Shown one piece after another: positions 1 to 57,398 of a DNA stretch of 57,398 bases. Origin of the DNA: a virus (lineage: Duplodnaviria > Caudoviricetes); IMG/VR virus record IMGVR_UViG_3300029258_001547, positions 1 to 57,398 of that record; one strand, 5' to 3'. A model generated the notes under the pieces. That model worked only from the letters and a program-made list of their open reading frames with translations, ran no database searches and had not been told where the DNA came from. The position numbers and the translations under genes are program-made. Numbering within the stretch: the first letter of the stretch is position 1; each line of letters starts with the position of its first letter.

Positions 1-144
1 CGCCTCCGACGTGGAAGGGCTCGCCGCCCAGTTCGTCACCGACTACAACGCGCTCAGCGCCGAGGTCTCCGGGCTGGAGGCCGCCGTCCAGAGCGTTATC
101 TCGGTAATGGGGGCCGACTACGACAGCAAGGCCGCCGAGCTTGC
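1..144 (+). repeat. Terminal direct repeat, left copy (assembly circularisation overlap)
   Basis: Identical to 57255-57398 and lies inside a CDS. Confidence 0.95.
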
Positions 145-1981
145 CGCGCTGGAGGCCGCCGCGCTGGCGCTTTCCGACCAGATGGGTTCCGACGTAACGG
201 ACCTGGAGGACGACCTCGCCAGTCCGATCGCCGAGGCGCAGGGGGTAATCTCCCGGCTGGTGCTCGACTACAACGCCAGTAAGTCGAACCTCACGGGGAT
301 CGAGTCGCTCGCCGAAGCGGTGATTACCGCCATGCAGGACGATTACAATACGCACGGAGCGCTCGTCGCCTCGCTGGAGGACTCTGCGGTCGATACGCTG
401 GAGAGTCACGCGACGAGCTATCTCGCGAAGATCGCGGAGCTTGAAGCCGCCGCCGCCGTTGCGGTTTCCTCATTGACGGCGATCGCGGACGAGGCCGATG
501 CCGCCCAGACGACGTACAGCGGCCAGATAACGACCTCGATCGGCAACATGGAGGCCGAGCTTCTTAGCCTGGAGAGCGGGATCGCCGGCTATATCGCCGA
601 CCTGGAAGCCGCCCTCGGGCCGCACGACAGCGCCGTGGACGGCGTTCTCGCCCTCTACCTGTCCGACTACGAGACCCACGCCGAACTGACTCGCGGTCTC
701 CTGGTTGCGTTCGACGCGACTGAGCAAGCGAGAATCAACGAGCGGTGGGACAACTCACTGACAAAGGAGATGCAACTCCTGGTGGATCGCGGCTTCTACT
801 CCTCGACGATCCCTACGGACGTTACGACCCGCAACACGCGGGAGCGAGGCCAGCAGCTTACCGAGCTTCGCGACAAACTGAACCGCGAGAAGATCGAACA
901 CGAACATCGCCTGTACGCGGAACTGACCAGTGTGCGGGACAAGACGCTCGCCGGCAAGCAGTATCTCTACAAGCTCCAGGAGGCTTCGATCCAGTGGAAG
1001 GCGGAGTGGTCGGCGAAGTTGTTCCAGCACGCGATGGACGTGGAGAAGACGATCGCCGGGCTTCGCGACAGCGTGCTGCGAGCCAAGATGGCCGTGCTGG
1101 AACAAAAGCGGGTTCTCACGACGACCGCGTTCGATTGGGCTCAGGACGCCCGCAAGGCGGTCGCCGACGGGTACGAGCGGCTGCAAGCCTTGCGGCAGAA
1201 CATGAGTCAGTGGCGGGCCGACAACTCCTTCAAGCTGTTCGCGGAGCTTGTCCGGGTGCGGACCACGACGCTCGACGTGTACCGGCAGGAGATGGACAAC
1301 GTACTCAAGCTGGCGGCGATGCTGCGATCCGCCAGGGAGGCCGACCTCCAGAACGAGCATTGGCGAGCGGAGCACTACTACAAGCTGGCCGACGCGCTGC
1401 GCAAGGCACGCGAAGCGGAGATGCAGGTCCGCCAATGGAAAGCCGACGTGTCGGTGAAATTGCAGGGGATGCTGGAGCGGGTGCGTTCCGCGCAGATGGG
1501 GGCCTACGCGAAGGAGGCCGACAACTCGTTCCGCTTGGGCGACCAGTTGGAGGCGGCTCGCCACGTCGATTTCGACGTAGCGAAGGCTCTGCAAGCCGCA
1601 CGGACGCAGTACGTTGACTTCGCCGCCGACGCGAGAAGCAAGATCGTTAGAAGCCTGTACAGCTACCTCGATTCCTATACGCGGGGACTGACGGAATTGT
1701 CGCGGTTGACGCTGCAAAAGGGCGAATACCTCACCAATGTTCGCAAGAGCGTCTTGCAGGATATCATGCGAGCGAGGTTCCAGTTTGCATCCGGGTTGAC
1801 CGAGCAGCAGGCCGCCCAGACCGAACTGCACAAGATGCAGCTTGACATTCGGAACAATCTCTGCGTTGGGTTGTTTAGGGCGATGGGCGAGCGGGAATGG
1901 ATGAAGCCGGAGGTGCAGGAGTTCGCTCAGATGATTCTCGCGATGGGAGACGCGGGCGCTACTCAGTGGGTCGCACAGTAA
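2..1981 (+). CDS. 3' part of a long helical/coiled-coil virion protein (gene starts at 56641, ~864 aa in total)
   Basis: The frame continues from ATG 56641 across the overlap. Ala/Leu-rich helical sequence in the tail/internal protein region. Confidence 0.8.
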   Translation, partial: ASDVEGLAAQFVTDYNALSAEVSGLEAAVQSVISVMGADYDSKAAELAALEAAALALSDQMGSDVTDLEDDLASPIAEAQGVISRLVLDYNASKSNLTGIESLAEAVITAMQDDYNTHGALVASLEDSAVDTLESHATSYLAKIAELEAAAAVAVSSLTAIADEADAAQTTYSGQITTSIGNMEAELLSLESGIAGYIADLEAALGPHDSAVDGVLALYLSDYETHAELTRGLLVAFDATEQARINERWDNSLTKEMQLLVDRGFYSSTIPTDVTTRNTRERGQQLTELRDKLNREKIEHEHRLYAELTSVRDKTLAGKQYLYKLQEASIQWKAEWSAKLFQHAMDVEKTIAGLRDSVLRAKMAVLEQKRVLTTTAFDWAQDARKAVADGYERLQALRQNMSQWRADNSFKLFAELVRVRTTTLDVYRQEMDNVLKLAAMLRSAREADLQNEHWRAEHYYKLADALRKAREAEMQVRQWKADVSVKLQGMLERVRSAQMGAYAKEADNSFRLGDQLEAARHVDFDVAKALQAARTQYVDFAADARSKIVRSLYSYLDSYTRGLTELSRLTLQKGEYLTNVRKSVLQDIMRARFQFASGLTEQQAAQTELHKMQLDIRNNLCVGLFRAMGEREWMKPEVQEFAQMILAMGDAGATQWVAQ

Positions 1982-1993
1982 GGAGGCGTCGCT

Positions 1994-2869
1994 ATGGTTC
2001 TGGAACGACGCCGAGCGGCCGCCCCTGCGTTTCGCACGCAAGTCCCCAGCCTCTACGGGACGCCGATCCCGCCGCAAACCGCCGGCCCGTCCAGCATCGG
2101 CGTCCTGCCGCAACACGCTTGGATGAGCGTGTTCCGGGTCAAGACGGTCTACAACGAATATCTGGAGTGCGAGGGCTGGAATCCCTGGATTCACGGCTAC
2201 CAGATGGACGTGAACGTCGCCCGCCCGTTCGACCTGCGGGACGCGGAGCATGACGACGGCGCGGGCGAGGTCGTCGAGAAGGTCCGTTGGCCCGACCTCG
2301 CTAATCCGGGCGGCCCCGACATTGAGCATACAATCGAGAAGGTGCAGCATCAGCTTCGCACGGTGGACGGGGCGATCGAGGAAATCTACCCGCCCTACTA
2401 CAACGGTTGCCTGATCGTAGCGGCTCGCATGAGCGGCAAGTTGGGCGACACGGTGACGAGTCAGCGCACCGACGACGACGGACTCTCGCAGACCGTTGCC
2501 GAGATGCCCGTGCCCGACGAGTACCCGTACAAGCAGCTTTACGACGCTCAGGGGAGGCCGATCTTCTGGCAGGACATGAACGTCGCGGGCCGCCACTGGA
2601 CGGTCGGCAACCTCGTCGGCGGCAAGATATACGGAGCCCACCCCGGCCGTGGCATTGTTTTCGATTTGCGGCTGGGAACCTGGAACGAAAACGGCAACGA
2701 CTGGGACTACGAGGAAGACCCCTCGGCGGTCGGCATCGACTGGAGGTACGGCGTTCCGTACCCGGACGCCGTTGCGCCCGCCGGAGCGACGGGGCTATTC
2801 CAGGCGAGGCGATCGTGGGAGCACAGTGTTATCTACGAGTGCGTCTCGCTGGACTGCGAGGCGCCTTAA
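1994..2869 (+). CDS. Hypothetical virion-operon protein
   Basis: AGGAGG SD, high GC3, co-directional with the operon. Confidence 0.75.
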   Translation: MVLERRRAAAPAFRTQVPSLYGTPIPPQTAGPSSIGVLPQHAWMSVFRVKTVYNEYLECEGWNPWIHGYQMDVNVARPFDLRDAEHDDGAGEVVEKVRWPDLANPGGPDIEHTIEKVQHQLRTVDGAIEEIYPPYYNGCLIVAARMSGKLGDTVTSQRTDDDGLSQTVAEMPVPDEYPYKQLYDAQGRPIFWQDMNVAGRHWTVGNLVGGKIYGAHPGRGIVFDLRLGTWNENGNDWDYEEDPSAVGIDWRYGVPYPDAVAPAGATGLFQARRSWEHSVIYECVSLDCEAP

Positions 2870-2870
2870 C

Positions 2871-3389
2871 ATGGGACGCCGGAGATGCTGCTGCGGGGAG
2901 TGCGAGACATGCCTCGATTGCATGGATTACGAGGGGTCGGCGATATATACTCAATGGGAGTTTACACTACCCGAAATCTTCGGCGTGGGCGACTGCGATC
3001 CATACTGGACCGACTGCGACTTCGCCGGCGACTATGTGATGACCTACGACGGAATCTGCAAGTGGCACTACGATAACAGTGGAATCTACTGTCCATGTTT
3101 GTTCAGCAATTATCTTTTCGGCGCTGCGTTTGCGCTCTCTTGCTATACGGAGAATCAATGCCGGGCAAGATTGGCCGTCGGGTGGTTCTTCGGGTCGCCG
3201 ACGCTTGGCGGGTTCGCTCAGGGCTATCTGTGGCGCAAAATCTTTCCGGGCGATCCGAAAGCCACGATCATCATTGAGCCGGAGGGGTGGTTTAACTTTT
3301 TGTCTCCTAATTGCGGCAGCTTTTGCGAAGGCGATGACGACGCGGCCGCCGTTAATATTGAACTCACGCGAACCTACTTTACGCCATGA
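2871..3389 (+). CDS. Cys/aromatic-rich protein (MGRRRCCCGEC...), possible variable tail/receptor-binding component
   Basis: ATG 2 nt after the previous stop, many Cys, lower GC than neighbours. Confidence 0.7.
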   Translation: MGRRRCCCGECETCLDCMDYEGSAIYTQWEFTLPEIFGVGDCDPYWTDCDFAGDYVMTYDGICKWHYDNSGIYCPCLFSNYLFGAAFALSCYTENQCRARLAVGWFFGSPTLGGFAQGYLWRKIFPGDPKATIIIEPEGWFNFLSPNCGSFCEGDDDAAAVNIELTRTYFTP

Positions 3390-3667
3390 CTTACAACTGC
3401 GACTTTCAGGAGAACGAGAACGAGCGGTGGGAGTGTTCGGTGTGTCATTACGTCCACCGGAGGCAGTCGCCCAAGCCGCCGCGCCGGAATTGCTCCGCAA
3501 CGACGATGTGGGATATTATCGACCAAATTGACGCCCTGCTTGAACTGCCGGAGACCGACTTGACCAACCGCAAGATCGACGCGCTCGTACAGGTCCTTTG
3601 CGGTCCTGTCCGACTGCCGTGCGAGGAACGGCGCAAGCTGCGAGAGGCGCAGCGGGCCGCTGGTTAA
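3386..3667 (+). CDS. Small Cys-containing hypothetical protein
   Basis: ATGA overlap with the upstream gene, CxxC motif. Confidence 0.7.
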   Translation: MTYNCDFQENENERWECSVCHYVHRRQSPKPPRRNCSATTMWDIIDQIDALLELPETDLTNRKIDALVQVLCGPVRLPCEERRKLREAQRAAG

Positions 3668-3682
3668 ACAAAGGAGCCACAC

Positions 3683-4993
3683 ATGGCGAAATACCGAACC
3701 CGATACCAGATGCCCTACGGTCAGCCGTTGGGCAAGACCCCGTCCTCGTCGAAGCAACTCGGCATGTCGCTGATCGGCCAGCATATCGGCAAGGCGATGT
3801 ACGAGACGGATTGGGCCGACATTGACGAGAATCGCCGGCAGGAACAGGCACAGTTCGACGCCGAGCTTGAAGATCAGATGGAGGCCCAGCGGCAGGAGAG
3901 GCTGTACGGCTACATCGACCGCAACGCGAGGCGGACGCAGCGCCGGGCGCACAAGTTCAGCCAAGCCGCCGCCGATGCTCAGGCGAAACGGGAACAGGCC
4001 GCCGCCGAAGCCCAGGCGGGCCGCGAAGCGACGGCCGCCGCGCGCGAGGAGATGACCGGAAAGTACGGTACGCAATATGCGGCGCAGTTTCTCCCGGAGG
4101 CCGAGAACCGCGAGATGTATTCTCGCTTGTGGAACGAGGTCCAGACGGGGGAGCGGGGCTTCGCGACGGAGGGCGCTCGTAAGAAGTGGGACGACCTGCA
4201 AGCCGCCTGGGACGACGTAAGCACCAACCGGACAATGAGCCCCGAGGAGAAGGAGGAGGTGAAGGATCAGTTGCGCGGCCAGATGCGGCAGGCCCTCGCC
4301 GCGTCCGTTCGCAGCCGCAAGGCGGAGGACGAGGCTTACGCTCAATCCGCGCAGCGGGCCGCCGACCTGCGGGACAAGTACGGGCTGGTGGACAAGGGCG
4401 ACGGGAAGTTCGAGCCCTACGAGGAGCCCACGCCGAAAGAGGGTAAGACCGACGACGAGAAGCAGCACGAAGGGTTCCAGCGACGGGCCCAGGGCGTGGA
4501 GGCGGTTTATAACCTCGCCGCCCAGATCGCCGCCGGGGAAGGGGGTGAGGGCAAGGTGAAGCCCGAGCATATCGCCCAGGCGCAGCAGATTCTCGACCCG
4601 CAAGGTCGTCTCGGCCCGCTCTCGACGCCGGCCGGCGAGGAGGATCGCGGTATCTTCGGCCGGGCCTACGACTACGCTTCGGGTTTCTTCGGCGGCGGGG
4701 ACGGCGGCGGCGCGGCGGCCCCTGCCCCGGCGATCGACCCGAACTCGCAAGCCGGGGTGCGGGCGCAGCGGGCCGCACAGGCGGCAGTCTCGCCGACCGG
4801 CGCGGGAGCCGCCGCGATACGGCGTCCCGGCGCGCCGGGGACGGCGACGCCGGCGATGCCCGGCCCGAGTCCGACCGAGATCGCCCGCGCCCGTCTCGAC
4901 GCGGCGCAGGCCAAGGCGAAGGCAAATCCGGGCGACGCGGCCGCGCAGCAAGCGTGGCGTGACGCTTACGCGGCATGGGAGGATACGCTATGA
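3683..4993 (+). CDS. Helical protein, putative internal virion/ejection protein
   Basis: AAGGAG SD. Charged helical sequence directly upstream of the giant ORF; function inferred from position. Confidence 0.65.
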   Translation: MAKYRTRYQMPYGQPLGKTPSSSKQLGMSLIGQHIGKAMYETDWADIDENRRQEQAQFDAELEDQMEAQRQERLYGYIDRNARRTQRRAHKFSQAAADAQAKREQAAAEAQAGREATAAAREEMTGKYGTQYAAQFLPEAENREMYSRLWNEVQTGERGFATEGARKKWDDLQAAWDDVSTNRTMSPEEKEEVKDQLRGQMRQALAASVRSRKAEDEAYAQSAQRAADLRDKYGLVDKGDGKFEPYEEPTPKEGKTDDEKQHEGFQRRAQGVEAVYNLAAQIAAGEGGEGKVKPEHIAQAQQILDPQGRLGPLSTPAGEEDRGIFGRAYDYASGFFGGGDGGGAAAPAPAIDPNSQAGVRAQRAAQAAVSPTGAGAAAIRRPGAPGTATPAMPGPSPTEIARARLDAAQAKAKANPGDAAAQQAWRDAYAAWEDTL

Positions 4994-7900
4994 GCGTAGG
5001 GCTGGAAAATCGCCCCGAGGTTCCGCCGGGGTACACGCCGAGAAAGTCGCCCAAAGCGCCGACCCCGCAGCTTCTCACGATGCCCGAGGTTCCGCCGGGG
5101 TACGCGCCGAAAAAGCGACTGACGGGAGCGGCGAGCGCCGAACTGCCCCGGCCGCCGCAAAGCGGCCCCGGCCGGGCCGAGGCTTCCGCGAAGCCTACCG
5201 GCGAGTCGCGGGCGCGGGCGAACTTCCGAGCGACCCTCCCGGAAGACCTGGACTTGGAGAAGGTCAATCGCGGCGTCGAGGCCGGCGAGATTCCCGTGGG
5301 GCTGCGGTTCGTCGGCGAGGACGGCAACGCCTACGAGGTGTTCGCCTCGCCGAAGACGGTCGAGGAGGCGAAAGGGGCCTGGAAGTACCAGATGCCCTAT
5401 ATGCCCATCCCGGTCAGCGCGCCGGAGGGTGCGCCGAAGGCCCTCAAGGCGCTGTTTCCGAAGCGGAAGGCGATCCCCGGCCTGCAAGACATTCTGACCG
5501 GCGGCTACATCTCCGACGAGTGGCGCAAGGCGCAGGAGCACCTCCAGGAAGTCGAGCGGAACAACGGCTATGTCCGCCGCATGACGGAGGAGGCCGAGGA
5601 GATCGCCGGGGAGGAGCAGGCGTATTTGCGACAAGCCCGCGAGCGGCTCGACGAGAGCGCCACGCCGAACCTGGAGACGACGGCGATGGGCCTCGGCGGC
5701 ACGGTCGTCTCGCTGGCGCAGCGGCTCACGCTGCAAAACGAGGAGGCCGACGACACGCTCCGCGTCGCGAACGCCTTCCGGCAGGCCGCCGCCGAGCGGG
5801 ACGCGCAGGGTCGCGTGCCGGCGTTCTTGAAGCGCGGGATGCGGGGCGTGGGCGAGTCGCTGCCGCCGATGCTTCTCGGCGGCGGTCTCGGCGGGGCCTA
5901 CGGCGCGATCATCCCGGCGGTGGGGATCGAGCTAAACAGCGCGATCCAGGAGGGAAAGGACGCCGGGCTGGACGGGCTGGACCTCGCGAACTACGTCGTC
6001 GGGGAGGGCGTCATCGAGGCGGCGCCGGCGATCCTGTTTCAGAAGATGGGCTTGGGCGGCGTCGAGAAGCTATTCGGCGGGCAGGCCGGGGCGGAGGTCG
6101 CCGAGTTTTCGATCAAGTCGGCGTTGAAGCAGGCCGGCGTTACGGCGCTAGAGGAGTTGCCGGAGGAGCTTATCACCGAGATCGGCCATAACTTGCAGAA
6201 GAAGATGGCCGGCGTCGATCCCAATGCGATGTCCCGCGAGTCGCTCGCCCAGACGGTGCTGGACACTACGACGCAAACGCTGATGACGGTCGGCGTGATG
6301 GAGGCCCCTCGCGTGACGCTCTCCGCGATGCACTCGCCCGAGGTCGCCGACGAGATGTTGGAGAAGTATCTCGCGGGGGAAAGCCCGTCCCGCAAAGACA
6401 GTGCACGGTGGGGAGCGCCCGCCGAGGCTCGCACGTCCCAGGGAACGCGGTCGGCGTGGCTGGAAGGAGAGGTTACGAAAGCGGTGGCGATGGGCGTCGA
6501 GCCTCCGCCGGTGCAGCAGCCGGCGGCCGTCGCGCCTCCCGAGCCTCCGCCGGTACAAGTCACTCAAATAGAAGGAGCCGGGACCGATGCCCAGCAAGAG
6601 CAAGAAGCAGCACAAGTACATGCAGGCGGTAGCGCACGGATGGAAGCCGAAGTACGGCAAGGGACCGAGCCCGGCGGTCGCGAGGGAGTTCGTCCAGGCG
6701 GACAAGCGAGCCGGCCGGTATCAGAAGCGGCGAAAGAAGAAGCGGTAAGGCGGCCGTACGAATTCATGGCAATAGGCGAGACCGGCTACAGGGTCGGGGG
6801 CGTTTATGAGGCTGAGTCTAGAGAAGACATGATCGCAGAGCTTCTCTCTTGGGGTTACACGCCGACGAAAATTCGGAATCCCGGCGCACTCCTGTGGAAG
6901 CGGGTGTCGGAGAGTGAACTAAATGCAGCCGGCAGCGCGGTGGAAGCGAAGATGCAGGCCCGAGAAGCCGAGCTGCTGGAAGAGGAGCGGAGGAGAAAGA
7001 AAGAAGAAGCCGCCGAAGTAGCGGTCATCGAGGAGGAGGCCCCCGCCGAGCCGAAAGCTCAGCCTGCCGTCACCGAGGAGCAAAAGAAGAAGGGCGAGAC
7101 GGTCGCGCAGATTGCCGCCCGCAACGCCGTCGAGAAGGGGCAGAACATCAGCGAGTCCCTGCGGATTGCGGGAATCAGCATCAAGACGGACCCGGAGGAG
7201 TATCGCCGCGTGCGGGCGCGTGCGGCGGAGCTTGCCGACGAGATGCGGGCCGAGAAACAGGCCGCCAAGCCCGACCTCGAAGCCCTTGCCGAGCAGGCTG
7301 CGCGCGGCGAGATCGACCGCAACGAGGTCCCGGAGGGCGTCTACCCGCCGCGCTGGAACGCGATGGTCAAGCAGAAGGAACGGCAGCAAGCGGAGGCTGC
7401 ACCCCCGGCGGCTAGCGAATTACTGCAAGCCTACCAGCGAGCGGAACAACTGCGGGCTAAAGCCGAAGAAGCCGAGAGCGACAGCGAAGCAGACCGGCTA
7501 ATTGACGAGGCGGTCCTAGAGGAAGAGTCTTACGCAAAGGGCCTATGCACTCGAACTCAGAAGCCCGTCGCTTCCCTTCTTGCCAAGCATGTGCCCAGCA
7601 AGGGGATGAAAGGGTTTGCCGAAGAAAATGCCGAGAAGCACGCAGCATTTGTATTGCGTGATGTGTTCTCGATTATGCCCGGCGGGGCCAACTTCTACAT
7701 GCTGGCGGAGCACGGAACGCGAGCTATCGCTGACCGGGACGCAACCGTCGAGAAGCTCGCCAAGTCGCTCTACCATTCTTGGGCTAGAGAGCAGGGGCTT
7801 GCCGCAGACTCCCTACTTGGTCCAGCGAGTGGACTAACCGATAAAGGCAAGCGTGAAGTAGTCGAATCGTTTGGGGACCTTGCGAACGACATTTACGATG

Positions 7901-10900
7901 CGGTCACCGGCGAGATTCAGGCGATTCATGGCGCCCGGAAGTTAGCGCCTCCAGTGGAGGCGGCCGCGCAGCCCGCCCCGGTCCCCACAACGCAGCCGCC
8001 GCCCGTCAAGACGCCGCCGCCGGTGCCCGAGCCGCCCAAGCCGGCGCCGCCGGTCGAGGAGCCGGAGGGGGTGTGGCAGGGCAAGAACGATCTTCAGTGG
8101 GCGGCCCCCGCGCTGGCCGAGGCGGCGAGCAAGCTGGGGATCAAGACGAGGGGGAAAGCGAAGCGGCGGATCATCGCCGAGGCCCGCGAGGTCGAAGCGA
8201 ACATCCGAGAATACGCCGACTGGCAGGGCGTTAAAGAGCCGCAACTGCGCAACGCTCTCGATGAAGTGTTCCCCTCGATGCGAGAAGCGGCCGAGGAGGT
8301 TCGCCGCGTACAAGACCTCACCGTGGAGGCGACCGGCTTGTCGTTCCGCGATATCGCCTGGGTCGCTAACAACAACATGGATTACGAGTCCGGGCCGAAG
8401 CTGAAGCGAAGCACGCGGAAGAAGGAGCGGGAAATCGGCCGGCAACTCACCGGCGAGACCTCCTCGTTCGCCGCCGTTGTCGGTGACGTGATTCAGCACG
8501 AAGCGCCCGGCGTCCTGGAGGGTCGCGACGACATTGAGCGGACGCAAGCCCTCTGGGACCTGATGCAGCGAGGGCCGATCGAGGTGCCTCGCATGGACTC
8601 CAATGACGTGCTGGAGGCTGCAAAGGAATACGCGAAAAACACGTTCAAGGCCGAGGAGTTCTACAAGCCGGAGCGGCTCGCCAAGGAGGAAATTACCGAG
8701 GAGGCGATCGAGGAGGCGAACGCGAAGCTGCAAGACGTAGAGGACATTCCCGTCGAAGACGTTATGGCGATCGAGGCGGAGGAAATCGAGCGGCAGCTTG
8801 CTGCCGAGCCGACCTACGAGCCGCGTGCGCCTCGACTTCGGAGCAAGCTGCCGCGAGCGAAGGCCGCCGCAGCGAGGCAAGAGGCGATTGACTCGCTCAA
8901 GGAGGACTTGGGCGGCGCGATCGCAAACCTCAACTCAATTCTTGCCAAGGCGGGGCGGGGCGAGACGCCGACGGTGGGCGGGCTGAACAAGGAGATTCTC
9001 GATGGGCTCGTTCAGGTCGTCAAGGGCGCCGCGATCGCTTCGGCGAAGACGGGCAAGGCCGCCTACCTTACGTTCGCGGAGTTCATGGCGAGCCTGCCCC
9101 CTCATGTGCAAGCCTACGAGAAAGAGCTTGCCGACGTTTGGGAGAAGATTCGCACGACGACGCGGGGGCACAGGCTCGCGCCGCACCCCGACGCCGTGAC
9201 GCCGAAGCCGGGAAAGAAGCCGCCGATCAAGAAGAAGGGCGAGCCCAAGCCGGAGGTCACGCCGGAGGACGACCTCGCCGGCACGAAGCACGCCGTCTCG
9301 GACCTGATCCGGGAGAAGTACGGCATGAGGCCCCGTCGCGAGTCCGAGCGGCAGTTCGTAGACGACTGGCTCGACGAGGCGGAGGGGATTCTCCGCAGAG
9401 ACAAGGACGCGGGGCGTGCGTTGGTGGACGAGCTTACTGCCCGGACGAGAACGATCGAGAACGTCGAGAACATGACGCTGTTGCTCCATCAGCGGCAGCT
9501 TCTCAATCAGCTTAACGAAGTGCTCGCGGAGCGGCGCAAGGAGCCGGCGGGCAGCACGACCTACGCGGCGCTGGACGCCCGGGCGAGGGATATTTCCACG
9601 GAACTGACGCGGATTCTCGACGTGGCCGACGCGGGGGGCACGGCCTGGGGCCGCGCGGGCGTCGCCCGGCAGCAACTCATGCTGGCCGACCACTCGCTCG
9701 TCCACCTCAAAGCGATGGCGGAGAAGTCGAAGGGCGGATCGTTGACGCCCGACGAGCTTGACATGATCGCCAAGACGGCCGAGACGCTGGAGGGGCTGCG
9801 CAAACGGGTCGAGGCGGTGGAGGTGAAATACGCGATCGACGCAGCGATGAAGGCCGCCGCGCCCCGCCGGGAGTCCGGGACGAGGCGAGCGACGCCCGAC
9901 GAGCGGGTTGATGCCGCGAAGGCCCGGGTGCGGGACGCGCTGGCGAAGTACCGCGAAGTCGGGTTCGCCTACGATCCCGCCGGGAGAGCTTCCAAGCATC
10001 TCGAACTTCAGGCCGCGCTGGCGGAGCTTGCGAAAGCCTACGTTGCGAAGGGCGTCTACTCGCTTGCCGGGTTCACTTCCAGCGTGAAAGAGGAGTTCGG
10101 CGAGGACGCCCCGGACGACCTGGACTTCTACCGCGAAGCCTGGGGCGAGGCGAAAGGCGAGCGGCCCGACAGCAAGCGGTCGATCGACAAGTCGAAGCCG
10201 CACACGATCACGCGGCGAGCCCGCGAGATTCTCCGGGGCGTCGTGGCGAGCATGGGCATCGCCGATCCGAGCGGCGTCACCGAGGCGCTGCGAGAGGAGG
10301 CCGTCGCGAGGGTCCATGAGGATATGAGCGACCTGATGGGCGACGACTGGACGGAGACGCAGACGCGGCACGCGCTGGCCGGCGTGGGGCTGTTCCGCGA
10401 GCTTCCCAAAGACCTCGTATCGGTGCAGACCCGCGACGTGGTGGGCCAGCTGCAGAAGCTGACGCAACTGGACGAATTGAGGGCCGACCGTTCCGCGCCG
10501 AAGTTTGGCAGCGAGAACCGGACGCCGAGCGACCTGGAGCGGGACATTCAGAAGGAGGTCAACGAGGAGAAGAAGGCCTACGAGAAACGGATGAAGGCGG
10601 CGGGGAGATTCACCGACCCCGACCCGGCCAAGAGCCTCAAGACTGCGCTGGGGGCCGCCAAGACGCGGATTCGCAATCAGATACGGGACATGAACAAGGA
10701 GATCGCCGACAAGAAGCGGATCGTCAAGAAACGCACCGAGCTTGTGCCCGACCCCGAGCTTGAAAACCTGATCGAGCAGCGGGACGCGCTCAAGAAGGAG
10801 TGGGACAAGACGTTCAAGCTGCCGCTGACCGACGAGCAGAAGGCCGAGCGGCTCGTTCGAACGCTGAACAACCTCGCCGACCGGATGGAGGAGAAGCTCA

Positions 10901-12543
10901 AGCGCGGCGAAATCTGGGGCAAGAAGCCCGAGATGATTACCTCCCCCGAGGTGGACCTCGCCCGGGCGAGAATCGCAAGGCTTCGCGCGCTGCGCGAGGT
11001 GATGCAGGACAAGGACGACCCGAACCGCGCGTGGCGCGCCGACCTTACCCGCCGGCTGGTCAAGCTGCGGGAGCGCCGGGCAACGGGCGACTACGCCCGG
11101 GCCATCAAGAAGGATCGCGTGCTCTCCCAGGAGGAGAAGGACTTGCGTTGGGAGTACGCGCAGGAGTTCGCGAAGTTCAAGGCGGAACAGGAGGAGTGGG
11201 AACGCGCCCGCCGCACGACGTTCGAGAAGGTCATCGGCGTGGTCCCCGACGCGCTCAACGCCTCGCGGTCGCAGATTACCTCGTTCGACTTATCCGGCCT
11301 GCTGCGGCAGGGGGGAGCGATCGCCTTCATCGACCCGAAGATCGCTTGGGACGCCGCGAAGCCGATGTGGGCGGCGTTCAAGTCCGAGAAGGCCGAGCAC
11401 GACATTGCGGAGGAGCAACGCGCTCGCGGGATCACCGAGTTCGCCGAGCGGTGCGGGCTGGCGATCACCGTCACCGAGGGGGCCTTGCGGCGGCAGGAGG
11501 AGTCGTACATGGGGCGGTGGATGAAGCAGGTGCCCAAGTGGGCCGAGGCGACGCCGGGCAAGGAGTTCTCCTCGCCGGGCCGGGCGCTGGGCGCTCCGTT
11601 TCGGCTTGCGGCCCGCCTGGACGTGAAGGGCGTAGCGGCGAGCGAGCGGGCCTATGTTACCGTGCTGAACGAGATGCGGTTGAAGAAGTTCGAAGCGATG
11701 GTCGATGCGCTGGGCGGCCCGAACGGGGTGACGGACGCCGAGGGGAAGGTCATCGCGAACTTCGTCAACGTCTTCACGGGTCGCGGGCCGCTGGACACCC
11801 CCTTCGGGAGCCTGGAGGCGGCGGCCGTCCCGCTGGCGACGATCTTCTTCTCGCCCCGGTACGTCATGTCCCGGCTGCAAATGCTTAGCACGCAACCTTT
11901 CTGGACGACCCGAGTTGGGTGGAAGGCGGGGTGGCGGGCCCGTAAGCAGGTCGCCTGGGAGTACGCCAAGCTGCTGCGCGGCTTGACGATGTTCTATGGG
12001 TCGATTGCATTGGCGGCGGCTGCGTTCTACGACGACGACGACCCGGACAAGCCCCGGATGGAGTTCGACCCGCGCAGCGGGGCGTTCTTGAAGGTCCGAT
12101 TCGGCAACACGACGCTGGACCCCGCTATGGGGTTAGCTCAGGTCGGCACGCTGCTGGGGCGGCTGACGACGGGGCAGACGAAGCGGATCAGCGGGGAGGT
12201 TGTCGATATTCGCGGCGAGGACGTGCCCTACGGCGGCATGACGGCCCGCAGTGCGTTGCATGAGTTCGCGGACAGGAAGCTCTCACCGGCCTTCTCGACG
12301 GCCCTGGCGCTTGTGAGCGGCGAGACGGCGATGCACAAGCCACTGACGCCCGTGACCCTGGTAAGCGAGAACACGGTCCCCCTGGCCGTCCGGGACGTGT
12401 ATCAGGTGTTGCAGGATCAGGGGATGTCGAAAGGGGCGGCCCTGTCGATCCTGGCGATCTTCGGCATGGGCGTAAATGTCTGGGAACCCAGGAAGAAAAA
12501 GAAGACGGCGAAAAAGAAGAAGGTCAAGCTCTACTCCCGTTGA
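4990..12543 (+). CDS. Giant (~2517 aa) protein, putative DNA-ejection / large polyvalent-type internal virion protein
   Basis: GGAGG SD and ATGA overlap at 4990. Gly/Ala hydrophobic segments near the N-terminus, Pro-rich linkers, helical C-terminus with hydrophobic stretches. Last gene of the virion operon. Confidence 0.75.
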   Translation: MSVGLENRPEVPPGYTPRKSPKAPTPQLLTMPEVPPGYAPKKRLTGAASAELPRPPQSGPGRAEASAKPTGESRARANFRATLPEDLDLEKVNRGVEAGEIPVGLRFVGEDGNAYEVFASPKTVEEAKGAWKYQMPYMPIPVSAPEGAPKALKALFPKRKAIPGLQDILTGGYISDEWRKAQEHLQEVERNNGYVRRMTEEAEEIAGEEQAYLRQARERLDESATPNLETTAMGLGGTVVSLAQRLTLQNEEADDTLRVANAFRQAAAERDAQGRVPAFLKRGMRGVGESLPPMLLGGGLGGAYGAIIPAVGIELNSAIQEGKDAGLDGLDLANYVVGEGVIEAAPAILFQKMGLGGVEKLFGGQAGAEVAEFSIKSALKQAGVTALEELPEELITEIGHNLQKKMAGVDPNAMSRESLAQTVLDTTTQTLMTVGVMEAPRVTLSAMHSPEVADEMLEKYLAGESPSRKDSARWGAPAEARTSQGTRSAWLEGEVTKAVAMGVEPPPVQQPAAVAPPEPPPVQVTQIEGAGTDAQQEQEAAQVHAGGSARMEAEVRQGTEPGGREGVRPGGQASRPVSEAAKEEAVRRPYEFMAIGETGYRVGGVYEAESREDMIAELLSWGYTPTKIRNPGALLWKRVSESELNAAGSAVEAKMQAREAELLEEERRRKKEEAAEVAVIEEEAPAEPKAQPAVTEEQKKKGETVAQIAARNAVEKGQNISESLRIAGISIKTDPEEYRRVRARAAELADEMRAEKQAAKPDLEALAEQAARGEIDRNEVPEGVYPPRWNAMVKQKERQQAEAAPPAASELLQAYQRAEQLRAKAEEAESDSEADRLIDEAVLEEESYAKGLCTRTQKPVASLLAKHVPSKGMKGFAEENAEKHAAFVLRDVFSIMPGGANFYMLAEHGTRAIADRDATVEKLAKSLYHSWAREQGLAADSLLGPASGLTDKGKREVVESFGDLANDIYDAVTGEIQAIHGARKLAPPVEAAAQPAPVPTTQPPPVKTPPPVPEPPKPAPPVEEPEGVWQGKNDLQWAAPALAEAASKLGIKTRGKAKRRIIAEAREVEANIREYADWQGVKEPQLRNALDEVFPSMREAAEEVRRVQDLTVEATGLSFRDIAWVANNNMDYESGPKLKRSTRKKEREIGRQLTGETSSFAAVVGDVIQHEAPGVLEGRDDIERTQALWDLMQRGPIEVPRMDSNDVLEAAKEYAKNTFKAEEFYKPERLAKEEITEEAIEEANAKLQDVEDIPVEDVMAIEAEEIERQLAAEPTYEPRAPRLRSKLPRAKAAAARQEAIDSLKEDLGGAIANLNSILAKAGRGETPTVGGLNKEILDGLVQVVKGAAIASAKTGKAAYLTFAEFMASLPPHVQAYEKELADVWEKIRTTTRGHRLAPHPDAVTPKPGKKPPIKKKGEPKPEVTPEDDLAGTKHAVSDLIREKYGMRPRRESERQFVDDWLDEAEGILRRDKDAGRALVDELTARTRTIENVENMTLLLHQRQLLNQLNEVLAERRKEPAGSTTYAALDARARDISTELTRILDVADAGGTAWGRAGVARQQLMLADHSLVHLKAMAEKSKGGSLTPDELDMIAKTAETLEGLRKRVEAVEVKYAIDAAMKAAAPRRESGTRRATPDERVDAAKARVRDALAKYREVGFAYDPAGRASKHLELQAALAELAKAYVAKGVYSLAGFTSSVKEEFGEDAPDDLDFYREAWGEAKGERPDSKRSIDKSKPHTITRRAREILRGVVASMGIADPSGVTEALREEAVARVHEDMSDLMGDDWTETQTRHALAGVGLFRELPKDLVSVQTRDVVGQLQKLTQLDELRADRSAPKFGSENRTPSDLERDIQKEVNEEKKAYEKRMKAAGRFTDPDPAKSLKTALGAAKTRIRNQIRDMNKEIADKKRIVKKRTELVPDPELENLIEQRDALKKEWDKTFKLPLTDEQKAERLVRTLNNLADRMEEKLKRGEIWGKKPEMITSPEVDLARARIARLRALREVMQDKDDPNRAWRADLTRRLVKLRERRATGDYARAIKKDRVLSQEEKDLRWEYAQEFAKFKAEQEEWERARRTTFEKVIGVVPDALNASRSQITSFDLSGLLRQGGAIAFIDPKIAWDAAKPMWAAFKSEKAEHDIAEEQRARGITEFAERCGLAITVTEGALRRQEESYMGRWMKQVPKWAEATPGKEFSSPGRALGAPFRLAARLDVKGVAASERAYVTVLNEMRLKKFEAMVDALGGPNGVTDAEGKVIANFVNVFTGRGPLDTPFGSLEAAAVPLATIFFSPRYVMSRLQMLSTQPFWTTRVGWKAGWRARKQVAWEYAKLLRGLTMFYGSIALAAAAFYDDDDPDKPRMEFDPRSGAFLKVRFGNTTLDPAMGLAQVGTLLGRLTTGQTKRISGEVVDIRGEDVPYGGMTARSALHEFADRKLSPAFSTALALVSGETAMHKPLTPVTLVSENTVPLAVRDVYQVLQDQGMSKGAALSILAIFGMGVNVWEPRKKKKTAKKKKVKLYSR
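6587..6748 (+). CDS. Nested +1-frame small basic protein, 53 aa (MPSKSKKQHKYMQAVAHGWKPKYGKGPSPAVAREFVQADKRAGRYQKRRKKKR)
   Basis: AAGGAG at 6572-6577, 9 nt before the ATG. G/C-ending codons in this frame while the host frame becomes A-ending. Confidence 0.7.
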   Translation: MPSKSKKQHKYMQAVAHGWKPKYGKGPSPAVAREFVQADKRAGRYQKRRKKKR

Positions 12544-12570
12544 CAGGGTTACAAGAAGTTGTTACTCTTG
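12540..12570 (+). promoter_or_regulatory. Sigma70-type promoter with embedded operator
   Basis: TTGACA-17-TACTCT. Nearly identical to the element at 15720-15750. Confidence 0.75.
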
Positions 12571-12615
12571 TTGCTGGAGACTTTCTTTTTCACAACCTTT
12601 CCTGGGAGACGTCAG

Positions 12616-12975
12616 ATGGCGAACTGGATCAAGATTGCTGTTGCGCTGCTGCCCTTACTGCGGAAGCTCGCCGAGTTTCCCGTGATGCCCCTGCCGATCT
12701 GGGACGACGCCGGGCAGAGCGGCCCGTGGCTGCGCAAGAACATGCTCGCCGCCGCCGATTGCAGCGACGAGGTGGCCGAACTGCTGGCAACGGTCATCAA
12801 CAGCGCGAGGCAGGGCGGGATCATGTTCGAGTGTCCCGACTGCGACGACGGCGAGTGCAAGCGGCAGGTCGTCGAGATGCAGGACGCCGGCGTCGTGGAC
12901 GCGCTGCTCGATCCTGACATCATCGTCAAGGCCGTTATGCTGCTGATCGCGATTTTCAGCAAGCTGCGCGGCTAA
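12616..12975 (+). CDS. Small membrane-associated protein (holin-like candidate)
   Basis: GGAG SD, hydrophobic N- and C-terminal segments. Confidence 0.6.
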   Translation: MANWIKIAVALLPLLRKLAEFPVMPLPIWDDAGQSGPWLRKNMLAAADCSDEVAELLATVINSARQGGIMFECPDCDDGECKRQVVEMQDAGVVDALLDPDIIVKAVMLLIAIFSKLRG

Positions 12976-12988
12976 GAGGCATGACGCT

Positions 12989-13180
12989 ATGAGCGATGAT
13001 CGGGTCCTTCGGCTCAAGCTCTGCGGTGTACGCGATGCCCGCCTGCACCGGCAGGCCCCGGACTCGGGCGAGTGGCTGTTGGACCTATCGCCAACCGACG
13101 ATCTTTCGCAGATTGAACTGAGCGGCAACGAGATATTCGACCTACGCGCGATGGCCGAGGCGGTGGAGAACATGACATGA
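12989..13180 (+). CDS. Hypothetical protein
   Basis: GAGG SD, ATGA overlap with the next gene. Confidence 0.6.
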   Translation: MSDDRVLRLKLCGVRDARLHRQAPDSGEWLLDLSPTDDLSQIELSGNEIFDLRAMAEAVENMT

Positions 13181-13917
13181 GCAGTTACTCGCTGATCGTA
13201 GCGGCCACCCTGCTGTTTGGCGGGATCGACCTCGCCGACCCGCCGGCCCAAGTCGCCTCGGGCGACGACGTGCAGCTTACGATTTCAGGCGTAACGACCG
13301 ATCAGCTTGGGACGGGGCGGCTCGTCTACTGGCCCCAAGACGGGGCGATGTGCCGCACGATGATCGACGGTATCTCAGGCGAGGTCTTCCTCTGGTTCCG
13401 CACGAAGAAGCCGGGCAAGTACCTCGTTTGGGTGGGCGTACCCGGGGGGACGGGGATCAACGCCGATCAGGCGATCATCAACGTCGTTGGGGAGACCCCA
13501 GAACCAAACCCTCCCAATCCCGGCCCCGAGCCGGGACCCGACCCCGACCCACAACCCCAGCCGTCCGTCACCCTGTCCGAGTGGGTAACGCAGTCGTACC
13601 AGAACGCCGTACCGGCTGGCCGGCTGCGGGCTGGGAAAACGGAAGCGGCGCACGCCTGGGCCCGTGGTATCCGCCTGCTGCTGGAAGCTGTCCAGGCGGG
13701 TTCTGTCCAAACCCTCGCTGACTTTCGCAGCGCCAACAAAGCCTTCGCGTGGGCGCAACTGCACCGCGACGACGCGCTAGCGCTGGATGAACTGTTCGAC
13801 GACCCGTACCTGACGCCGCACCTAATTGAACTCAAGGCGCAGGGATACCTAGACACGCTCCCGGAGTACGCGAAAATCTGGAGCGAAGTCGCAACCGGCC
13901 TGGAGGCGGTGAAATGA
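13177..13917 (+). CDS. Secreted protein with a Pro-rich (PEPNP/PDP) linker
   Basis: Hydrophobic N-terminus, beta-rich domain, Pro linker, helical domain. Confidence 0.7.
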   Translation: MSSYSLIVAATLLFGGIDLADPPAQVASGDDVQLTISGVTTDQLGTGRLVYWPQDGAMCRTMIDGISGEVFLWFRTKKPGKYLVWVGVPGGTGINADQAIINVVGETPEPNPPNPGPEPGPDPDPQPQPSVTLSEWVTQSYQNAVPAGRLRAGKTEAAHAWARGIRLLLEAVQAGSVQTLADFRSANKAFAWAQLHRDDALALDELFDDPYLTPHLIELKAQGYLDTLPEYAKIWSEVATGLEAVK

Positions 13918-14231
13918 GAGAGAAAACTTTCTGGACGTGGTTCTGGGCGCTGGCGGGGGCGGCGCTCGCACTGTGGTTTTGCTTCTGCGATGATGCTATG
14001 GGGCAGTATGCCTATACTGGTCGCACCTGTCCCATCTGCGGCAGACCGCAAGTTGCGTACACTGGTGCGCCAAGCGGAGTCACCTACTCCGCTCCGTCTT
14101 ACTTCTCGGCCGCCCCCTACTACGGCGTGCCGAGGGCTTACTACCTTGCTCCGCAAGGCTACTATTACGCTCCGCCGGCTCCGCTGTATCGCACGGGGCC
14201 TCTGGGAGTCCTTCGCTGGAGAGTCCGTTAA
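13914..14231 (+). CDS. Membrane/secreted Tyr-Pro-Gly-rich small protein
   Basis: N-terminal TM or signal, CPICG, YAP-rich tail. Coupled by ATGA. Confidence 0.65.
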   Translation: MREKTFWTWFWALAGAALALWFCFCDDAMGQYAYTGRTCPICGRPQVAYTGAPSGVTYSAPSYFSAAPYYGVPRAYYLAPQGYYYAPPAPLYRTGPLGVLRWRVR

Positions 14232-14371
14232 TGCGCGCGTGGCTGCGGTGGTTTCACGACCGGCTTGCGATCCCGCTGCTGATAGCCGCGCTCCTGTTGA
14301 GGATGCTGCTTTCGGCGGTCTTCGCCGCCGGGAGGATCACCCGGCTATTTAGGAAGGGGAAAGATCAATGA
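14231..14371 (+). CDS. 46-aa hydrophobic peptide (MRAWLRWFHDRLAIPLLIAALLLRMLLSAVFAAGRITRLFRKGKDQ)
   Basis: Not in the ORF track. TAATG and ATGA overlaps on both sides, one TM segment. Confidence 0.65.
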   Translation: MRAWLRWFHDRLAIPLLIAALLLRMLLSAVFAAGRITRLFRKGKDQ

Positions 14372-15315
14372 GCACGGGACTCGCGTTCGGTCACAACCCG
14401 CCTTGGTCCCTGATGGGGTGGCGGGGCATCGACGAGGAGCGCCGCGACCGAGACGCGCTCTACGGGGACGGCCTGCTGGCGAACTTCTCCGACCTCTCAT
14501 TGGAGGACGAGGACAAGCTCAAAGAGAAATACATCCCTATCTGGGACTTGCAGCGGGAGTTGTTCGGCGGCAAGCTGATTCCCACGCACCGGCAGGAGAC
14601 CGGCGACTGCGTGGCCGAGGGAGCGACGGGGACGTGCCAGGAGCTTACCGTATGGCAGATCACCCAGGAGCACAAGGAGCAGCGATACCGTCCGATTTTC
14701 AGCCCGTACTACTACGCGACCGGCCGCAATCAGATTCTCGGGGGCATGTCGGGCGCGGGCTCGACGGGCGCCGCGATGGCGAAGGCGATCAACAAGTACG
14801 GGACGCTGTTCAGCGACGACGAGGGCGTGCCGAAGTACAGCGGCGCGCTGGCCGACAAGTGGGGGCACCGCCGCAACGCGGGACCGATCGAGCAGGCGGA
14901 GTACGCGGAGTTTGCGAAGATCGCCCACGACAACCCGGCGAACTTCGTGCGGCTCACGACGGTCGAGGAAATCGCCCGTGCGATCCTCTCGGGCATCTTC
15001 CCGACGATCGCGTCGTCGCGGGGCTTCAAGATGAAGTGCCGCGAGGAGAAGGGCTTTCACTGTTTCGTGCCATCCGGGACCTGGATGCACCAAATGCGGT
15101 TCAGCGCCGTCATGTACGACCCCTTCTTCGCGTTCTACCGCATGAACACCTGGGGGCCTGACGCGCACGGCCCGCCGCTGAACGGCGAGCTTCCCGGCGG
15201 CGGGTGGAATCACGCGGAGGACGTGGAGAAGGAACTCAAGGGCCGGGACGTGGAAGTCTACGGCTTTTATTTACTGAAAGCAGAACCCGGAGAAGCCGAC
15301 GAGGGTGGACTGTGA
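14368..15315 (+). CDS. Papain-like (C1/CA clan) cysteine peptidase
   Basis: Q-ETGD-C, WMHQM and MNTWG match the Gln/Cys, His and Asn catalytic motifs. Confidence 0.8.
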   Translation: MSTGLAFGHNPPWSLMGWRGIDEERRDRDALYGDGLLANFSDLSLEDEDKLKEKYIPIWDLQRELFGGKLIPTHRQETGDCVAEGATGTCQELTVWQITQEHKEQRYRPIFSPYYYATGRNQILGGMSGAGSTGAAMAKAINKYGTLFSDDEGVPKYSGALADKWGHRRNAGPIEQAEYAEFAKIAHDNPANFVRLTTVEEIARAILSGIFPTIASSRGFKMKCREEKGFHCFVPSGTWMHQMRFSAVMYDPFFAFYRMNTWGPDAHGPPLNGELPGGGWNHAEDVEKELKGRDVEVYGFYLLKAEPGEADEGGL

Positions 15316-15689
15316 CGCTCGATAAGACGCCGCCGAAAACCGACAAGCGATACCAGGGGCGCAAGGGTCCGCTCAAGCGGAAGCCTCGCCCCGAGTGGAT
15401 GCGCGTGTTCGCGCGAAATCTGCGCAACACGCGACGCCGGCTCAAGATTTCCCAAGCGGAGTTGGCTGAACGATGCGGCCTGCACCCGCAAGGGATCAGC
15501 AACATCGAGTGCGGCAACCGCCGGGGGATCAACTTTACGACGGCGAAGCGGCTGGCGATCGGCCTTGGTGTAACTCTGGACAGCCTGATGGACGGCAAGA
15601 AACCCAAGCCGCGACCCGGAAAAGCGAGGAAGATTCCCAAGATCGAGCCGAACGAGGAGGAGCTAAACACTTGGCCCGGCACGTTTTAG
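15312..15689 (+). CDS. XRE-family helix-turn-helix regulator
   Basis: NLRNTRRRLKISQAELAERCGLHPQGISNIECG...LAIGLGVTLDSL. GTGA overlap start. Confidence 0.9.
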   Translation: MTLDKTPPKTDKRYQGRKGPLKRKPRPEWMRVFARNLRNTRRRLKISQAELAERCGLHPQGISNIECGNRRGINFTTAKRLAIGLGVTLDSLMDGKKPKPRPGKARKIPKIEPNEEELNTWPGTF

Positions 15690-15719
15690 GTCGATTCGCG
15701 AAAAAACGCGAAATAGGCA

Positions 15720-15750
15720 TTGACCGGGTAATAAGAACTTGTTACTATTG
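15720..15750 (+). promoter_or_regulatory. Sigma70-type promoter of the replication operon with embedded operator
   Basis: TTGACC-17-TACTAT. Confidence 0.8.
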
Positions 15751-15849
15751 CCGGTGACGGATCACTGAGTCACACCACGGACGACGGCCGGCGTCGGGCG
15801 GAGCCTGGGTGAAAAGCGCCGGTCTTCTCTACTTGCAAAGGCGGATTCC

Positions 15850-17202
15850 ATGCCCCGTTGGCGGCATCAAGAGGCGGCGTATCAGTTCGCCAAAGACCGT
15901 GAAGCGACGATGCTCGCGATGTGGATGGGCACCGGCAAGTCGCGGGTCGCGTGCGACCTCTTGAAATACTGGAAAACGCAGCGCGTGCTGGTGCTGTGCC
16001 CGGTGTCCGTAATGGCGGTGTGGCGGCGAGAGTTCTGCAAGTGGGCGCCCCTGGAGTATCTTGTGAAGATTCTCGACAAGGGGACTACGAAGCGGCAAGC
16101 GGAGATCGCCGCGAAAATCTACAACGAGCCCGAGCCGATCGCCGTAGTGCAAAACTACGAGTCGGCGATCATGCCCGCGTTTCGCGATTTCCTCCTGGGC
16201 CGGGCGTGGGACGCGATCGTCCTGGACGAGTCGCACCGCGTCAAGGCGCACAATACCAAGGTGTCCCGGCTGGCGGCGAGCCTCTCGCAGCGCGGCAAGC
16301 GGAGACTCTGCCTCACGGGCACGCCGATGCCGCACAGTCCGCTCGACGTGTTCGGACAGTGCCGGTTCCTGGATTATCGCGTTTTCGGGCGTAATTGGAT
16401 GCCGTTTCTGTACAGCTTCGCCGTGCGGGGGAACCCGATGATTCCCCAGCAGATCACCGGCTACCGCAATCTCGACGTACTACAAGAGCGGTTCGGGCGG
16501 CTGGCCTATCAGGTGGACGCAAGCGTACTGGAACTGCCCGAGGCGCAGCATCACGTTCGCGCGTTCTCGCTGCCGGCGAAGGCGCTGCGGGTCTACAACG
16601 ACCTTGCCAGGGATTTCATCGCCGCGTTGGACGACGGCGAGGTCGTTACCGCTGCGAACGTACTGGTCAAGACGCTGCGGCTGCGGCAAGTCGTCTCCGG
16701 CTTCCTGCAACCCGACGAGTCGGACGCCTTGCAGGAAATCCACGACGGCAAGAAGAAGCTCCTAAAGGACTTGCTGGAAGACCTGATCGGCGAGCCGGTC
16801 GTCGTCTTCTGCGAGTTCTCCCAAGACCTCCGTATCGTGCGAGAGGTGGCCGGGGGTCTTGGGTTGACATACGGCGAGGTGAGCGGGCGGCAGAAAGACC
16901 TTACCGAGCACGCCACGATGCCCGAGGGGATCGACGTGCTGGGCGTGCAGTATCAGGCGGGCGGCGTCGGGGTGGACTTCACCCGCGCCCGCTACTGCGT
17001 GTTTTACAGTCCGACCTACTCGCTGGGCAACTATGATCAGGCTGCGGCGCGGCTGCACCGCCCCGGCCAAGAGAAGTGCGTGCAGTTCTACCATCTAGTC
17101 GCCTCCGGCACGATCGACGAAGCGGTCTACAAAGCCCTGGACGCCAAGCGGGACGTGATTGAAAGCGTGCTCGGCGCGTTGCGGGCGAGGCAGGCGGCGT
17201 AA
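15850..17202 (+). CDS. SNF2-like SF2 helicase
   Basis: MGTGKS Walker A, LDESH, LTGTP, GVGVDF and QAAARLHRPGQ motifs. Confidence 0.92.
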   Translation: MPRWRHQEAAYQFAKDREATMLAMWMGTGKSRVACDLLKYWKTQRVLVLCPVSVMAVWRREFCKWAPLEYLVKILDKGTTKRQAEIAAKIYNEPEPIAVVQNYESAIMPAFRDFLLGRAWDAIVLDESHRVKAHNTKVSRLAASLSQRGKRRLCLTGTPMPHSPLDVFGQCRFLDYRVFGRNWMPFLYSFAVRGNPMIPQQITGYRNLDVLQERFGRLAYQVDASVLELPEAQHHVRAFSLPAKALRVYNDLARDFIAALDDGEVVTAANVLVKTLRLRQVVSGFLQPDESDALQEIHDGKKKLLKDLLEDLIGEPVVVFCEFSQDLRIVREVAGGLGLTYGEVSGRQKDLTEHATMPEGIDVLGVQYQAGGVGVDFTRARYCVFYSPTYSLGNYDQAAARLHRPGQEKCVQFYHLVASGTIDEAVYKALDAKRDVIESVLGALRARQAA

Positions 17203-17219
17203 ATCCAAGAGGAGTACCA

Positions 17220-17420
17220 ATGAACGTCAACACCCGCACCGGCAACGTCACTTTCACCAAGACGGAGCAGAAAGTCATCGGGCAGGCTCGCGACTTGTGC
17301 GAGGTAATGGCCCGGATGCTTCCGACCGCCGACGGCCGCACGAAGGCGATCACGGCGGCCGACACGCTCGAAGCCGTGGTTTTCGTGATGAACCCGCCGC
17401 CCCAAGACCCCGGAGAGTAG
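17220..17420 (+). CDS. Hypothetical protein
   Basis: GAGGAG SD. Confidence 0.65.
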   Translation: MNVNTRTGNVTFTKTEQKVIGQARDLCEVMARMLPTADGRTKAITAADTLEAVVFVMNPPPQDPGE

Positions 17421-17495
17421 CCGTGGGCATCGGACCAATCAGCAGCTACGACTATTGGAAGACGACCCCACCCAAAGAGGAGGAGGACGATCGCG

Positions 17496-17900
17496 ATGGG
17501 TTTGATCGAGATGCAACAACAGTACCTCTCGCTGCGCCGCGATCTCGCGGAGCAGGAGGACTCGTTGAAGAAGGCGAGGAAGAAGGCGAGCGAGCTTGAG
17601 CAGCTTCTCGCGGAGCAGATGAAGGCGCTCGGGCAAACGTCAACCGTACTGGAAGGCAAGCGCCTCACCGTGCGGAGTACGCCGAGGATCGGCAAGAAGG
17701 GCGACGTGCCGATGGAGATTCTCTGCACGACGCTCGCCGGTACGCCGTGGAGCTTTCTTGTGAAAGACTCCGTACACCCGCAATCGCTCCAAGCAACCAT
17801 GAAGGAGGTGGTCGAAGAAAACGGACAACTGCCGCCGGAACTCGAACCCCTGCTGCGATGCTGGGAACAAGTCTCGGTGGCGGTCACGTCTACCCCTTAG
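17496..17900 (+). CDS. Coiled-coil protein of the phage replication/recombination module
   Basis: Strong SD, N-terminal coiled coil, position in the module. Confidence 0.7.
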   Translation: MGLIEMQQQYLSLRRDLAEQEDSLKKARKKASELEQLLAEQMKALGQTSTVLEGKRLTVRSTPRIGKKGDVPMEILCTTLAGTPWSFLVKDSVHPQSLQATMKEVVEENGQLPPELEPLLRCWEQVSVAVTSTP

Positions 17901-17950
17901 CGGTCGGGCCGGGAGTTACCGCCTTTCGACCGGCCTTATCCTTCCAGCGC

Positions 17951-17988
17951 CGGCCCGTCGCTGGCCGCGAAAAAACGGGCCGCTTTTT
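17951..17988 (+). terminator. Intrinsic terminator-like hairpin
   Basis: CGGCCCGT...ACGGGCCG followed by CTTTTT. Confidence 0.5.
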
Positions 17989-18040
17989 GCGTTTCACAGT
18001 TTACGTTTTACAGTTCACGTTTCACGACAGGAGAGTACCG

Positions 18041-18802
18041 ATGGCGAATGAATTGGCGCTTATCGAGCCGGAGCGTTACCCGGCGCTGATCGACGGCAGC
18101 GAAATCCGCGAGGCGATCATCGCGAACACTCGCGGCGAGGGCTTCACCGAAGCCGATCTCACGCGAGTCCCCGTCCCCACGGGCGGCGGCACGACCTGGA
18201 CGATCCCGGGAATCTCGGGCGACGAGACCACCGATGCGATCGTTGGAATCCTGGTGTATTTCCAGCCGCGCGGCGTCCTCTGGCCGACGATGGAACTGGA
18301 GGGCTCGGGGCAGCTTCCGTTGCTGCTGACCAACGACTTGATTACCGCTCGCATGGTGGGAGACTACTACGGCGACATTGACCCGACCACCCTGGAGCCG
18401 TACCGCAACGACGACGGCACCTACGACTGGGCGGGGTTGACCGGCGACGACGGCCCGTTCGGCTGGGGCACCGGCAAGAACGGCGTCGGCAAGCGGGCCA
18501 AGGAGGGGCGGCTAATGATGATTCTCCGCGAGGGTGAAGGATTCCCCCTTGTGGTGAACGCCCCTCCAGGAAGCCTCCGCGCCGTGTCGCCGTTCATCAA
18601 GAAGCTCCCCGTGGCGCATTACCGGGCCGTCGTCAGTCTCGGCCTGGAGCCCGCGACCGCCGTGAAAGGGCAGAAGTACGCCCGCATTACGGCGAAGCTC
18701 GTCGGCACGCTCGACGCCGCGATGGGCAAGCGGGTCGAGGAACTCTACACCACCCCCCTGAGGAAGATGGCGGAGCGCGGCCTGCGCATCGACGCGGACT
18801 GA
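18041..18802 (+). CDS. Putative ssDNA-binding/annealing protein
   Basis: AGGAG SD, position between helicase and primase. Function is inferred. Confidence 0.5.
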   Translation: MANELALIEPERYPALIDGSEIREAIIANTRGEGFTEADLTRVPVPTGGGTTWTIPGISGDETTDAIVGILVYFQPRGVLWPTMELEGSGQLPLLLTNDLITARMVGDYYGDIDPTTLEPYRNDDGTYDWAGLTGDDGPFGWGTGKNGVGKRAKEGRLMMILREGEGFPLVVNAPPGSLRAVSPFIKKLPVAHYRAVVSLGLEPATAVKGQKYARITAKLVGTLDAAMGKRVEELYTTPLRKMAERGLRIDAD

Positions 18803-18851
18803 GGTGGTGGATTTTCTCGCGATCTGCTACCATAGCGGCGCATCGCGATCA

Positions 18852-18898
18852 GCCCGGACCCGCTCGCCTGCAAGCATCAGCGGGTCCGGGCCTCTTTT
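18852..18898 (+). terminator. Terminator-like hairpin upstream of the primase gene
   Basis: 13-bp stem GCCCGGACCCGCT/AGCGGGTCCGGGC followed by CTCTTTT. Confidence 0.65.
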
Positions 18899-18916
18899 CC
18901 AGCCTTGGAGACCGAT

Positions 18917-20410
18917 ATGGATACCCGGTTCCTGGAGGCGGCCCTCGGCTACGCGGAGATGGGAATACGGGTCTTTCCGTGCATCCCCCGGACGAAGCGG
19001 CCCCTGGTTCCCGCATGGCAGAAAGCAGCGACGACCGACGCGGAACAAATCGAGGCGTGGTGGACGAAGTGGCCCGACGCGAACATCGCTGCGCCGATGG
19101 GCGAGGGAAGCGGCATCATCGACGCGGAGTGCGACAGCCAGGAGGAAGAAGGGGAATACGTCAATCTGTTCGGCGGGGAGCCGCCGGCGACTGCTAGCTT
19201 CCTGTCCTCCGTTGACCCCAAGAGCGGATACCCCAGGAAGCACTTCCTTCTAGCGTGGCGCGACGACCTCCCGGGAGGGGCCACCGTTGACGTGGGTAAG
19301 CTACGGGTGCGATTGGGGGCAGGCGGCAAGGGGGCGTACTCAATCCTGCCGCCGTCAATCCACCCGGATACGGGTAAGCCCTATGAGTGGCTCGCACACC
19401 CCGACGACGTACCGCCGGCCGCGATCCCCGACGAGGTGGTCCCGCGCTTCTCGAACTGGCAGGGCGGCACGGCCGCGCAATCCGCCAACGAGGCCGGCGT
19501 CGGTGCAAACGGAGGCGGGAACGGCGCCGTTAAGAGCGACGACGAGTGGGAGAAGATTCTCGATGGCGTCGAGGAGGGCTCTCGCAACAACGACATGGCG
19601 TCTTACTGCGGGTGGCTGCTGCGGCAGGCGAGCGACTTGCGGAGCCGCAAGGCGGTCAGGAACCTCTACCAGACGGCTCAGGCGATCAACGAGCGGAACA
19701 AGCCGCCGCTGGCGGACAAGGAACTCAAGACGATCTTCCGCTCGATCATGAGCAAGGAAGTGCAGCGGCGGGCGACAGCGGACGCCGACGACGTGCTCCC
19801 GGACGCCCCGGACGAAGCGACGGAGCCGGCCCGGCCAGCCGGCGGCTTCCGCTTGATCATCGTCCACTCGGAGCCTCGCACCTACGAACTCTACGCCCCG
19901 CAATTCAAGAAGTCCCCGGGCAGCTTCCTGCGGCTCGACGCCAAGCAAATGAACTCGCCGGCCTCGATCCGGGTGCAGGCCCTCGAACAAGCGGACTACC
20001 CGCTGCCCAAGACGTTCGATAAGGCTTGGAGCCGCCGGGACGGCCTCTACGAGCGATGCGTCTTCCACGCAGAACACCGAGAAGCCCCACCCGAAGAGGT
20101 ACGCCCGGCAGTCATCGCGGAGCAACTTCTCTCCGTGCTCAGCAAAGCCCGGCCGCTCCTCGACGCCGAAAAGCCCGACTCCTCCGGCCACCCCTGCCGC
20201 ATGGAAGACGGATCAGTAATCTTCCTATTTACCCCAGTTTGGTCAGACTTAAACTGGGGGCCCGATCGTATAACCCGACCGGAGTTATCTCGGGTCCTCA
20301 AAGAGGTTGGTGTAACTACCCTCGAAATTGAGAAAAGAAAATGGAAGAAGCTGTCGCCGGAAGCCCTTGTCCTGCTTAAAGATAGGTGGGCTCGCGACGA
20401 GGGGGGGTAA
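18917..20410 (+). CDS. Bifunctional DNA primase/polymerase (Prim-Pol) with PriCT-1-like domain
   Basis: VFPC...KRP...ATTD..QIEAWW..WPDANIA, PPSIHPDTGKPYEW, EGSRNN...N..PPL..EL. Confidence 0.88.
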   Translation: MDTRFLEAALGYAEMGIRVFPCIPRTKRPLVPAWQKAATTDAEQIEAWWTKWPDANIAAPMGEGSGIIDAECDSQEEEGEYVNLFGGEPPATASFLSSVDPKSGYPRKHFLLAWRDDLPGGATVDVGKLRVRLGAGGKGAYSILPPSIHPDTGKPYEWLAHPDDVPPAAIPDEVVPRFSNWQGGTAAQSANEAGVGANGGGNGAVKSDDEWEKILDGVEEGSRNNDMASYCGWLLRQASDLRSRKAVRNLYQTAQAINERNKPPLADKELKTIFRSIMSKEVQRRATADADDVLPDAPDEATEPARPAGGFRLIIVHSEPRTYELYAPQFKKSPGSFLRLDAKQMNSPASIRVQALEQADYPLPKTFDKAWSRRDGLYERCVFHAEHREAPPEEVRPAVIAEQLLSVLSKARPLLDAEKPDSSGHPCRMEDGSVIFLFTPVWSDLNWGPDRITRPELSRVLKEVGVTTLEIEKRKWKKLSPEALVLLKDRWARDEGG

Positions 20411-20750
20411 CAACTTAGCAGCCCTTTATAGAAACTGCGAACGAACACCCAAAAATTAAATAGCCTGTAACGTGTTGAAAACAAAAGACTTACGAAAATC
20501 GTGCGAACGAACGAAATTGAGTTCGATAGTAAATAAGTCGTTGAAGTCAAAAGGGTTAGGAAAATCTCGAGTCGAACGAACGAACTTTCAGCCGGGGCAA
20601 TGACCGTAAAAGTTCGTTCGCTCGTTCGGAAATTCGCGTAAGTCCTTTGGTATCAACAACTTATTTACTATCGAACTTACGAACGAACTCGAAAATCGAG
20701 TCGAACTTCGTTCGCATCCCCTCATAGGTAGTAGAGAGGAGAGCTTCCCA
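20411..20750. other. Putative replication origin: AT-rich, CGAA repeats, nested inverted repeats, IHF-like sites
   Basis: Markedly AT-rich intergenic tract between primase and helicase genes, with a 19-bp perfect inverted repeat at 20520-20538/20659-20677. Confidence 0.6.
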
Positions 20751-20751
20751 G

Positions 20752-22422
20752 ATGGTGCAAGTTGCCAGGCTTATCGGAGGGGCAGGGACCGGCAAGACAA
20801 CGGCCTTGCTCGAACTGATGGACCTAGCCCTGGAGACCTACAAAGACCCCTTCCAGGTGGGGTTTTGCTCATTTACCCGCGCAGCCCGCCGCGAGGCGTC
20901 GTCAAGGGCCGGCGACAAGTACGGCGTCAAGGCTGTGGACCTGGAGCGCGGGGGGTGGTTCCGAACGATCCACTCGATCTGCTATCGGTGCCTCGGAGTG
21001 GGGAAGGAGCTTATCACCCAACAGAAGGGGGACCGCGAGTGGCTGGAAGAAGCCCTCAGTGAGAAGCTCGGGGACGGCAGCGGGGGAGCCAACGTCGAGG
21101 ATGACTGGTATCAGCCGGCCATGCTCCAGACCGACGCGACCAAGGCTCTGTCGCTCTGGGACTGTTCCCGCAATCGGACGATAGGACTTCCCGAAATTCA
21201 CGCCGCCTATTCCCTCTATTTACCTGATTTACCCAGTTTGGACTTCTGCCGGAAAATCGTCGAGAAGTACGAGCTTGTCAAGCGGCTGGACGGCCGCTGC
21301 GATTTCGTCGATCTCCTGGCCCGATTCGGCGGCTATCACTTCACCGTCGAGGGCTGCGAACGGTGCGAACCCCAGGGAGTGCCTCCAGACGTCCCTGTGT
21401 GGCTCCTGGACGAGCAGCAGGACGCATCGCCTCTCCTACATGGTGTCTGCCGGAGGCTCGTAGAAGACGCCGTGTGGTGCTATATCGTGGGTGATCCGAT
21501 GCAGAGCATCTACGGGTTCGCCGGCGCGGACCCGCACCTGTTTCTGGGGGGGTGGGGGGACTGCAAAGAGAAGATCATGCCGCGTAGCTGGCGGTGCCCC
21601 AGGACCATCCACGAACTCGGGGAGCGTGTACTTGAAAACTGTTCGGACTACTGGGATCGGAAAATCGCCCCGGCGGACCACGACGGGCGCATCGAAAACC
21701 ACCACTGGCGGCACGTCGCGGGGCTGGTGAACCCCACGGAAGACTGGCTCGTCCTGGCGAGGACGAATTACCTGGCCGCCCGGCTGGCGAGGGCGCTGGA
21801 CGGGGCTGGCATCCCGTGGCGCCCCACAAAGGGGCACGGGCGATGGGACGCCCCGCAGCGGCTCAAGGCGATCCAGGCGCTGAAGAACCTTGAGGCCAAC
21901 TGCCCGATCAGCGGGTCGGAGTGGGCGGCGATCCTCAGCCAAACAAAGGTCAAGGCGAACGGCGAGGCGCTTTACGTCCGGGGAACCAAAAAAGACTGGC
22001 TCGACCTCACGGAAGATCAGGCCGACGACAAAGCAGGGACGTGGGTGCTGCCGGAGCACCTCGGCGAGCTTGGCGCTACGGCTGCGTTCCTAAAGCAAGT
22101 GCGGGCCGGCTTGTGGCGAGGCTGGGTAGCGCGGGGTCACGATGTAAGCGATGCGATCGACAAGCACGGTTACGAGGCCGTCGAGGCGAGCGGCGTGCGG
22201 CTGGGCACGGTACACTCAGCGAAGGGCATGGAGGCCGACAACGTGGCGCTGCTGACGACGATTCCGATGCAGGTGGAAAACGGAAAGAGGACGACGGAAG
22301 GGGCAAACGAGGAGCACAGGGTTTCCTACGTTGGAGTGACGCGAGCGCGCCGCCGGCTGGCCCTGCTGGACGAGCCTTGCGGCAGGGCGCGCCGCGTCTT
22401 CAAGATGGAGATATGCCCATGA
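20752..22422 (+). CDS. UvrD/REP-like SF1 helicase
   Basis: GGAGTGKT, LDEQQD, VGDPMQSIYGF, TVHSAKGMEAD and YVGVTRAR motifs. Confidence 0.93.
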   Translation: MVQVARLIGGAGTGKTTALLELMDLALETYKDPFQVGFCSFTRAARREASSRAGDKYGVKAVDLERGGWFRTIHSICYRCLGVGKELITQQKGDREWLEEALSEKLGDGSGGANVEDDWYQPAMLQTDATKALSLWDCSRNRTIGLPEIHAAYSLYLPDLPSLDFCRKIVEKYELVKRLDGRCDFVDLLARFGGYHFTVEGCERCEPQGVPPDVPVWLLDEQQDASPLLHGVCRRLVEDAVWCYIVGDPMQSIYGFAGADPHLFLGGWGDCKEKIMPRSWRCPRTIHELGERVLENCSDYWDRKIAPADHDGRIENHHWRHVAGLVNPTEDWLVLARTNYLAARLARALDGAGIPWRPTKGHGRWDAPQRLKAIQALKNLEANCPISGSEWAAILSQTKVKANGEALYVRGTKKDWLDLTEDQADDKAGTWVLPEHLGELGATAAFLKQVRAGLWRGWVARGHDVSDAIDKHGYEAVEASGVRLGTVHSAKGMEADNVALLTTIPMQVENGKRTTEGANEEHRVSYVGVTRARRRLALLDEPCGRARRVFKMEICP

Positions 22423-22601
22423 GCGCAAGAGACAAGTGGGAAAAGCAGGACCGGGCTAGGTTTCTGGCCTGGAAGAAGCGAGAGAGACTCATTTTCACGC
22501 CCCGGCGGATTTGCTCGCCAAGACGGCGGAAGCCGCTTGAAGGCCAGCTAGAGCTTTTCACGGAGGAGCCGAATGACGCCCGAGGGAAGGCTGACGGGTA
22601 G
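22419..22601 (+). CDS. Small basic protein with a QLELF motif
   Basis: GGAG SD, ATGA overlap. Confidence 0.6.
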   Translation: MSARDKWEKQDRARFLAWKKRERLIFTPRRICSPRRRKPLEGQLELFTEEPNDARGKADG

Positions 22602-22935
22602 CGTGATCGAGAGGCTGCGCAGATACAAGCGTAGCGGGCTGGCGATCTGGTGGTTGAAGCTCGCGGGCAGTCCGTTGCAGCGGCGCGGGATGCCTGATCT
22701 GCTGGTCGTGCTGGACGGCTTTGCGTTGTTCGTGGAACTCAAGGCCCCCGGAGGCGAGCCCACGCCGTTGCAGCAACACCGCATCAAAGAGCTTGAGGAG
22801 GCGCACGCCGCTTGCTGCGTGTGCCGCAGCGTCGAGGAGTTTGAGTTGTTCATCGAAAGCCAACTTAGGAGGGTGAACGATGCCTACAACGAAATCCGCA
22901 GAAGAAGGGACGAGGGCGAGCGTCGCGGACCTTGA
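22573..22935 (+). CDS. VRR-NUC (PD-(D/E)xK) nuclease
   Basis: GMPDLLV...FVELKAPGG.PTPLQ. Confidence 0.9.
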   Translation: MTPEGRLTGSVIERLRRYKRSGLAIWWLKLAGSPLQRRGMPDLLVVLDGFALFVELKAPGGEPTPLQQHRIKELEEAHAACCVCRSVEEFELFIESQLRRVNDAYNEIRRRRDEGERRGP

Positions 22936-23260
22936 GCTATACGGACTCGACTTGCGCGTTATCAATCTGCTTGAGATTCACTTCGGAGCGATCTACCAAG
23001 ACCAGCTTACGGCGATCCGCAAATCGCAATTCCTGGCGATCCCCCAGGTTGGCGAGCGGCGATGGTCCAACTTACAGGCCGCCTTGCGCCGTTTCCGGGC
23101 AAGGCGGCCTGTCTGTACGGTCGCAGAGCTAGTTCAGTTTTCCGACGCCCAGAAGGCGTCGGCTAGGACTTTATGCGATGCTCCTCGCGCCGCAAAATCC
23201 GCTGGATCAGCGAGGGGTACCACCCGGAGGAAGAAGGCGAGGGGCAATCCTCCTCAGTGA
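22880..23260 (+). CDS. Stand-alone RNA polymerase alpha-CTD-like protein
   Basis: LDLRVINLLE..GAIYQDQL......LAIPQVGERRWSNLQAAL aligns by eye with the alpha-CTD helix-hairpin-helix. Confidence 0.65.
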   Translation: MPTTKSAEEGTRASVADLELYGLDLRVINLLEIHFGAIYQDQLTAIRKSQFLAIPQVGERRWSNLQAALRRFRARRPVCTVAELVQFSDAQKASARTLCDAPRAAKSAGSARGTTRRKKARGNPPQ

Positions 23261-23852
23261 GCCGGCGGCAGATTTTCCTACGACCGTATCCCTTACCGTG
23301 AAGCTCCAGGATTCTCCCGATCGTCTCTTGCTGCTCGGGAATTGGGACGAGTAGCTTGCCCTCGGCGCGGTATCCATACGGGGGAATCTTCGACATGCGG
23401 CGGCCCTCGCGCTGCGCTTGCCGCATCTTCGCTTTGGTTGTGGCTCGGATTAGCTGCCTCTGGTATTCCGCCACCGCCATGAAGATCGTAGCTTGAAGCT
23501 CGGACTCAGGCGTTTCCAAGCACGCGCCGGGCTCGCGGACGCTGACCAGCCGCACGCCGCGCGACTTCAAGTGCGTGCGGAACATGAGGCTTTTCTGCGT
23601 GTCGCGGAAAAGCCGGTCTAGGCTCCGCACTACAAAGAGCATCCCGCGCTTGGAGGCGTAGAGCGCGTCAACGAGGCCCGGTCGGTCTTCCAACGAGTCG
23701 CTCCCGCTGGTAGCGTCGTCGCGGAACTCCCCACAAACCACATGGCGGTTCTCGACCGCCCATTGGCGTAGGTCGGCAAGCTGGACGAGGCTGGAATCAC
23801 AATCGGCCGCACCGGGGCGCGGCGAGAATCTCGCGTAGTGAATCGTTTTCAT
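23163..23852 (-). CDS. Serine recombinase (resolvase catalytic domain plus short recombinase-type C-domain)
   Basis: YARFS, SG...RPGL, LDRLFR, AEYQRQLI and PPYGY motifs. At 229 aa it is too short for a full large serine integrase. Confidence 0.9.
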   Translation of the reverse strand: MKTIHYARFSPRPGAADCDSSLVQLADLRQWAVENRHVVCGEFRDDATSGSDSLEDRPGLVDALYASKRGMLFVVRSLDRLFRDTQKSLMFRTHLKSRGVRLVSVREPGACLETPESELQATIFMAVAEYQRQLIRATTKAKMRQAQREGRRMSKIPPYGYRAEGKLLVPIPEQQETIGRILELHGKGYGRRKICRRLTEEDCPSPSSSGWYPSLIQRILRREEHRIKS

Positions 23853-24055
23853 GTGTATTTGCCTTTTCGTTTTTCTCGTTTCTCGATGTCGTCAAGTATC
23901 CGCTGCGCGCGGTCCGCGATGCGGACAAGCTCGGGAGCGAGGCCGAACCAGCCGATCATCACGGCGGCGAACTCCAAGTCCGCCTCGGCCCTCGGCCGCG
24001 AGACGCGGGGGTCAAGCGGCCAAAGGGTCGGGTTGGAGATGCGGTTCTTACTCAC
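23849..24055 (-). CDS. Hypothetical protein
   Basis: GGAGG SD before GTG, overlaps both neighbours. Confidence 0.6.
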   Translation of the reverse strand: MSKNRISNPTLWPLDPRVSRPRAEADLEFAAVMIGWFGLAPELVRIADRAQRILDDIEKREKRKGKYT

Positions 24056-24416
24056 GTCTGACCGCCTCCAACAAGTCGCGGCAGGCCCCTGCGAGGTCGT
24101 CAACGCTGGGCGGCTCGAAGTCTTCGCCGAACTCGGCGACAAGCACCGGCAAGCTATCCTCCCGTTGCCGGATTACGTTCAACAATACTTGAGCCCGATC
24201 GACGACTCTCGGCTCGGTGAAGTCTGCGCGCGTCCCTGCGCCGCCGCACGCCGGGCACTCTACGTCGGGCGGCAGGTCGCTGTTTCCAACCTTCCCCTTT
24301 CCGTTACAGGTGTAGCAGGGGAGCGTACTCTTGAGCGTTCCGCAGCGCGGACACCAGTGCCGCAGCGGCTCGGTCCCGATAAGCTGCATCGTGTGATCGC
24401 AAGTAGGACATGCCAT
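24048..24416 (-). CDS. Zinc-finger protein (four CxxC, two of DnaJ-like CxxCxGxG form)
   Basis: CPTC, CPRC, CYTCNGKG, CPACGGAG. GAGGAG SD. Confidence 0.75.
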   Translation of the reverse strand: MACPTCDHTMQLIGTEPLRHWCPRCGTLKSTLPCYTCNGKGKVGNSDLPPDVECPACGGAGTRADFTEPRVVDRAQVLLNVIRQREDSLPVLVAEFGEDFEPPSVDDLAGACRDLLEAVRRE

Positions 24417-24620
24417 AATCAGGTCTCCTCGTCGTTCTGTGGTGGGTTTCAGTTTCGCCGGCCCTACAAACCACGTTGCAGGTCCGTTTGCCGATTTGAC
24501 GTACAGCCCCGTGCGCCCCCCTGGCGGGGGGGCCTCCGATCGGGCGGCCCCCCGCTGGGTGGTGTGCAAGGGTGTCAACCCGGCGGGCGTCGGCGGCCCG
24601 CCGGGCTGACCGCCGGCGGC

Positions 24621-25046
24621 CTAGTTGTTGGGCGCGGCGGCGCGGGCGTCGGCGGCGCGCATCTCGCGCCGGATAACCTCTTTGACATCCTCGGGGAGCG
24701 ACGCGCCCTTCAAGGCGGCCTCGATATCGGCGGTCGTCTCGCCTTCCAGGTGTACGACCTTTAAGGCGGCCTTCTTCCGCGTCTCGGCGACCGTCTCGGC
24801 GATCTTCTCGGCCCTCGTCCACAACTCGGCGGCCTTGCCGATGATCTCGCGGCCCTCGTCGTCGTCGGCGTCGATCGCCGCCGCTAGTGCATCGACAACA
24901 GAGAACAAGCCGGTCTTGAGGAAGCCGTAAGCCTCCGCCGGCGGCAGGTTCTTAGCATGCCGCAAAAGACATAAAATCTGACCGGCGCTCGATGTGATCA
25001 ACTCGCGCCGGTCTCCGCTGGGCGGCGTGCCCTGAATGTGTCTCAC
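24621..25046 (-). CDS. Hypothetical helical protein
   Basis: GAGGAGG SD before GTG. Confidence 0.65.
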   Translation of the reverse strand: MRHIQGTPPSGDRRELITSSAGQILCLLRHAKNLPPAEAYGFLKTGLFSVVDALAAAIDADDDEGREIIGKAAELWTRAEKIAETVAETRKKAALKVVHLEGETTADIEAALKGASLPEDVKEVIRREMRAADARAAAPNN

Positions 25047-25140
25047 TGTGAATCCTCCTCGGGTGCCCCCCGCCCTGGGCGCGGCGGCGGGGGTAGTCTG
25101 AATCGGCGCGGCCGCGCTCGCGCCGCGCACCCTGTGGGCG

Positions 25141-26709
25141 CTAGATACTCAAGAGCTCCTGGATAGCTAGGTCGGTGGCGTCGATACTGGGTACAATCCA
25201 CACCCGGTCGCAACAACGGCGTAGGTCGTCCCCTGGATCGGACTGCAACGCAAGCAAATTGAACCGCGCTTTTACCTGCGCCTTCCACTCATTGAAAGCG
25301 TCGGCCTGACGGCGTTCGATTACGCAGTAGGCGTCCGTGACGCAAACTACGTCCGTCTTTCCCTCGGGACAGCCGTAGCTCTCCCAGTCGCGCGGTAGCT
25401 CAACGATAGGCACATCGCGGTGGGATCCGCCTGAATAGAAGTGTTCAAGCCAATCTAGCATGGCGCCCTGGTCCCACTTGTTGGGCGGCATGATCAGGGT
25501 ATTGGAATGTCCCGTCTCGGCGCCGCCGGAGAATCCGATCAGGCCAATCCAGCGGCGCTGGTGGCGTGCAATCCACGCCATAGCCAAAGCGAAAGCTTTC
25601 GCCCTGGCGATCGGCTCTCCGTGCATACTGCCCGACTCATCGACCACCACTACAATCGGGCCCTGCCCCTGGGGCTCCACGCCCCGGTATCGGCGTAACA
25701 TCATCGACCCTTCGGCGTACCGCCGGTAAGCGTCAAGCTCCAGGTCCTCGTCGGCAAACATCGCTAATTCGGTCGGAACCAGTCGCGCTAGGTCGTTGCC
25801 AAGCTCGGCGCCGACCATATCGTCGCGGCCGTGTAGCGTCTTCTCCCGCTGCCGCGCCTGCGCGGTGCGTCTGAATCTCCCTGCGTACTGCATGATAAGC
25901 CGCAACTGCCGGGAGTCTTTGATCTTGCGGAATCGCTCGCGGATCACGTCAAGCGGCGCGCTCTCTCCGGGGCAGGGTCCATCGCCGCCAAGCGAGCGCC
26001 GCGCGTCTTGCAAGTCGTCTACGTCGCTGCCGGCCTTCTTCAAGGCGTCGGCCGCCGCGCTCATGGCGTCCAGGTCCTCGGCAAAGTCGTCTTTCTCGGC
26101 TCCTGGAGCCTCTCCTGCGGCGCCGTCGCCTTTCTCCTCTCCTGGGGCGTCGTCGCCTTTCTTCTCTCCTGGGGCGTCTCCTGGGGCGTCTCCTGGGGCG
26201 CCGCTGGGCGCGTCCCCTGGGGCGTCGTCGTCGGTCAACTCAAGCCAGCCCCTGGCGAAGTGCCCCGCCGCCAGCTCGCTCGCCATAGGGTCGAGGCGGG
26301 TCGAAGCGTGCAACTCGGCGAACTGCTCCGATTCAAGAAGCTGCCGCATGTAGCGGCCGCGCTTCTGATCGCTGCACCCCTCGGGTGCAAGCTCTGGGCA
26401 TGGCTCAAACGCCGCGCCGAAGAAGTCGGCGGCGGCGTAGTCCAGCGGCCCGGGCTCGTACCCCTCGGCGTCGGCGGCCGTCTCGCCGATTTTCTCGGCG
26501 CGCTCGCGCAGTATGGGCGTAAGCACCTCGCCCCTGCGTATCTCGCCGCCCCTGCGCATGCTCCACTCGTCAAGCCGCAGCGCCGTCGGGCCCGGTGGGG
26601 GCCCGGCCGGCGCTCGGGCGTCTGCGGCCGTCAATGGGACGTCGGGCCCGGTGGCGTCCACCTGGGCCGGCGCTTCCATCAACTCCGCTAGAAAGTCTTC
26701 GCGGGTCAT
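25141..26709 (-). CDS. VWA (MIDAS) domain protein, ViaA-like
   Basis: VVVDESGSM MIDAS, GNDLARLVPTEL, VCVTD. Directly downstream of the AAA ATPase. Confidence 0.88.
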   Translation of the reverse strand: MTREDFLAELMEAPAQVDATGPDVPLTAADARAPAGPPPGPTALRLDEWSMRRGGEIRRGEVLTPILRERAEKIGETAADAEGYEPGPLDYAAADFFGAAFEPCPELAPEGCSDQKRGRYMRQLLESEQFAELHASTRLDPMASELAAGHFARGWLELTDDDAPGDAPSGAPGDAPGDAPGEKKGDDAPGEEKGDGAAGEAPGAEKDDFAEDLDAMSAAADALKKAGSDVDDLQDARRSLGGDGPCPGESAPLDVIRERFRKIKDSRQLRLIMQYAGRFRRTAQARQREKTLHGRDDMVGAELGNDLARLVPTELAMFADEDLELDAYRRYAEGSMMLRRYRGVEPQGQGPIVVVVDESGSMHGEPIARAKAFALAMAWIARHQRRWIGLIGFSGGAETGHSNTLIMPPNKWDQGAMLDWLEHFYSGGSHRDVPIVELPRDWESYGCPEGKTDVVCVTDAYCVIERRQADAFNEWKAQVKARFNLLALQSDPGDDLRRCCDRVWIVPSIDATDLAIQELLSI

Positions 26710-26710
26710 A

Positions 26711-27820
26711 TTACAGGGCCTCCACTGTCGCAAGTCGAATTCGCTTGATCTCGCCCGCGACGTGCGCGGCGCCCTGCTCGGCCTTGCGGCCTCGCGACTC
26801 CTTCAATTTCTCGTGAATCTCGCCAAGCTTCTTGCAAGCCGTGGCGGTGGCGGCGAGGTCCTTTTGATCGGTCTCGCGGATAATCTGCTCGGCTTCCATC
26901 AAGAAGCTAGTGATCTTCGCCCCCTCGGGGTTGGCGATACGGCTGACAATCTTGGCCGCCTTCTCCGGCTGCTCTGCGGGATCGACCCACAAGACCCACT
27001 GCCAACACTCCAGGTCGGCGCGTTCCACCTGGGCGTGCCCCTCAAGCCAAGCGGCGGCGCGTGCGACGGCGACGGCCTTTCTCAAGCGGCGGTCTCCGGG
27101 CGTGATCCCCTCCTCGGCCAGTTTGCGGAGAATCTCGGCGGCGGCCTCCTGCGCCGGGTCGCCGAAGGGGAGCGCGGCGGCCTCGGCGCGCGCCGTCTTC
27201 AACTCCTCGGGCGTAATCCGCGTGCTGAGCGTCGGCGCGATCGGCTCATACATAAGCCGGTGCCGGCCTCGGTCGGTGCCGATCGACCTGACGGCTTTGC
27301 GGATTGTGAAGCGATCGAAAAGCGCTCCGAGTTCCTTCGCGTCGGCGTCGCCATTGCTGCCCGGCCACTCGTTCGAGCAACCTATCATAATCTCCAGCGG
27401 GATCGGCTCGCGCCGGCCGTCGTTGTCGAAAAGCCGTTCTTCCATCGCTGTGAGCAAACAATTCAGGATGGCCGAACTGGCCTTGAAGGTCTCGTCCACA
27501 AGTGCGACGTGGGCGTCTGCAAGCCGGCCGTCGGTGATCCGCCGGTATCGTCCCTCCTTCAAGCCGCGCACGTCCACGGGGCCAAAGACATCCTCAGGCA
27601 TGCTGTACTTGGTCAACAGCGTCGTGAAGCGGCGGCCGCTCATCCACTCGGCGAGCAGGGTGGCAAGCATCGTCTTGGCCGTGCCTGGGGGCCCAACAAG
27701 CAAGGCGTGTTCCCCTGCCAGCATAGCAAGTAGCAAGGCGTCCACCTCCTGCTCTCGCTCGATCAACCCGGCGGCAAGCTCGTTGCGGGTCGTCTGGAAT
27801 TTCTCTAGCGTGGTGTTCAT
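26711..27820 (-). CDS. MoxR-family AAA+ ATPase, RavA-like
   Basis: GPPGTAKT, DVFGP, DETFKASSAILNCLL, SNE, ALFDRF. Confidence 0.92.
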   Translation of the reverse strand: MNTTLEKFQTTRNELAAGLIEREQEVDALLLAMLAGEHALLVGPPGTAKTMLATLLAEWMSGRRFTTLLTKYSMPEDVFGPVDVRGLKEGRYRRITDGRLADAHVALVDETFKASSAILNCLLTAMEERLFDNDGRREPIPLEIMIGCSNEWPGSNGDADAKELGALFDRFTIRKAVRSIGTDRGRHRLMYEPIAPTLSTRITPEELKTARAEAAALPFGDPAQEAAAEILRKLAEEGITPGDRRLRKAVAVARAAAWLEGHAQVERADLECWQWVLWVDPAEQPEKAAKIVSRIANPEGAKITSFLMEAEQIIRETDQKDLAATATACKKLGEIHEKLKESRGRKAEQGAAHVAGEIKRIRLATVEAL

Positions 27821-27877
27821 CGTCTCTCGTCTCCTGTGTGGGTGTTGGTAGTGGGTACGGGTGCGGTCGTGGTCGTC

Positions 27878-28900
27878 CTAGTCGATTGTCGCGGTCGCGG
27901 TCGTGTCGGCCGCGGTGACCCTGGCGGCGGCGCCGTCGGCGCTGTCCTGGGGGTCAATTACGGGCTCGATGAAGCTCATCTGACCCTCGGTCGCCTTTCC
28001 CTTCGCGGCGGCCTTGGCGGCGTCCACGTCGGCGATCTTGGCGGCAAGCCGCTTTTTTGTGGCGTTCAAGTGATCAAGCAAGCCCTGTTGCCGCTCACCG
28101 AGATACTCGCTATATGCGAGCGCCTTGTGCTGGATCGTCCGCCACTCGGCGACCGCCTTGTCCATCGTGCCGGCGCGGGTCTTAGCGTCCCAGTCGGCGA
28201 GCGTCATATCGAGATCATGCCGCATGGCCTCCAAGCCGGCCTCCACGCTCTCTTTTACTGAGCGGTTGCCCTCGGGCGTGCCCTTGGGTACGGGGAACCT
28301 CAGAAGCTGCCCGCCAACCGCCCTCAGAAACTGCTCGATCGCGGCGGTAAAGGCGCGGTGTTCGTCGGGGACGAAGTAGGCTACGCCCTTGGGCGATATC
28401 GGGAAAAGGTCGGCGTGATCCCTGAACAATCTTTGGATCGTCCGGGTAATGTCTGACGTGTTGCGGTGCGTCGTGGCGTGGGCGAACATGCGGCGGGCGT
28501 GGTCCTGGATATCCTCGTCGGGGCAAGTGATCTCCCCGTCGCTGGGGTCCAGTGTGCAGACCGTCTCGTAGCTGAAGTCGAGACGCAGACCGGAGGCTTC
28601 CAATTCCTTTCGCGTGAACTGGAATCTGATTAAGCCGTCGTCGGCGCGGGGCGCGCCGCCGTCTTGCGGCTTGATGCGGTCAATCGTCCGGTTGGCCTTC
28701 AGATCGGCGACAGCTCGAGAGAAAGCGGTCGTTGGGCGCAGATCAGATACAGCCGCAGTGGGAAGCCCTGCATCCCTCAAGGCGGTTTCCACGGCGTCAA
28801 GCGGTACCTCGACGGCGCGCAAGTCCCAGCAGACAACCTCGCCGAGTAGGGCGCTGGCGCCGGCGGTCGGCGGGGGTCCTGGGTGGTGGTAGGTGGTCAT
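27878..28900 (-). CDS. Hypothetical protein, probable partner of the AAA/VWA pair
   Basis: Long ORF with a conserved leader, co-operonic with AAA and VWA. Confidence 0.75.
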   Translation of the reverse strand: MTTYHHPGPPPTAGASALLGEVVCWDLRAVEVPLDAVETALRDAGLPTAAVSDLRPTTAFSRAVADLKANRTIDRIKPQDGGAPRADDGLIRFQFTRKELEASGLRLDFSYETVCTLDPSDGEITCPDEDIQDHARRMFAHATTHRNTSDITRTIQRLFRDHADLFPISPKGVAYFVPDEHRAFTAAIEQFLRAVGGQLLRFPVPKGTPEGNRSVKESVEAGLEAMRHDLDMTLADWDAKTRAGTMDKAVAEWRTIQHKALAYSEYLGERQQGLLDHLNATKKRLAAKIADVDAAKAAAKGKATEGQMSFIEPVIDPQDSADGAAARVTAADTTATATID

Positions 28901-28964
28901 TGGTCTTTGTCTCCTGTGTGTGGTGGTAGTGGGTGCGGTGTAGATATACTGCCTCGGTCGTGGT

Positions 28965-29393
28965 CTAGCACTCGGCGTCGATCGCTTGCGCGATCGACCG
29001 GAACCTCAAGGCGGCGCCCTCGGCCTCGGCGGCGGCCTGGGCGGCGTTGCGGTGGGCGGCGTGGTAGCGATCGGCGCGGTCGCTGGCACGGGCGGCGAGC
29101 GCCTGACAGAGCCGGCGGCCGCCGTCGTCGTCGGCTTCCAGGGCCAGCAGGCGGCGACGATGGGCCTCGGCGGCCTCGTCCTGGGCGGCGCTCCAAGCGT
29201 GCAAAGCGGCGTTGTGGGCGGCCTCTGCGGCCCGGGTGAAGGCGGCGGCGGCGTCGGCGAAGCTCTGGGCCCGGACGGCGCGGGTGGCCCGGGCGGCCGT
29301 CTCTGCGGCCTCCTCGGCGGCCTCCCAGTGGTCGGGGGCGCGGCCGTAGCCGGGCGCGGCGGCGTGCAGCCGGTCTCGTAGTGTGGTCTTCAT
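28965..29393 (-). CDS. Ala-rich helical hypothetical protein, first gene of the leftward operon
   Basis: AGGAG SD within the repeated leader. Confidence 0.7.
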   Translation of the reverse strand: MKTTLRDRLHAAAPGYGRAPDHWEAAEEAAETAARATRAVRAQSFADAAAAFTRAAEAAHNAALHAWSAAQDEAAEAHRRRLLALEADDDGGRRLCQALAARASDRADRYHAAHRNAAQAAAEAEGAALRFRSIAQAIDAEC

Positions 29394-29456
29394 CGTCTCA
29401 GTCTCCTGTGTGGTGGGTGCGTTGCCTGCCTGCCTGCCTAGGTAGGCTGTCAGGGC

Positions 29457-29485
29457 ATTGTCTCCGGCTGGCGGTGATCGGTCAA
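29457..29485 (-). promoter_or_regulatory. Leftward sigma70-type promoter
   Basis: TTGACC-17-GACAAT on the minus strand. Confidence 0.65.
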
Positions 29486-29890
29486 GCCCCTCATCGGTCG
29501 GATTGTTGCGCGATCGTCGGTCGGCGCAGGGCGGGCGAATCTTTAGCCAAAGGGGACACTTGGTTTTACTTGTTATGTGAATCGGCGTAAGGTGTTGTGG
29601 GCGCTGGGTTTAGGTGCTGAATCTGAGTCCTATTTCTGGTACGGTTGCGCAGGATAGCGTAGGGTGGGGATTGGAACTGGCTAAGATGGGGGGGTGTATG
29701 TATCTATATAGGGGCTCTTGGTTTGTGTGGTGTGCGGCGTGGGAAGGGCGGGCGGCGGCCCGGCCCTGCGCTCCTGGTTCGTGTACGCCCGCACTGCCCG
29801 GCGGCGCAGCCCCTCCACCCTCGCGTGGTGCGCCGTGTGGGTCGGTCGTGTCACCTGTACACCCTGGCCGTCGCGGCCGACGTCGGCCGG

Positions 29891-29926
29891 TGCGGCCGCT
29901 GCGGCCGCTGCGCCCGCTGCGCCCGC
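29891..29926. repeat. Four tandem 9-bp repeats TGCG(G/C)CCGC
   Basis: Read directly from the sequence. Confidence 0.85.
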
Positions 29927-30036
29927 TGTGCGCCGCACGGCGCGGCCGGCGGCCGGAATCCGACCCGCACCCCCCGGCCCCCCGACGCCCCAGGCCCCAT
30001 CGGTACCCCCCTCACCCCACGCACAATTTTTCACAA

Positions 30037-30075
30037 GGTAACAACTCTTGATTACCCAACGAGACTTGCTACAAT
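30037..30075 (+). promoter_or_regulatory. Rightward promoter overlapped by an operator-like palindrome
   Basis: TTGATT-16-TACAAT with extended -10 TG; GGTAACAACTCTTGATTACC overlaps the -35. Confidence 0.65.
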
Positions 30076-30114
30076 GCGGTTATCACTCACTTCCCACCCA
30101 CAAAGGAGAGGATC

Positions 30115-30951
30115 ATGCGTTGGTTTCCCGTGTTGCCGTGGCGTCGTCGCGTGTTGTCGCGGCTGGACAAGGTGGAGGCGTTGGCGAACACGACTCGCCG
30201 GAGGATGAATTTAGCGGTCGCCCGCGCGGACGAGCAGGCGGAGAAGCAGTTGGATCACGCTGCGACGATCCGCGCGATCGACGATCGGCTTGCGGCGACG
30301 GCTGGTTGTCAGACGGAGCACGCGCGGAGTTGCTTCGCTGCCCGGCAGCAAGCGGAGGAGCGATTTTCGCGCGTCGAGGAGCATCTCGGCTCAATCGAGG
30401 ATCGCGCTGAGACTGCGGATCGCAACTGCGCCGACGCCCTTACTTTCTGCGACGCCGCCCGTTCGCGGATCAAGGAGTTGGCTGGTCTGCTCCTGCTACT
30501 CCAGAAGGACCGGGACCAACTGGCCGTCGCGGCGGACTCGCTTCGCGTGTTGTTTGCGGCTCAGGCGAAGACGAACCGGGACGTGATGGAGGCGGCGGCG
30601 CAGTTGACGGAGCACGCTCTCTGCGTCAACAGGCTGGTGGAGACGGAGGAAAAGGAGGCCGCGTCGTCGCTCGTCGCCGCCCCTCTGCCCAACGCGGAGG
30701 CATTGAGGAGGAACGGGTCGATCCTTCCGGGCGAGGCGGAGCGTGCACGCCGCGCTGCTTCGCGGCTTGCCCGGGCGTGCGATCGGCTTTGCGACGACGG
30801 CGCCCCTACTCCTTGCGACCCTTCCCCCGCCGACGACGCCGCCGCTGACGACCCTCTTGTCCTGGCTGCAAGTCGCGCGTTGGCCGAGTTGCGGGAGTGG
30901 GTCGAGGCTGCGATGGAGGAGGAGGAGAAACGTGATGGCGATACGCGGTAG
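30115..30951 (+). CDS. Coiled-coil hypothetical protein
   Basis: AAGGAG SD, heptad-like helical sequence. Confidence 0.65.
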   Translation: MRWFPVLPWRRRVLSRLDKVEALANTTRRRMNLAVARADEQAEKQLDHAATIRAIDDRLAATAGCQTEHARSCFAARQQAEERFSRVEEHLGSIEDRAETADRNCADALTFCDAARSRIKELAGLLLLLQKDRDQLAVAADSLRVLFAAQAKTNRDVMEAAAQLTEHALCVNRLVETEEKEAASSLVAAPLPNAEALRRNGSILPGEAERARRAASRLARACDRLCDDGAPTPCDPSPADDAAADDPLVLAASRALAELREWVEAAMEEEEKRDGDTR

Positions 30952-31666
30952 CGGCCCGATCGAGCGACCGGAGGACCTGCCTCCGCCGGAGGACTCCCTG
31001 GAGGGCTCGTCTTCTCCCCCGGACGTACTCAGCGCGGAGGAGGTTCCGATCGCGGAGGACAAGCCGCCGGTTCCGACGGCGCCCCCGGAGGACGAGGGGC
31101 AGTTTGACGCGGGGGATCTGGACCCGTCGCAAGGGAAGTACACGCCTGAGACGTGGCCGGGCACGGTGAACAAGGAGGAGGTGCGCCGGGCGAGGTATCG
31201 TCCTCCGAAGCGATGGGAGGAGGAGTTGCCTCCGACGGCGCCGGGTGAGATTGAGGCGGAGTGGGTGCATAGTAATTTGTTCTACGCGGTGGAGACGACT
31301 TCGCGCGGGAATGTGCGGATCAACTATTTGCGCTGCACGTCGGACCCGCCGAGCCGTGGCGCGTTGGCGTTATTGGCGGTGGCGGCCCGCGACCCGAAGG
31401 AGTTCGAGGCGAAGATACGCCCGTCGATGCTGAAGAACGCGCAGGACGACGAGGGGGAGATTGAGAAGCGGGACCGGATGCAGCTTCGCGACATTGAGTT
31501 GATCGTGAGGCAGTTCAAGGACGCGGGGCGGATTAAGGAGCCGGAGCCGCTGCCCGAGTCGGAGCCCGTGTTGGTTTGTTGTCCGGTGTGCAACAACGAC
31601 ATGGAGATGTACCCGGACGGGTCGTCGGTGAATCCGAAGGACCGGCGGAGAAAGCGAGGCCGCTAG
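30935..31666 (+). CDS. Hypothetical protein, candidate terminase small subunit
   Basis: Strong SD. Last sizeable gene before the cassette array and TerL; function is positional only. Confidence 0.45.
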   Translation: MAIRGSGPIERPEDLPPPEDSLEGSSSPPDVLSAEEVPIAEDKPPVPTAPPEDEGQFDAGDLDPSQGKYTPETWPGTVNKEEVRRARYRPPKRWEEELPPTAPGEIEAEWVHSNLFYAVETTSRGNVRINYLRCTSDPPSRGALALLAVAARDPKEFEAKIRPSMLKNAQDDEGEIEKRDRMQLRDIELIVRQFKDAGRIKEPEPLPESEPVLVCCPVCNNDMEMYPDGSSVNPKDRRRKRGR

Positions 31667-31686
31667 AGCCGACGGGAGGAGAAAAC

Positions 31687-32319
31687 ATGCAAACAGTAAC
31701 GCTGACCGACGACGAGTGCAATGTGCTGCGCGCGATCCTATACGGCGCTGTCGGCGGGCCGGTCTCCGGCAGGCTGGGGGAGCCCCGCAGCGTCGCGAGC
31801 GCCATCGCCGAGAAGGTGCCGTGGCCCGATCCGGGCAAATACAAAGTTACAATCGAGACCGTCAGTCGGTTTGGCTCGCAAGCCGCTGTCATTCGCAGAA
31901 CGGCCGCCGAGGCGGCGGGAGGGAAGGAAGGAATGAGTGACCTAGTTGAACGGCTGCGTGACGAGTCATGGATGCTTCGTGGTCGCACGTTGCCAATGGC
32001 TGAACTAGAGGTGTGGCACAAGACGTGTTGCGAGGCCGCCGACGAGATCGAGCGGCTGACAAAGCGAGCAGACAGCGAAGTGCGCTACGCCGAAAGCCGC
32101 GCACGGCGAATAGTCCCCGACGCCCCGCAAGGCGAGTCGTTTGGTTTGATGATGGATCGCGTGGAAACCGAATTCGAGCGGCTGCAGGCCATCGCGAACG
32201 CCGCAAAGGCATACGTCGCAATCAAGACTCGCCACCCGCAAGTAGCAGGTGAAGCATACCGGGATCTGTGCGATGCAATCGAAGCCGCCGAGGCGGCAAC
32301 GAAAGGAGAAAAACCATGA
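31687..32319 (+). CDS. Cassette-array protein (in-frame fusion of two units, second start at 31933)
   Basis: GGAGG SD. Internal 14-mer plus purine-rich RBS plus in-frame ATG. EIERL coiled motifs. Confidence 0.7.
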   Translation: MQTVTLTDDECNVLRAILYGAVGGPVSGRLGEPRSVASAIAEKVPWPDPGKYKVTIETVSRFGSQAAVIRRTAAEAAGGKEGMSDLVERLRDESWMLRGRTLPMAELEVWHKTCCEAADEIERLTKRADSEVRYAESRARRIVPDAPQGESFGLMMDRVETEFERLQAIANAAKAYVAIKTRHPQVAGEAYRDLCDAIEAAEAATKGEKP

Positions 32320-32594
32320 GACGCCGCTCGTTCCTCGCCGCCTGCATCGCCACCGTCTTCGCGCCGCTGCTGAAGTTGACGAAGCCGGCGGAGCTTGGCG
32401 AAACGCTCGTCCTGACCGTTTACGGCGAGACCGAGATGGAGATGGAGTTCGAGATCGACGTGCCGAGGGGACACGGACACATTCACGGCATTGACTGGTG
32501 GCTGCACGAAGAAGACGCAGAGACCGGCAAGGTCCTGCGATCCGAAATGGCGATTCGCGATCTTGGCGTCTTCCCCATGCGGAGGGTAAAGTGA
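32316..32594 (+). CDS. Small protein with a twin-arginine-like N-terminus (MRRRSFLAA)
   Basis: AGGAG SD, ATGA overlap. Confidence 0.75.
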   Translation: MRRRSFLAACIATVFAPLLKLTKPAELGETLVLTVYGETEMEMEFEIDVPRGHGHIHGIDWWLHEEDAETGKVLRSEMAIRDLGVFPMRRVK

Positions 32595-32797
32595 AACGTC
32601 GTTCTTTCCTACTTGCCGCCTTGGGCACAATCTTCGCGCCCCAAGTGCCGAAACCGCCATGCGACTGCTGGAATGACATACCATCCCCGGGCAGTTTCAC
32701 CGTCACCGGCCTGAAAAAGCCAGTCACGTTCAGGGGCGTTGAGATTGTGTGGATTCCACCTCTACATAGCGACGATGGAAAGGACTCCAGTATATGA
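32591..32797 (+). CDS. Small protein with a twin-arginine-like N-terminus (MKRRSFLLAA)
   Basis: GGAGG SD, GTGA overlap. Confidence 0.7.
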   Translation: MKRRSFLLAALGTIFAPQVPKPPCDCWNDIPSPGSFTVTGLKKPVTFRGVEIVWIPPLHSDDGKDSSI

Positions 32798-32868
32798 CCC
32801 CTCCGCACCCCGCTCCTACCCGACTCGCCAACGCCGCCGAGGCGGCAACGAAGGGAGGTGATGTGTAA
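32794..32868 (+). CDS. 24-aa mini-ORF MTPPHPAPTRLANAAEAATKGGDV
   Basis: ATGA overlap upstream, TAATG overlap downstream, contains repeat copy 3 in frame. Confidence 0.5.
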   Translation: MTPPHPAPTRLANAAEAATKGGDV

Positions 32869-33083
32869 TGCAGTGCGGACTATGTGGTGGCTATCATCCA
32901 CCGAGCGAATCATGTGTCGGCTCTATGTAGCTGTGCCCCCAGCGGCGTGGACAGTGACACCCCCATCGTTGCAGACAGCGGGGATGGGGCCACGACTACC
33001 CGCTCAGATCGTGGCGAGCCGGTGCAATTCCGGCCTGGGGGCCTAATGATTTAGCCGCCGAGGCGGCGGGAGGTAAGCATGAG
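32868..33083 (+). pseudogene. Possibly decayed cassette (MQCGLCGGYH... followed by in-frame stops)
   Basis: The ATG with best SD spacing is in frame with repeat copy 4, but TAG and TGA intervene. An alternative 62-aa ORF exists at 32858-33046. Confidence 0.35.
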
Positions 33084-33468
33084 TGATTCGACCGTAAGCG
33101 AAAAAGGCGTGACAATTTACGAGCTCGTCGCGGTTAAACATAAGCGGCGAGAGAGATTTTACAGCGACGAAGAAATCCGGGAGTTGTTCGACGACGACCC
33201 CGGGAGCCTGGTCATTGGGTTGCTGGACCGATGCCAAGCGGCTGAAGCCGAGGTCGAGCGGCTGCGGGCCGGGCTGGCAAAGCACTACAACAACCTGCGA
33301 TGCCGTGCTGAGTGCGCTATCGGCGGTGTGGCAGCGGCGGAAGTGCCGACGTGGTGTGTTATCTGCGAAGGCCAGGGCGAGCGTGGAAAATCCGTGGACT
33401 CAGTTCAACACACGCCGGACTGCCCAGTTTCGTTGGCCGCCGAGGCGGCGGGAGATTCCAATGAATAA
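33079..33468 (+). CDS. Cassette protein with EVERL coil and CxxC...H...C Zn motif
   Basis: GGAGGT SD, ends with AAEAA. Confidence 0.75.
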   Translation: MSDSTVSEKGVTIYELVAVKHKRRERFYSDEEIRELFDDDPGSLVIGLLDRCQAAEAEVERLRAGLAKHYNNLRCRAECAIGGVAAAEVPTWCVICEGQGERGKSVDSVQHTPDCPVSLAAEAAGDSNE

Positions 33469-33853
33469 CGCAGCCCGTAACGCCCGCATCGCGCGGGAGT
33501 GGATGGGGTGGGAGCCTTACCACTTCGTCGGTGGACGCCTGGAAGGGTGGTACTGCTACGGCTGGCCGAATGGCGTGCGAGATATTCGCAACTGGGCGCC
33601 GACCACGAACCTCGCCCACGCGGCAGAGGCGAGGCTGCGAGCAGATTCGTGGACCTTGCGATTTGACGCGGATCATGCTGAGGTGACGTGCTTACTGTAC
33701 GTTGGCCCCATTTCGCCCAAGGCATTATCATCGGGCCGTGCTTACTTACATGAGACTCACGACCGCGCCCTCGCCGAGTGCGAGGCGACGTGCCGTGCCA
33801 TCGAGGCTGCATTGGACGCTAGAGCCGCCGAGGCGGCGAAGGAAACGGCGTGA
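33461..33853 (+). CDS. Phage ABA-sandwich-like small protein
   Basis: IAREWMGW...WAPTTNLAHA...ATCRA pattern. Family recalled, not searched. Confidence 0.55.
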   Translation: MNNAARNARIAREWMGWEPYHFVGGRLEGWYCYGWPNGVRDIRNWAPTTNLAHAAEARLRADSWTLRFDADHAEVTCLLYVGPISPKALSSGRAYLHETHDRALAECEATCRAIEAALDARAAEAAKETA

Positions 33854-35784
33854 GCGAAGCTCCTAGTCTGATCGACTGCGTGCCGAAAGACCCGGCGGAG
33901 AATCTTCTCTGGCGGCAGGAGTGGCGCACGGCCTGCCACAAGGACGCGACGTATCAGCACGCTTTCACGGACGCGGCGATGGAGGACGTGCTTTTCTGGT
34001 TCAACGGTTTCTGCTGGCTGTTCGAGCCTCGCGCGATGGTCAAGGAGATACCGTTCGTAACGTGGCCGCACCAGGACCCTTGCATCCTGACGATGGATCG
34101 GTCGATCGTGGAATCGGCGGAGCGGAGCGAGCCGATCGACGTGGTGGTGGACAAGTCGCGAGGGCAGGGCGCGACGTGGATGTACCTGATGGTGATTCAG
34201 CGCCGCTGGATACGCGACCCGTTGTTTTCGGCCGGGCTGGTGACTCGCAACGAGAAGCTGGTGGATTCCAGCCGCGACCCGGACACGCTGTTGTGGAAGT
34301 ACGTTTGGATGCTGGAGAAGCTGCCGCCTTGGATGCTCCCTGGCGGGTACGTTCGGAACCTCAACGACCACGCCGTCACCAACCCGGTGAACCATGCGAC
34401 GTGCATCGGGTATTCGGCGACGGGCGACGTGGCTCGCGGCGGTCGAAAGAGCGTTTTTGCGTTGGACGAGCTTGGGGCGTTGGACTGGATTCGGGCGGAG
34501 AACGACCGCTCGGCGATGGACTCGACGCACCACGTCACGAACTGCCGATTTCTGGTGAGCACTTACGGGGCGGATCGCGGTGCGTTCTACGAGGCGGCGA
34601 CGGAGGACAACGACGCGATCAAGGTGATCCTGGATTGGCACGACAATCCGATGCAGAACCGGCTCAGCTACAAGCTGGCGGAGGGCGGCAAGCCGGAGGC
34701 AATCAGGGGGGAGGAGCAGGACGAGGTAAATAAGTACATTAAGGCAAACCAGCAGCGACTAAGGAGGCTGGAGAAAAGGGGGCATACGATCGTCGGTAAG
34801 GTACGCTCGCCTTGGTACGACGTGGAGTGCGGCCGGCCTGGGGCGACGCCGAGGTCGGTAGCGAAGGAGTTGGACCGGAACCCGCGCGGCGCGGTCGGAA
34901 AGGTGTTCGACACGGAGGTTCTGGACCGGATGGAGGCCGAGTGCGTTAAGCCCCCTGTTTGGAGGGGAAAGGCGATCATCGACCCGGAGCGGTGCATTGT
35001 GACGGGGTTTGTTCGGCAGGAGGGCGGGCCGTTGAAGCTGTGGTTCAAGCCCGGCCTGGACAACATGGTCCCGATGGGTAGTTACTGCGTGGGGTGCGAC
35101 ATTTCGGCCGGCGGCACGGGGAGTTACAGCAGCAACTCGGTGGCTTGCGGGGTGGACGTAGCCACGGGGGAGCAGGTGTTCGAGTACACGATCAAGGGGC
35201 AGATGGCGACGAGGTTTGCTCGTACCTGTGTAGCGCTGTCCAGGTGGGCTCGGGGAGCTTTTCTTGGGTGGGAAGCAACCGGGCCTACCGGCAGCGCTTT
35301 TGAGCGGGAGGTGCTGGAGGAACTGGGGTACTGGAACGTCTACTACCGGACTGTCCTGAGCGTATCCTCGGCGAAGTACCAGAAGCGGCCCGGATGGTGG
35401 AACGGGAGCGACGACGACAAGGGGCTGCTTTTCGAGCGTCTTTGCATGGCGATGGCGGAGGATCGGCTGATCCCCCGGTCGGCCGATTTCATTCGGGAAT
35501 GCGGCGAGTACGAGTGGGACGAGAACAGCAAGATCATCCACGCCCCGACGAAAATTCATGCCACCTCTGCGGGGAAAGCGCACGGCGATCGCTGCATCGC
35601 CGGCGGAGTTGCCTGGTTATTGTGCAGTGAACGCCTAGAAAGTGGGCTTGACAGGCTCAATGAAACGTCTCAGAATCCCCCGTATGGGTGTTGGGCGTGG
35701 CGGGAGGCCCGCGACAACGCGGATCGTCGTAAGTGGACCGACGACGAGCCGCAGCCGACGCTCAGGGACATTCTGAGAAACTAG
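33850..35784 (+). CDS. terL: Terminase large subunit
   Basis: VDKSRGQGATW Walker A variant, ALDE Walker B, GCDIS and HGDRCIA RNase H-like nuclease motifs. Confidence 0.9.
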   Translation: MSEAPSLIDCVPKDPAENLLWRQEWRTACHKDATYQHAFTDAAMEDVLFWFNGFCWLFEPRAMVKEIPFVTWPHQDPCILTMDRSIVESAERSEPIDVVVDKSRGQGATWMYLMVIQRRWIRDPLFSAGLVTRNEKLVDSSRDPDTLLWKYVWMLEKLPPWMLPGGYVRNLNDHAVTNPVNHATCIGYSATGDVARGGRKSVFALDELGALDWIRAENDRSAMDSTHHVTNCRFLVSTYGADRGAFYEAATEDNDAIKVILDWHDNPMQNRLSYKLAEGGKPEAIRGEEQDEVNKYIKANQQRLRRLEKRGHTIVGKVRSPWYDVECGRPGATPRSVAKELDRNPRGAVGKVFDTEVLDRMEAECVKPPVWRGKAIIDPERCIVTGFVRQEGGPLKLWFKPGLDNMVPMGSYCVGCDISAGGTGSYSSNSVACGVDVATGEQVFEYTIKGQMATRFARTCVALSRWARGAFLGWEATGPTGSAFEREVLEELGYWNVYYRTVLSVSSAKYQKRPGWWNGSDDDKGLLFERLCMAMAEDRLIPRSADFIRECGEYEWDENSKIIHAPTKIHATSAGKAHGDRCIAGGVAWLLCSERLESGLDRLNETSQNPPYGCWAWREARDNADRRKWTDDEPQPTLRDILRN

Positions 35785-35787
35785 GCA

Positions 35788-36102
35788 TTGAACGCTCAGT
35801 CTAAAGGCAGCAACGGGGACGCTGGAAAGCCCGCCGCCGAGGACTTGAAGGCGGCAGTCCCTATCTTCGGAGTGAAGGCGCTCTACGTCTTCTCCCCCGT
35901 GGACGATATTACCGCCCATGAGCTCGCCTCCTGCACGGCGATTCTGTGCATCGGATCGTCCCAGATTGTCACGCGGCAACATGCACCCGCCGCCGACATT
36001 CTCTACACCCACCTAAGCGACGGCGCCAAGCGACATTTTCGCGTCCGGGAATACAGCAACGTCATTCTGCCCGGCGGACCCGGCGGAGGGATGCGGGGAT
36101 GA
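35788..36102 (+). CDS. Hypothetical protein
   Basis: Fills the gap between TerL and portal, ATGA overlap with portal. Confidence 0.6.
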   Translation: MNAQSKGSNGDAGKPAAEDLKAAVPIFGVKALYVFSPVDDITAHELASCTAILCIGSSQIVTRQHAPAADILYTHLSDGAKRHFRVREYSNVILPGGPGGGMRG

Positions 36103-37892
36103 TCGACCTTCACGACAAGAAGGTGTTGGCGAGGCTTCACAAGGCGAAGAAGACCTCGCTGAACGCCCTGGTTCCGTTCCGGCAGGCCCGCAAGGAGCTT
36201 ATCCGCGATCACGTCGGTTCGTGGTACAGCGAGAACAGCGGGGCGAGGATGGAAACCCTCGTCAATCTCATCAACCAGACCGCCCGTATCTATACGGTTG
36301 CACTTGCGGCGAACAATCCGCGCGTGATGGTCACGACGCCTCTGACGGAGAATTGGCCGTTCGCCAAGAGGTTCGAGGTCAATCTGAACAAGCTGATCTC
36401 GGACATGAATCTCGACCGGACGTTCCGGCTCTGCGTGCTGGACGCCTTTTTCTGCGTCGGGTGCGCCGTGGTGATGATGCGGGACACCGACACGCGGTTC
36501 CACGGTCTGACGGAGGCCGAGGAAGACGTGTGGCTCGACCCTGGGGAGCCGTGGCTGAACCGGGTGTCTCTAGACAGCCTGATTCTCGATATGTCGGCGG
36601 GCGAGATCAGTAAGATGCGTTTTTGCGGGCACCGCTACCGGGCCGACTTCGAGAAGGTCAAGGAGGAGCCTGGGTACGACAAGAAGGTGCAGAAGGAGCT
36701 TACCCCGACGAGCAAGCACTCGGTAGACGACGCCGACTTCGCCCGGGAGATTGCCTCGGGCGGCATGGTGGACGACGACGAGCTAAAGCCGATGCTCTGG
36801 ATGGAAGACATCTGGATTCCCGAGAACAACTCCGTCGCCACCTTCGCGGTCGATTTCGAGCACCTGCCTCCGCTGATCGAGCGGGAGTGGACCGGCTCGC
36901 AAAGCGGGCCGTACAAGTTCCTCAGTCTCGGCTTGGTCCCGGACAACATCATTCCGGTTTCGCCGGCGATGAATCTCAAGCCGCTGCACGACTTGCAGAA
37001 TCGTCTGCACCGCCGGATGCGGGACGACAGCAACGCGCACCGGAAGGTGAATATCTACCCGCCGGGCGGCGAGGACGACGCCGACACGCTGCGAAAAGCG
37101 AAACGAAACGACTGGATTAAGATGAAAGACCCCAAGGCCGTCACTCAGGCGGTCCTTGGCGGCGTCGATCCGGCCGACCAGGGCTTTTCCCTGTTCGTGC
37201 AGGAGGAGTACGACCGTTTCGCCGGCAACCTCCGCGCGATGGGCGGCCTGGGCGCTCAGGCCGGGACGCTCGGGCAGGAGGAGATCGTCCAGGGGAACGT
37301 CTCCCGCATGGAGGCCGATATGCACTTGGCGGTGATGGGTTTCGCCGGCGAGTGCTGCTACGACCTCGGCAAGCTGATGTGGAACGACGAGTCGCTGAGA
37401 ATCCTTTCCTCGGCGGAGGCTGGAAATACGGGGTTCTACTACGATACTTCTTGGGAGCCGGGGAACCGCGCCGGCGACTTCGAGGACTACGACTTTCGGG
37501 TCGAGCCCTACTCGATGGTCTACAAGACGCCGAAGCAGAAGCTGGAGGAGCTTTTCCAGGTCTTGCAGCAGATTGCCCCTCTCTGGCCGATGTTTCAGGC
37601 GAGTGGGGCGAACCTGGACGCCGAAGCGATTCTCGACGAGGTGGCGAGGCTCACCGACCGGCCCGAGCTTCGCAAGTTCATCACGTTCAACTCGCCGGCC
37701 TCCATGCTGGGCGGCGACGAGAACACCGTGCGGCAGTCTCCGGTGACGACCAGAAACACCGTGCGGCGGAACGTCCCGACCGGCGGGACGCCCGAGGCCC
37801 GCAACGCGATCATGCAGCAAGTCCTCGGCGGGGCGAGCCGTCCGCAAGTCAACGGCCAGCAGGCGGCGGCAATAGGGAGGTCGCCGGCATGA
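36099..37892 (+). CDS. Portal protein
   Basis: ~597 aa, follows TerL, Gln-rich C-terminal tail typical of podovirus portals. Confidence 0.75.
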   Translation: MIDLHDKKVLARLHKAKKTSLNALVPFRQARKELIRDHVGSWYSENSGARMETLVNLINQTARIYTVALAANNPRVMVTTPLTENWPFAKRFEVNLNKLISDMNLDRTFRLCVLDAFFCVGCAVVMMRDTDTRFHGLTEAEEDVWLDPGEPWLNRVSLDSLILDMSAGEISKMRFCGHRYRADFEKVKEEPGYDKKVQKELTPTSKHSVDDADFAREIASGGMVDDDELKPMLWMEDIWIPENNSVATFAVDFEHLPPLIEREWTGSQSGPYKFLSLGLVPDNIIPVSPAMNLKPLHDLQNRLHRRMRDDSNAHRKVNIYPPGGEDDADTLRKAKRNDWIKMKDPKAVTQAVLGGVDPADQGFSLFVQEEYDRFAGNLRAMGGLGAQAGTLGQEEIVQGNVSRMEADMHLAVMGFAGECCYDLGKLMWNDESLRILSSAEAGNTGFYYDTSWEPGNRAGDFEDYDFRVEPYSMVYKTPKQKLEELFQVLQQIAPLWPMFQASGANLDAEAILDEVARLTDRPELRKFITFNSPASMLGGDENTVRQSPVTTRNTVRRNVPTGGTPEARNAIMQQVLGGASRPQVNGQQAAAIGRSPA

Positions 37893-38215
37893 AAATCGGG
37901 AAAACGCGGCATGTGATCGACGGGCAGGTGGTAAGCGAGGCGGAGTTCAACCGCCGGAGTCGTCACCGCAACCGGCGCGGCGTGCCGAGAATCGCGAAGA
38001 CGTATTCTACGGCCGCCCCGCTGGTCAGCGAGGGGATGGGCTGCCTCCCGAATCAAGTGCCCGAGATGCGGGAGTTCGTTAAGGAGCGGGGATTGACGGG
38101 CGTGGAAGTTTTACCCAGTGGAGCCGTCGCCCTGACCAGCCGAGGAGATTCCGGCAGAAGGGGTCTCCTCAGAGCCCGAGGCTTAGTGGACAACGACGGC
38201 GGATACGGAGATTAG
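37889..38215 (+). CDS. Small head-module hypothetical protein
   Basis: GGAGGT SD, ATGA overlap. Confidence 0.7.
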   Translation: MKIGKTRHVIDGQVVSEAEFNRRSRHRNRRGVPRIAKTYSTAAPLVSEGMGCLPNQVPEMREFVKERGLTGVEVLPSGAVALTSRGDSGRRGLLRARGLVDNDGGYGD

Positions 38216-38216
38216 T

Positions 38217-39257
38217 ATGCCCACCATCGAAGAACAGCTTCCCGAAAACGCTACCACGGAGCAAATCGAGGAGTTCGTGGACAGCATCGTCGCGGAGGAG
38301 GAGACGGAGCGGAAGGCCGCCGACGACGAGAACGAGGGGGAGCCCGGAAAGAAGACCGACTCGCAGCGGATCGCTGACGACGAGGTTGCACCCGACGACA
38401 CAACCGCCGGCGACGAGAAATCCGCCGACGATGCCGCTGCCGACGGCAGCGAGGACGGCGCTGGAGAGTCGGAGTCGCCCAAGTGGCTGACGGACGACTT
38501 GAAGGCCGAAGTGGAAGCCTGGGGGTTCAGCGAGGACCAAATCGCCGAGTTCTCCAGCAAGGAGGAGTTGGACCGAGCGCTGTCTCTCGTCTACCGGGCG
38601 ATCCCGAAGGCGAAGGAGGGCGAGGAGTCCGACGAGGAAAAGCCTTCCGGGCCGCTTGCGGATCGCAAGCGACGCCCCGATGGAACGCTGTTGCCGAAAG
38701 ACGCGGAGGGTAAGAAGGAGGCGACCGAGGAGGGCGGGTTCAAGCTCGACCTGGACGCCGACTACTACGGCCAGGAGATCGTAGGGGCGTTCAACGCGCT
38801 CGACGGTCACTATCGGTCCAAGCTCTCTGCGCTGGAGGAGCGTCTCGCCGAGGTGGAGTCTGCGGAGGAGCGGCGCGTCGTGGAAGCCGAGACGCGGGAG
38901 TTCGACGAGGCGGTGGACTCGCTTGGGTTCGCCGACTTATTTGGCAAGACCGGCAAGGAGACGGAGAAGCAGTTCGCGAACCGCAAGCTGCTTTTCAGCG
39001 CCTCCAAGGCGGTTTTCGCGCACTTGGCGGCCAACGGCAAGAATCCCCGGATGGGCGACAAGTCGTTAGTCATGCGGGCCGCGAGGATGGAGTTCGCGGA
39101 CCAAGTGGCTAAGAAAGAAAGACAAGCCCTGACCAAGAAGATGACGAAGCAGCACAACAGCCGCATGGGAGGCGGGGCCGAAAAGCCCCGCGACCAACAG
39201 GAGTCCACCTTGGACGAGATGAAGCGGTACTACAAAGAGCTTGAGGCTGACAGTTAG
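38217..39257 (+). CDS. Capsid scaffolding protein
   Basis: Very acidic N-terminus, helical C-terminus, immediately before the capsid gene. Confidence 0.7.
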   Translation: MPTIEEQLPENATTEQIEEFVDSIVAEEETERKAADDENEGEPGKKTDSQRIADDEVAPDDTTAGDEKSADDAAADGSEDGAGESESPKWLTDDLKAEVEAWGFSEDQIAEFSSKEELDRALSLVYRAIPKAKEGEESDEEKPSGPLADRKRRPDGTLLPKDAEGKKEATEEGGFKLDLDADYYGQEIVGAFNALDGHYRSKLSALEERLAEVESAEERRVVEAETREFDEAVDSLGFADLFGKTGKETEKQFANRKLLFSASKAVFAHLAANGKNPRMGDKSLVMRAARMEFADQVAKKERQALTKKMTKQHNSRMGGGAEKPRDQQESTLDEMKRYYKELEADS

Positions 39258-39290
39258 CTTCGCGGTCGGACAACATAGGAGCCGTTCTCA

Positions 39291-40373
39291 ATGGCACTTG
39301 GCATTGAACAGCTTGACGACTTCGTAAATGCGTATTTGCAGAAGTACGTCATGGGCAGGTGGCAGGACATCTCGCTGCCTCTGCAAGAGTATTACTTTGC
39401 GTCCCGTCTTTTCGACCGGATGAACAAAGCCGAGATGTCCACTAGCCAATGCAAGTGGAAGGTCGAAGTGGACTACGCCGACAACTTCGACGTTGTTGGT
39501 CTGTACCACAAGGACAGTTCGGATCGCGTCAACGTCCTCGACGAGTGCTCGATGAAGTGGGCGATGACGACGACGAACTATCACTACGACATTGACGAGG
39601 AGGTCTTCGGCCAGGGCGCCGAGCAAATCGTCAACTACATCAAGCTGCGCGAAGACGGGATGATGAAGTCGTTCTTCGCGGGGATGGAAGACCTGATGTT
39701 CGGAACCGGCCCGACCGGCCCGACGCAGAGCCCGTTCCCGCCGACTTCCCTCATGTGGTGGCTCCAAATGAGCGCGACCGAGGGCTTCAACGGCGGCGAG
39801 CCGTCGGGGTTCGAGTCCGCCGGAGCCGGGGGCATCCTGACGAGCGACTATCCCCAGTGGAAGAATCGCACGTTCGCCTACGCGCAGGTCACTCGCGAGG
39901 ACATGATCGAGAAGACGATCAACTCGATGGACCTCTGTCAATTCAAGCCGCCGATCTCGCGGCCCGACATTGCCGACCAGCAGCGACCCAACTGGGAGCT
40001 TCTGACGACGCACAGCCGGGTCGCCATCTGCCGTCGCCTGCTCCAGTTGGGCAACGACAATATCGGCGACGACCTCGCCGCGCACAGCGGCAATTGCTAC
40101 ATCCGAGGCGTGCCGCTGACGTGGGTTCCGGCCTGGACGAACGCCTCCAGCCAGAACGCCCGCACCGACGGCCCCATCATGGGCGTCAACTGGAAGACGT
40201 TCAAGTGGTACTACGCCGCCGGCCGCAACATGCGGAAGCGCAAGCCGTTCCAGCATCCCGAGATGTCGAACGTGCGGGTCCGCTGCATGGACGACGCCGG
40301 GCAGATCGTCTGCTTCAACCGTCGCGGCAATTTCCACGGTTACAGCAGCGCGACCGTGACGGAGACCGCGTAA
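39291..40373 (+). CDS. Major capsid protein
   Basis: 360 aa, follows the scaffold, AGGAG SD, strongly biased codons. Confidence 0.75.
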   Translation: MALGIEQLDDFVNAYLQKYVMGRWQDISLPLQEYYFASRLFDRMNKAEMSTSQCKWKVEVDYADNFDVVGLYHKDSSDRVNVLDECSMKWAMTTTNYHYDIDEEVFGQGAEQIVNYIKLREDGMMKSFFAGMEDLMFGTGPTGPTQSPFPPTSLMWWLQMSATEGFNGGEPSGFESAGAGGILTSDYPQWKNRTFAYAQVTREDMIEKTINSMDLCQFKPPISRPDIADQQRPNWELLTTHSRVAICRRLLQLGNDNIGDDLAAHSGNCYIRGVPLTWVPAWTNASSQNARTDGPIMGVNWKTFKWYYAAGRNMRKRKPFQHPEMSNVRVRCMDDAGQIVCFNRRGNFHGYSSATVTETA

Positions 40374-40445
40374 ACGGGAGTCACTCTCAGCGTGAGTCAG
40401 TGATTCGTTACTACCGACAATTACTCATTAGTGGAGTGATTCACG

Positions 40446-41309
40446 ATGAAAACCACGTTTCAAGAACTGGAAGCCTATGGCCTTTCCGGTCGCTTGTGGC
40501 GGCAGTTCCCGGCCGTGCCCCCTGTTGGGCGCGGGGGTTTCAGCCGGTCGCAAGGCGGGAACCCGGCCATTGGCTTCGCGGACGACTTCCTGGAGTTCCA
40601 GGCATCGACCCTCGAAGGGCCGTACCTGATTCTCGAAGGGACCGGCTGCACCTGCGAGCAGATTGCTTCGACCGGCAACACCGCGACGACCGCGATGGGT
40701 ATGGTCAAGCTGGCGCTCGACGGCAACGCCGCGAACGACGAGGTGGTGCTCCAGTGGGGCCGGGGGCTCGACGCCCCCTTCAAGCTCGCCGATCGCGACC
40801 TCTGTTTCGAGTGCCGCCTCGCGGTGAGCGCGATCACGGCGGCCAAGTGGTCGATCGGCGTTGGTCTGGGCGAGGTCGGCATGGGGGCCACGGACTGCCT
40901 GTTCGTGGACACCACCGGCGCGCTGGCCGACAAGAACTTCTGCGGCTTCGTCCACTTGAAGGCCGAAGGAGCGGCGGTTGACGGCGCGTACAAGGCCGAC
41001 GGGCAGACCTACCAGGACGGTGCGGTCAACACCGACCTGAATGCGCTGCACACGCTGGTCGCCGACACCTTCGTCAAGCTCGGTATCCGTTACCAAGCCC
41101 ACCCGAAGAAGTTGGAGTGGTACGTCAACGGCCGGATGGTCAGTGAGCGAACGTCCACGGAGTCGTCGATCGGTCAGACCGCCCTGGACGCTGCGACGTT
41201 CCCCGACGACGTGTTCGTTACCCCGATCATCGGGGCGAAGGACATTGCGGGAGACACGGCGTTGAGCGTCTACCTCGACTGGTGGGCTTGCGCCCAACTG
41301 CTCGCTTGA
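40446..41309 (+). CDS. Beta-rich capsid decoration/minor capsid protein
   Basis: Follows the capsid gene and precedes a strong hairpin. Beta-sandwich-like (WYVNG). Confidence 0.55.
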   Translation: MKTTFQELEAYGLSGRLWRQFPAVPPVGRGGFSRSQGGNPAIGFADDFLEFQASTLEGPYLILEGTGCTCEQIASTGNTATTAMGMVKLALDGNAANDEVVLQWGRGLDAPFKLADRDLCFECRLAVSAITAAKWSIGVGLGEVGMGATDCLFVDTTGALADKNFCGFVHLKAEGAAVDGAYKADGQTYQDGAVNTDLNALHTLVADTFVKLGIRYQAHPKKLEWYVNGRMVSERTSTESSIGQTALDAATFPDDVFVTPIIGAKDIAGDTALSVYLDWWACAQLLA

Positions 41310-41324
41310 TACTGTGTGGGTGCG

Positions 41325-41364
41325 GTCGCCCGGGGCTCTGCCTAAAGCAGAGTCCCCGGGCGGC
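41325..41364 (+). terminator. Strong hairpin after the capsid genes
   Basis: CGCCCGGGG-CTCTGC / GCAGAG-T-CCCCGGGCG; weak U-tract. Confidence 0.6.
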
Positions 41365-41399
41365 TTAACAACTTCACTCTCACAAGGTCGGAGGGCGGC

Positions 41400-41891
41400 A
41401 TGGACGTACAGTGGCTCATCGCTGCGGCCACGCAGCTACCGTTCTTGGCGATCTTCGTCTGGTTCACGCTGCAACAGCGACAAACCGAAGTTGCCGAGCG
41501 CGAGAAGCGGGACGTGGAGTGGCGTGCCTTTCTCGACCAGGAACGCACGGACAGCCGTGATTTCCTCAAGGACGAGCGAGAGAACCGGCAAGAGCACATG
41601 AAACAGGGGCTTGCCGCCGTCAACTCACTGGCGGGTGCGACGAAGGAAGTCACGGACCAGTTGGTCAAGCTGCGAGAAACGGAGAAAGCCGGGCAGTCTA
41701 TTGCCGTGCAGATGAAAAACAACCTTGATTCGCTGATCGAGTGCCACGGCGATTCAAGGGCTCCGTTCTCCACGGTGCGACTCCAGGCGGCTGCGCGCCT
41801 ATTTGTACAGCTACAACACGAAATCCTCCCGTCGCCGATTTCCGACGAAGCGAAGCGGCTACTGCGGGAGATGGAAACGGCTTTATCCTAG
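41400..41891 (+). CDS. Membrane-anchored coiled-coil protein
   Basis: N-terminal TM (LPFLAIFVWF) followed by a charged coil. Confidence 0.65.
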   Translation: MDVQWLIAAATQLPFLAIFVWFTLQQRQTEVAEREKRDVEWRAFLDQERTDSRDFLKDERENRQEHMKQGLAAVNSLAGATKEVTDQLVKLRETEKAGQSIAVQMKNNLDSLIECHGDSRAPFSTVRLQAAARLFVQLQHEILPSPISDEAKRLLREMETALS

Positions 41892-41909
41892 AAATCAAGG
41901 AGCCCCCTA

Positions 41910-42215
41910 ATGGCAACCTATGCCGAACTGCAAAACTTGTTCAGCGACGATGCGCTGAAAAACAAAGTCGAAGTCGCCTGCATCGTGGCGGCCGAATCAA
42001 TCCGCACGGAAGACGCGGGGACGGAGAACCACGCCAACCGGCTCGCGTGGGCGAAGGCGGCGTTTCAGAATCCGCGAGGGACCAGGAATCAAATGTTGAT
42101 GGCTCTACTGGCCGGCAACAAAGACCTGGAGCCCGCCGCAATCTCGGGCGCGACCGACGCACAGGTGCAGGCCAAGGTAGACGCGGCTGTCAACGTGTTC
42201 GCGGACGGCTCGTAA
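41910..42215 (+). CDS. Hypothetical virion-module protein
   Basis: AAGGAG SD. Confidence 0.75.
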   Translation: MATYAELQNLFSDDALKNKVEVACIVAAESIRTEDAGTENHANRLAWAKAAFQNPRGTRNQMLMALLAGNKDLEPAAISGATDAQVQAKVDAAVNVFADGS

Positions 42216-42259
42216 TCCGCCGCTTCCACGGGCGATTCACACCGTAAGGAGATTAGCCG

Positions 42260-42799
42260 ATGGCGAATGAAATCCTAACCAAAATGGGCACTCCCATTTG
42301 CTGGGCGGATACCACCGATTACAGCAGTACGGGAAGCGGCATCACCCGCACGCACCAACTCGATCTAACCAGCGTGGCCGACACGGAAGCCCGCGAAGGG
42401 GCCAAGGCCGACCTCGGTGCAACCTGGGCGGCGCGTCATGCCGTCGCGGTCGGCATCGAGTTCGACGTGGCCCCGACTGCCGGCGAGGTCGTCGAAATCT
42501 ACTGGGCCTCGTCCTATTCCGCGACGGCCGGAACCGGCAACACGGGCGGGGCGAGCGGTTCGGACGGCGACTACAAGAACGGCGAGGAAGCCGAGTGGGT
42601 CAAGCAGCTAATCTTGATCGGCTGCTTGGTCTGCACGAACGACGCCGCCACGACCGTACAGCGGCAGACGTTCATCTTCTCGCCGCCTACTCGCTACGGG
42701 ATGCCGGTCGTGCTGAACAACGGCGGGCAAGCCTTCGAGGGCGATGCCGTCGAGATGTACGTCGCGTTGATTCCCCTGATCGACGAGGTGCAAGACTAA
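42260..42799 (+). CDS. Beta-rich virion protein
   Basis: AAGGAG SD, Thr/Gly-rich. Confidence 0.7.
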   Translation: MANEILTKMGTPICWADTTDYSSTGSGITRTHQLDLTSVADTEAREGAKADLGATWAARHAVAVGIEFDVAPTAGEVVEIYWASSYSATAGTGNTGGASGSDGDYKNGEEAEWVKQLILIGCLVCTNDAATTVQRQTFIFSPPTRYGMPVVLNNGGQAFEGDAVEMYVALIPLIDEVQD

Positions 42800-43128
42800 T
42801 GGCCATTTACGAACGAATTACCGAAGGCGGCAACGAGGGCAGCGAGTACGAATCGCTCGCCGTGCATTACTTGTCTGCGGCCCTGGGGCAGTATTGCGAG
42901 GGCAAATGGACGCTGGAACACATGGCGTCTGCCCTTCGGCTCACCGCCGACGACCAGCGGGAAGTCGCCGCCATCAAAAAGCGGTATGACCGATTGGAGC
43001 GGGTCGAGCAGATCGCGTATCTCTGGGAATTGGAACGGGTGTTCTGCCTCACGGAAGCGGGCTTGTGGGGCAAGTCAAAAGTGGATGACGACCTCCATCT
43101 AAGGGCGGCGGTAGAGCCGATTCGCTAA
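42799..43128 (+). CDS. Hypothetical protein
   Basis: TAATG coupling. Confidence 0.65.
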   Translation: MAIYERITEGGNEGSEYESLAVHYLSAALGQYCEGKWTLEHMASALRLTADDQREVAAIKKRYDRLERVEQIAYLWELERVFCLTEAGLWGKSKVDDDLHLRAAVEPIR

Positions 43129-46038
43129 ATGGGCGTGTTGATTCGCACAACCCGAGTCGTGGCGGATACCGGCGGCGGTACGCAGAATATCGTCGCACCG
43201 GGATTCTCGTCGCAGCCCAAGGCGGTGTTTTTCATTATCTCTCGCTGTACGTCGGATGGCACGGCGCAAGATTACATTCGGATAGGCGTAGGTGCGACGG
43301 ACGGCACGAATGAGTGGTCGTTTGCAACCTATTCCGAGCACGGAGAGGTCAGTTCTAAGTGTGGACGTGCATCCAGTTCTTCACGTTGCATAACCTATTA
43401 CGGCAGTGCATCCATCGCCGGTCAAGCGGAGTTCAGTTCTTGGTACAACAGCGGTGCCGATTACGGCGTAACGATCAACTGGACGACGACGCCGCCAGCC
43501 GGCTACCTGATAACCTGCGTGTTCTTCGGCGGCGCGGACCTGTCTGCCGACGCCCATACGGGCACGCTGGGAAATCAAGATGTAGAGCTAAATGTTACAG
43601 ATCCTGGCTTCGAGCCTGATGTAAACCTTCTAGCACTAAATGGCCTTTCGTCGTTCACCACCGGCACGGCGGGAGCCGTATTCTCTCTAGGATTCGCTCA
43701 TAATGACGGCAGCGATACTCAGCGGGCTTTGGCGTGGGCATCTCAGGGCGGATCGGGCACCTCGGTAACAAATGCTATTTTGGAATCCGACCGCATCGCT
43801 GCACAGATTTACGCCGATGCCCAGCAATACAGCGTTGAGTGTACGAACTTCGATGCGAACGGCTACTCGCTGTATCCCCGTGGCGGCAATTCCGGCGACG
43901 TGTTCGGTTGCCTGTCCCTCAATTTTGGCGGCGTGAAAAGCGTAAAGGTCGCCACCTACGACACGCCGACCAGCACGGGCGCTGATGCCGAAACCGGATG
44001 GGGACTCACGCCCGAGTTCTGCCTCGATTTGCAGTCGATGGTGGACGCCGTTGACACGCTCAAGACGGACGGGCAGGGCGGTGTATTTGCCGTGTCCGCA
44101 ATGGATGCGAGCAATCAGTATTGCACGGCGATTGCTGAAGAGGACGCACAAGGCACGACCGACAACCAGAGCATCGCAGACGATCAGGCGTCGAACGTCC
44201 CGCAGCACGACGGTTCAGCGGGATTCGCCGCAACGCTGACTTCGTTTGACAGCGACGGACGGACGCTGAATTTCTCGGCTACGATGGGTTCGGCTCGCAA
44301 GTGGGCGGTGCTGGCGATTGGGGGAACCACCTGGAAAGCGGCCCTTGCCTCGCGTGAAGTAACTATCCCGAGTTACGGGCAGGGATTCGCACGTTCGCAA
44401 TCGGACGCGGCGAATCCAGGGTTGTGGGATGGACTGCAACAACTTTGGTTGCCCTTTCTTGGACAAGATTCATGTTGGGATACCGGAGTAGCATCGGTTG
44501 GTCGCTTAACGGACATTTCCGGTCATGGTCGGGACGCAGAATTGCGATGGCTGGAACCTGCTCAAGATTGGGGCGTGTCGCAGTATGGAGGTAATCTTTC
44601 TTTTACAGGTTACCAAACAAGAGACTACTTGAAAGGCGGCGTGGTCAACCCAACAACTGCTCTGACTATGTGGTGCGTTTTTAGACCGAGAAGCACTTCG
44701 TCAACAAATCCAGGGTTGATTTCTAAATACGTCGGATACGGCGAAAATACTCGTTCGTTCTGTTGTTTCTTGCGTGATACCAACAAACCAGAAGTCGCCT
44801 TGTCTGCTGACGGGACGTACCAAAGTGCGAATAACGTGCAGGGTAGTGTCGTCAATATGGGTCAGTGGTTGAATTTGGTAGTAACCTACCAATCTGGTGA
44901 CGCCACTCGGATGTATTATAACGGCGTCTTAGAGGCAAGCAACGGAACGTGCCCGGCATCGCTGTATAACAGTACGAAGGAAACAACGTTTGGGTTACAG
45001 TATTATGAGGAAGGCGACCCCGACTGGGATGATTATCTGTATGACGGCGATTTGGCTGCGCTTGGCATCTGGGACCGAGCCCTCACTCCCAGCGAAATCC
45101 AGCAACTCTACGCCGACCCCCACGCCCTAGTGCAGCCTCGGCGCGTCACCGTCCCCGTCAAACTCCCCGCAGCGGCTACGACTTGGAAAGCCGCCCTCGC
45201 CTCGCGTGAAGTTACGGTTCCGAGTTATGGGCAGGGGTTTGCAAGGAACGCTTCCGAGGCTAAGAATCCGGGGCTGTGGGATGGGCTGAAAGCAGCCTGG
45301 CAAACGTCGCTGGGTGCAACCGGCAGTGTGCTCATAGATAGTTTCGGCACGCACGACGGAGCTATCACCTATGGCACGCCAACGGCTAACTGGATCACAA
45401 GTGAGTTCGGCCCGGCGTTGCGATGCAACGGTGGTCCTGCGGGATACGTTAACTTTAGTGATGTGCTTGACATGGGCACGGATAGCCAAACCGTGTCAAT
45501 GTGGGTTCGGACAACCGATACGTCCGGCACTCTGATAGCGAAAAGTCGGTATGCAGCAGCAGATAACCGATGGTACATTCTGATTGATGGTAGCGCATTA
45601 CATGCGACTCTAACTTCTTCCGCAGGCAACTTTACGGCAAACGCTGGCGATGTTGGGCGTGACGGTAAGTGGCATCACGTTTGTGCCAGATGGAATCGCA
45701 CTGGCAACCTAGATTTGTGGGTTGATGGTGTGCTGAAAGCATCTGATGATATTTCGGCTGCTGCCGGCATTGACGTGAGCACCGGCTACGACCTAATGCT
45801 CGGTCGTTACAATGACGTGGATGGGACTGGACCTCATTCAACCTTCGGATTACTGGACGGAAACATTGCCAACGTAGCGATTTGGCGACGTGCGATTACT
45901 TCCAACGAAATCCAGACCCTTTACGCCGACCCCCACGCCCTAGTCCAGCCTCGGCGGGTGACGGTGCCGGTGGTCGTGCCGGCGGCGGCAGGTCGCACGG
46001 GCAACATCATCCAAACCATTCCCCAGTGGGTAGCATAA
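43129..46038 (+). CDS. Multi-domain adhesin: three ~130-aa repeats plus two LamG/ConA-like domains
   Basis: WLNLVVTY...MYYNG...IWDRALTPSEIQQLY and WHHVCARW...LWVDG...IWRRAITSNEIQTLY. Confidence 0.85.
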   Translation: MGVLIRTTRVVADTGGGTQNIVAPGFSSQPKAVFFIISRCTSDGTAQDYIRIGVGATDGTNEWSFATYSEHGEVSSKCGRASSSSRCITYYGSASIAGQAEFSSWYNSGADYGVTINWTTTPPAGYLITCVFFGGADLSADAHTGTLGNQDVELNVTDPGFEPDVNLLALNGLSSFTTGTAGAVFSLGFAHNDGSDTQRALAWASQGGSGTSVTNAILESDRIAAQIYADAQQYSVECTNFDANGYSLYPRGGNSGDVFGCLSLNFGGVKSVKVATYDTPTSTGADAETGWGLTPEFCLDLQSMVDAVDTLKTDGQGGVFAVSAMDASNQYCTAIAEEDAQGTTDNQSIADDQASNVPQHDGSAGFAATLTSFDSDGRTLNFSATMGSARKWAVLAIGGTTWKAALASREVTIPSYGQGFARSQSDAANPGLWDGLQQLWLPFLGQDSCWDTGVASVGRLTDISGHGRDAELRWLEPAQDWGVSQYGGNLSFTGYQTRDYLKGGVVNPTTALTMWCVFRPRSTSSTNPGLISKYVGYGENTRSFCCFLRDTNKPEVALSADGTYQSANNVQGSVVNMGQWLNLVVTYQSGDATRMYYNGVLEASNGTCPASLYNSTKETTFGLQYYEEGDPDWDDYLYDGDLAALGIWDRALTPSEIQQLYADPHALVQPRRVTVPVKLPAAATTWKAALASREVTVPSYGQGFARNASEAKNPGLWDGLKAAWQTSLGATGSVLIDSFGTHDGAITYGTPTANWITSEFGPALRCNGGPAGYVNFSDVLDMGTDSQTVSMWVRTTDTSGTLIAKSRYAAADNRWYILIDGSALHATLTSSAGNFTANAGDVGRDGKWHHVCARWNRTGNLDLWVDGVLKASDDISAAAGIDVSTGYDLMLGRYNDVDGTGPHSTFGLLDGNIANVAIWRRAITSNEIQTLYADPHALVQPRRVTVPVVVPAAAGRTGNIIQTIPQWVA

Positions 46039-46946
46039 TGGAAAACGACCGACAACGAATCTGGTGGATCGCATCTTACCCGAAGTCGGGTTCGACTTGG
46101 GTGCGCATGTTCGTCAACGCCTACGTCACCGGCTGGCCGACGAACATCAACTCGGCGTGGCAGTACGCGACCGGCGATCTCCAGCCGCAACTGTACCAAC
46201 TTACGTCGGCGCAGCCCGTGACCGATATGATTGACGTGGACTGCTTCTACTACCGCCCCGCCGTGCTGCTGAATCACGTCGCTACTTCCCATACCAAGGA
46301 CTGCGCGTTGAAGACCCACAACGCGAAGGTCGAAGTGGATGGGATGCCGATGATTCCGCCGAAGCTGAGCAAGGGGGCGCTCTACATCGTGCGCGACCCT
46401 CGCGACGTGGCGGTCTCGTTCGCGCACCACCTGGGAGTGAAGGTGGACGAGGCGATCGAGAAGATGGCGCACGAAGGCCAGATGCTCGAAAAGCAGCCGT
46501 ACAAGCTGTTTCACATCCTCTCGTCCTGGTCGATGCACGTCAATAGCTGGACGACCGCAAACAAGGACGTGCGAACCGGCGTCGTCCGGTACGAGGACCT
46601 CCTGGCCGATCCCGCCAAGTGGTTCCGAAGCGTGCTCGCCGCGCTGGGCATCGACGCCGACGACGAGGAGCGGTTCCAGTTCGCCCTGGAGCAAACCAAG
46701 TTCGAGAACCTCCAGTCGCTTGAAGGCGATACGGGGTTCCAGGAGAACGGTAAGGGCGACAAGTTCTTCCGTCGCGGCGAGGCGGGCGGCTGGCGCGACG
46801 CGCTAACCAGAAAGCAGGTGCGCCGGATCGAAAAGGCGCACGCGAAAACGATGCAGCGTTGGGGCTATGACCTGTACGAACTGAGCGAGACCCGGGCGAA
46901 TGTCCTGGGGAGGCTTGAAACTGCTGCCGTTGGCAGCGTCCAGTAA
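46038..46946 (+). CDS. PAPS-dependent sulfotransferase
   Basis: ASYPKSGSTW (5'-PSB), YIVRDPRDVAVS (3'-PB), RYEDL, FFRRGEAGGW. Confidence 0.92.
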   Translation: MENDRQRIWWIASYPKSGSTWVRMFVNAYVTGWPTNINSAWQYATGDLQPQLYQLTSAQPVTDMIDVDCFYYRPAVLLNHVATSHTKDCALKTHNAKVEVDGMPMIPPKLSKGALYIVRDPRDVAVSFAHHLGVKVDEAIEKMAHEGQMLEKQPYKLFHILSSWSMHVNSWTTANKDVRTGVVRYEDLLADPAKWFRSVLAALGIDADDEERFQFALEQTKFENLQSLEGDTGFQENGKGDKFFRRGEAGGWRDALTRKQVRRIEKAHAKTMQRWGYDLYELSETRANVLGRLETAAVGSVQ

Positions 46947-46962
46947 TAGGAGGTTTTACGCG

Positions 46963-47412
46963 ATGGCGGCAGACACAAACATCTCGATGGCGGCGGCCAA
47001 GGCCGCCCTGGACGCGGTGGTGGACCGGATCGACACGGGGACCGCCGCGAACCCGCTCCTGCGAATCTACGACGGCACGCAGCCGGGCCGACCGGACGAC
47101 GCCGTGACGACGCAGACCAAACTGGCTGAGATCGACCTCGGCACGGCGGCCGTGTTCGGCGCGGCGACGACCGGCACGGGGACGGAGGCCGACACGGCGA
47201 TTGCCACGTCGAGCATCCTGCCCAAGTCCTGTACGTCGGCCACGGCGAGCGGGACGGCAAGCTGGTTCCGCGTGGTGAACAAGGACGGCACGGCGATCAT
47301 CGACGGCAGCGTGGACACCGCGACCGCCGACCTGATCCTCGATAACACGAACATCGCTACGGGGCAGACCGTGACGCTGAGTTCGTGGAAGGTGAAGCTC
47401 CCCTGCGAGTAA
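46963..47412 (+). CDS. Small virion structural protein
   Basis: AGGAGG SD; LRIYDGTQP...ASGTASWFR...DGSV pattern seen in phage structural modules. Confidence 0.65.
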   Translation: MAADTNISMAAAKAALDAVVDRIDTGTAANPLLRIYDGTQPGRPDDAVTTQTKLAEIDLGTAAVFGAATTGTGTEADTAIATSSILPKSCTSATASGTASWFRVVNKDGTAIIDGSVDTATADLILDNTNIATGQTVTLSSWKVKLPCE

Positions 47413-47420
47413 TCTAAGCG

Positions 47421-48440
47421 ATGGCGAACCACCCGCTAGGACTTGAGCTTGTTGGGTCTGTTGCAATTACCGGCAACATCGACCAGTCCCTGCCTGCATT
47501 TGCGCAGGCGGCGGCAGGTACGGTTGTTGCTGGGAGTACGGGCGGCGCTACTCAGACTCTCCCCACGTTCGGCCAGAACCTCGCCGGGTCCGTGGGCCTC
47601 TCGGCGGCGATCTCTCAAGCCCTCCCTCAGTTCGGCCAAATTGCTTCCGCCTCGGTCGAAATCAGCGGGGTAGCCTCGCAAACGCTGCCCCAGTTCGAAC
47701 AGGCCGCCGGCGGGGCCGTGGTTGCCGGCGGCGTTGCCGTTCAAGCCCTACCTCAGTTCGGGCAAGTCGCTGTCGGTGCGGTCGGCGTCAGTGGCGCGAT
47801 CGTGCAGACCCTTCCGCAGTTCGGGCAGGACGCGGCGGGAACGATCGGGTCGGTCTCAACTGGCTTTATCGCTCAGTCGCTCCCCCAGTTCGGGCAGGCG
47901 GCCACGGGGTCTGTCGCGATCAGCGGCGCTGCCTCGCAAACACTACCGTCGTTCCAGCAAGCCCTTGTCGGGGTGGTCGGGACGGTTGCGTCGGGCAGCG
48001 TTGCGCAGACCCTTCCGCAGTTCGGGCAAGCGGCCGCCGGCTCCGTGGGGATTTCCGGCGCGATCGTCCAGCTTCTTCCGCAGCCCTCCCAGGAGGCCGC
48101 CGCGTGGTGGGAGGCGATCGACGGCGACGCTCTGCACGCCTTCCCTCGATTCGAGCAATCGCTTACCGGCACGGCGAAGGTTGCCGGGGCGGCCGTGCAG
48201 TCGCTTCCCCAGTTCGGGCAGGCGTTGGTGGGCGAGTACACTGATCCAACCGTAGTCGATCAAGCGATTCCGTCCGTTAGCCAAGCCCTCACCGGCTCGG
48301 TGGGCGTCTCGGGCGTTGTCGTACAGGCGATTCCGTTAGTGCGTACCGTCGCCGGCGGGCTGTCCCAGGCGGCCAGCGGGCCGGGCGACGTGTTCGATTC
48401 GCGGATATTCCGCTCCCCGGTCTTCCGAAGCGGGTTGTAA
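47421..48440 (+). CDS. Fibrous repeat protein (~20-22-aa QxLPQFGQ repeats)
   Basis: More than ten tandem repeats visible in the translation. Confidence 0.8.
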   Translation: MANHPLGLELVGSVAITGNIDQSLPAFAQAAAGTVVAGSTGGATQTLPTFGQNLAGSVGLSAAISQALPQFGQIASASVEISGVASQTLPQFEQAAGGAVVAGGVAVQALPQFGQVAVGAVGVSGAIVQTLPQFGQDAAGTIGSVSTGFIAQSLPQFGQAATGSVAISGAASQTLPSFQQALVGVVGTVASGSVAQTLPQFGQAAAGSVGISGAIVQLLPQPSQEAAAWWEAIDGDALHAFPRFEQSLTGTAKVAGAAVQSLPQFGQALVGEYTDPTVVDQAIPSVSQALTGSVGVSGVVVQAIPLVRTVAGGLSQAASGPGDVFDSRIFRSPVFRSGL

Positions 48441-48450
48441 GGAGTCAGAT

Positions 48451-49707
48451 ATGTACCAGCCGGGCGACACGATAGCCTACGAGTTCCCGACGCACCAAGT
48501 CTCTACCGGGGCGGCGAAAAACGCCGATTCCACCCCAAGCTGCGTGCTGCTGCGCAACGGGGCATCGACGGCGGAGACCGTCACGGTAACGAACGTCGCG
48601 ACCGGCCTCTATAAAGCCGTGGTGACGGTTCCGTCGGACTGGGTGGCGTCGGACGAGGTGCAGCTGCGGCTCACCGCGACGGTGGACGGGATTACTGCGC
48701 ACGACCACAGCGATGTTTGGCCGCTTTCCGGCGGGTGGTCTGAGGTGTCGCCCCCCGCTGGCGGCTCCGCCGTTATGGCGGTCGGCTACGGCGAGCTTGT
48801 CGAACTCCTCGGTCGCCGCGTATTCGGCAAGCGCACGGGATTCTCGGAGGCCGAAACCGACGACCTGAACGACATTATCATGGACGGCTTGCAGTCGGTT
48901 TATCAGGCCCATCGGTGGAGTTTCTTTAGGCAGCGGCAGACAATCACAACGACCGCCGCTTACGCGACAGGGACCGTCGAGGTTGTAAGCGGCGTAGTGA
49001 CCCTCACGGACGGGACATTCCCGGCCTGGGCAGAGGACGGCGTGCTTACCGTTGACGGAAATAGCTACGACGTGGACTCGCGGGACGGCGACGCGCAGGT
49101 CACGCTAACCGACACGTCCGTAGACGTGGACGCCGGGACGGCGTACTCACTAGGCCGGGCCGTCTACGATCTTCCGTCGAGCTTCGACTCCTTCGCGACG
49201 GAATACCTCACTTACGAGCCGGAAGGCTCTGAGGGCTACCCGCCTGTCCGGTTCGTCCATGAGGCCGAGATTCGCCGGATGCGGCAGCATAACGAGTATT
49301 ACGACCGCCCGCAGATTGTTGCGCAGATTGTCGAGGCGTTCGACGCGACCGCCGGATCGCAGCGGCAGGTCGTGTTCTATCCGACGCCCGACGGCGAGTA
49401 CGTCCTGACCGGCGTGATGAACATGCGGGCCACGATGATCGACGCGGACAATCCCTACCCGCTGGGGGCGGAAGTCCTCTCTCGCGTCATCATCGAGGCG
49501 TGCTACGCGGCGGCGGAGCGCCATATGGACGAGACGGAGGGCGTTCATTCCAAGCGTTACCTGGCGGTGCTTGAGTTTGCTATCCAGGAGGATAAAGACA
49601 AGGCGAGCCCGCGAACGCTCGGCTCGGATCGGGGCGGCGACGAAACGTCGGACTTGCCGCCGTTTACCAGGGTCGGCGACCTCACACTCAACGGAGTTAC
49701 GTTATGA
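48451..49707 (+). CDS. Putative head-tail adaptor with an extra N-terminal Ig-like domain
   Basis: HRWSFF...YDLPSSF...VFYPTPDGEY pattern of podovirus adaptors. Confidence 0.6.
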   Translation: MYQPGDTIAYEFPTHQVSTGAAKNADSTPSCVLLRNGASTAETVTVTNVATGLYKAVVTVPSDWVASDEVQLRLTATVDGITAHDHSDVWPLSGGWSEVSPPAGGSAVMAVGYGELVELLGRRVFGKRTGFSEAETDDLNDIIMDGLQSVYQAHRWSFFRQRQTITTTAAYATGTVEVVSGVVTLTDGTFPAWAEDGVLTVDGNSYDVDSRDGDAQVTLTDTSVDVDAGTAYSLGRAVYDLPSSFDSFATEYLTYEPEGSEGYPPVRFVHEAEIRRMRQHNEYYDRPQIVAQIVEAFDATAGSQRQVVFYPTPDGEYVLTGVMNMRATMIDADNPYPLGAEVLSRVIIEACYAAAERHMDETEGVHSKRYLAVLEFAIQEDKDKASPRTLGSDRGGDETSDLPPFTRVGDLTLNGVTL

Positions 49708-50063
49708 TCCAGTCAGTTTCAGCGACAATCACTACCGCCGCCGACGGGACCGCGACCGTCTACGTCGGGTCGAAGATTCGCGGCAGAATCCACGCGATCA
49801 AGTACGTTCCCGGAACGATCGTCACCGGGGCCGACTTGACGATCACCGGCAACACGCACGGCACGCCGATCGTCACGCTCACCGACGCCGGCACGTCAAC
49901 GGTCTGGGTATACCCGCGAGCGCTGGCGAGCAAAGTCGCCGACGGGTCGGACGCTACCGACGCCTTCGTGGACATCTACCTGGAAGGGGAGAGCATGAAG
50001 GTCGCGGTCGCGCAGGGCGGCGCCACGAAAACCGGAACCATTACGCTGTTTTTTGAGGAGTGA
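49704..50063 (+). CDS. Small beta-rich virion protein
   Basis: ATGA overlap, Thr-rich. Confidence 0.7.
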   Translation: MIQSVSATITTAADGTATVYVGSKIRGRIHAIKYVPGTIVTGADLTITGNTHGTPIVTLTDAGTSTVWVYPRALASKVADGSDATDAFVDIYLEGESMKVAVAQGGATKTGTITLFFEE

Positions 50064-50125
50064 TGTTTTCCACGGCGAGGCGTTACTCGCCGGTCCCTCC
50101 TCCTATTTGATAGGAGTTGATCCCA

Positions 50126-50485
50126 ATGTCCAGTCCTCACCGAATCCTTCACGACTTGTTGAAGGCCCCCATGCTGATGACCGACCCCGGCGACGCGGGC
50201 GTCATCACGGCAGACCGAAACTTCGGCGTCGTCGAGATGGTAACGGCTGACGCTGAGACCCGCACGTTGACGACGCCGACCAAGGCGGGCATCTGGCTCG
50301 TCCTCCGCTTGAAAACGGACGGCGGCGACGCGGTTGTGACCGCCGCCGGCGGCCTGAACGTCACGGGGAACACGCAAGCGACGTTCGCAGATGCGGGCGA
50401 TCAGCTTGTAATGGTCTCCGTGTCGGCCTCCAGCGGCTACCGCTGGGAGATTGTCGTGAACACCGGTTCCGTTGCCCTTGCGTAA
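50126..50485 (+). CDS. Small virion protein, paralog of the N-terminus of the next gene
   Basis: Shares LMTDPG, DRxFG, PTKAG and TDGGD with the next gene. Confidence 0.75.
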   Translation: MSSPHRILHDLLKAPMLMTDPGDAGVITADRNFGVVEMVTADAETRTLTTPTKAGIWLVLRLKTDGGDAVVTAAGGLNVTGNTQATFADAGDQLVMVSVSASSGYRWEIVVNTGSVALA

Positions 50486-50497
50486 AGGATTGCTGCC

Positions 50498-51931
50498 ATG
50501 AGCGAGCGCGCTCACTACGACCTGTTGTGGGCCGATTACCTGATGACGGACCCCGGCGCGGGGCAGTCCATCGTTCCCGATCGGCAGTTCGGCCTCGTTC
50601 CTCTCGTCACGGCAGGCGCAGAGGCGCGCACGCTCAGGCAGCCCACCAAGGCGGGGGTTTACATTACGTTAATGCTTGTGACTGACGGCGGCGACTGCAC
50701 CGTCACGATTACGGGCGGCTACAATCAGGACGACGACACGACCTATGTGTTCGAGGACGTGGGGCAAAGCCTGCCGCTCGTTTCGATCAAGGAAGGGGCG
50801 TCGTTCTACTGGCGGATCGCCGGTCTCGCCGACCCCCTGCCGGTGCGAGAGGTAACGGCTTCCACGTCGTTTACCATCGACATTGGCGGGACGGATCAAG
50901 TCAAGATCACGGACGGTACGTTCGAGCCGATCACTACGAACGACGTGGACTTGGGCAGCGCGAGCAAGACCTTCAAGTCGATCTACTGCGAAGGGACGAT
51001 CGACTTCAACGATGCGGTTATTAACTCTACGAACGCGATCACCGTCCAGATCGGCGGCGTGGACATTCTCCAGGTGGACGACGCCGCGATTAGCTCGTTC
51101 GCCGCTGCCGGCGACACGGCCGGGCAGGACTACTACGCCGAGACGGAGGACGGCGGAACGGACGGCGGGGCTGCGTCGTCGGGGCAGGACGGCGGGGCGT
51201 GGTCCGAAAAGTGCGGCGACGGCTCGGCGGCCGTTACCACCAACGCGGGCGGGGGCGACGGCGGCGCAATTACGCGAGCCGCCGGCGCGGGCGGCGCTGC
51301 CGACGGCAGCGGAACCGGCGGTGCGGGCGGCGCGGCGGTCCTTACCGCCGGCAACGGCGGTGCGGGCGTAACCGGCACCGGCGGCGCGGGCGGGGCCGTA
51401 ACGATCACCTCTGGAACGGGAGCCTCTACCTCCGGTGCTGGCGGCACCGGCGGCGACGGCGGCGACCTTACGATCGCGGCGGGCGGCGGCGGGGACGACT
51501 CAGAAGGCGGCTCGGGAATCGGCGGCAACGGCGGAGACTTGATTCTCCAGGCCGGCGGCGCTGGAGCCGGCAACACTACGGGAGTCAACGGCGCGGTGCG
51601 GCTGAACTCGACCGTTTTCCGCTTCGACTCCCAAACGATCGACATGAACGACGCCCAGGTCGCTCTGGTGCTGCACGACGCGGCGGCGGGCGAGGTTGAG
51701 CTTACCGCCAACGTGCTGCGGGTGGACGCCAACTCAGGGGGCACGGAAGACCTCCTTCTTCCCTCGGAGTCCGAGGCCGAGGGGATGCTTCTGTTCATCA
51801 ACAACTTCGGCGGCGAGTCGATTGTCGTCAAGGACGACAGCGACACGGATACGATCGACACGGTAGCGACCGGCGAGTTGGGGATTTTCTTCTGCGACGG
51901 GACTGAGTGGGTCGGCATGAACGAGGCGTAA
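50498..51931 (+). CDS. Gly-rich fibre/spike-like virion protein
   Basis: GGxGG repeats flanked by beta domains. Confidence 0.7.
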   Translation: MSERAHYDLLWADYLMTDPGAGQSIVPDRQFGLVPLVTAGAEARTLRQPTKAGVYITLMLVTDGGDCTVTITGGYNQDDDTTYVFEDVGQSLPLVSIKEGASFYWRIAGLADPLPVREVTASTSFTIDIGGTDQVKITDGTFEPITTNDVDLGSASKTFKSIYCEGTIDFNDAVINSTNAITVQIGGVDILQVDDAAISSFAAAGDTAGQDYYAETEDGGTDGGAASSGQDGGAWSEKCGDGSAAVTTNAGGGDGGAITRAAGAGGAADGSGTGGAGGAAVLTAGNGGAGVTGTGGAGGAVTITSGTGASTSGAGGTGGDGGDLTIAAGGGGDDSEGGSGIGGNGGDLILQAGGAGAGNTTGVNGAVRLNSTVFRFDSQTIDMNDAQVALVLHDAAAGEVELTANVLRVDANSGGTEDLLLPSESEAEGMLLFINNFGGESIVVKDDSDTDTIDTVATGELGIFFCDGTEWVGMNEA

Positions 51932-51932
51932 G

Positions 51933-53531
51933 ATGCCTACCGGAAAGAAGTTCGAACTAAAGTTTCCGGCCGCCGGGGTCGTCCGGCGGATCGGATACCA
52001 CGACTCAGCCCAATTACGGCCCCCGTACCCCTCCCCGTGGGCCGTAAATTGCCGGCCGGAAGACCCCCTCGAATCCCGACTTCGGGGCGGGTCTCGGCCG
52101 GGGCTGACGAAAGCGCTGGCCGACCAGCTTGGCGTGTCGATCGTATCGGTTACGTCCGTTCCGACCGTCACCGAGGACGGTGCGATCCCCCGGCTCGCCG
52201 TCGTGGCGGACGGGGCGCTCGGAGTCGTCGGCGGCGGGGTGCTCTCCACTCCGGTCGGCGAGCTTCTCGCCGAGGACGGCGATACGCTGTTGACCGAAGG
52301 GAACAGCCCGCTTCTCGCCGATACCGGGACTATCCCCTCCGAGGGCTTCACGTTCGCACACGGCCGGAGCGTGTACACCGTGACAAGCTCGGGTACGAGC
52401 CGCGCCGAGGTCGTAACGGGCGTGATTGACGCCCTGACCGCCGAGGACGGTACGTCGCCCAGCAACGTGACGCACGGGTGCGTCTATCGCGACAGGCTTA
52501 TTCTTGCCGGCGAAGACAACGCGATCTATATGTCCAGGCAGGGGGATCACTCGGATTGGTTCTACGGCGCTGACGTGACCGACCTGGGGCGTCCGACTGT
52601 CTTTCAACTGAGCGAGGCCGGAGAGCAGGGACAGCCCTGCACGGCGCTGTGCCCGTTCAAGGACAAGAGCCTGATCGCCGCGACCGAAAACTCACTCTGG
52701 GTAATCTCTGGCGATCCGGTCGTCGATGGGACGTTGCGGTGCATCTCGCGCGGCGTGGGGATCATCGGGCCGCGTGCGTGGTGCTCGATCCAGGACGCCC
52801 GCGTCGGCGACGCGCTGATGCGGTACGCGATGATATTTCTCGCCCAGGACGGGCTTTACGTCGTCGCCCCGGACGGGGGCGGCTTAAAGTGCATCAGCGA
52901 GGACCGCCTGCCCCTGCGATTCCAGGACGTGACGGCAAGTACGGTGAACCTCGTCTACTCGCTCCGCGAGCGGGGCGTCTATATCTTCGCCACCGACGAC
53001 GTGGGCGCGGCAAGCTGGTTCTACGACCTCCAGCGAGGCGGCTTCTGGCCGATGGAGTTTGCTTCGGACCACACCTATCAGGCCGCCACGCTGCACGACA
53101 ACGACGTGCTGTTGGTCGGGGCCGACGGGTACGCCCGCACGTTTTCCGGCAGCACCGACGACGGCGAGGACATTGAGAGCCACCTCTTGATCGGCCCGCT
53201 ACGCGCGGCGCAGCCCGGGACGTTCGGCCAAATGCTGAGCCATCGCTCGGTGCTCGACGACGAGTCGGGGACCGTGACGTGGCGGATCGTGACCGGCGAG
53301 TCGGCGGAGGAGGCGTGCGAGAACGGCAAGCTGGCGATCGAGTATTTCCAGGCCGGCGACGATACCTACGAGGATTACGTCGCTGCTTCGGGGGACTGGA
53401 CCGCCGGCCGCAACGGGATCGTCTATCCGAGAACGCGAGCGGAGTGGTTCGTGTTCTGGCTGCAAAGCACGGCGCGGTGGGGATACGAGACAATCTACGC
53501 CCAGATGGGGCAATCGGGAGTTGTTCGCTGA
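51933..53531 (+). CDS. Putative tail nozzle/stabilisation (beta-propeller) protein
   Basis: YRDRLIL..IYMSR.GD..DW and related blade motifs, position in the tail module. Confidence 0.6.
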   Translation: MPTGKKFELKFPAAGVVRRIGYHDSAQLRPPYPSPWAVNCRPEDPLESRLRGGSRPGLTKALADQLGVSIVSVTSVPTVTEDGAIPRLAVVADGALGVVGGGVLSTPVGELLAEDGDTLLTEGNSPLLADTGTIPSEGFTFAHGRSVYTVTSSGTSRAEVVTGVIDALTAEDGTSPSNVTHGCVYRDRLILAGEDNAIYMSRQGDHSDWFYGADVTDLGRPTVFQLSEAGEQGQPCTALCPFKDKSLIAATENSLWVISGDPVVDGTLRCISRGVGIIGPRAWCSIQDARVGDALMRYAMIFLAQDGLYVVAPDGGGLKCISEDRLPLRFQDVTASTVNLVYSLRERGVYIFATDDVGAASWFYDLQRGGFWPMEFASDHTYQAATLHDNDVLLVGADGYARTFSGSTDDGEDIESHLLIGPLRAAQPGTFGQMLSHRSVLDDESGTVTWRIVTGESAEEACENGKLAIEYFQAGDDTYEDYVAASGDWTAGRNGIVYPRTRAEWFVFWLQSTARWGYETIYAQMGQSGVVR

Positions 53532-53553
53532 CCCTTAGTAGAAGGAGGCTGCG

Positions 53554-53829
53554 ATGTTTCGTTTCGGAGTATTACTGCTGCTGCTTGTGCCGCTGGTGGC
53601 GATCGTCGCCGGGTGTCCCTGCGATGACTGCAACGCCGCGACTTGCATCCAATGCTGCCCGGTCTACGCGCCGAACGATCTTGTCGAGATTCGAGGAGGG
53701 TCTCGACTGTTTGTTCACTCGGTCGTGAAAAACGGGGCTGCCGTCGTTGCTTACAAGATGAAATTGCAAGAGAACACCGCTCCGATCGCGACCGTCGCCC
53801 CTTCGGCGATCGTCAAGAAGGTTGAATGA
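53554..53829 (+). CDS. Cys-rich lipoprotein
   Basis: Hydrophobic signal plus VAG-C lipobox, AGGAGG SD. Confidence 0.7.
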   Translation: MFRFGVLLLLLVPLVAIVAGCPCDDCNAATCIQCCPVYAPNDLVEIRGGSRLFVHSVVKNGAAVVAYKMKLQENTAPIATVAPSAIVKKVE

Positions 53830-53885
53830 CCGTTCCGGCAGAATAGTCCCTCGGCCCCGAGTTCCTTACGGTAAAGGCATCCCTC

Positions 53886-56630
53886 ATGGGAACGAAACTC
53901 TCCCAACTTTCCGCCGTGACCACCCCGTTAGGTGGCACCGAAATTCTTGTCTGCGTGCAGACAACCACGAAGCGGCTGACGCTTGACCAAATTGCGGCGT
54001 ACTCGATCGACGAACTGCTCGGCGCGAGTGCGCAGTCGCCGCTGACCGGCGACAACATCGTTGCGGAGCGATCCGGGGCCGAGGGACTGATGGACCTGGA
54101 CGAACTGGCGGCCTACGCCGTGGCCTCGGCGTGGTCCGAGGCGTCGGAGGCCGACCCTGCCGTGACCGGCGACAAGATTCTCGCCGATCGCAGCGGTACG
54201 GTCTACTGGCTGGACGTGGACACGATCCAGAGTTACGTTCTCGACGGCGTGCAGGCGTCGTCCCTGGACGTATCCGGCCTGGACAGCGCCACGCTGAACG
54301 ACGCGGACGAGTACCTCGTTTGCCAGTCGGGGACGGCCAAGAAGCAGTCGTTTGCGAACATCGCCGCCAGGGTTCACGACCAGATTGCGACCTACGTTGG
54401 CGCCCTGGACGCCGGAGCGGCGGTCGCCGACGCGCACAGCTTCTACTGCTTGCAGTCGGGTACGGCGAAGGAGGTTACGGCCTCCCAGCTTGCGACGTAC
54501 ATGCTGGCCGAGATCGCGGCCGACGTGGTTGCTACGTCGTGGGACGCCGACGCCGTGGACCCGCTGCTGGGGACGGACGTGCTGATCCTGGAGCGGAGCG
54601 ACGTGGCGAAGACGGCTACGGCCGCCGTGGTTGCGGCTTACGCAGTCGGCACGCTCGACGACGCCGATGCGGTCGATCCGGCTGCGGCGGGCGACGATAT
54701 CATCCTCTTTCGCAGCGGGACGGAGAAGAAGTGCGATATCGACGTTCTCTCGACGTACATCGTCGCGCAGGAAATCTCCGTCGCCTCGGGCACGCCGTTG
54801 ACGACGTTCGCCGCGAGCGACGAGATTCTCATGCAGCGATCCGGCGTCCTCAAGACGATGGACTATACCGACGTCCAACTTGAGGTGCTCGATCCCAGCG
54901 CGCTGGACGAGGCGACGCTCGCCGACGACGACGTGTACATCATGGCCCAGAGCGGCGTAGCGAAGCGGCAGACCTTCGCCAACGTCGCCGCCAGGGTGCA
55001 TGACCAGATTGACACTTACCTCGCCGGGCTGGATGCGGTCGTCACGGTCGGGGCGACCGACAAGTTTTACACAACGCAGAGCGGGACGGCGAAGTACGTT
55101 ACGCCGGTTGAAATCGCCGCCTACGTCGCCACGACGATCGAAACGGACATGACGGGGGCCGTGTTCGACGGGGACTCCGTGGACCCGGTTCTCGGGACCG
55201 ATCTCGTCGCGGTGGAGCGCAGCGGAACCCTCAAGAGTTCCACGGCCGCCGTCCTGGGAGCTTATGTCAACAGCCTGCTCGACGACGCGAGCGCCGCCGA
55301 CCCGGCGCTTTCGGGCGACGAGTTCGTGATGTACCGCAGCGGAACGCAGTACAAGGTTGACATCGACGACATGGCGACCTACATCTGCGACGCGGCCGCT
55401 GCCGTCGTGGGAGCCGCGTTGGTGGACCCGGTTGTGGGCACCGACGCCGTACTGCTGGAGCGCGGCGACGCGATGGAGGCGACGGACGTTGACACGCTGA
55501 TTACCTACATCTTCACTCAGGACGCCGAGACGACTACGCTGCAAACGTCGGTCTTGACCATCGACGCACTCGGCGCGGCGACCCTCGCGGACGCCAACTA
55601 CCTGCTGATTGACGACGGCGGGCCGAAGCAGAAGACGCTCGGCGCGGTGGCGGCCTACGTTCACGCCGGCTTCGCGGAGTATGTCAGCGATCAGGCCGAC
55701 GCCGACCCGGTGGTGGACGGGGATCACTTCCTCGTCAGTCGATCCGACGCGGCACTCTACATCGCGGCGAGCGATCTCGCGACGTACATGCTTACGGAGC
55801 ACTTCGATCAAACCACGGACACCGACCCCGAGGACGCCGACGTATTCATCATCTATCGCAGCGGGACCGGCTATCGCAAGGTCGCCCTGTCCGACTTACA
55901 GGACTACATGACGGAGGCGATCGAGGACGCCGCCGCCGACCTGCTCGCGACCGGCTGGAACGTGGTGGATAGCGGCAACTACACGGCCACGCCCGCGTCA
56001 ACTACGCGAATTACGATGAGCGACACGACCGGCATGGCGGTCGGCATACCGCTGCGGTACACCTACGGCGGCGTGGCGTATTACGGCATCGTCGAGGAGG
56101 TCGTCACTAACTCGTACATCGACGTGCGGGGGATCACTCTGAACGTCGGGTCGCCGTTGACGGAGCTTGCTTACGGCCTGCCCAGCCGCGCGCACACGAT
56201 CCGCCTCAAGATTCCCGGCAACTACCTGACCCCGTGGTACATTCCCGAGTACGACGCGGACTTCGACGGCGTGGGCGACAGCGAACAGGACAAGGACATT
56301 CTCTCGGAGATCGGCCGGCAGTATTTCACCTGGAGGCTCGCCGACGCCTACATGGTGGCCGCCGCCGTGACGCAAGGCACCGCCGACGGCACGGTGCAGC
56401 CGAAGATCGGCGTGGAAATCGACTCGACCGACGTTCTCAGCCAGGACAGCAACAAGGGCATCCAGGTGTCGGGGACGCCGGGGACGTGGACGTGGAACGA
56501 TCAGGTAAGCATCGCAACCGGCGGGTACAAGATCGAGACGGGCGAGGCGTTGGAGATTGTCTGCACGGCGAACGGCTCAAGCGGCGAGGCCGCCGACTTG
56601 AGCATCGAACTCGTATTCGTTTTCGAGTAG
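53886..56630 (+). CDS. Tail fibre-like protein with ~40-aa (D..RSG..Y) repeats
   Basis: Acidic tandem repeats followed by a C-terminal beta domain. Confidence 0.7.
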   Translation: MGTKLSQLSAVTTPLGGTEILVCVQTTTKRLTLDQIAAYSIDELLGASAQSPLTGDNIVAERSGAEGLMDLDELAAYAVASAWSEASEADPAVTGDKILADRSGTVYWLDVDTIQSYVLDGVQASSLDVSGLDSATLNDADEYLVCQSGTAKKQSFANIAARVHDQIATYVGALDAGAAVADAHSFYCLQSGTAKEVTASQLATYMLAEIAADVVATSWDADAVDPLLGTDVLILERSDVAKTATAAVVAAYAVGTLDDADAVDPAAAGDDIILFRSGTEKKCDIDVLSTYIVAQEISVASGTPLTTFAASDEILMQRSGVLKTMDYTDVQLEVLDPSALDEATLADDDVYIMAQSGVAKRQTFANVAARVHDQIDTYLAGLDAVVTVGATDKFYTTQSGTAKYVTPVEIAAYVATTIETDMTGAVFDGDSVDPVLGTDLVAVERSGTLKSSTAAVLGAYVNSLLDDASAADPALSGDEFVMYRSGTQYKVDIDDMATYICDAAAAVVGAALVDPVVGTDAVLLERGDAMEATDVDTLITYIFTQDAETTTLQTSVLTIDALGAATLADANYLLIDDGGPKQKTLGAVAAYVHAGFAEYVSDQADADPVVDGDHFLVSRSDAALYIAASDLATYMLTEHFDQTTDTDPEDADVFIIYRSGTGYRKVALSDLQDYMTEAIEDAAADLLATGWNVVDSGNYTATPASTTRITMSDTTGMAVGIPLRYTYGGVAYYGIVEEVVTNSYIDVRGITLNVGSPLTELAYGLPSRAHTIRLKIPGNYLTPWYIPEYDADFDGVGDSEQDKDILSEIGRQYFTWRLADAYMVAAAVTQGTADGTVQPKIGVEIDSTDVLSQDSNKGIQVSGTPGTWTWNDQVSIATGGYKIETGEALEIVCTANGSSGEAADLSIELVFVFE

Positions 56631-56640
56631 GAGAAACGGC

Positions 56641-57398
56641 ATGGGCCTTGACAATATGGAAATCGTCTTTCCGCCGTGGGGGTGGACGGACTGGACGGTC
56701 GGGACGGCGAGCGATCCGAACGTCAATGGTTGGTACAACGTCGATGTCGCCACGGACATTCCCGAGACGCAAGTAGCCTGGATGCTTGCGCAGGGCTGGT
56801 ATATCACGGACGTGCGGGACGACGAGGACAACGAGCCCCTGAAAATCTTCGACATGCAGCGCGACAGCTTCAAGGGCCGCGCCGCCATGACGGACATTCT
56901 GCACTCCTACACGACGCTGTTCAACGAAGCGAGGCAGGCGCAAGACGCCCAATACGACGACGTGGTTCTCTTGTGGTCGGACACGATCCTCAAGACTCAG
57001 TGGCAGTTGAACCGCGCGGCCGAGAACCACAACGACTACGAGCTTCTGTTCCTCAATACGCTGGACTCTATCGCTCAGCAAGTCTCCTACTACGCGGGAT
57101 TGATCGAGGGCGAGGCCGCCGTCGTGTTCAATCAGGTCGGCGATTCGATCAACGACGTTTCGGCCGCGCTGGCGGGGTACAGCAGCGGTCACAGCGCTTA
57201 CGTCGCGGCGATGGAGCCGTTGATCGCCCAGATGGCCGCCAACCTGGTGACGTTCGCCTCCGACGTGGAAGGGCTCGCCGCCCAGTTCGTCACCGACTAC
57301 AACGCGCTCAGCGCCGAGGTCTCCGGGCTGGAGGCCGCCGTCCAGAGCGTTATCTCGGTAATGGGGGCCGACTACGACAGCAAGGCCGCCGAGCTTGC
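56641..57398 (+). CDS. 5' part of the gene continuing to position 1981
   Basis: AGGAG SD; open from MGLDNMEIVF to the window end and in frame with ORF 11-1981. Confidence 0.85.
   Translation, partial: MGLDNMEIVFPPWGWTDWTVGTASDPNVNGWYNVDVATDIPETQVAWMLAQGWYITDVRDDEDNEPLKIFDMQRDSFKGRAAMTDILHSYTTLFNEARQAQDAQYDDVVLLWSDTILKTQWQLNRAAENHNDYELLFLNTLDSIAQQVSYYAGLIEGEAAVVFNQVGDSINDVSAALAGYSSGHSAYVAAMEPLIAQMAANLVTFASDVEGLAAQFVTDYNALSAEVSGLEAAVQSVISVMGADYDSKAAEL
57255..57398 (+). repeat. Terminal direct repeat, right copy
   Basis: Identical to 1-144. Confidence 0.95.

What the first reader, a model, noticed from the sequence alone, without database searches (positions are those of the whole stretch)
6572..6748. 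Fully nested +1-frame gene for a small basic protein inside the giant ORF
Seen: SD AAGGAG, ATG 6587, 53 codons and TAA 6748. The nested frame has the genome's normal G/C-ending codons, whereas the host frame switches to CAA/GAA/GCA/GTA over this interval and encodes a low-complexity linker. The product (MPSKSKKQH.YM.AVAH...VAREFVQAD) resembles, from memory, small Lys-rich phage proteins that are usually stand-alone. Inference: an older gene was absorbed into, and is read through by, the giant protein. It may be a DNA-condensing peptide. Standard gene callers would miss it.
Basis: partly seen in the sequence, partly recalled or inferred. Interest (0 to 1): 0.7.

Follow-up and report, generated by a model that had tools for sequence, protein, structure and literature searches.

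The report
Old small gene nested inside giant gene
A real, widely conserved 53-residue basic phage protein is encoded entirely inside the gene for a 2,522-residue giant phage protein, in another reading frame, and the same dual-coding arrangement is kept in several unrelated phages, where gene callers mostly miss it.

Summary
AAGGAG (6572-6577), ATG 6587 and TAA 6748 delimit a 53-codon ORF in the +1 frame of the open frame 4975-12543. Over this interval GC3 is 0.88-0.90 in the nested frame and 0.47 in the host frame.

The peptide belongs to a large family of small basic phage proteins: phrog_16759, E 1.4e-9, and 406 relatives in IMG/VR. The module always sits at an ORF's N-terminus, either alone or heading larger virion proteins.

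The nesting is not an accident of a GC-rich genome. DNA shows the same +1 nesting in four other phages with 39-59% GC (L021, L170, L177, L185). Three further giant proteins carry its protein "shadow".

Nested genes avoid T at third positions: 5 of 225 codons. None of 113 non-nested relatives has a stop-free -1 frame. The nested frame is the better conserved one in 10 of 10 pairs.

Best reading: an older small gene trapped in a linker of giant virion-type proteins, translated independently. Its function is unknown; I infer a small basic virion-associated protein. It is a new variant of known nested genes.

The parts
6572..6577 (+). Shine-Dalgarno-like AAGGAG, 9 nt before the nested start codon, lying inside host codons
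   Evidence: sequence. SD-like motifs also precede the nested ATG in L021 (GGAGG), L170 (GGAG), L177 (AGGAG) and L185 (GAGGAGG). For the 5 protein shadows, the host residues upstream can encode AGGAG or GGAGG in 5 of 5, against 24% of random 5-mers.
6587..6748 (+). Nested gene: 53 codons plus TAA, encoding a small basic protein of the phrog_16759 family (P0001)
   Evidence: phrog_16759, E 1.4e-9. GC3 0.88-0.90; alignment A5 with invariant M1 P2 K4 Q8 M12 V31 F35. AlphaFold2 model of two helices, 6-16 and 29-42, pLDDT 82.7; 18 K+R, 2 D+E, pI 11.2.
6569..6571 (+). TAG stop in the nested frame, 15 nt upstream of the nested ATG. It bounds the nested frame on its 5' side.
   Evidence: ORF 6401..6571 ends here. 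The frame-2 translation upstream is Arg-rich junk, read directly. This leaves 15 nt (6572-6586) in which a shift from the host frame could reach the nested ATG.
4975..12543 (+). Host gene: giant open frame of 2,522 codons (P0002). The gene caller's version P0004 starts at the sixth codon.
   Evidence: P0004, 2,517 aa, 100% identical. P0004 is on 4 contigs from JGI/IMG, Logan and ENA. No Pfam or PHROG match.
5587..6354 (+). Conserved N-terminal domain of the host (about residues 205-460), shared with many giant proteins of 1,000-4,188 aa
   Evidence: 266 proteins at E<=1e-3, 60 at E<=1e-30, with best stretches mostly within query 200-540. (alignments). AlphaFold2 model all-helical but low confidence, pLDDT 62.
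6586..6765 (+). Host-frame linker (residues 538-597) read across the nested gene. It is E/A/G/Q/R-rich with poor codon usage.
   Evidence: translation; GC3 0.47; lowest codon score of the ORF; composition, pI 5.3.
8008..8331 (+). Host domain (residues 1012-1119) shared with other nested-gene hosts. In P0006 it follows directly after the nested gene. It is also present in P0136.
   Evidence: P0006 domain 2, 559-661 aligned to window 1012-1119, E 5e-13. P0136 matches query 988-1138.
10036..12492 (+). C-terminal region of the host (residues 1688-2506) shared with the host in L185 (P0006) at 36% identity
   Evidence: tblastn, 836 columns, E 2e-128.

Best explanation
The interval 6587-6748 is a genuine, independently translated gene. 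It has its own Shine-Dalgarno site and ATG, and it encodes a 53-residue, strongly basic, two-helix protein of a very widespread phage family (phrog_16759; phiKZ PHIKZ165.1 is a member).

The gene lies wholly inside the gene for a 2,522-residue giant protein, in its +1 frame. The giant protein's own frame crosses it as a roughly 60-residue low-complexity linker, between a conserved N-terminal domain and the variable rest of the protein. Both frames are kept by selection, so this is a true dual-coding region.

The small gene's frame is the older one. The host-frame reading of this segment is the newcomer, the reverse of classical overprinting.

Inferred origin: in relatives the small gene normally sits immediately downstream of a large virion gene (portal or giant protein), with its first codons overlapping that gene's stop. 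Loss of that stop, or module exchange at this junction, fused the upstream gene to a downstream one across the trapped small gene.

In the first 80 loci examined the conserved MPSKSKKQ module stands at a free N-terminus every time, either alone or heading a larger virion protein. That would explain why it stays a separate, out-of-frame translation unit and is not fused in frame. This is inference.

Inferred function, about 35% confidence: a small basic virion-associated protein or N-terminal virion-incorporation module, made together with the giant protein, which is probably packaged and ejected. The confidence given below is for the anatomy (a real nested gene in a selected dual-coding region), not for the function.
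For: **The gene is real**
- phrog_16759 at E 1.4e-9, plus matches to the N-termini of 'virion structural protein' families phrog_22033 and phrog_25121.
- tblastn finds 50 cultured-phage records, including stand-alone PHIKZ165.1 and a 52-aa gene directly after the portal gene of Stenotrophomonas phage BUCT555.
- 406 relatives in IMG/VR and at least 258 in JGI metagenomes.
- In 80 of 80 IMG/VR loci the match starts at residue 1 on an ATG or GTG, with an in-frame stop no more than 99 nt upstream.
- GC3 and codon usage favour the nested frame.

**The nesting recurs**
- DNA shows the same +1 nesting in four other phages:
  - L021: 1,173-aa host, 51% GC.
  - L170: 1,195-aa host, 39% GC.
  - L177/L178: 1,459-aa host.
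  - L185: 2,085-aa host.
- A best-case +1-frame decoding scan of 149 representative homologues of the giant protein gave 5 clear 'shadows', scoring 53.8-73.7 against a next-best score of 27.2.
- The two shadows whose DNA could be fetched both proved to be intact nested ORFs with an SD site.

**Both frames are under selection**
- Probability that the host frame stays open by chance, given the nested protein and local codon usage: 0.26 (window), 0.018 (L021), 0.0003 (L170), 0.12 (L177), 0.04 (L185).
- T at nested third positions, which are host first positions: 5 of 225 codons, against 12-33% in GC-matched non-nested relatives. The depletion also holds where T would not create a stop.
- 0 of 113 non-nested members have a stop-free -1 frame in their first 45 codons.
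- Nested-frame amino-acid identity exceeds host-frame identity in 10 of 10 pairs, for example 33/47 against 27/48 for window vs L185. The flanking host domains of that pair are only 36-44% identical.
- Third-position divergence is lower in nested pairs (0.48 per site) than in non-nested pairs of equal protein identity (0.63).

**The hosts are virion-type giant proteins**
- The L021 host carries Pfam InPase (E 2e-33) and matches minor-head-protein and DarB-like PHROGs.
- Iyer et al. 2017 (PMC5512222, passages read) place such InPase domains in phage polyvalent proteins that are likely packaged into the virion.
- The L170 host matches phrog_11358. In L019, a gene matching the same PHROG is followed 39 nt later by a stand-alone small gene.

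**A stop-overlap precursor exists**
- In BUCT555, L007 and L009 the portal gene ends 11 nt into the small gene, in the same frame relation as the nested hosts.

**The sequence is sound**
- It is identical in Logan contigs of 4 runs.
Against: - There is no expression or proteomic evidence for either frame. No RNA holder was available.
- The window's own giant protein has no Pfam or PHROG match. Calling it virion-packaged or polyvalent rests on analogy with the L021 and L170 hosts and on gene order.
- In the window alone, the host frame would be open by chance 26% of the time.
- The other nested cases were found because their host frames are open. The chance probabilities therefore cannot simply be multiplied.
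- Of 11 IMG/VR loci encoding the same N-terminal domain, 0 carry the small gene within 4 kb, and 144 of 149 representative homologues show no shadow. The nesting is the exception in this host family.
- The nested peptides are not one clade (AU test p 0.007), and nested hosts are scattered in the N-domain tree. A single inherited arrangement does not explain all cases, and the direction of events (gain or loss) is not resolved.
- Function is unsupported by structure: no PDB relative by sequence or by fold.
- The three Logan-only shadows (P0057, P0071, P0136) could not be checked at the DNA level.
Confidence: 0.82

Rival explanations
1. Accidental read-through. The 'giant ORF' is two or three ordinary genes (N-part, small gene, C-part). 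A recent stop loss or an assembly error joined them on paper or only transiently. The host frame is open across the small gene only because GC-rich alternative frames rarely contain stops, and the fused protein has no selected role.
For: P(host frame open | nested protein) is 0.26 in the window. An ATG at 6766 follows the nested gene. The host frame has its worst codon usage here. GC3 is weak for about 250 nt after the nested gene.
Against: - The sequence is identical in Logan contigs of 4 runs, and the same giant protein is on 4 contigs.
- There is no stop in the host frame, so ribosomes must read through.
- There is no good SD before ATG 6766.
- The same nesting occurs in phages of 39-59% GC, where chance openness is 0.0003-0.12.
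- T is depleted at nested third positions even where it would not make a stop.
- Window and L185 keep the arrangement although their host proteins are only 36-44% identical.
- Homologues without the small gene are themselves contiguous giant proteins.
Confidence: 0.05
2. Dead passenger. The small ORF is a relic of a gene that was swallowed by the giant gene and is no longer translated. Only the giant protein is made, and the ORF is intact by chance or because the fusion is recent.
For: No expression data. Nested genes inside actively translated ORFs are often poorly initiated (general knowledge). The small gene is absent from most homologous giant genes.
Against: - The nested ORF is intact, with ATG and an SD-like motif, in 5 of 5 DNA-level cases.
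- SD-compatible residues precede 5 of 5 protein shadows, against a 24% background.
- The nested frame is more conserved than the host frame in 10 of 10 pairs.
- All family-invariant residues are kept.
- GC3 in the nested frame is 0.88-0.93.
Confidence: 0.05
3. Frameshift product. The small-protein module is not a separate protein. It is joined by programmed ribosomal frameshifting to the downstream part of the giant protein (a -1 shift near 6740), giving a module-headed large protein like phrog_22033, or to the upstream part (a +1 shift just before 6587).
For: In many relatives the module heads proteins of 100-845 aa. The nested ORF ends in an A/G-rich Lys-codon run.
Against: - Reading the codons printed, I found no X_XXY_YYZ heptamer in the nested frame near the ends of the window, L021 or L170 nested ORFs, and no shared motif among them. 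This was inspection by eye, not a scan.
- A nested-frame TAG at 6569-6571 leaves only 15 nt for any upstream +1 shift.
- Stand-alone 47-60-aa members with similar basic tails are common.
Confidence: 0.03
4. Same anatomy, different origin. The small gene is a mobile cassette, or a recombination junction, that was inserted into or exchanged at a tolerant linker of already giant genes. It was not trapped by fusion of two flanking genes.
For: Homologues of the host lacking the small gene are already contiguous giant proteins. Nested hosts are scattered in the N-domain tree (5 changes). Nested peptides are not monophyletic. What follows the nested gene differs between hosts.
Against: - The stop-overlap arrangement after large genes, in the same frame relation, offers a one-step route to fusion.
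- All 8 nestings (5 seen in DNA, 3 as protein shadows) are in the same frame relation. Stop loss predicts this; random insertion does not.
- No repeats or target duplications were looked for.
Confidence: 0.3

Closest known systems
Internal out-of-frame overlaps in phages: phiX174 gene E inside D, and lambda Rz1 inside Rz. phiX174 is as described in Pavesi 2021 (PMC8227390, passages read). Rz/Rz1 is recalled, not checked here.
   Same: A short gene lies wholly inside a longer same-strand gene in another reading frame, with its own start. The two proteins are unrelated. It is missed by simple gene calling.
   Different: In the classical cases the nested gene is taken to be the de novo frame and has a narrow distribution. 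Here the nested gene is the old, widely distributed one (hundreds of stand-alone relatives), and the host-frame segment is the newcomer and only a linker. The same nesting also recurs in host proteins that are not detectably homologous.
Hepatitis B virus polymerase spacer over the S gene. [quoted passage not shown]
   Same: A linker ('spacer') of a large multidomain protein is read in an alternative frame across a pre-existing smaller gene that stays functional. The large protein is thought to arise by joining the flanking genes.
   Different: That is an animal virus with a tiny genome under strong compaction, and a single ancient event. Here the genomes are 30-60-kb tailed-phage genomes, the overlap is about 160-210 nt, and the nested cases are not monophyletic.
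phrog_16759 small phage proteins, such as phiKZ PHIKZ165.1 and the 52-aa gene after the portal gene of Stenotrophomonas phage BUCT555; and the module-headed 'virion structural proteins' phrog_22033 and phrog_25121
   Same: Same sequence family: MPSKSKKQ..FM.A.AH...V..EF..AD, basic, about 50 aa.
   Different: Those genes are stand-alone or head an in-frame larger protein. The window's copy is nested out of frame in a giant gene. None of them has a known function.
Polyvalent, virion-packaged giant proteins of phages (Iyer et al. 2017, PMC5512222; P1 DarB is cited there)
   Same: The hosts of the nested gene are giant mosaic proteins. The L021 host carries the InPase domain typical of phage polyvalent proteins and matches DarB-like and minor-head PHROGs.
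   Different: The window's host has no recognised effector domain. The word 'overlapping' does not occur in the main text of that paper, so a gene nested in such proteins is not discussed there under that word.

Membership tests
phrog_16759 small basic phage protein family | Significant match to the family profile over nearly its whole length | tested here: met
   E 1.4e-9, protein residues 1-47 on profile positions 1-47 of 58.
phrog_16759 small basic phage protein family | Conserved core residues (M1 P2 K4 Q8 M12 V31 F35 invariant; S3 S5 K6 K7 A14 A16 G26 E34 A38 D39 nearly invariant) | tested here: met
   alignment A5 of 23 members. The window protein, the alignment's first row, has every invariant residue by construction, and its printed row also matches the consensus at the nearly invariant columns.
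phrog_16759 small basic phage protein family | Module at the extreme N-terminus of its ORF, on a start codon | tested here: met
   80 of 80 IMG/VR loci, with an in-frame stop no more than 99 nt upstream. In the window: ATG 6587 with a nested-frame stop at 6569-6571.
phrog_16759 small basic phage protein family | Small and strongly basic | tested here: met
   pI 11.2. The 22 other members analysed have pI 9.9-10.9.
Pfam DUF3008 (PF11450) | Match to the Pfam model | tested here: not met
   0 of 23 family members match, even at E<=1. The only lead is one ESM Atlas cluster in which 37% of members carry PF11450 and one BFVD row at E 4.3.
Internal (nested) out-of-frame overlapping gene pair | One ORF wholly inside another on the same strand in a different frame | tested here: met
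   6587-6748 inside 4975-12543, frame +1.
Internal (nested) out-of-frame overlapping gene pair | Both frames under selection (dual coding) | tested here: met
   Nested frame. Host frame: T depletion at nested third positions, 0 of 113 non-nested members with an open -1 frame, and chance openness of 0.0003-0.26. The evidence is comparative, not experimental.
Internal (nested) out-of-frame overlapping gene pair | Both proteins expressed | not testable with these tools
   No RNA run holds the stretch. No proteomics or ribosome profiling is available.
Classical overprinting (nested gene is the de novo frame) | The nested frame is the phylogenetically restricted one, with atypical codon usage | tested here: not met
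   It is the reverse. The nested frame is widespread and has genome-typical codon usage, while the host-frame segment is atypical. The criteria are those described in PMC8227390.
Phage polyvalent / virion-packaged giant protein (for the host gene) | Recognised effector or packaging domains in one giant polypeptide | tested here: inconclusive
   Window host: no Pfam or PHROG hit. L021 host: InPase at 2e-33 plus minor-head and DarB-like PHROGs. L170 host: phrog_11358. The L021/L170 N-region is not demonstrably homologous to the window's N-domain (hhalign probability 4%).
Programmed -1 frameshift site | X_XXY_YYZ slippery heptamer in the zero frame near the end of the nested ORF | tested here: not met
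   I read the codon strings printed by eye for the window, L021 and L170. No heptamer and no shared motif were found. No structure search was done.

The most novel reading that the evidence does not exclude
The small protein is a dedicated partner of giant packaged proteins. It could be an adaptor or plug with an obligatorily free, invariant N-terminus (MPSKSKKQ) that directs itself, or cargo fused behind it, into the procapsid or next to the portal.

On this reading its gene has been trapped repeatedly, always in the same frame, inside the linkers of polyvalent effector genes. Co-translation from one mRNA would fix the stoichiometry of adaptor and cargo. That would make this a recurrent, selected 'gene-in-linker' architecture, and the first handle on how giant polyvalent proteins are loaded into phage heads.
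Probability: 0.15. Interest if true: 0.8.

Novelty: new variant of a known kind. Interest (0 to 1): 0.66.

Why it matters
**Annotation.** A conserved phage protein family is systematically lost where it is nested. Four of the 5 nested peptides are absent from a 15-billion-protein collection that contains their hosts. The 'shadow' scan used here found nested copies from protein sequences alone, and both that could be checked were confirmed in DNA. It could be applied widely.

**Evolution.** This is a clean case of the reverse of classical overprinting. A large protein's linker is written over an older gene, and this recurs in hosts that are not detectably homologous and in genomes from 39% to 63% GC. 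There are measurable footprints on the older gene's synonymous sites. It shows how giant mosaic phage proteins can grow by bridging neighbouring genes without destroying the gene in between.

**Function.** It links an uncharacterised but very common small basic protein, present in phiKZ-like jumbo phages and in abundant freshwater and marine phages, to portal genes and giant virion-protein genes. That gives a concrete place to look for its role.

Tried and rejected
- **Pfam and NCBIfam on the peptide:** nothing. Pfam on 23 family members gave no DUF3008 match and only scattered single hits.
- **PDB by sequence:** nothing, with the single sequence or the profile.
- **Foldseek on the AlphaFold2 model:** no PDB hit at E<=0.001. 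BFVD returned only family members and uncharacterised proteins.
- **ESM Atlas:** small viral hypothetical proteins. One cluster is 37% DUF3008, which is a lead only.
- **Window's giant protein:** no Pfam or PHROG hit, no megablast hit in cultured phages, and no tblastn hit in loci L001-L085.
- **N-domain HMM:** an HMM built from 122 homologues hit no ORF in L001-L085, including the L021 host. hhalign of the N-domain against the L021/L170 N-region gave probability 4%, so homology is left open.
- **Related-loci scans that found nothing:** the window's N-part in IMG/VR, and the shadow alignment A4 in IMG/VR and in JGI metagenomes.
- **N-domain loci L086-L096:** no small gene within 4 kb in 0 of 11.
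- **AlphaFold2 model of the N-domain:** low confidence (pLDDT 62), so it was not sent to fold search.
- **Complex prediction** (N-domain alignment A1 with small-protein alignment A5): no answer, score 0.00. This is not evidence either way.
- **The look-up of sequencing runs:** no RNA holder listed.
- **Second alternative-frame gene in the giant ORF:** none found among open stretches of 60 or more codons.
- **Frameshift readings:** rejected for lack of any slippery heptamer or shared motif (codons printed).
- **Split versions of the host:** I looked for hosts ending at the small gene among the shorter representative homologues. Their C-termini look like contig-end fragments, and none ends in a shadow start.
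- **Literature searches:**
  - 'phiKZ' + '165.1' gave 2 irrelevant papers.
  - 'DUF3008' gave 0 papers.
  - Two searches on overlapping or nested phage genes listed nothing describing this family or a gene nested in polyvalent proteins.
  - These four searches are the basis for saying I found it nowhere in print.


Full report
**What is there**

The window is a complete 57,398-bp viral genome with direct terminal repeats and 63% GC. At 6572-6577 stands AAGGAG. Nine bases later, ATG 6587 opens a 53-codon ORF that ends with TAA at 6748. It lies wholly inside an open frame of 2,522 codons, 4975-12543, at +1 relative to it.

In a GC-rich genome such an ORF means little by itself. The composition is what stands out:
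- Over 6520-6730, third-position GC is 0.88-0.90 in the nested frame and 0.47 in the host frame. Elsewhere the host frame has 0.8-0.95.
- The host frame's codon-usage score here is the lowest of the whole giant ORF: -0.32 against a mean of 0.29, sd 0.17. The nested frame scores +0.37.
- No other alternative-frame stretch of 60 or more codons in the giant ORF shows this reversal.
- Upstream of 6570 the nested frame translates to Arg-rich junk and is closed by TAG 6569-6571. The host protein therefore really runs into the small gene in its own frame.
- Logan contigs of four runs from three studies are identical over 5600-7600. The same giant protein was called on four contigs. The runs may include the source sample.

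**The nested ORF is a known kind of gene**

- The peptide matches phrog_16759, a 58-position family of unknown function, at E 1.4e-9. It also matches the first ~50 positions of two 'virion structural protein' families, phrog_22033 (845 positions) and phrog_25121 (263 positions).
- Among cultured phages, tblastn finds 50 records. They include:
  - phiKZ and its relatives, where it is the stand-alone PHIKZ165.1;
  - Stenotrophomonas phage BUCT555, where a 52-aa gene overlaps the end of the portal gene by 11 nt;
  - two jumbo phages where the module heads proteins of 328 and 262 aa.
- IMG/VR holds 406 relatives, and JGI metagenomes at least 258.
- In all 80 IMG/VR loci examined, the match starts at residue 1 on an ATG or GTG, with an in-frame stop no more than 99 nt upstream. 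The product is either 47-60 aa or a 100-320-aa protein headed by the module.
- An alignment of 23 members has M1 P2 K4 Q8 M12 V31 F35 invariant. All members are basic, with pI 9.9-11.2.
- AlphaFold2 gives two helices, 6-16 and 29-42, at pLDDT 82.7.
- There is no Pfam, NCBIfam or PDB relative. The DUF3008 resemblance is only an Atlas lead and fails the Pfam model in 23 of 23 members.

**The nesting recurs**

- Among the 80 IMG/VR loci, one (L021, 51% GC) has the small gene inside a 1,173-aa ORF in the same +1 relation, with GGAGG before the ATG.
- An exhaustive search with the first 1,200 residues of the giant protein found 266 homologues. They share an N-terminal domain (query residues ~205-460) at the head of proteins of 1,000-4,188 aa.
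- I decoded every listed homologue in its +1 and +2 frames in the most favourable way and scored the result against a two-block profile of the small-protein family.
  - Five of the 149 homologues stood far above the rest: P0006, P0030, P0057, P0071 and P0136, scoring 53.8-73.7 against a next-best 27.2.
  - All five are in the +1 frame and have the same block spacing as the window.
  - Residues just upstream can encode AGGAG or GGAGG in 5 of 5, against 24% of random 5-mers.
- DNA could be fetched for two of the five. L177/L178 (P0030) holds an intact 68-aa nested gene, and L185 (P0006) an intact 58-aa one. Each has an SD site. Nested-frame GC3 is 0.93 and 0.90, against 0.49 and 0.43 in the host frame.
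- A metagenome scan added L170 (39% GC), with a 47-aa nested gene inside a 1,195-aa ORF. It also added an ambiguous short contig, L102.
- In total there are five DNA-level cases and three more protein-level ones.
- The nesting is still the exception. 144 of 149 homologues show no shadow, and 0 of 11 IMG/VR loci with the N-domain have the small gene within 4 kb.

**Both frames are kept by selection**

- Given each nested protein and the local codon usage, the host frame would stay open by chance with probability 0.26 (window), 0.018 (L021), 0.0003 (L170), 0.12 (L177) and 0.04 (L185). These cases were found because they are open, so the numbers cannot simply be multiplied.
- Independent footprints exist.
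  - T occupies only 5 of 225 third positions in the five nested genes, against 12-33% in non-nested relatives of similar GC. The depletion also holds where T would not create a stop.
  - None of 113 non-nested members has a stop-free -1 frame in its first 45 codons.
  - T at those sites is the first base of host codons for Phe, Tyr, Trp, Cys, Leu and Ser. The depletion therefore fits selection on a hydrophilic linker as well as on openness. This is inference.
- The nested frame is the better conserved one in 10 of 10 pairs.
- For window vs L185, nested-frame identity is 33/47 and host-frame identity 27/48, while the flanking host domains are only 36-44% identical.
- Third-position divergence of nested pairs is 0.48 per site, against 0.63 in 1,803 non-nested pairs of equal protein identity. 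The pairs are not independent, and composition contributes to the difference.

**Who hosts it, and how it may have arisen**

- The window's host has no recognised domain.
- The L021 host carries Pfam InPase (E 2e-33) and matches minor-head-protein and DarB-like PHROGs. Iyer et al. 2017 describe such InPase domains in phage polyvalent proteins that are probably packaged (PMC5512222, passages read).
- The L170 host matches phrog_11358. Both L021 and L170 are followed by a phrog_16594 gene. L170 is then followed by a large gene with methyltransferase and helicase hits.
- In L019, a 1,162-aa gene that also matches phrog_11358 is followed 39 nt later by a stand-alone small gene. In L033 the module-headed gene lies in the structural cluster, about 2.5 kb after the major head protein gene.
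- In BUCT555, L007 and L009 the portal gene ends 11 nt inside the small gene, in the same frame relation as the nested hosts. A change at that stop would send the upstream gene across the small gene.
- The five nested peptides are not one clade (AU p 0.007). Nested hosts are scattered in the N-domain tree (5 changes, with starred branches forcing at least 2). The L021/L170 hosts are not demonstrably homologous to the window's.
- So nesting was gained, lost or exchanged more than once. Fusion, insertion and module exchange cannot be told apart here.

**Comparison with what is known**

- Nested out-of-frame genes are classical in phages: phiX174 E in D (PMC8227390, passages read), and Rz1 in Rz (recalled). 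In those cases the nested gene is taken as the new frame.
- By the two criteria that review describes, phylogenetic distribution and codon usage, the nested gene is the old frame here and the host's linker the new one.
- The nearest parallel is the hypothesis in the same review that the hepatitis B polymerase spacer bridged a primordial short S gene lying between two flanking genes.
- My four literature searches found no description of this family's function or of a gene nested in polyvalent proteins. Supplements were not available.

**Function**

Nothing here tests function.
- The charge, the fixed free N-terminus, the neighbourhood of portal, head and giant virion genes, and the module's place at the head of annotated virion proteins point to a small virion-associated protein or incorporation module. 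I put this at about 35%.
- A complex prediction between the small protein and the host's N-domain gave no answer.

**Verdict**

- This is a real, selected dual-coding region and a new variant of a known kind of gene arrangement. It has practical consequences for annotation.

Noticed in passing
window 15850-22422: Replication module: helicase (phrog_62, E 6e-101), primase/polymerase (phrog_1156, phrog_695) and a second helicase (phrog_1967). Most other large ORFs of this genome have no PHROG match, so the phage is very poorly covered by known families.
   Followed up: partly
window 6750-7050 and 7400-7800: Two stretches of the giant ORF just downstream of the nested gene have weak host-frame GC3 (0.57-0.72) and poor codon scores, without any convincing alternative-frame gene. 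They may be recently acquired or low-complexity segments.
   Followed up: partly
L170 5548-8914 and L021 6772-7266: Both nested-gene hosts are followed by a phrog_16594 gene. In L170 a gene of more than 961 aa with DNA methyltransferase and helicase PHROG hits comes next, reminiscent of P1 DarB (the DarB domain make-up is recalled).
   Followed up: no
L102 129-994: On a 1,363-bp contig, a 46-aa family member at 454-594 lies inside two other open frames of 185 and 207 codons and has no stop-creating T at third positions. It may be a sixth nested case, but the contig is too short to judge.
   Followed up: partly
L185 (whole locus): The closest relative with the same nesting lies on a 56,425-bp contig filed inside a metagenome-assembled genome labelled as an uncultured Cytophagia bacterium. 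The contig is close to the window's genome in size and may be a phage genome binned with a possible host.
   Followed up: no
P0156, P0157 (members of the P0030 cluster): Two 988-aa versions of the 1,459-aa host exist on 8-9-kb contigs, and the nested 68-aa peptide was called on one of them. This suggests that gene callers sometimes split the host at the nested gene.
   Followed up: no
family alignment A5, columns 31-35: The near-invariant V-(A/G)-(K/R)-E-F resembles the S/A/G-X-E cleavage motif that I recall for the phiKZ-type prohead protease. If it is cleaved, the first 34 residues would be a removable targeting peptide. This is recall and speculation, not tested.
   Followed up: no
window 33850-35784: The only terminase-like signal in the genome is a weak match (phrog_5989, E 0.00099) about 29 kb from the giant gene. 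The giant gene would then lie at the far end of a structural block that wraps round the record's ends. This is inference.
   Followed up: no
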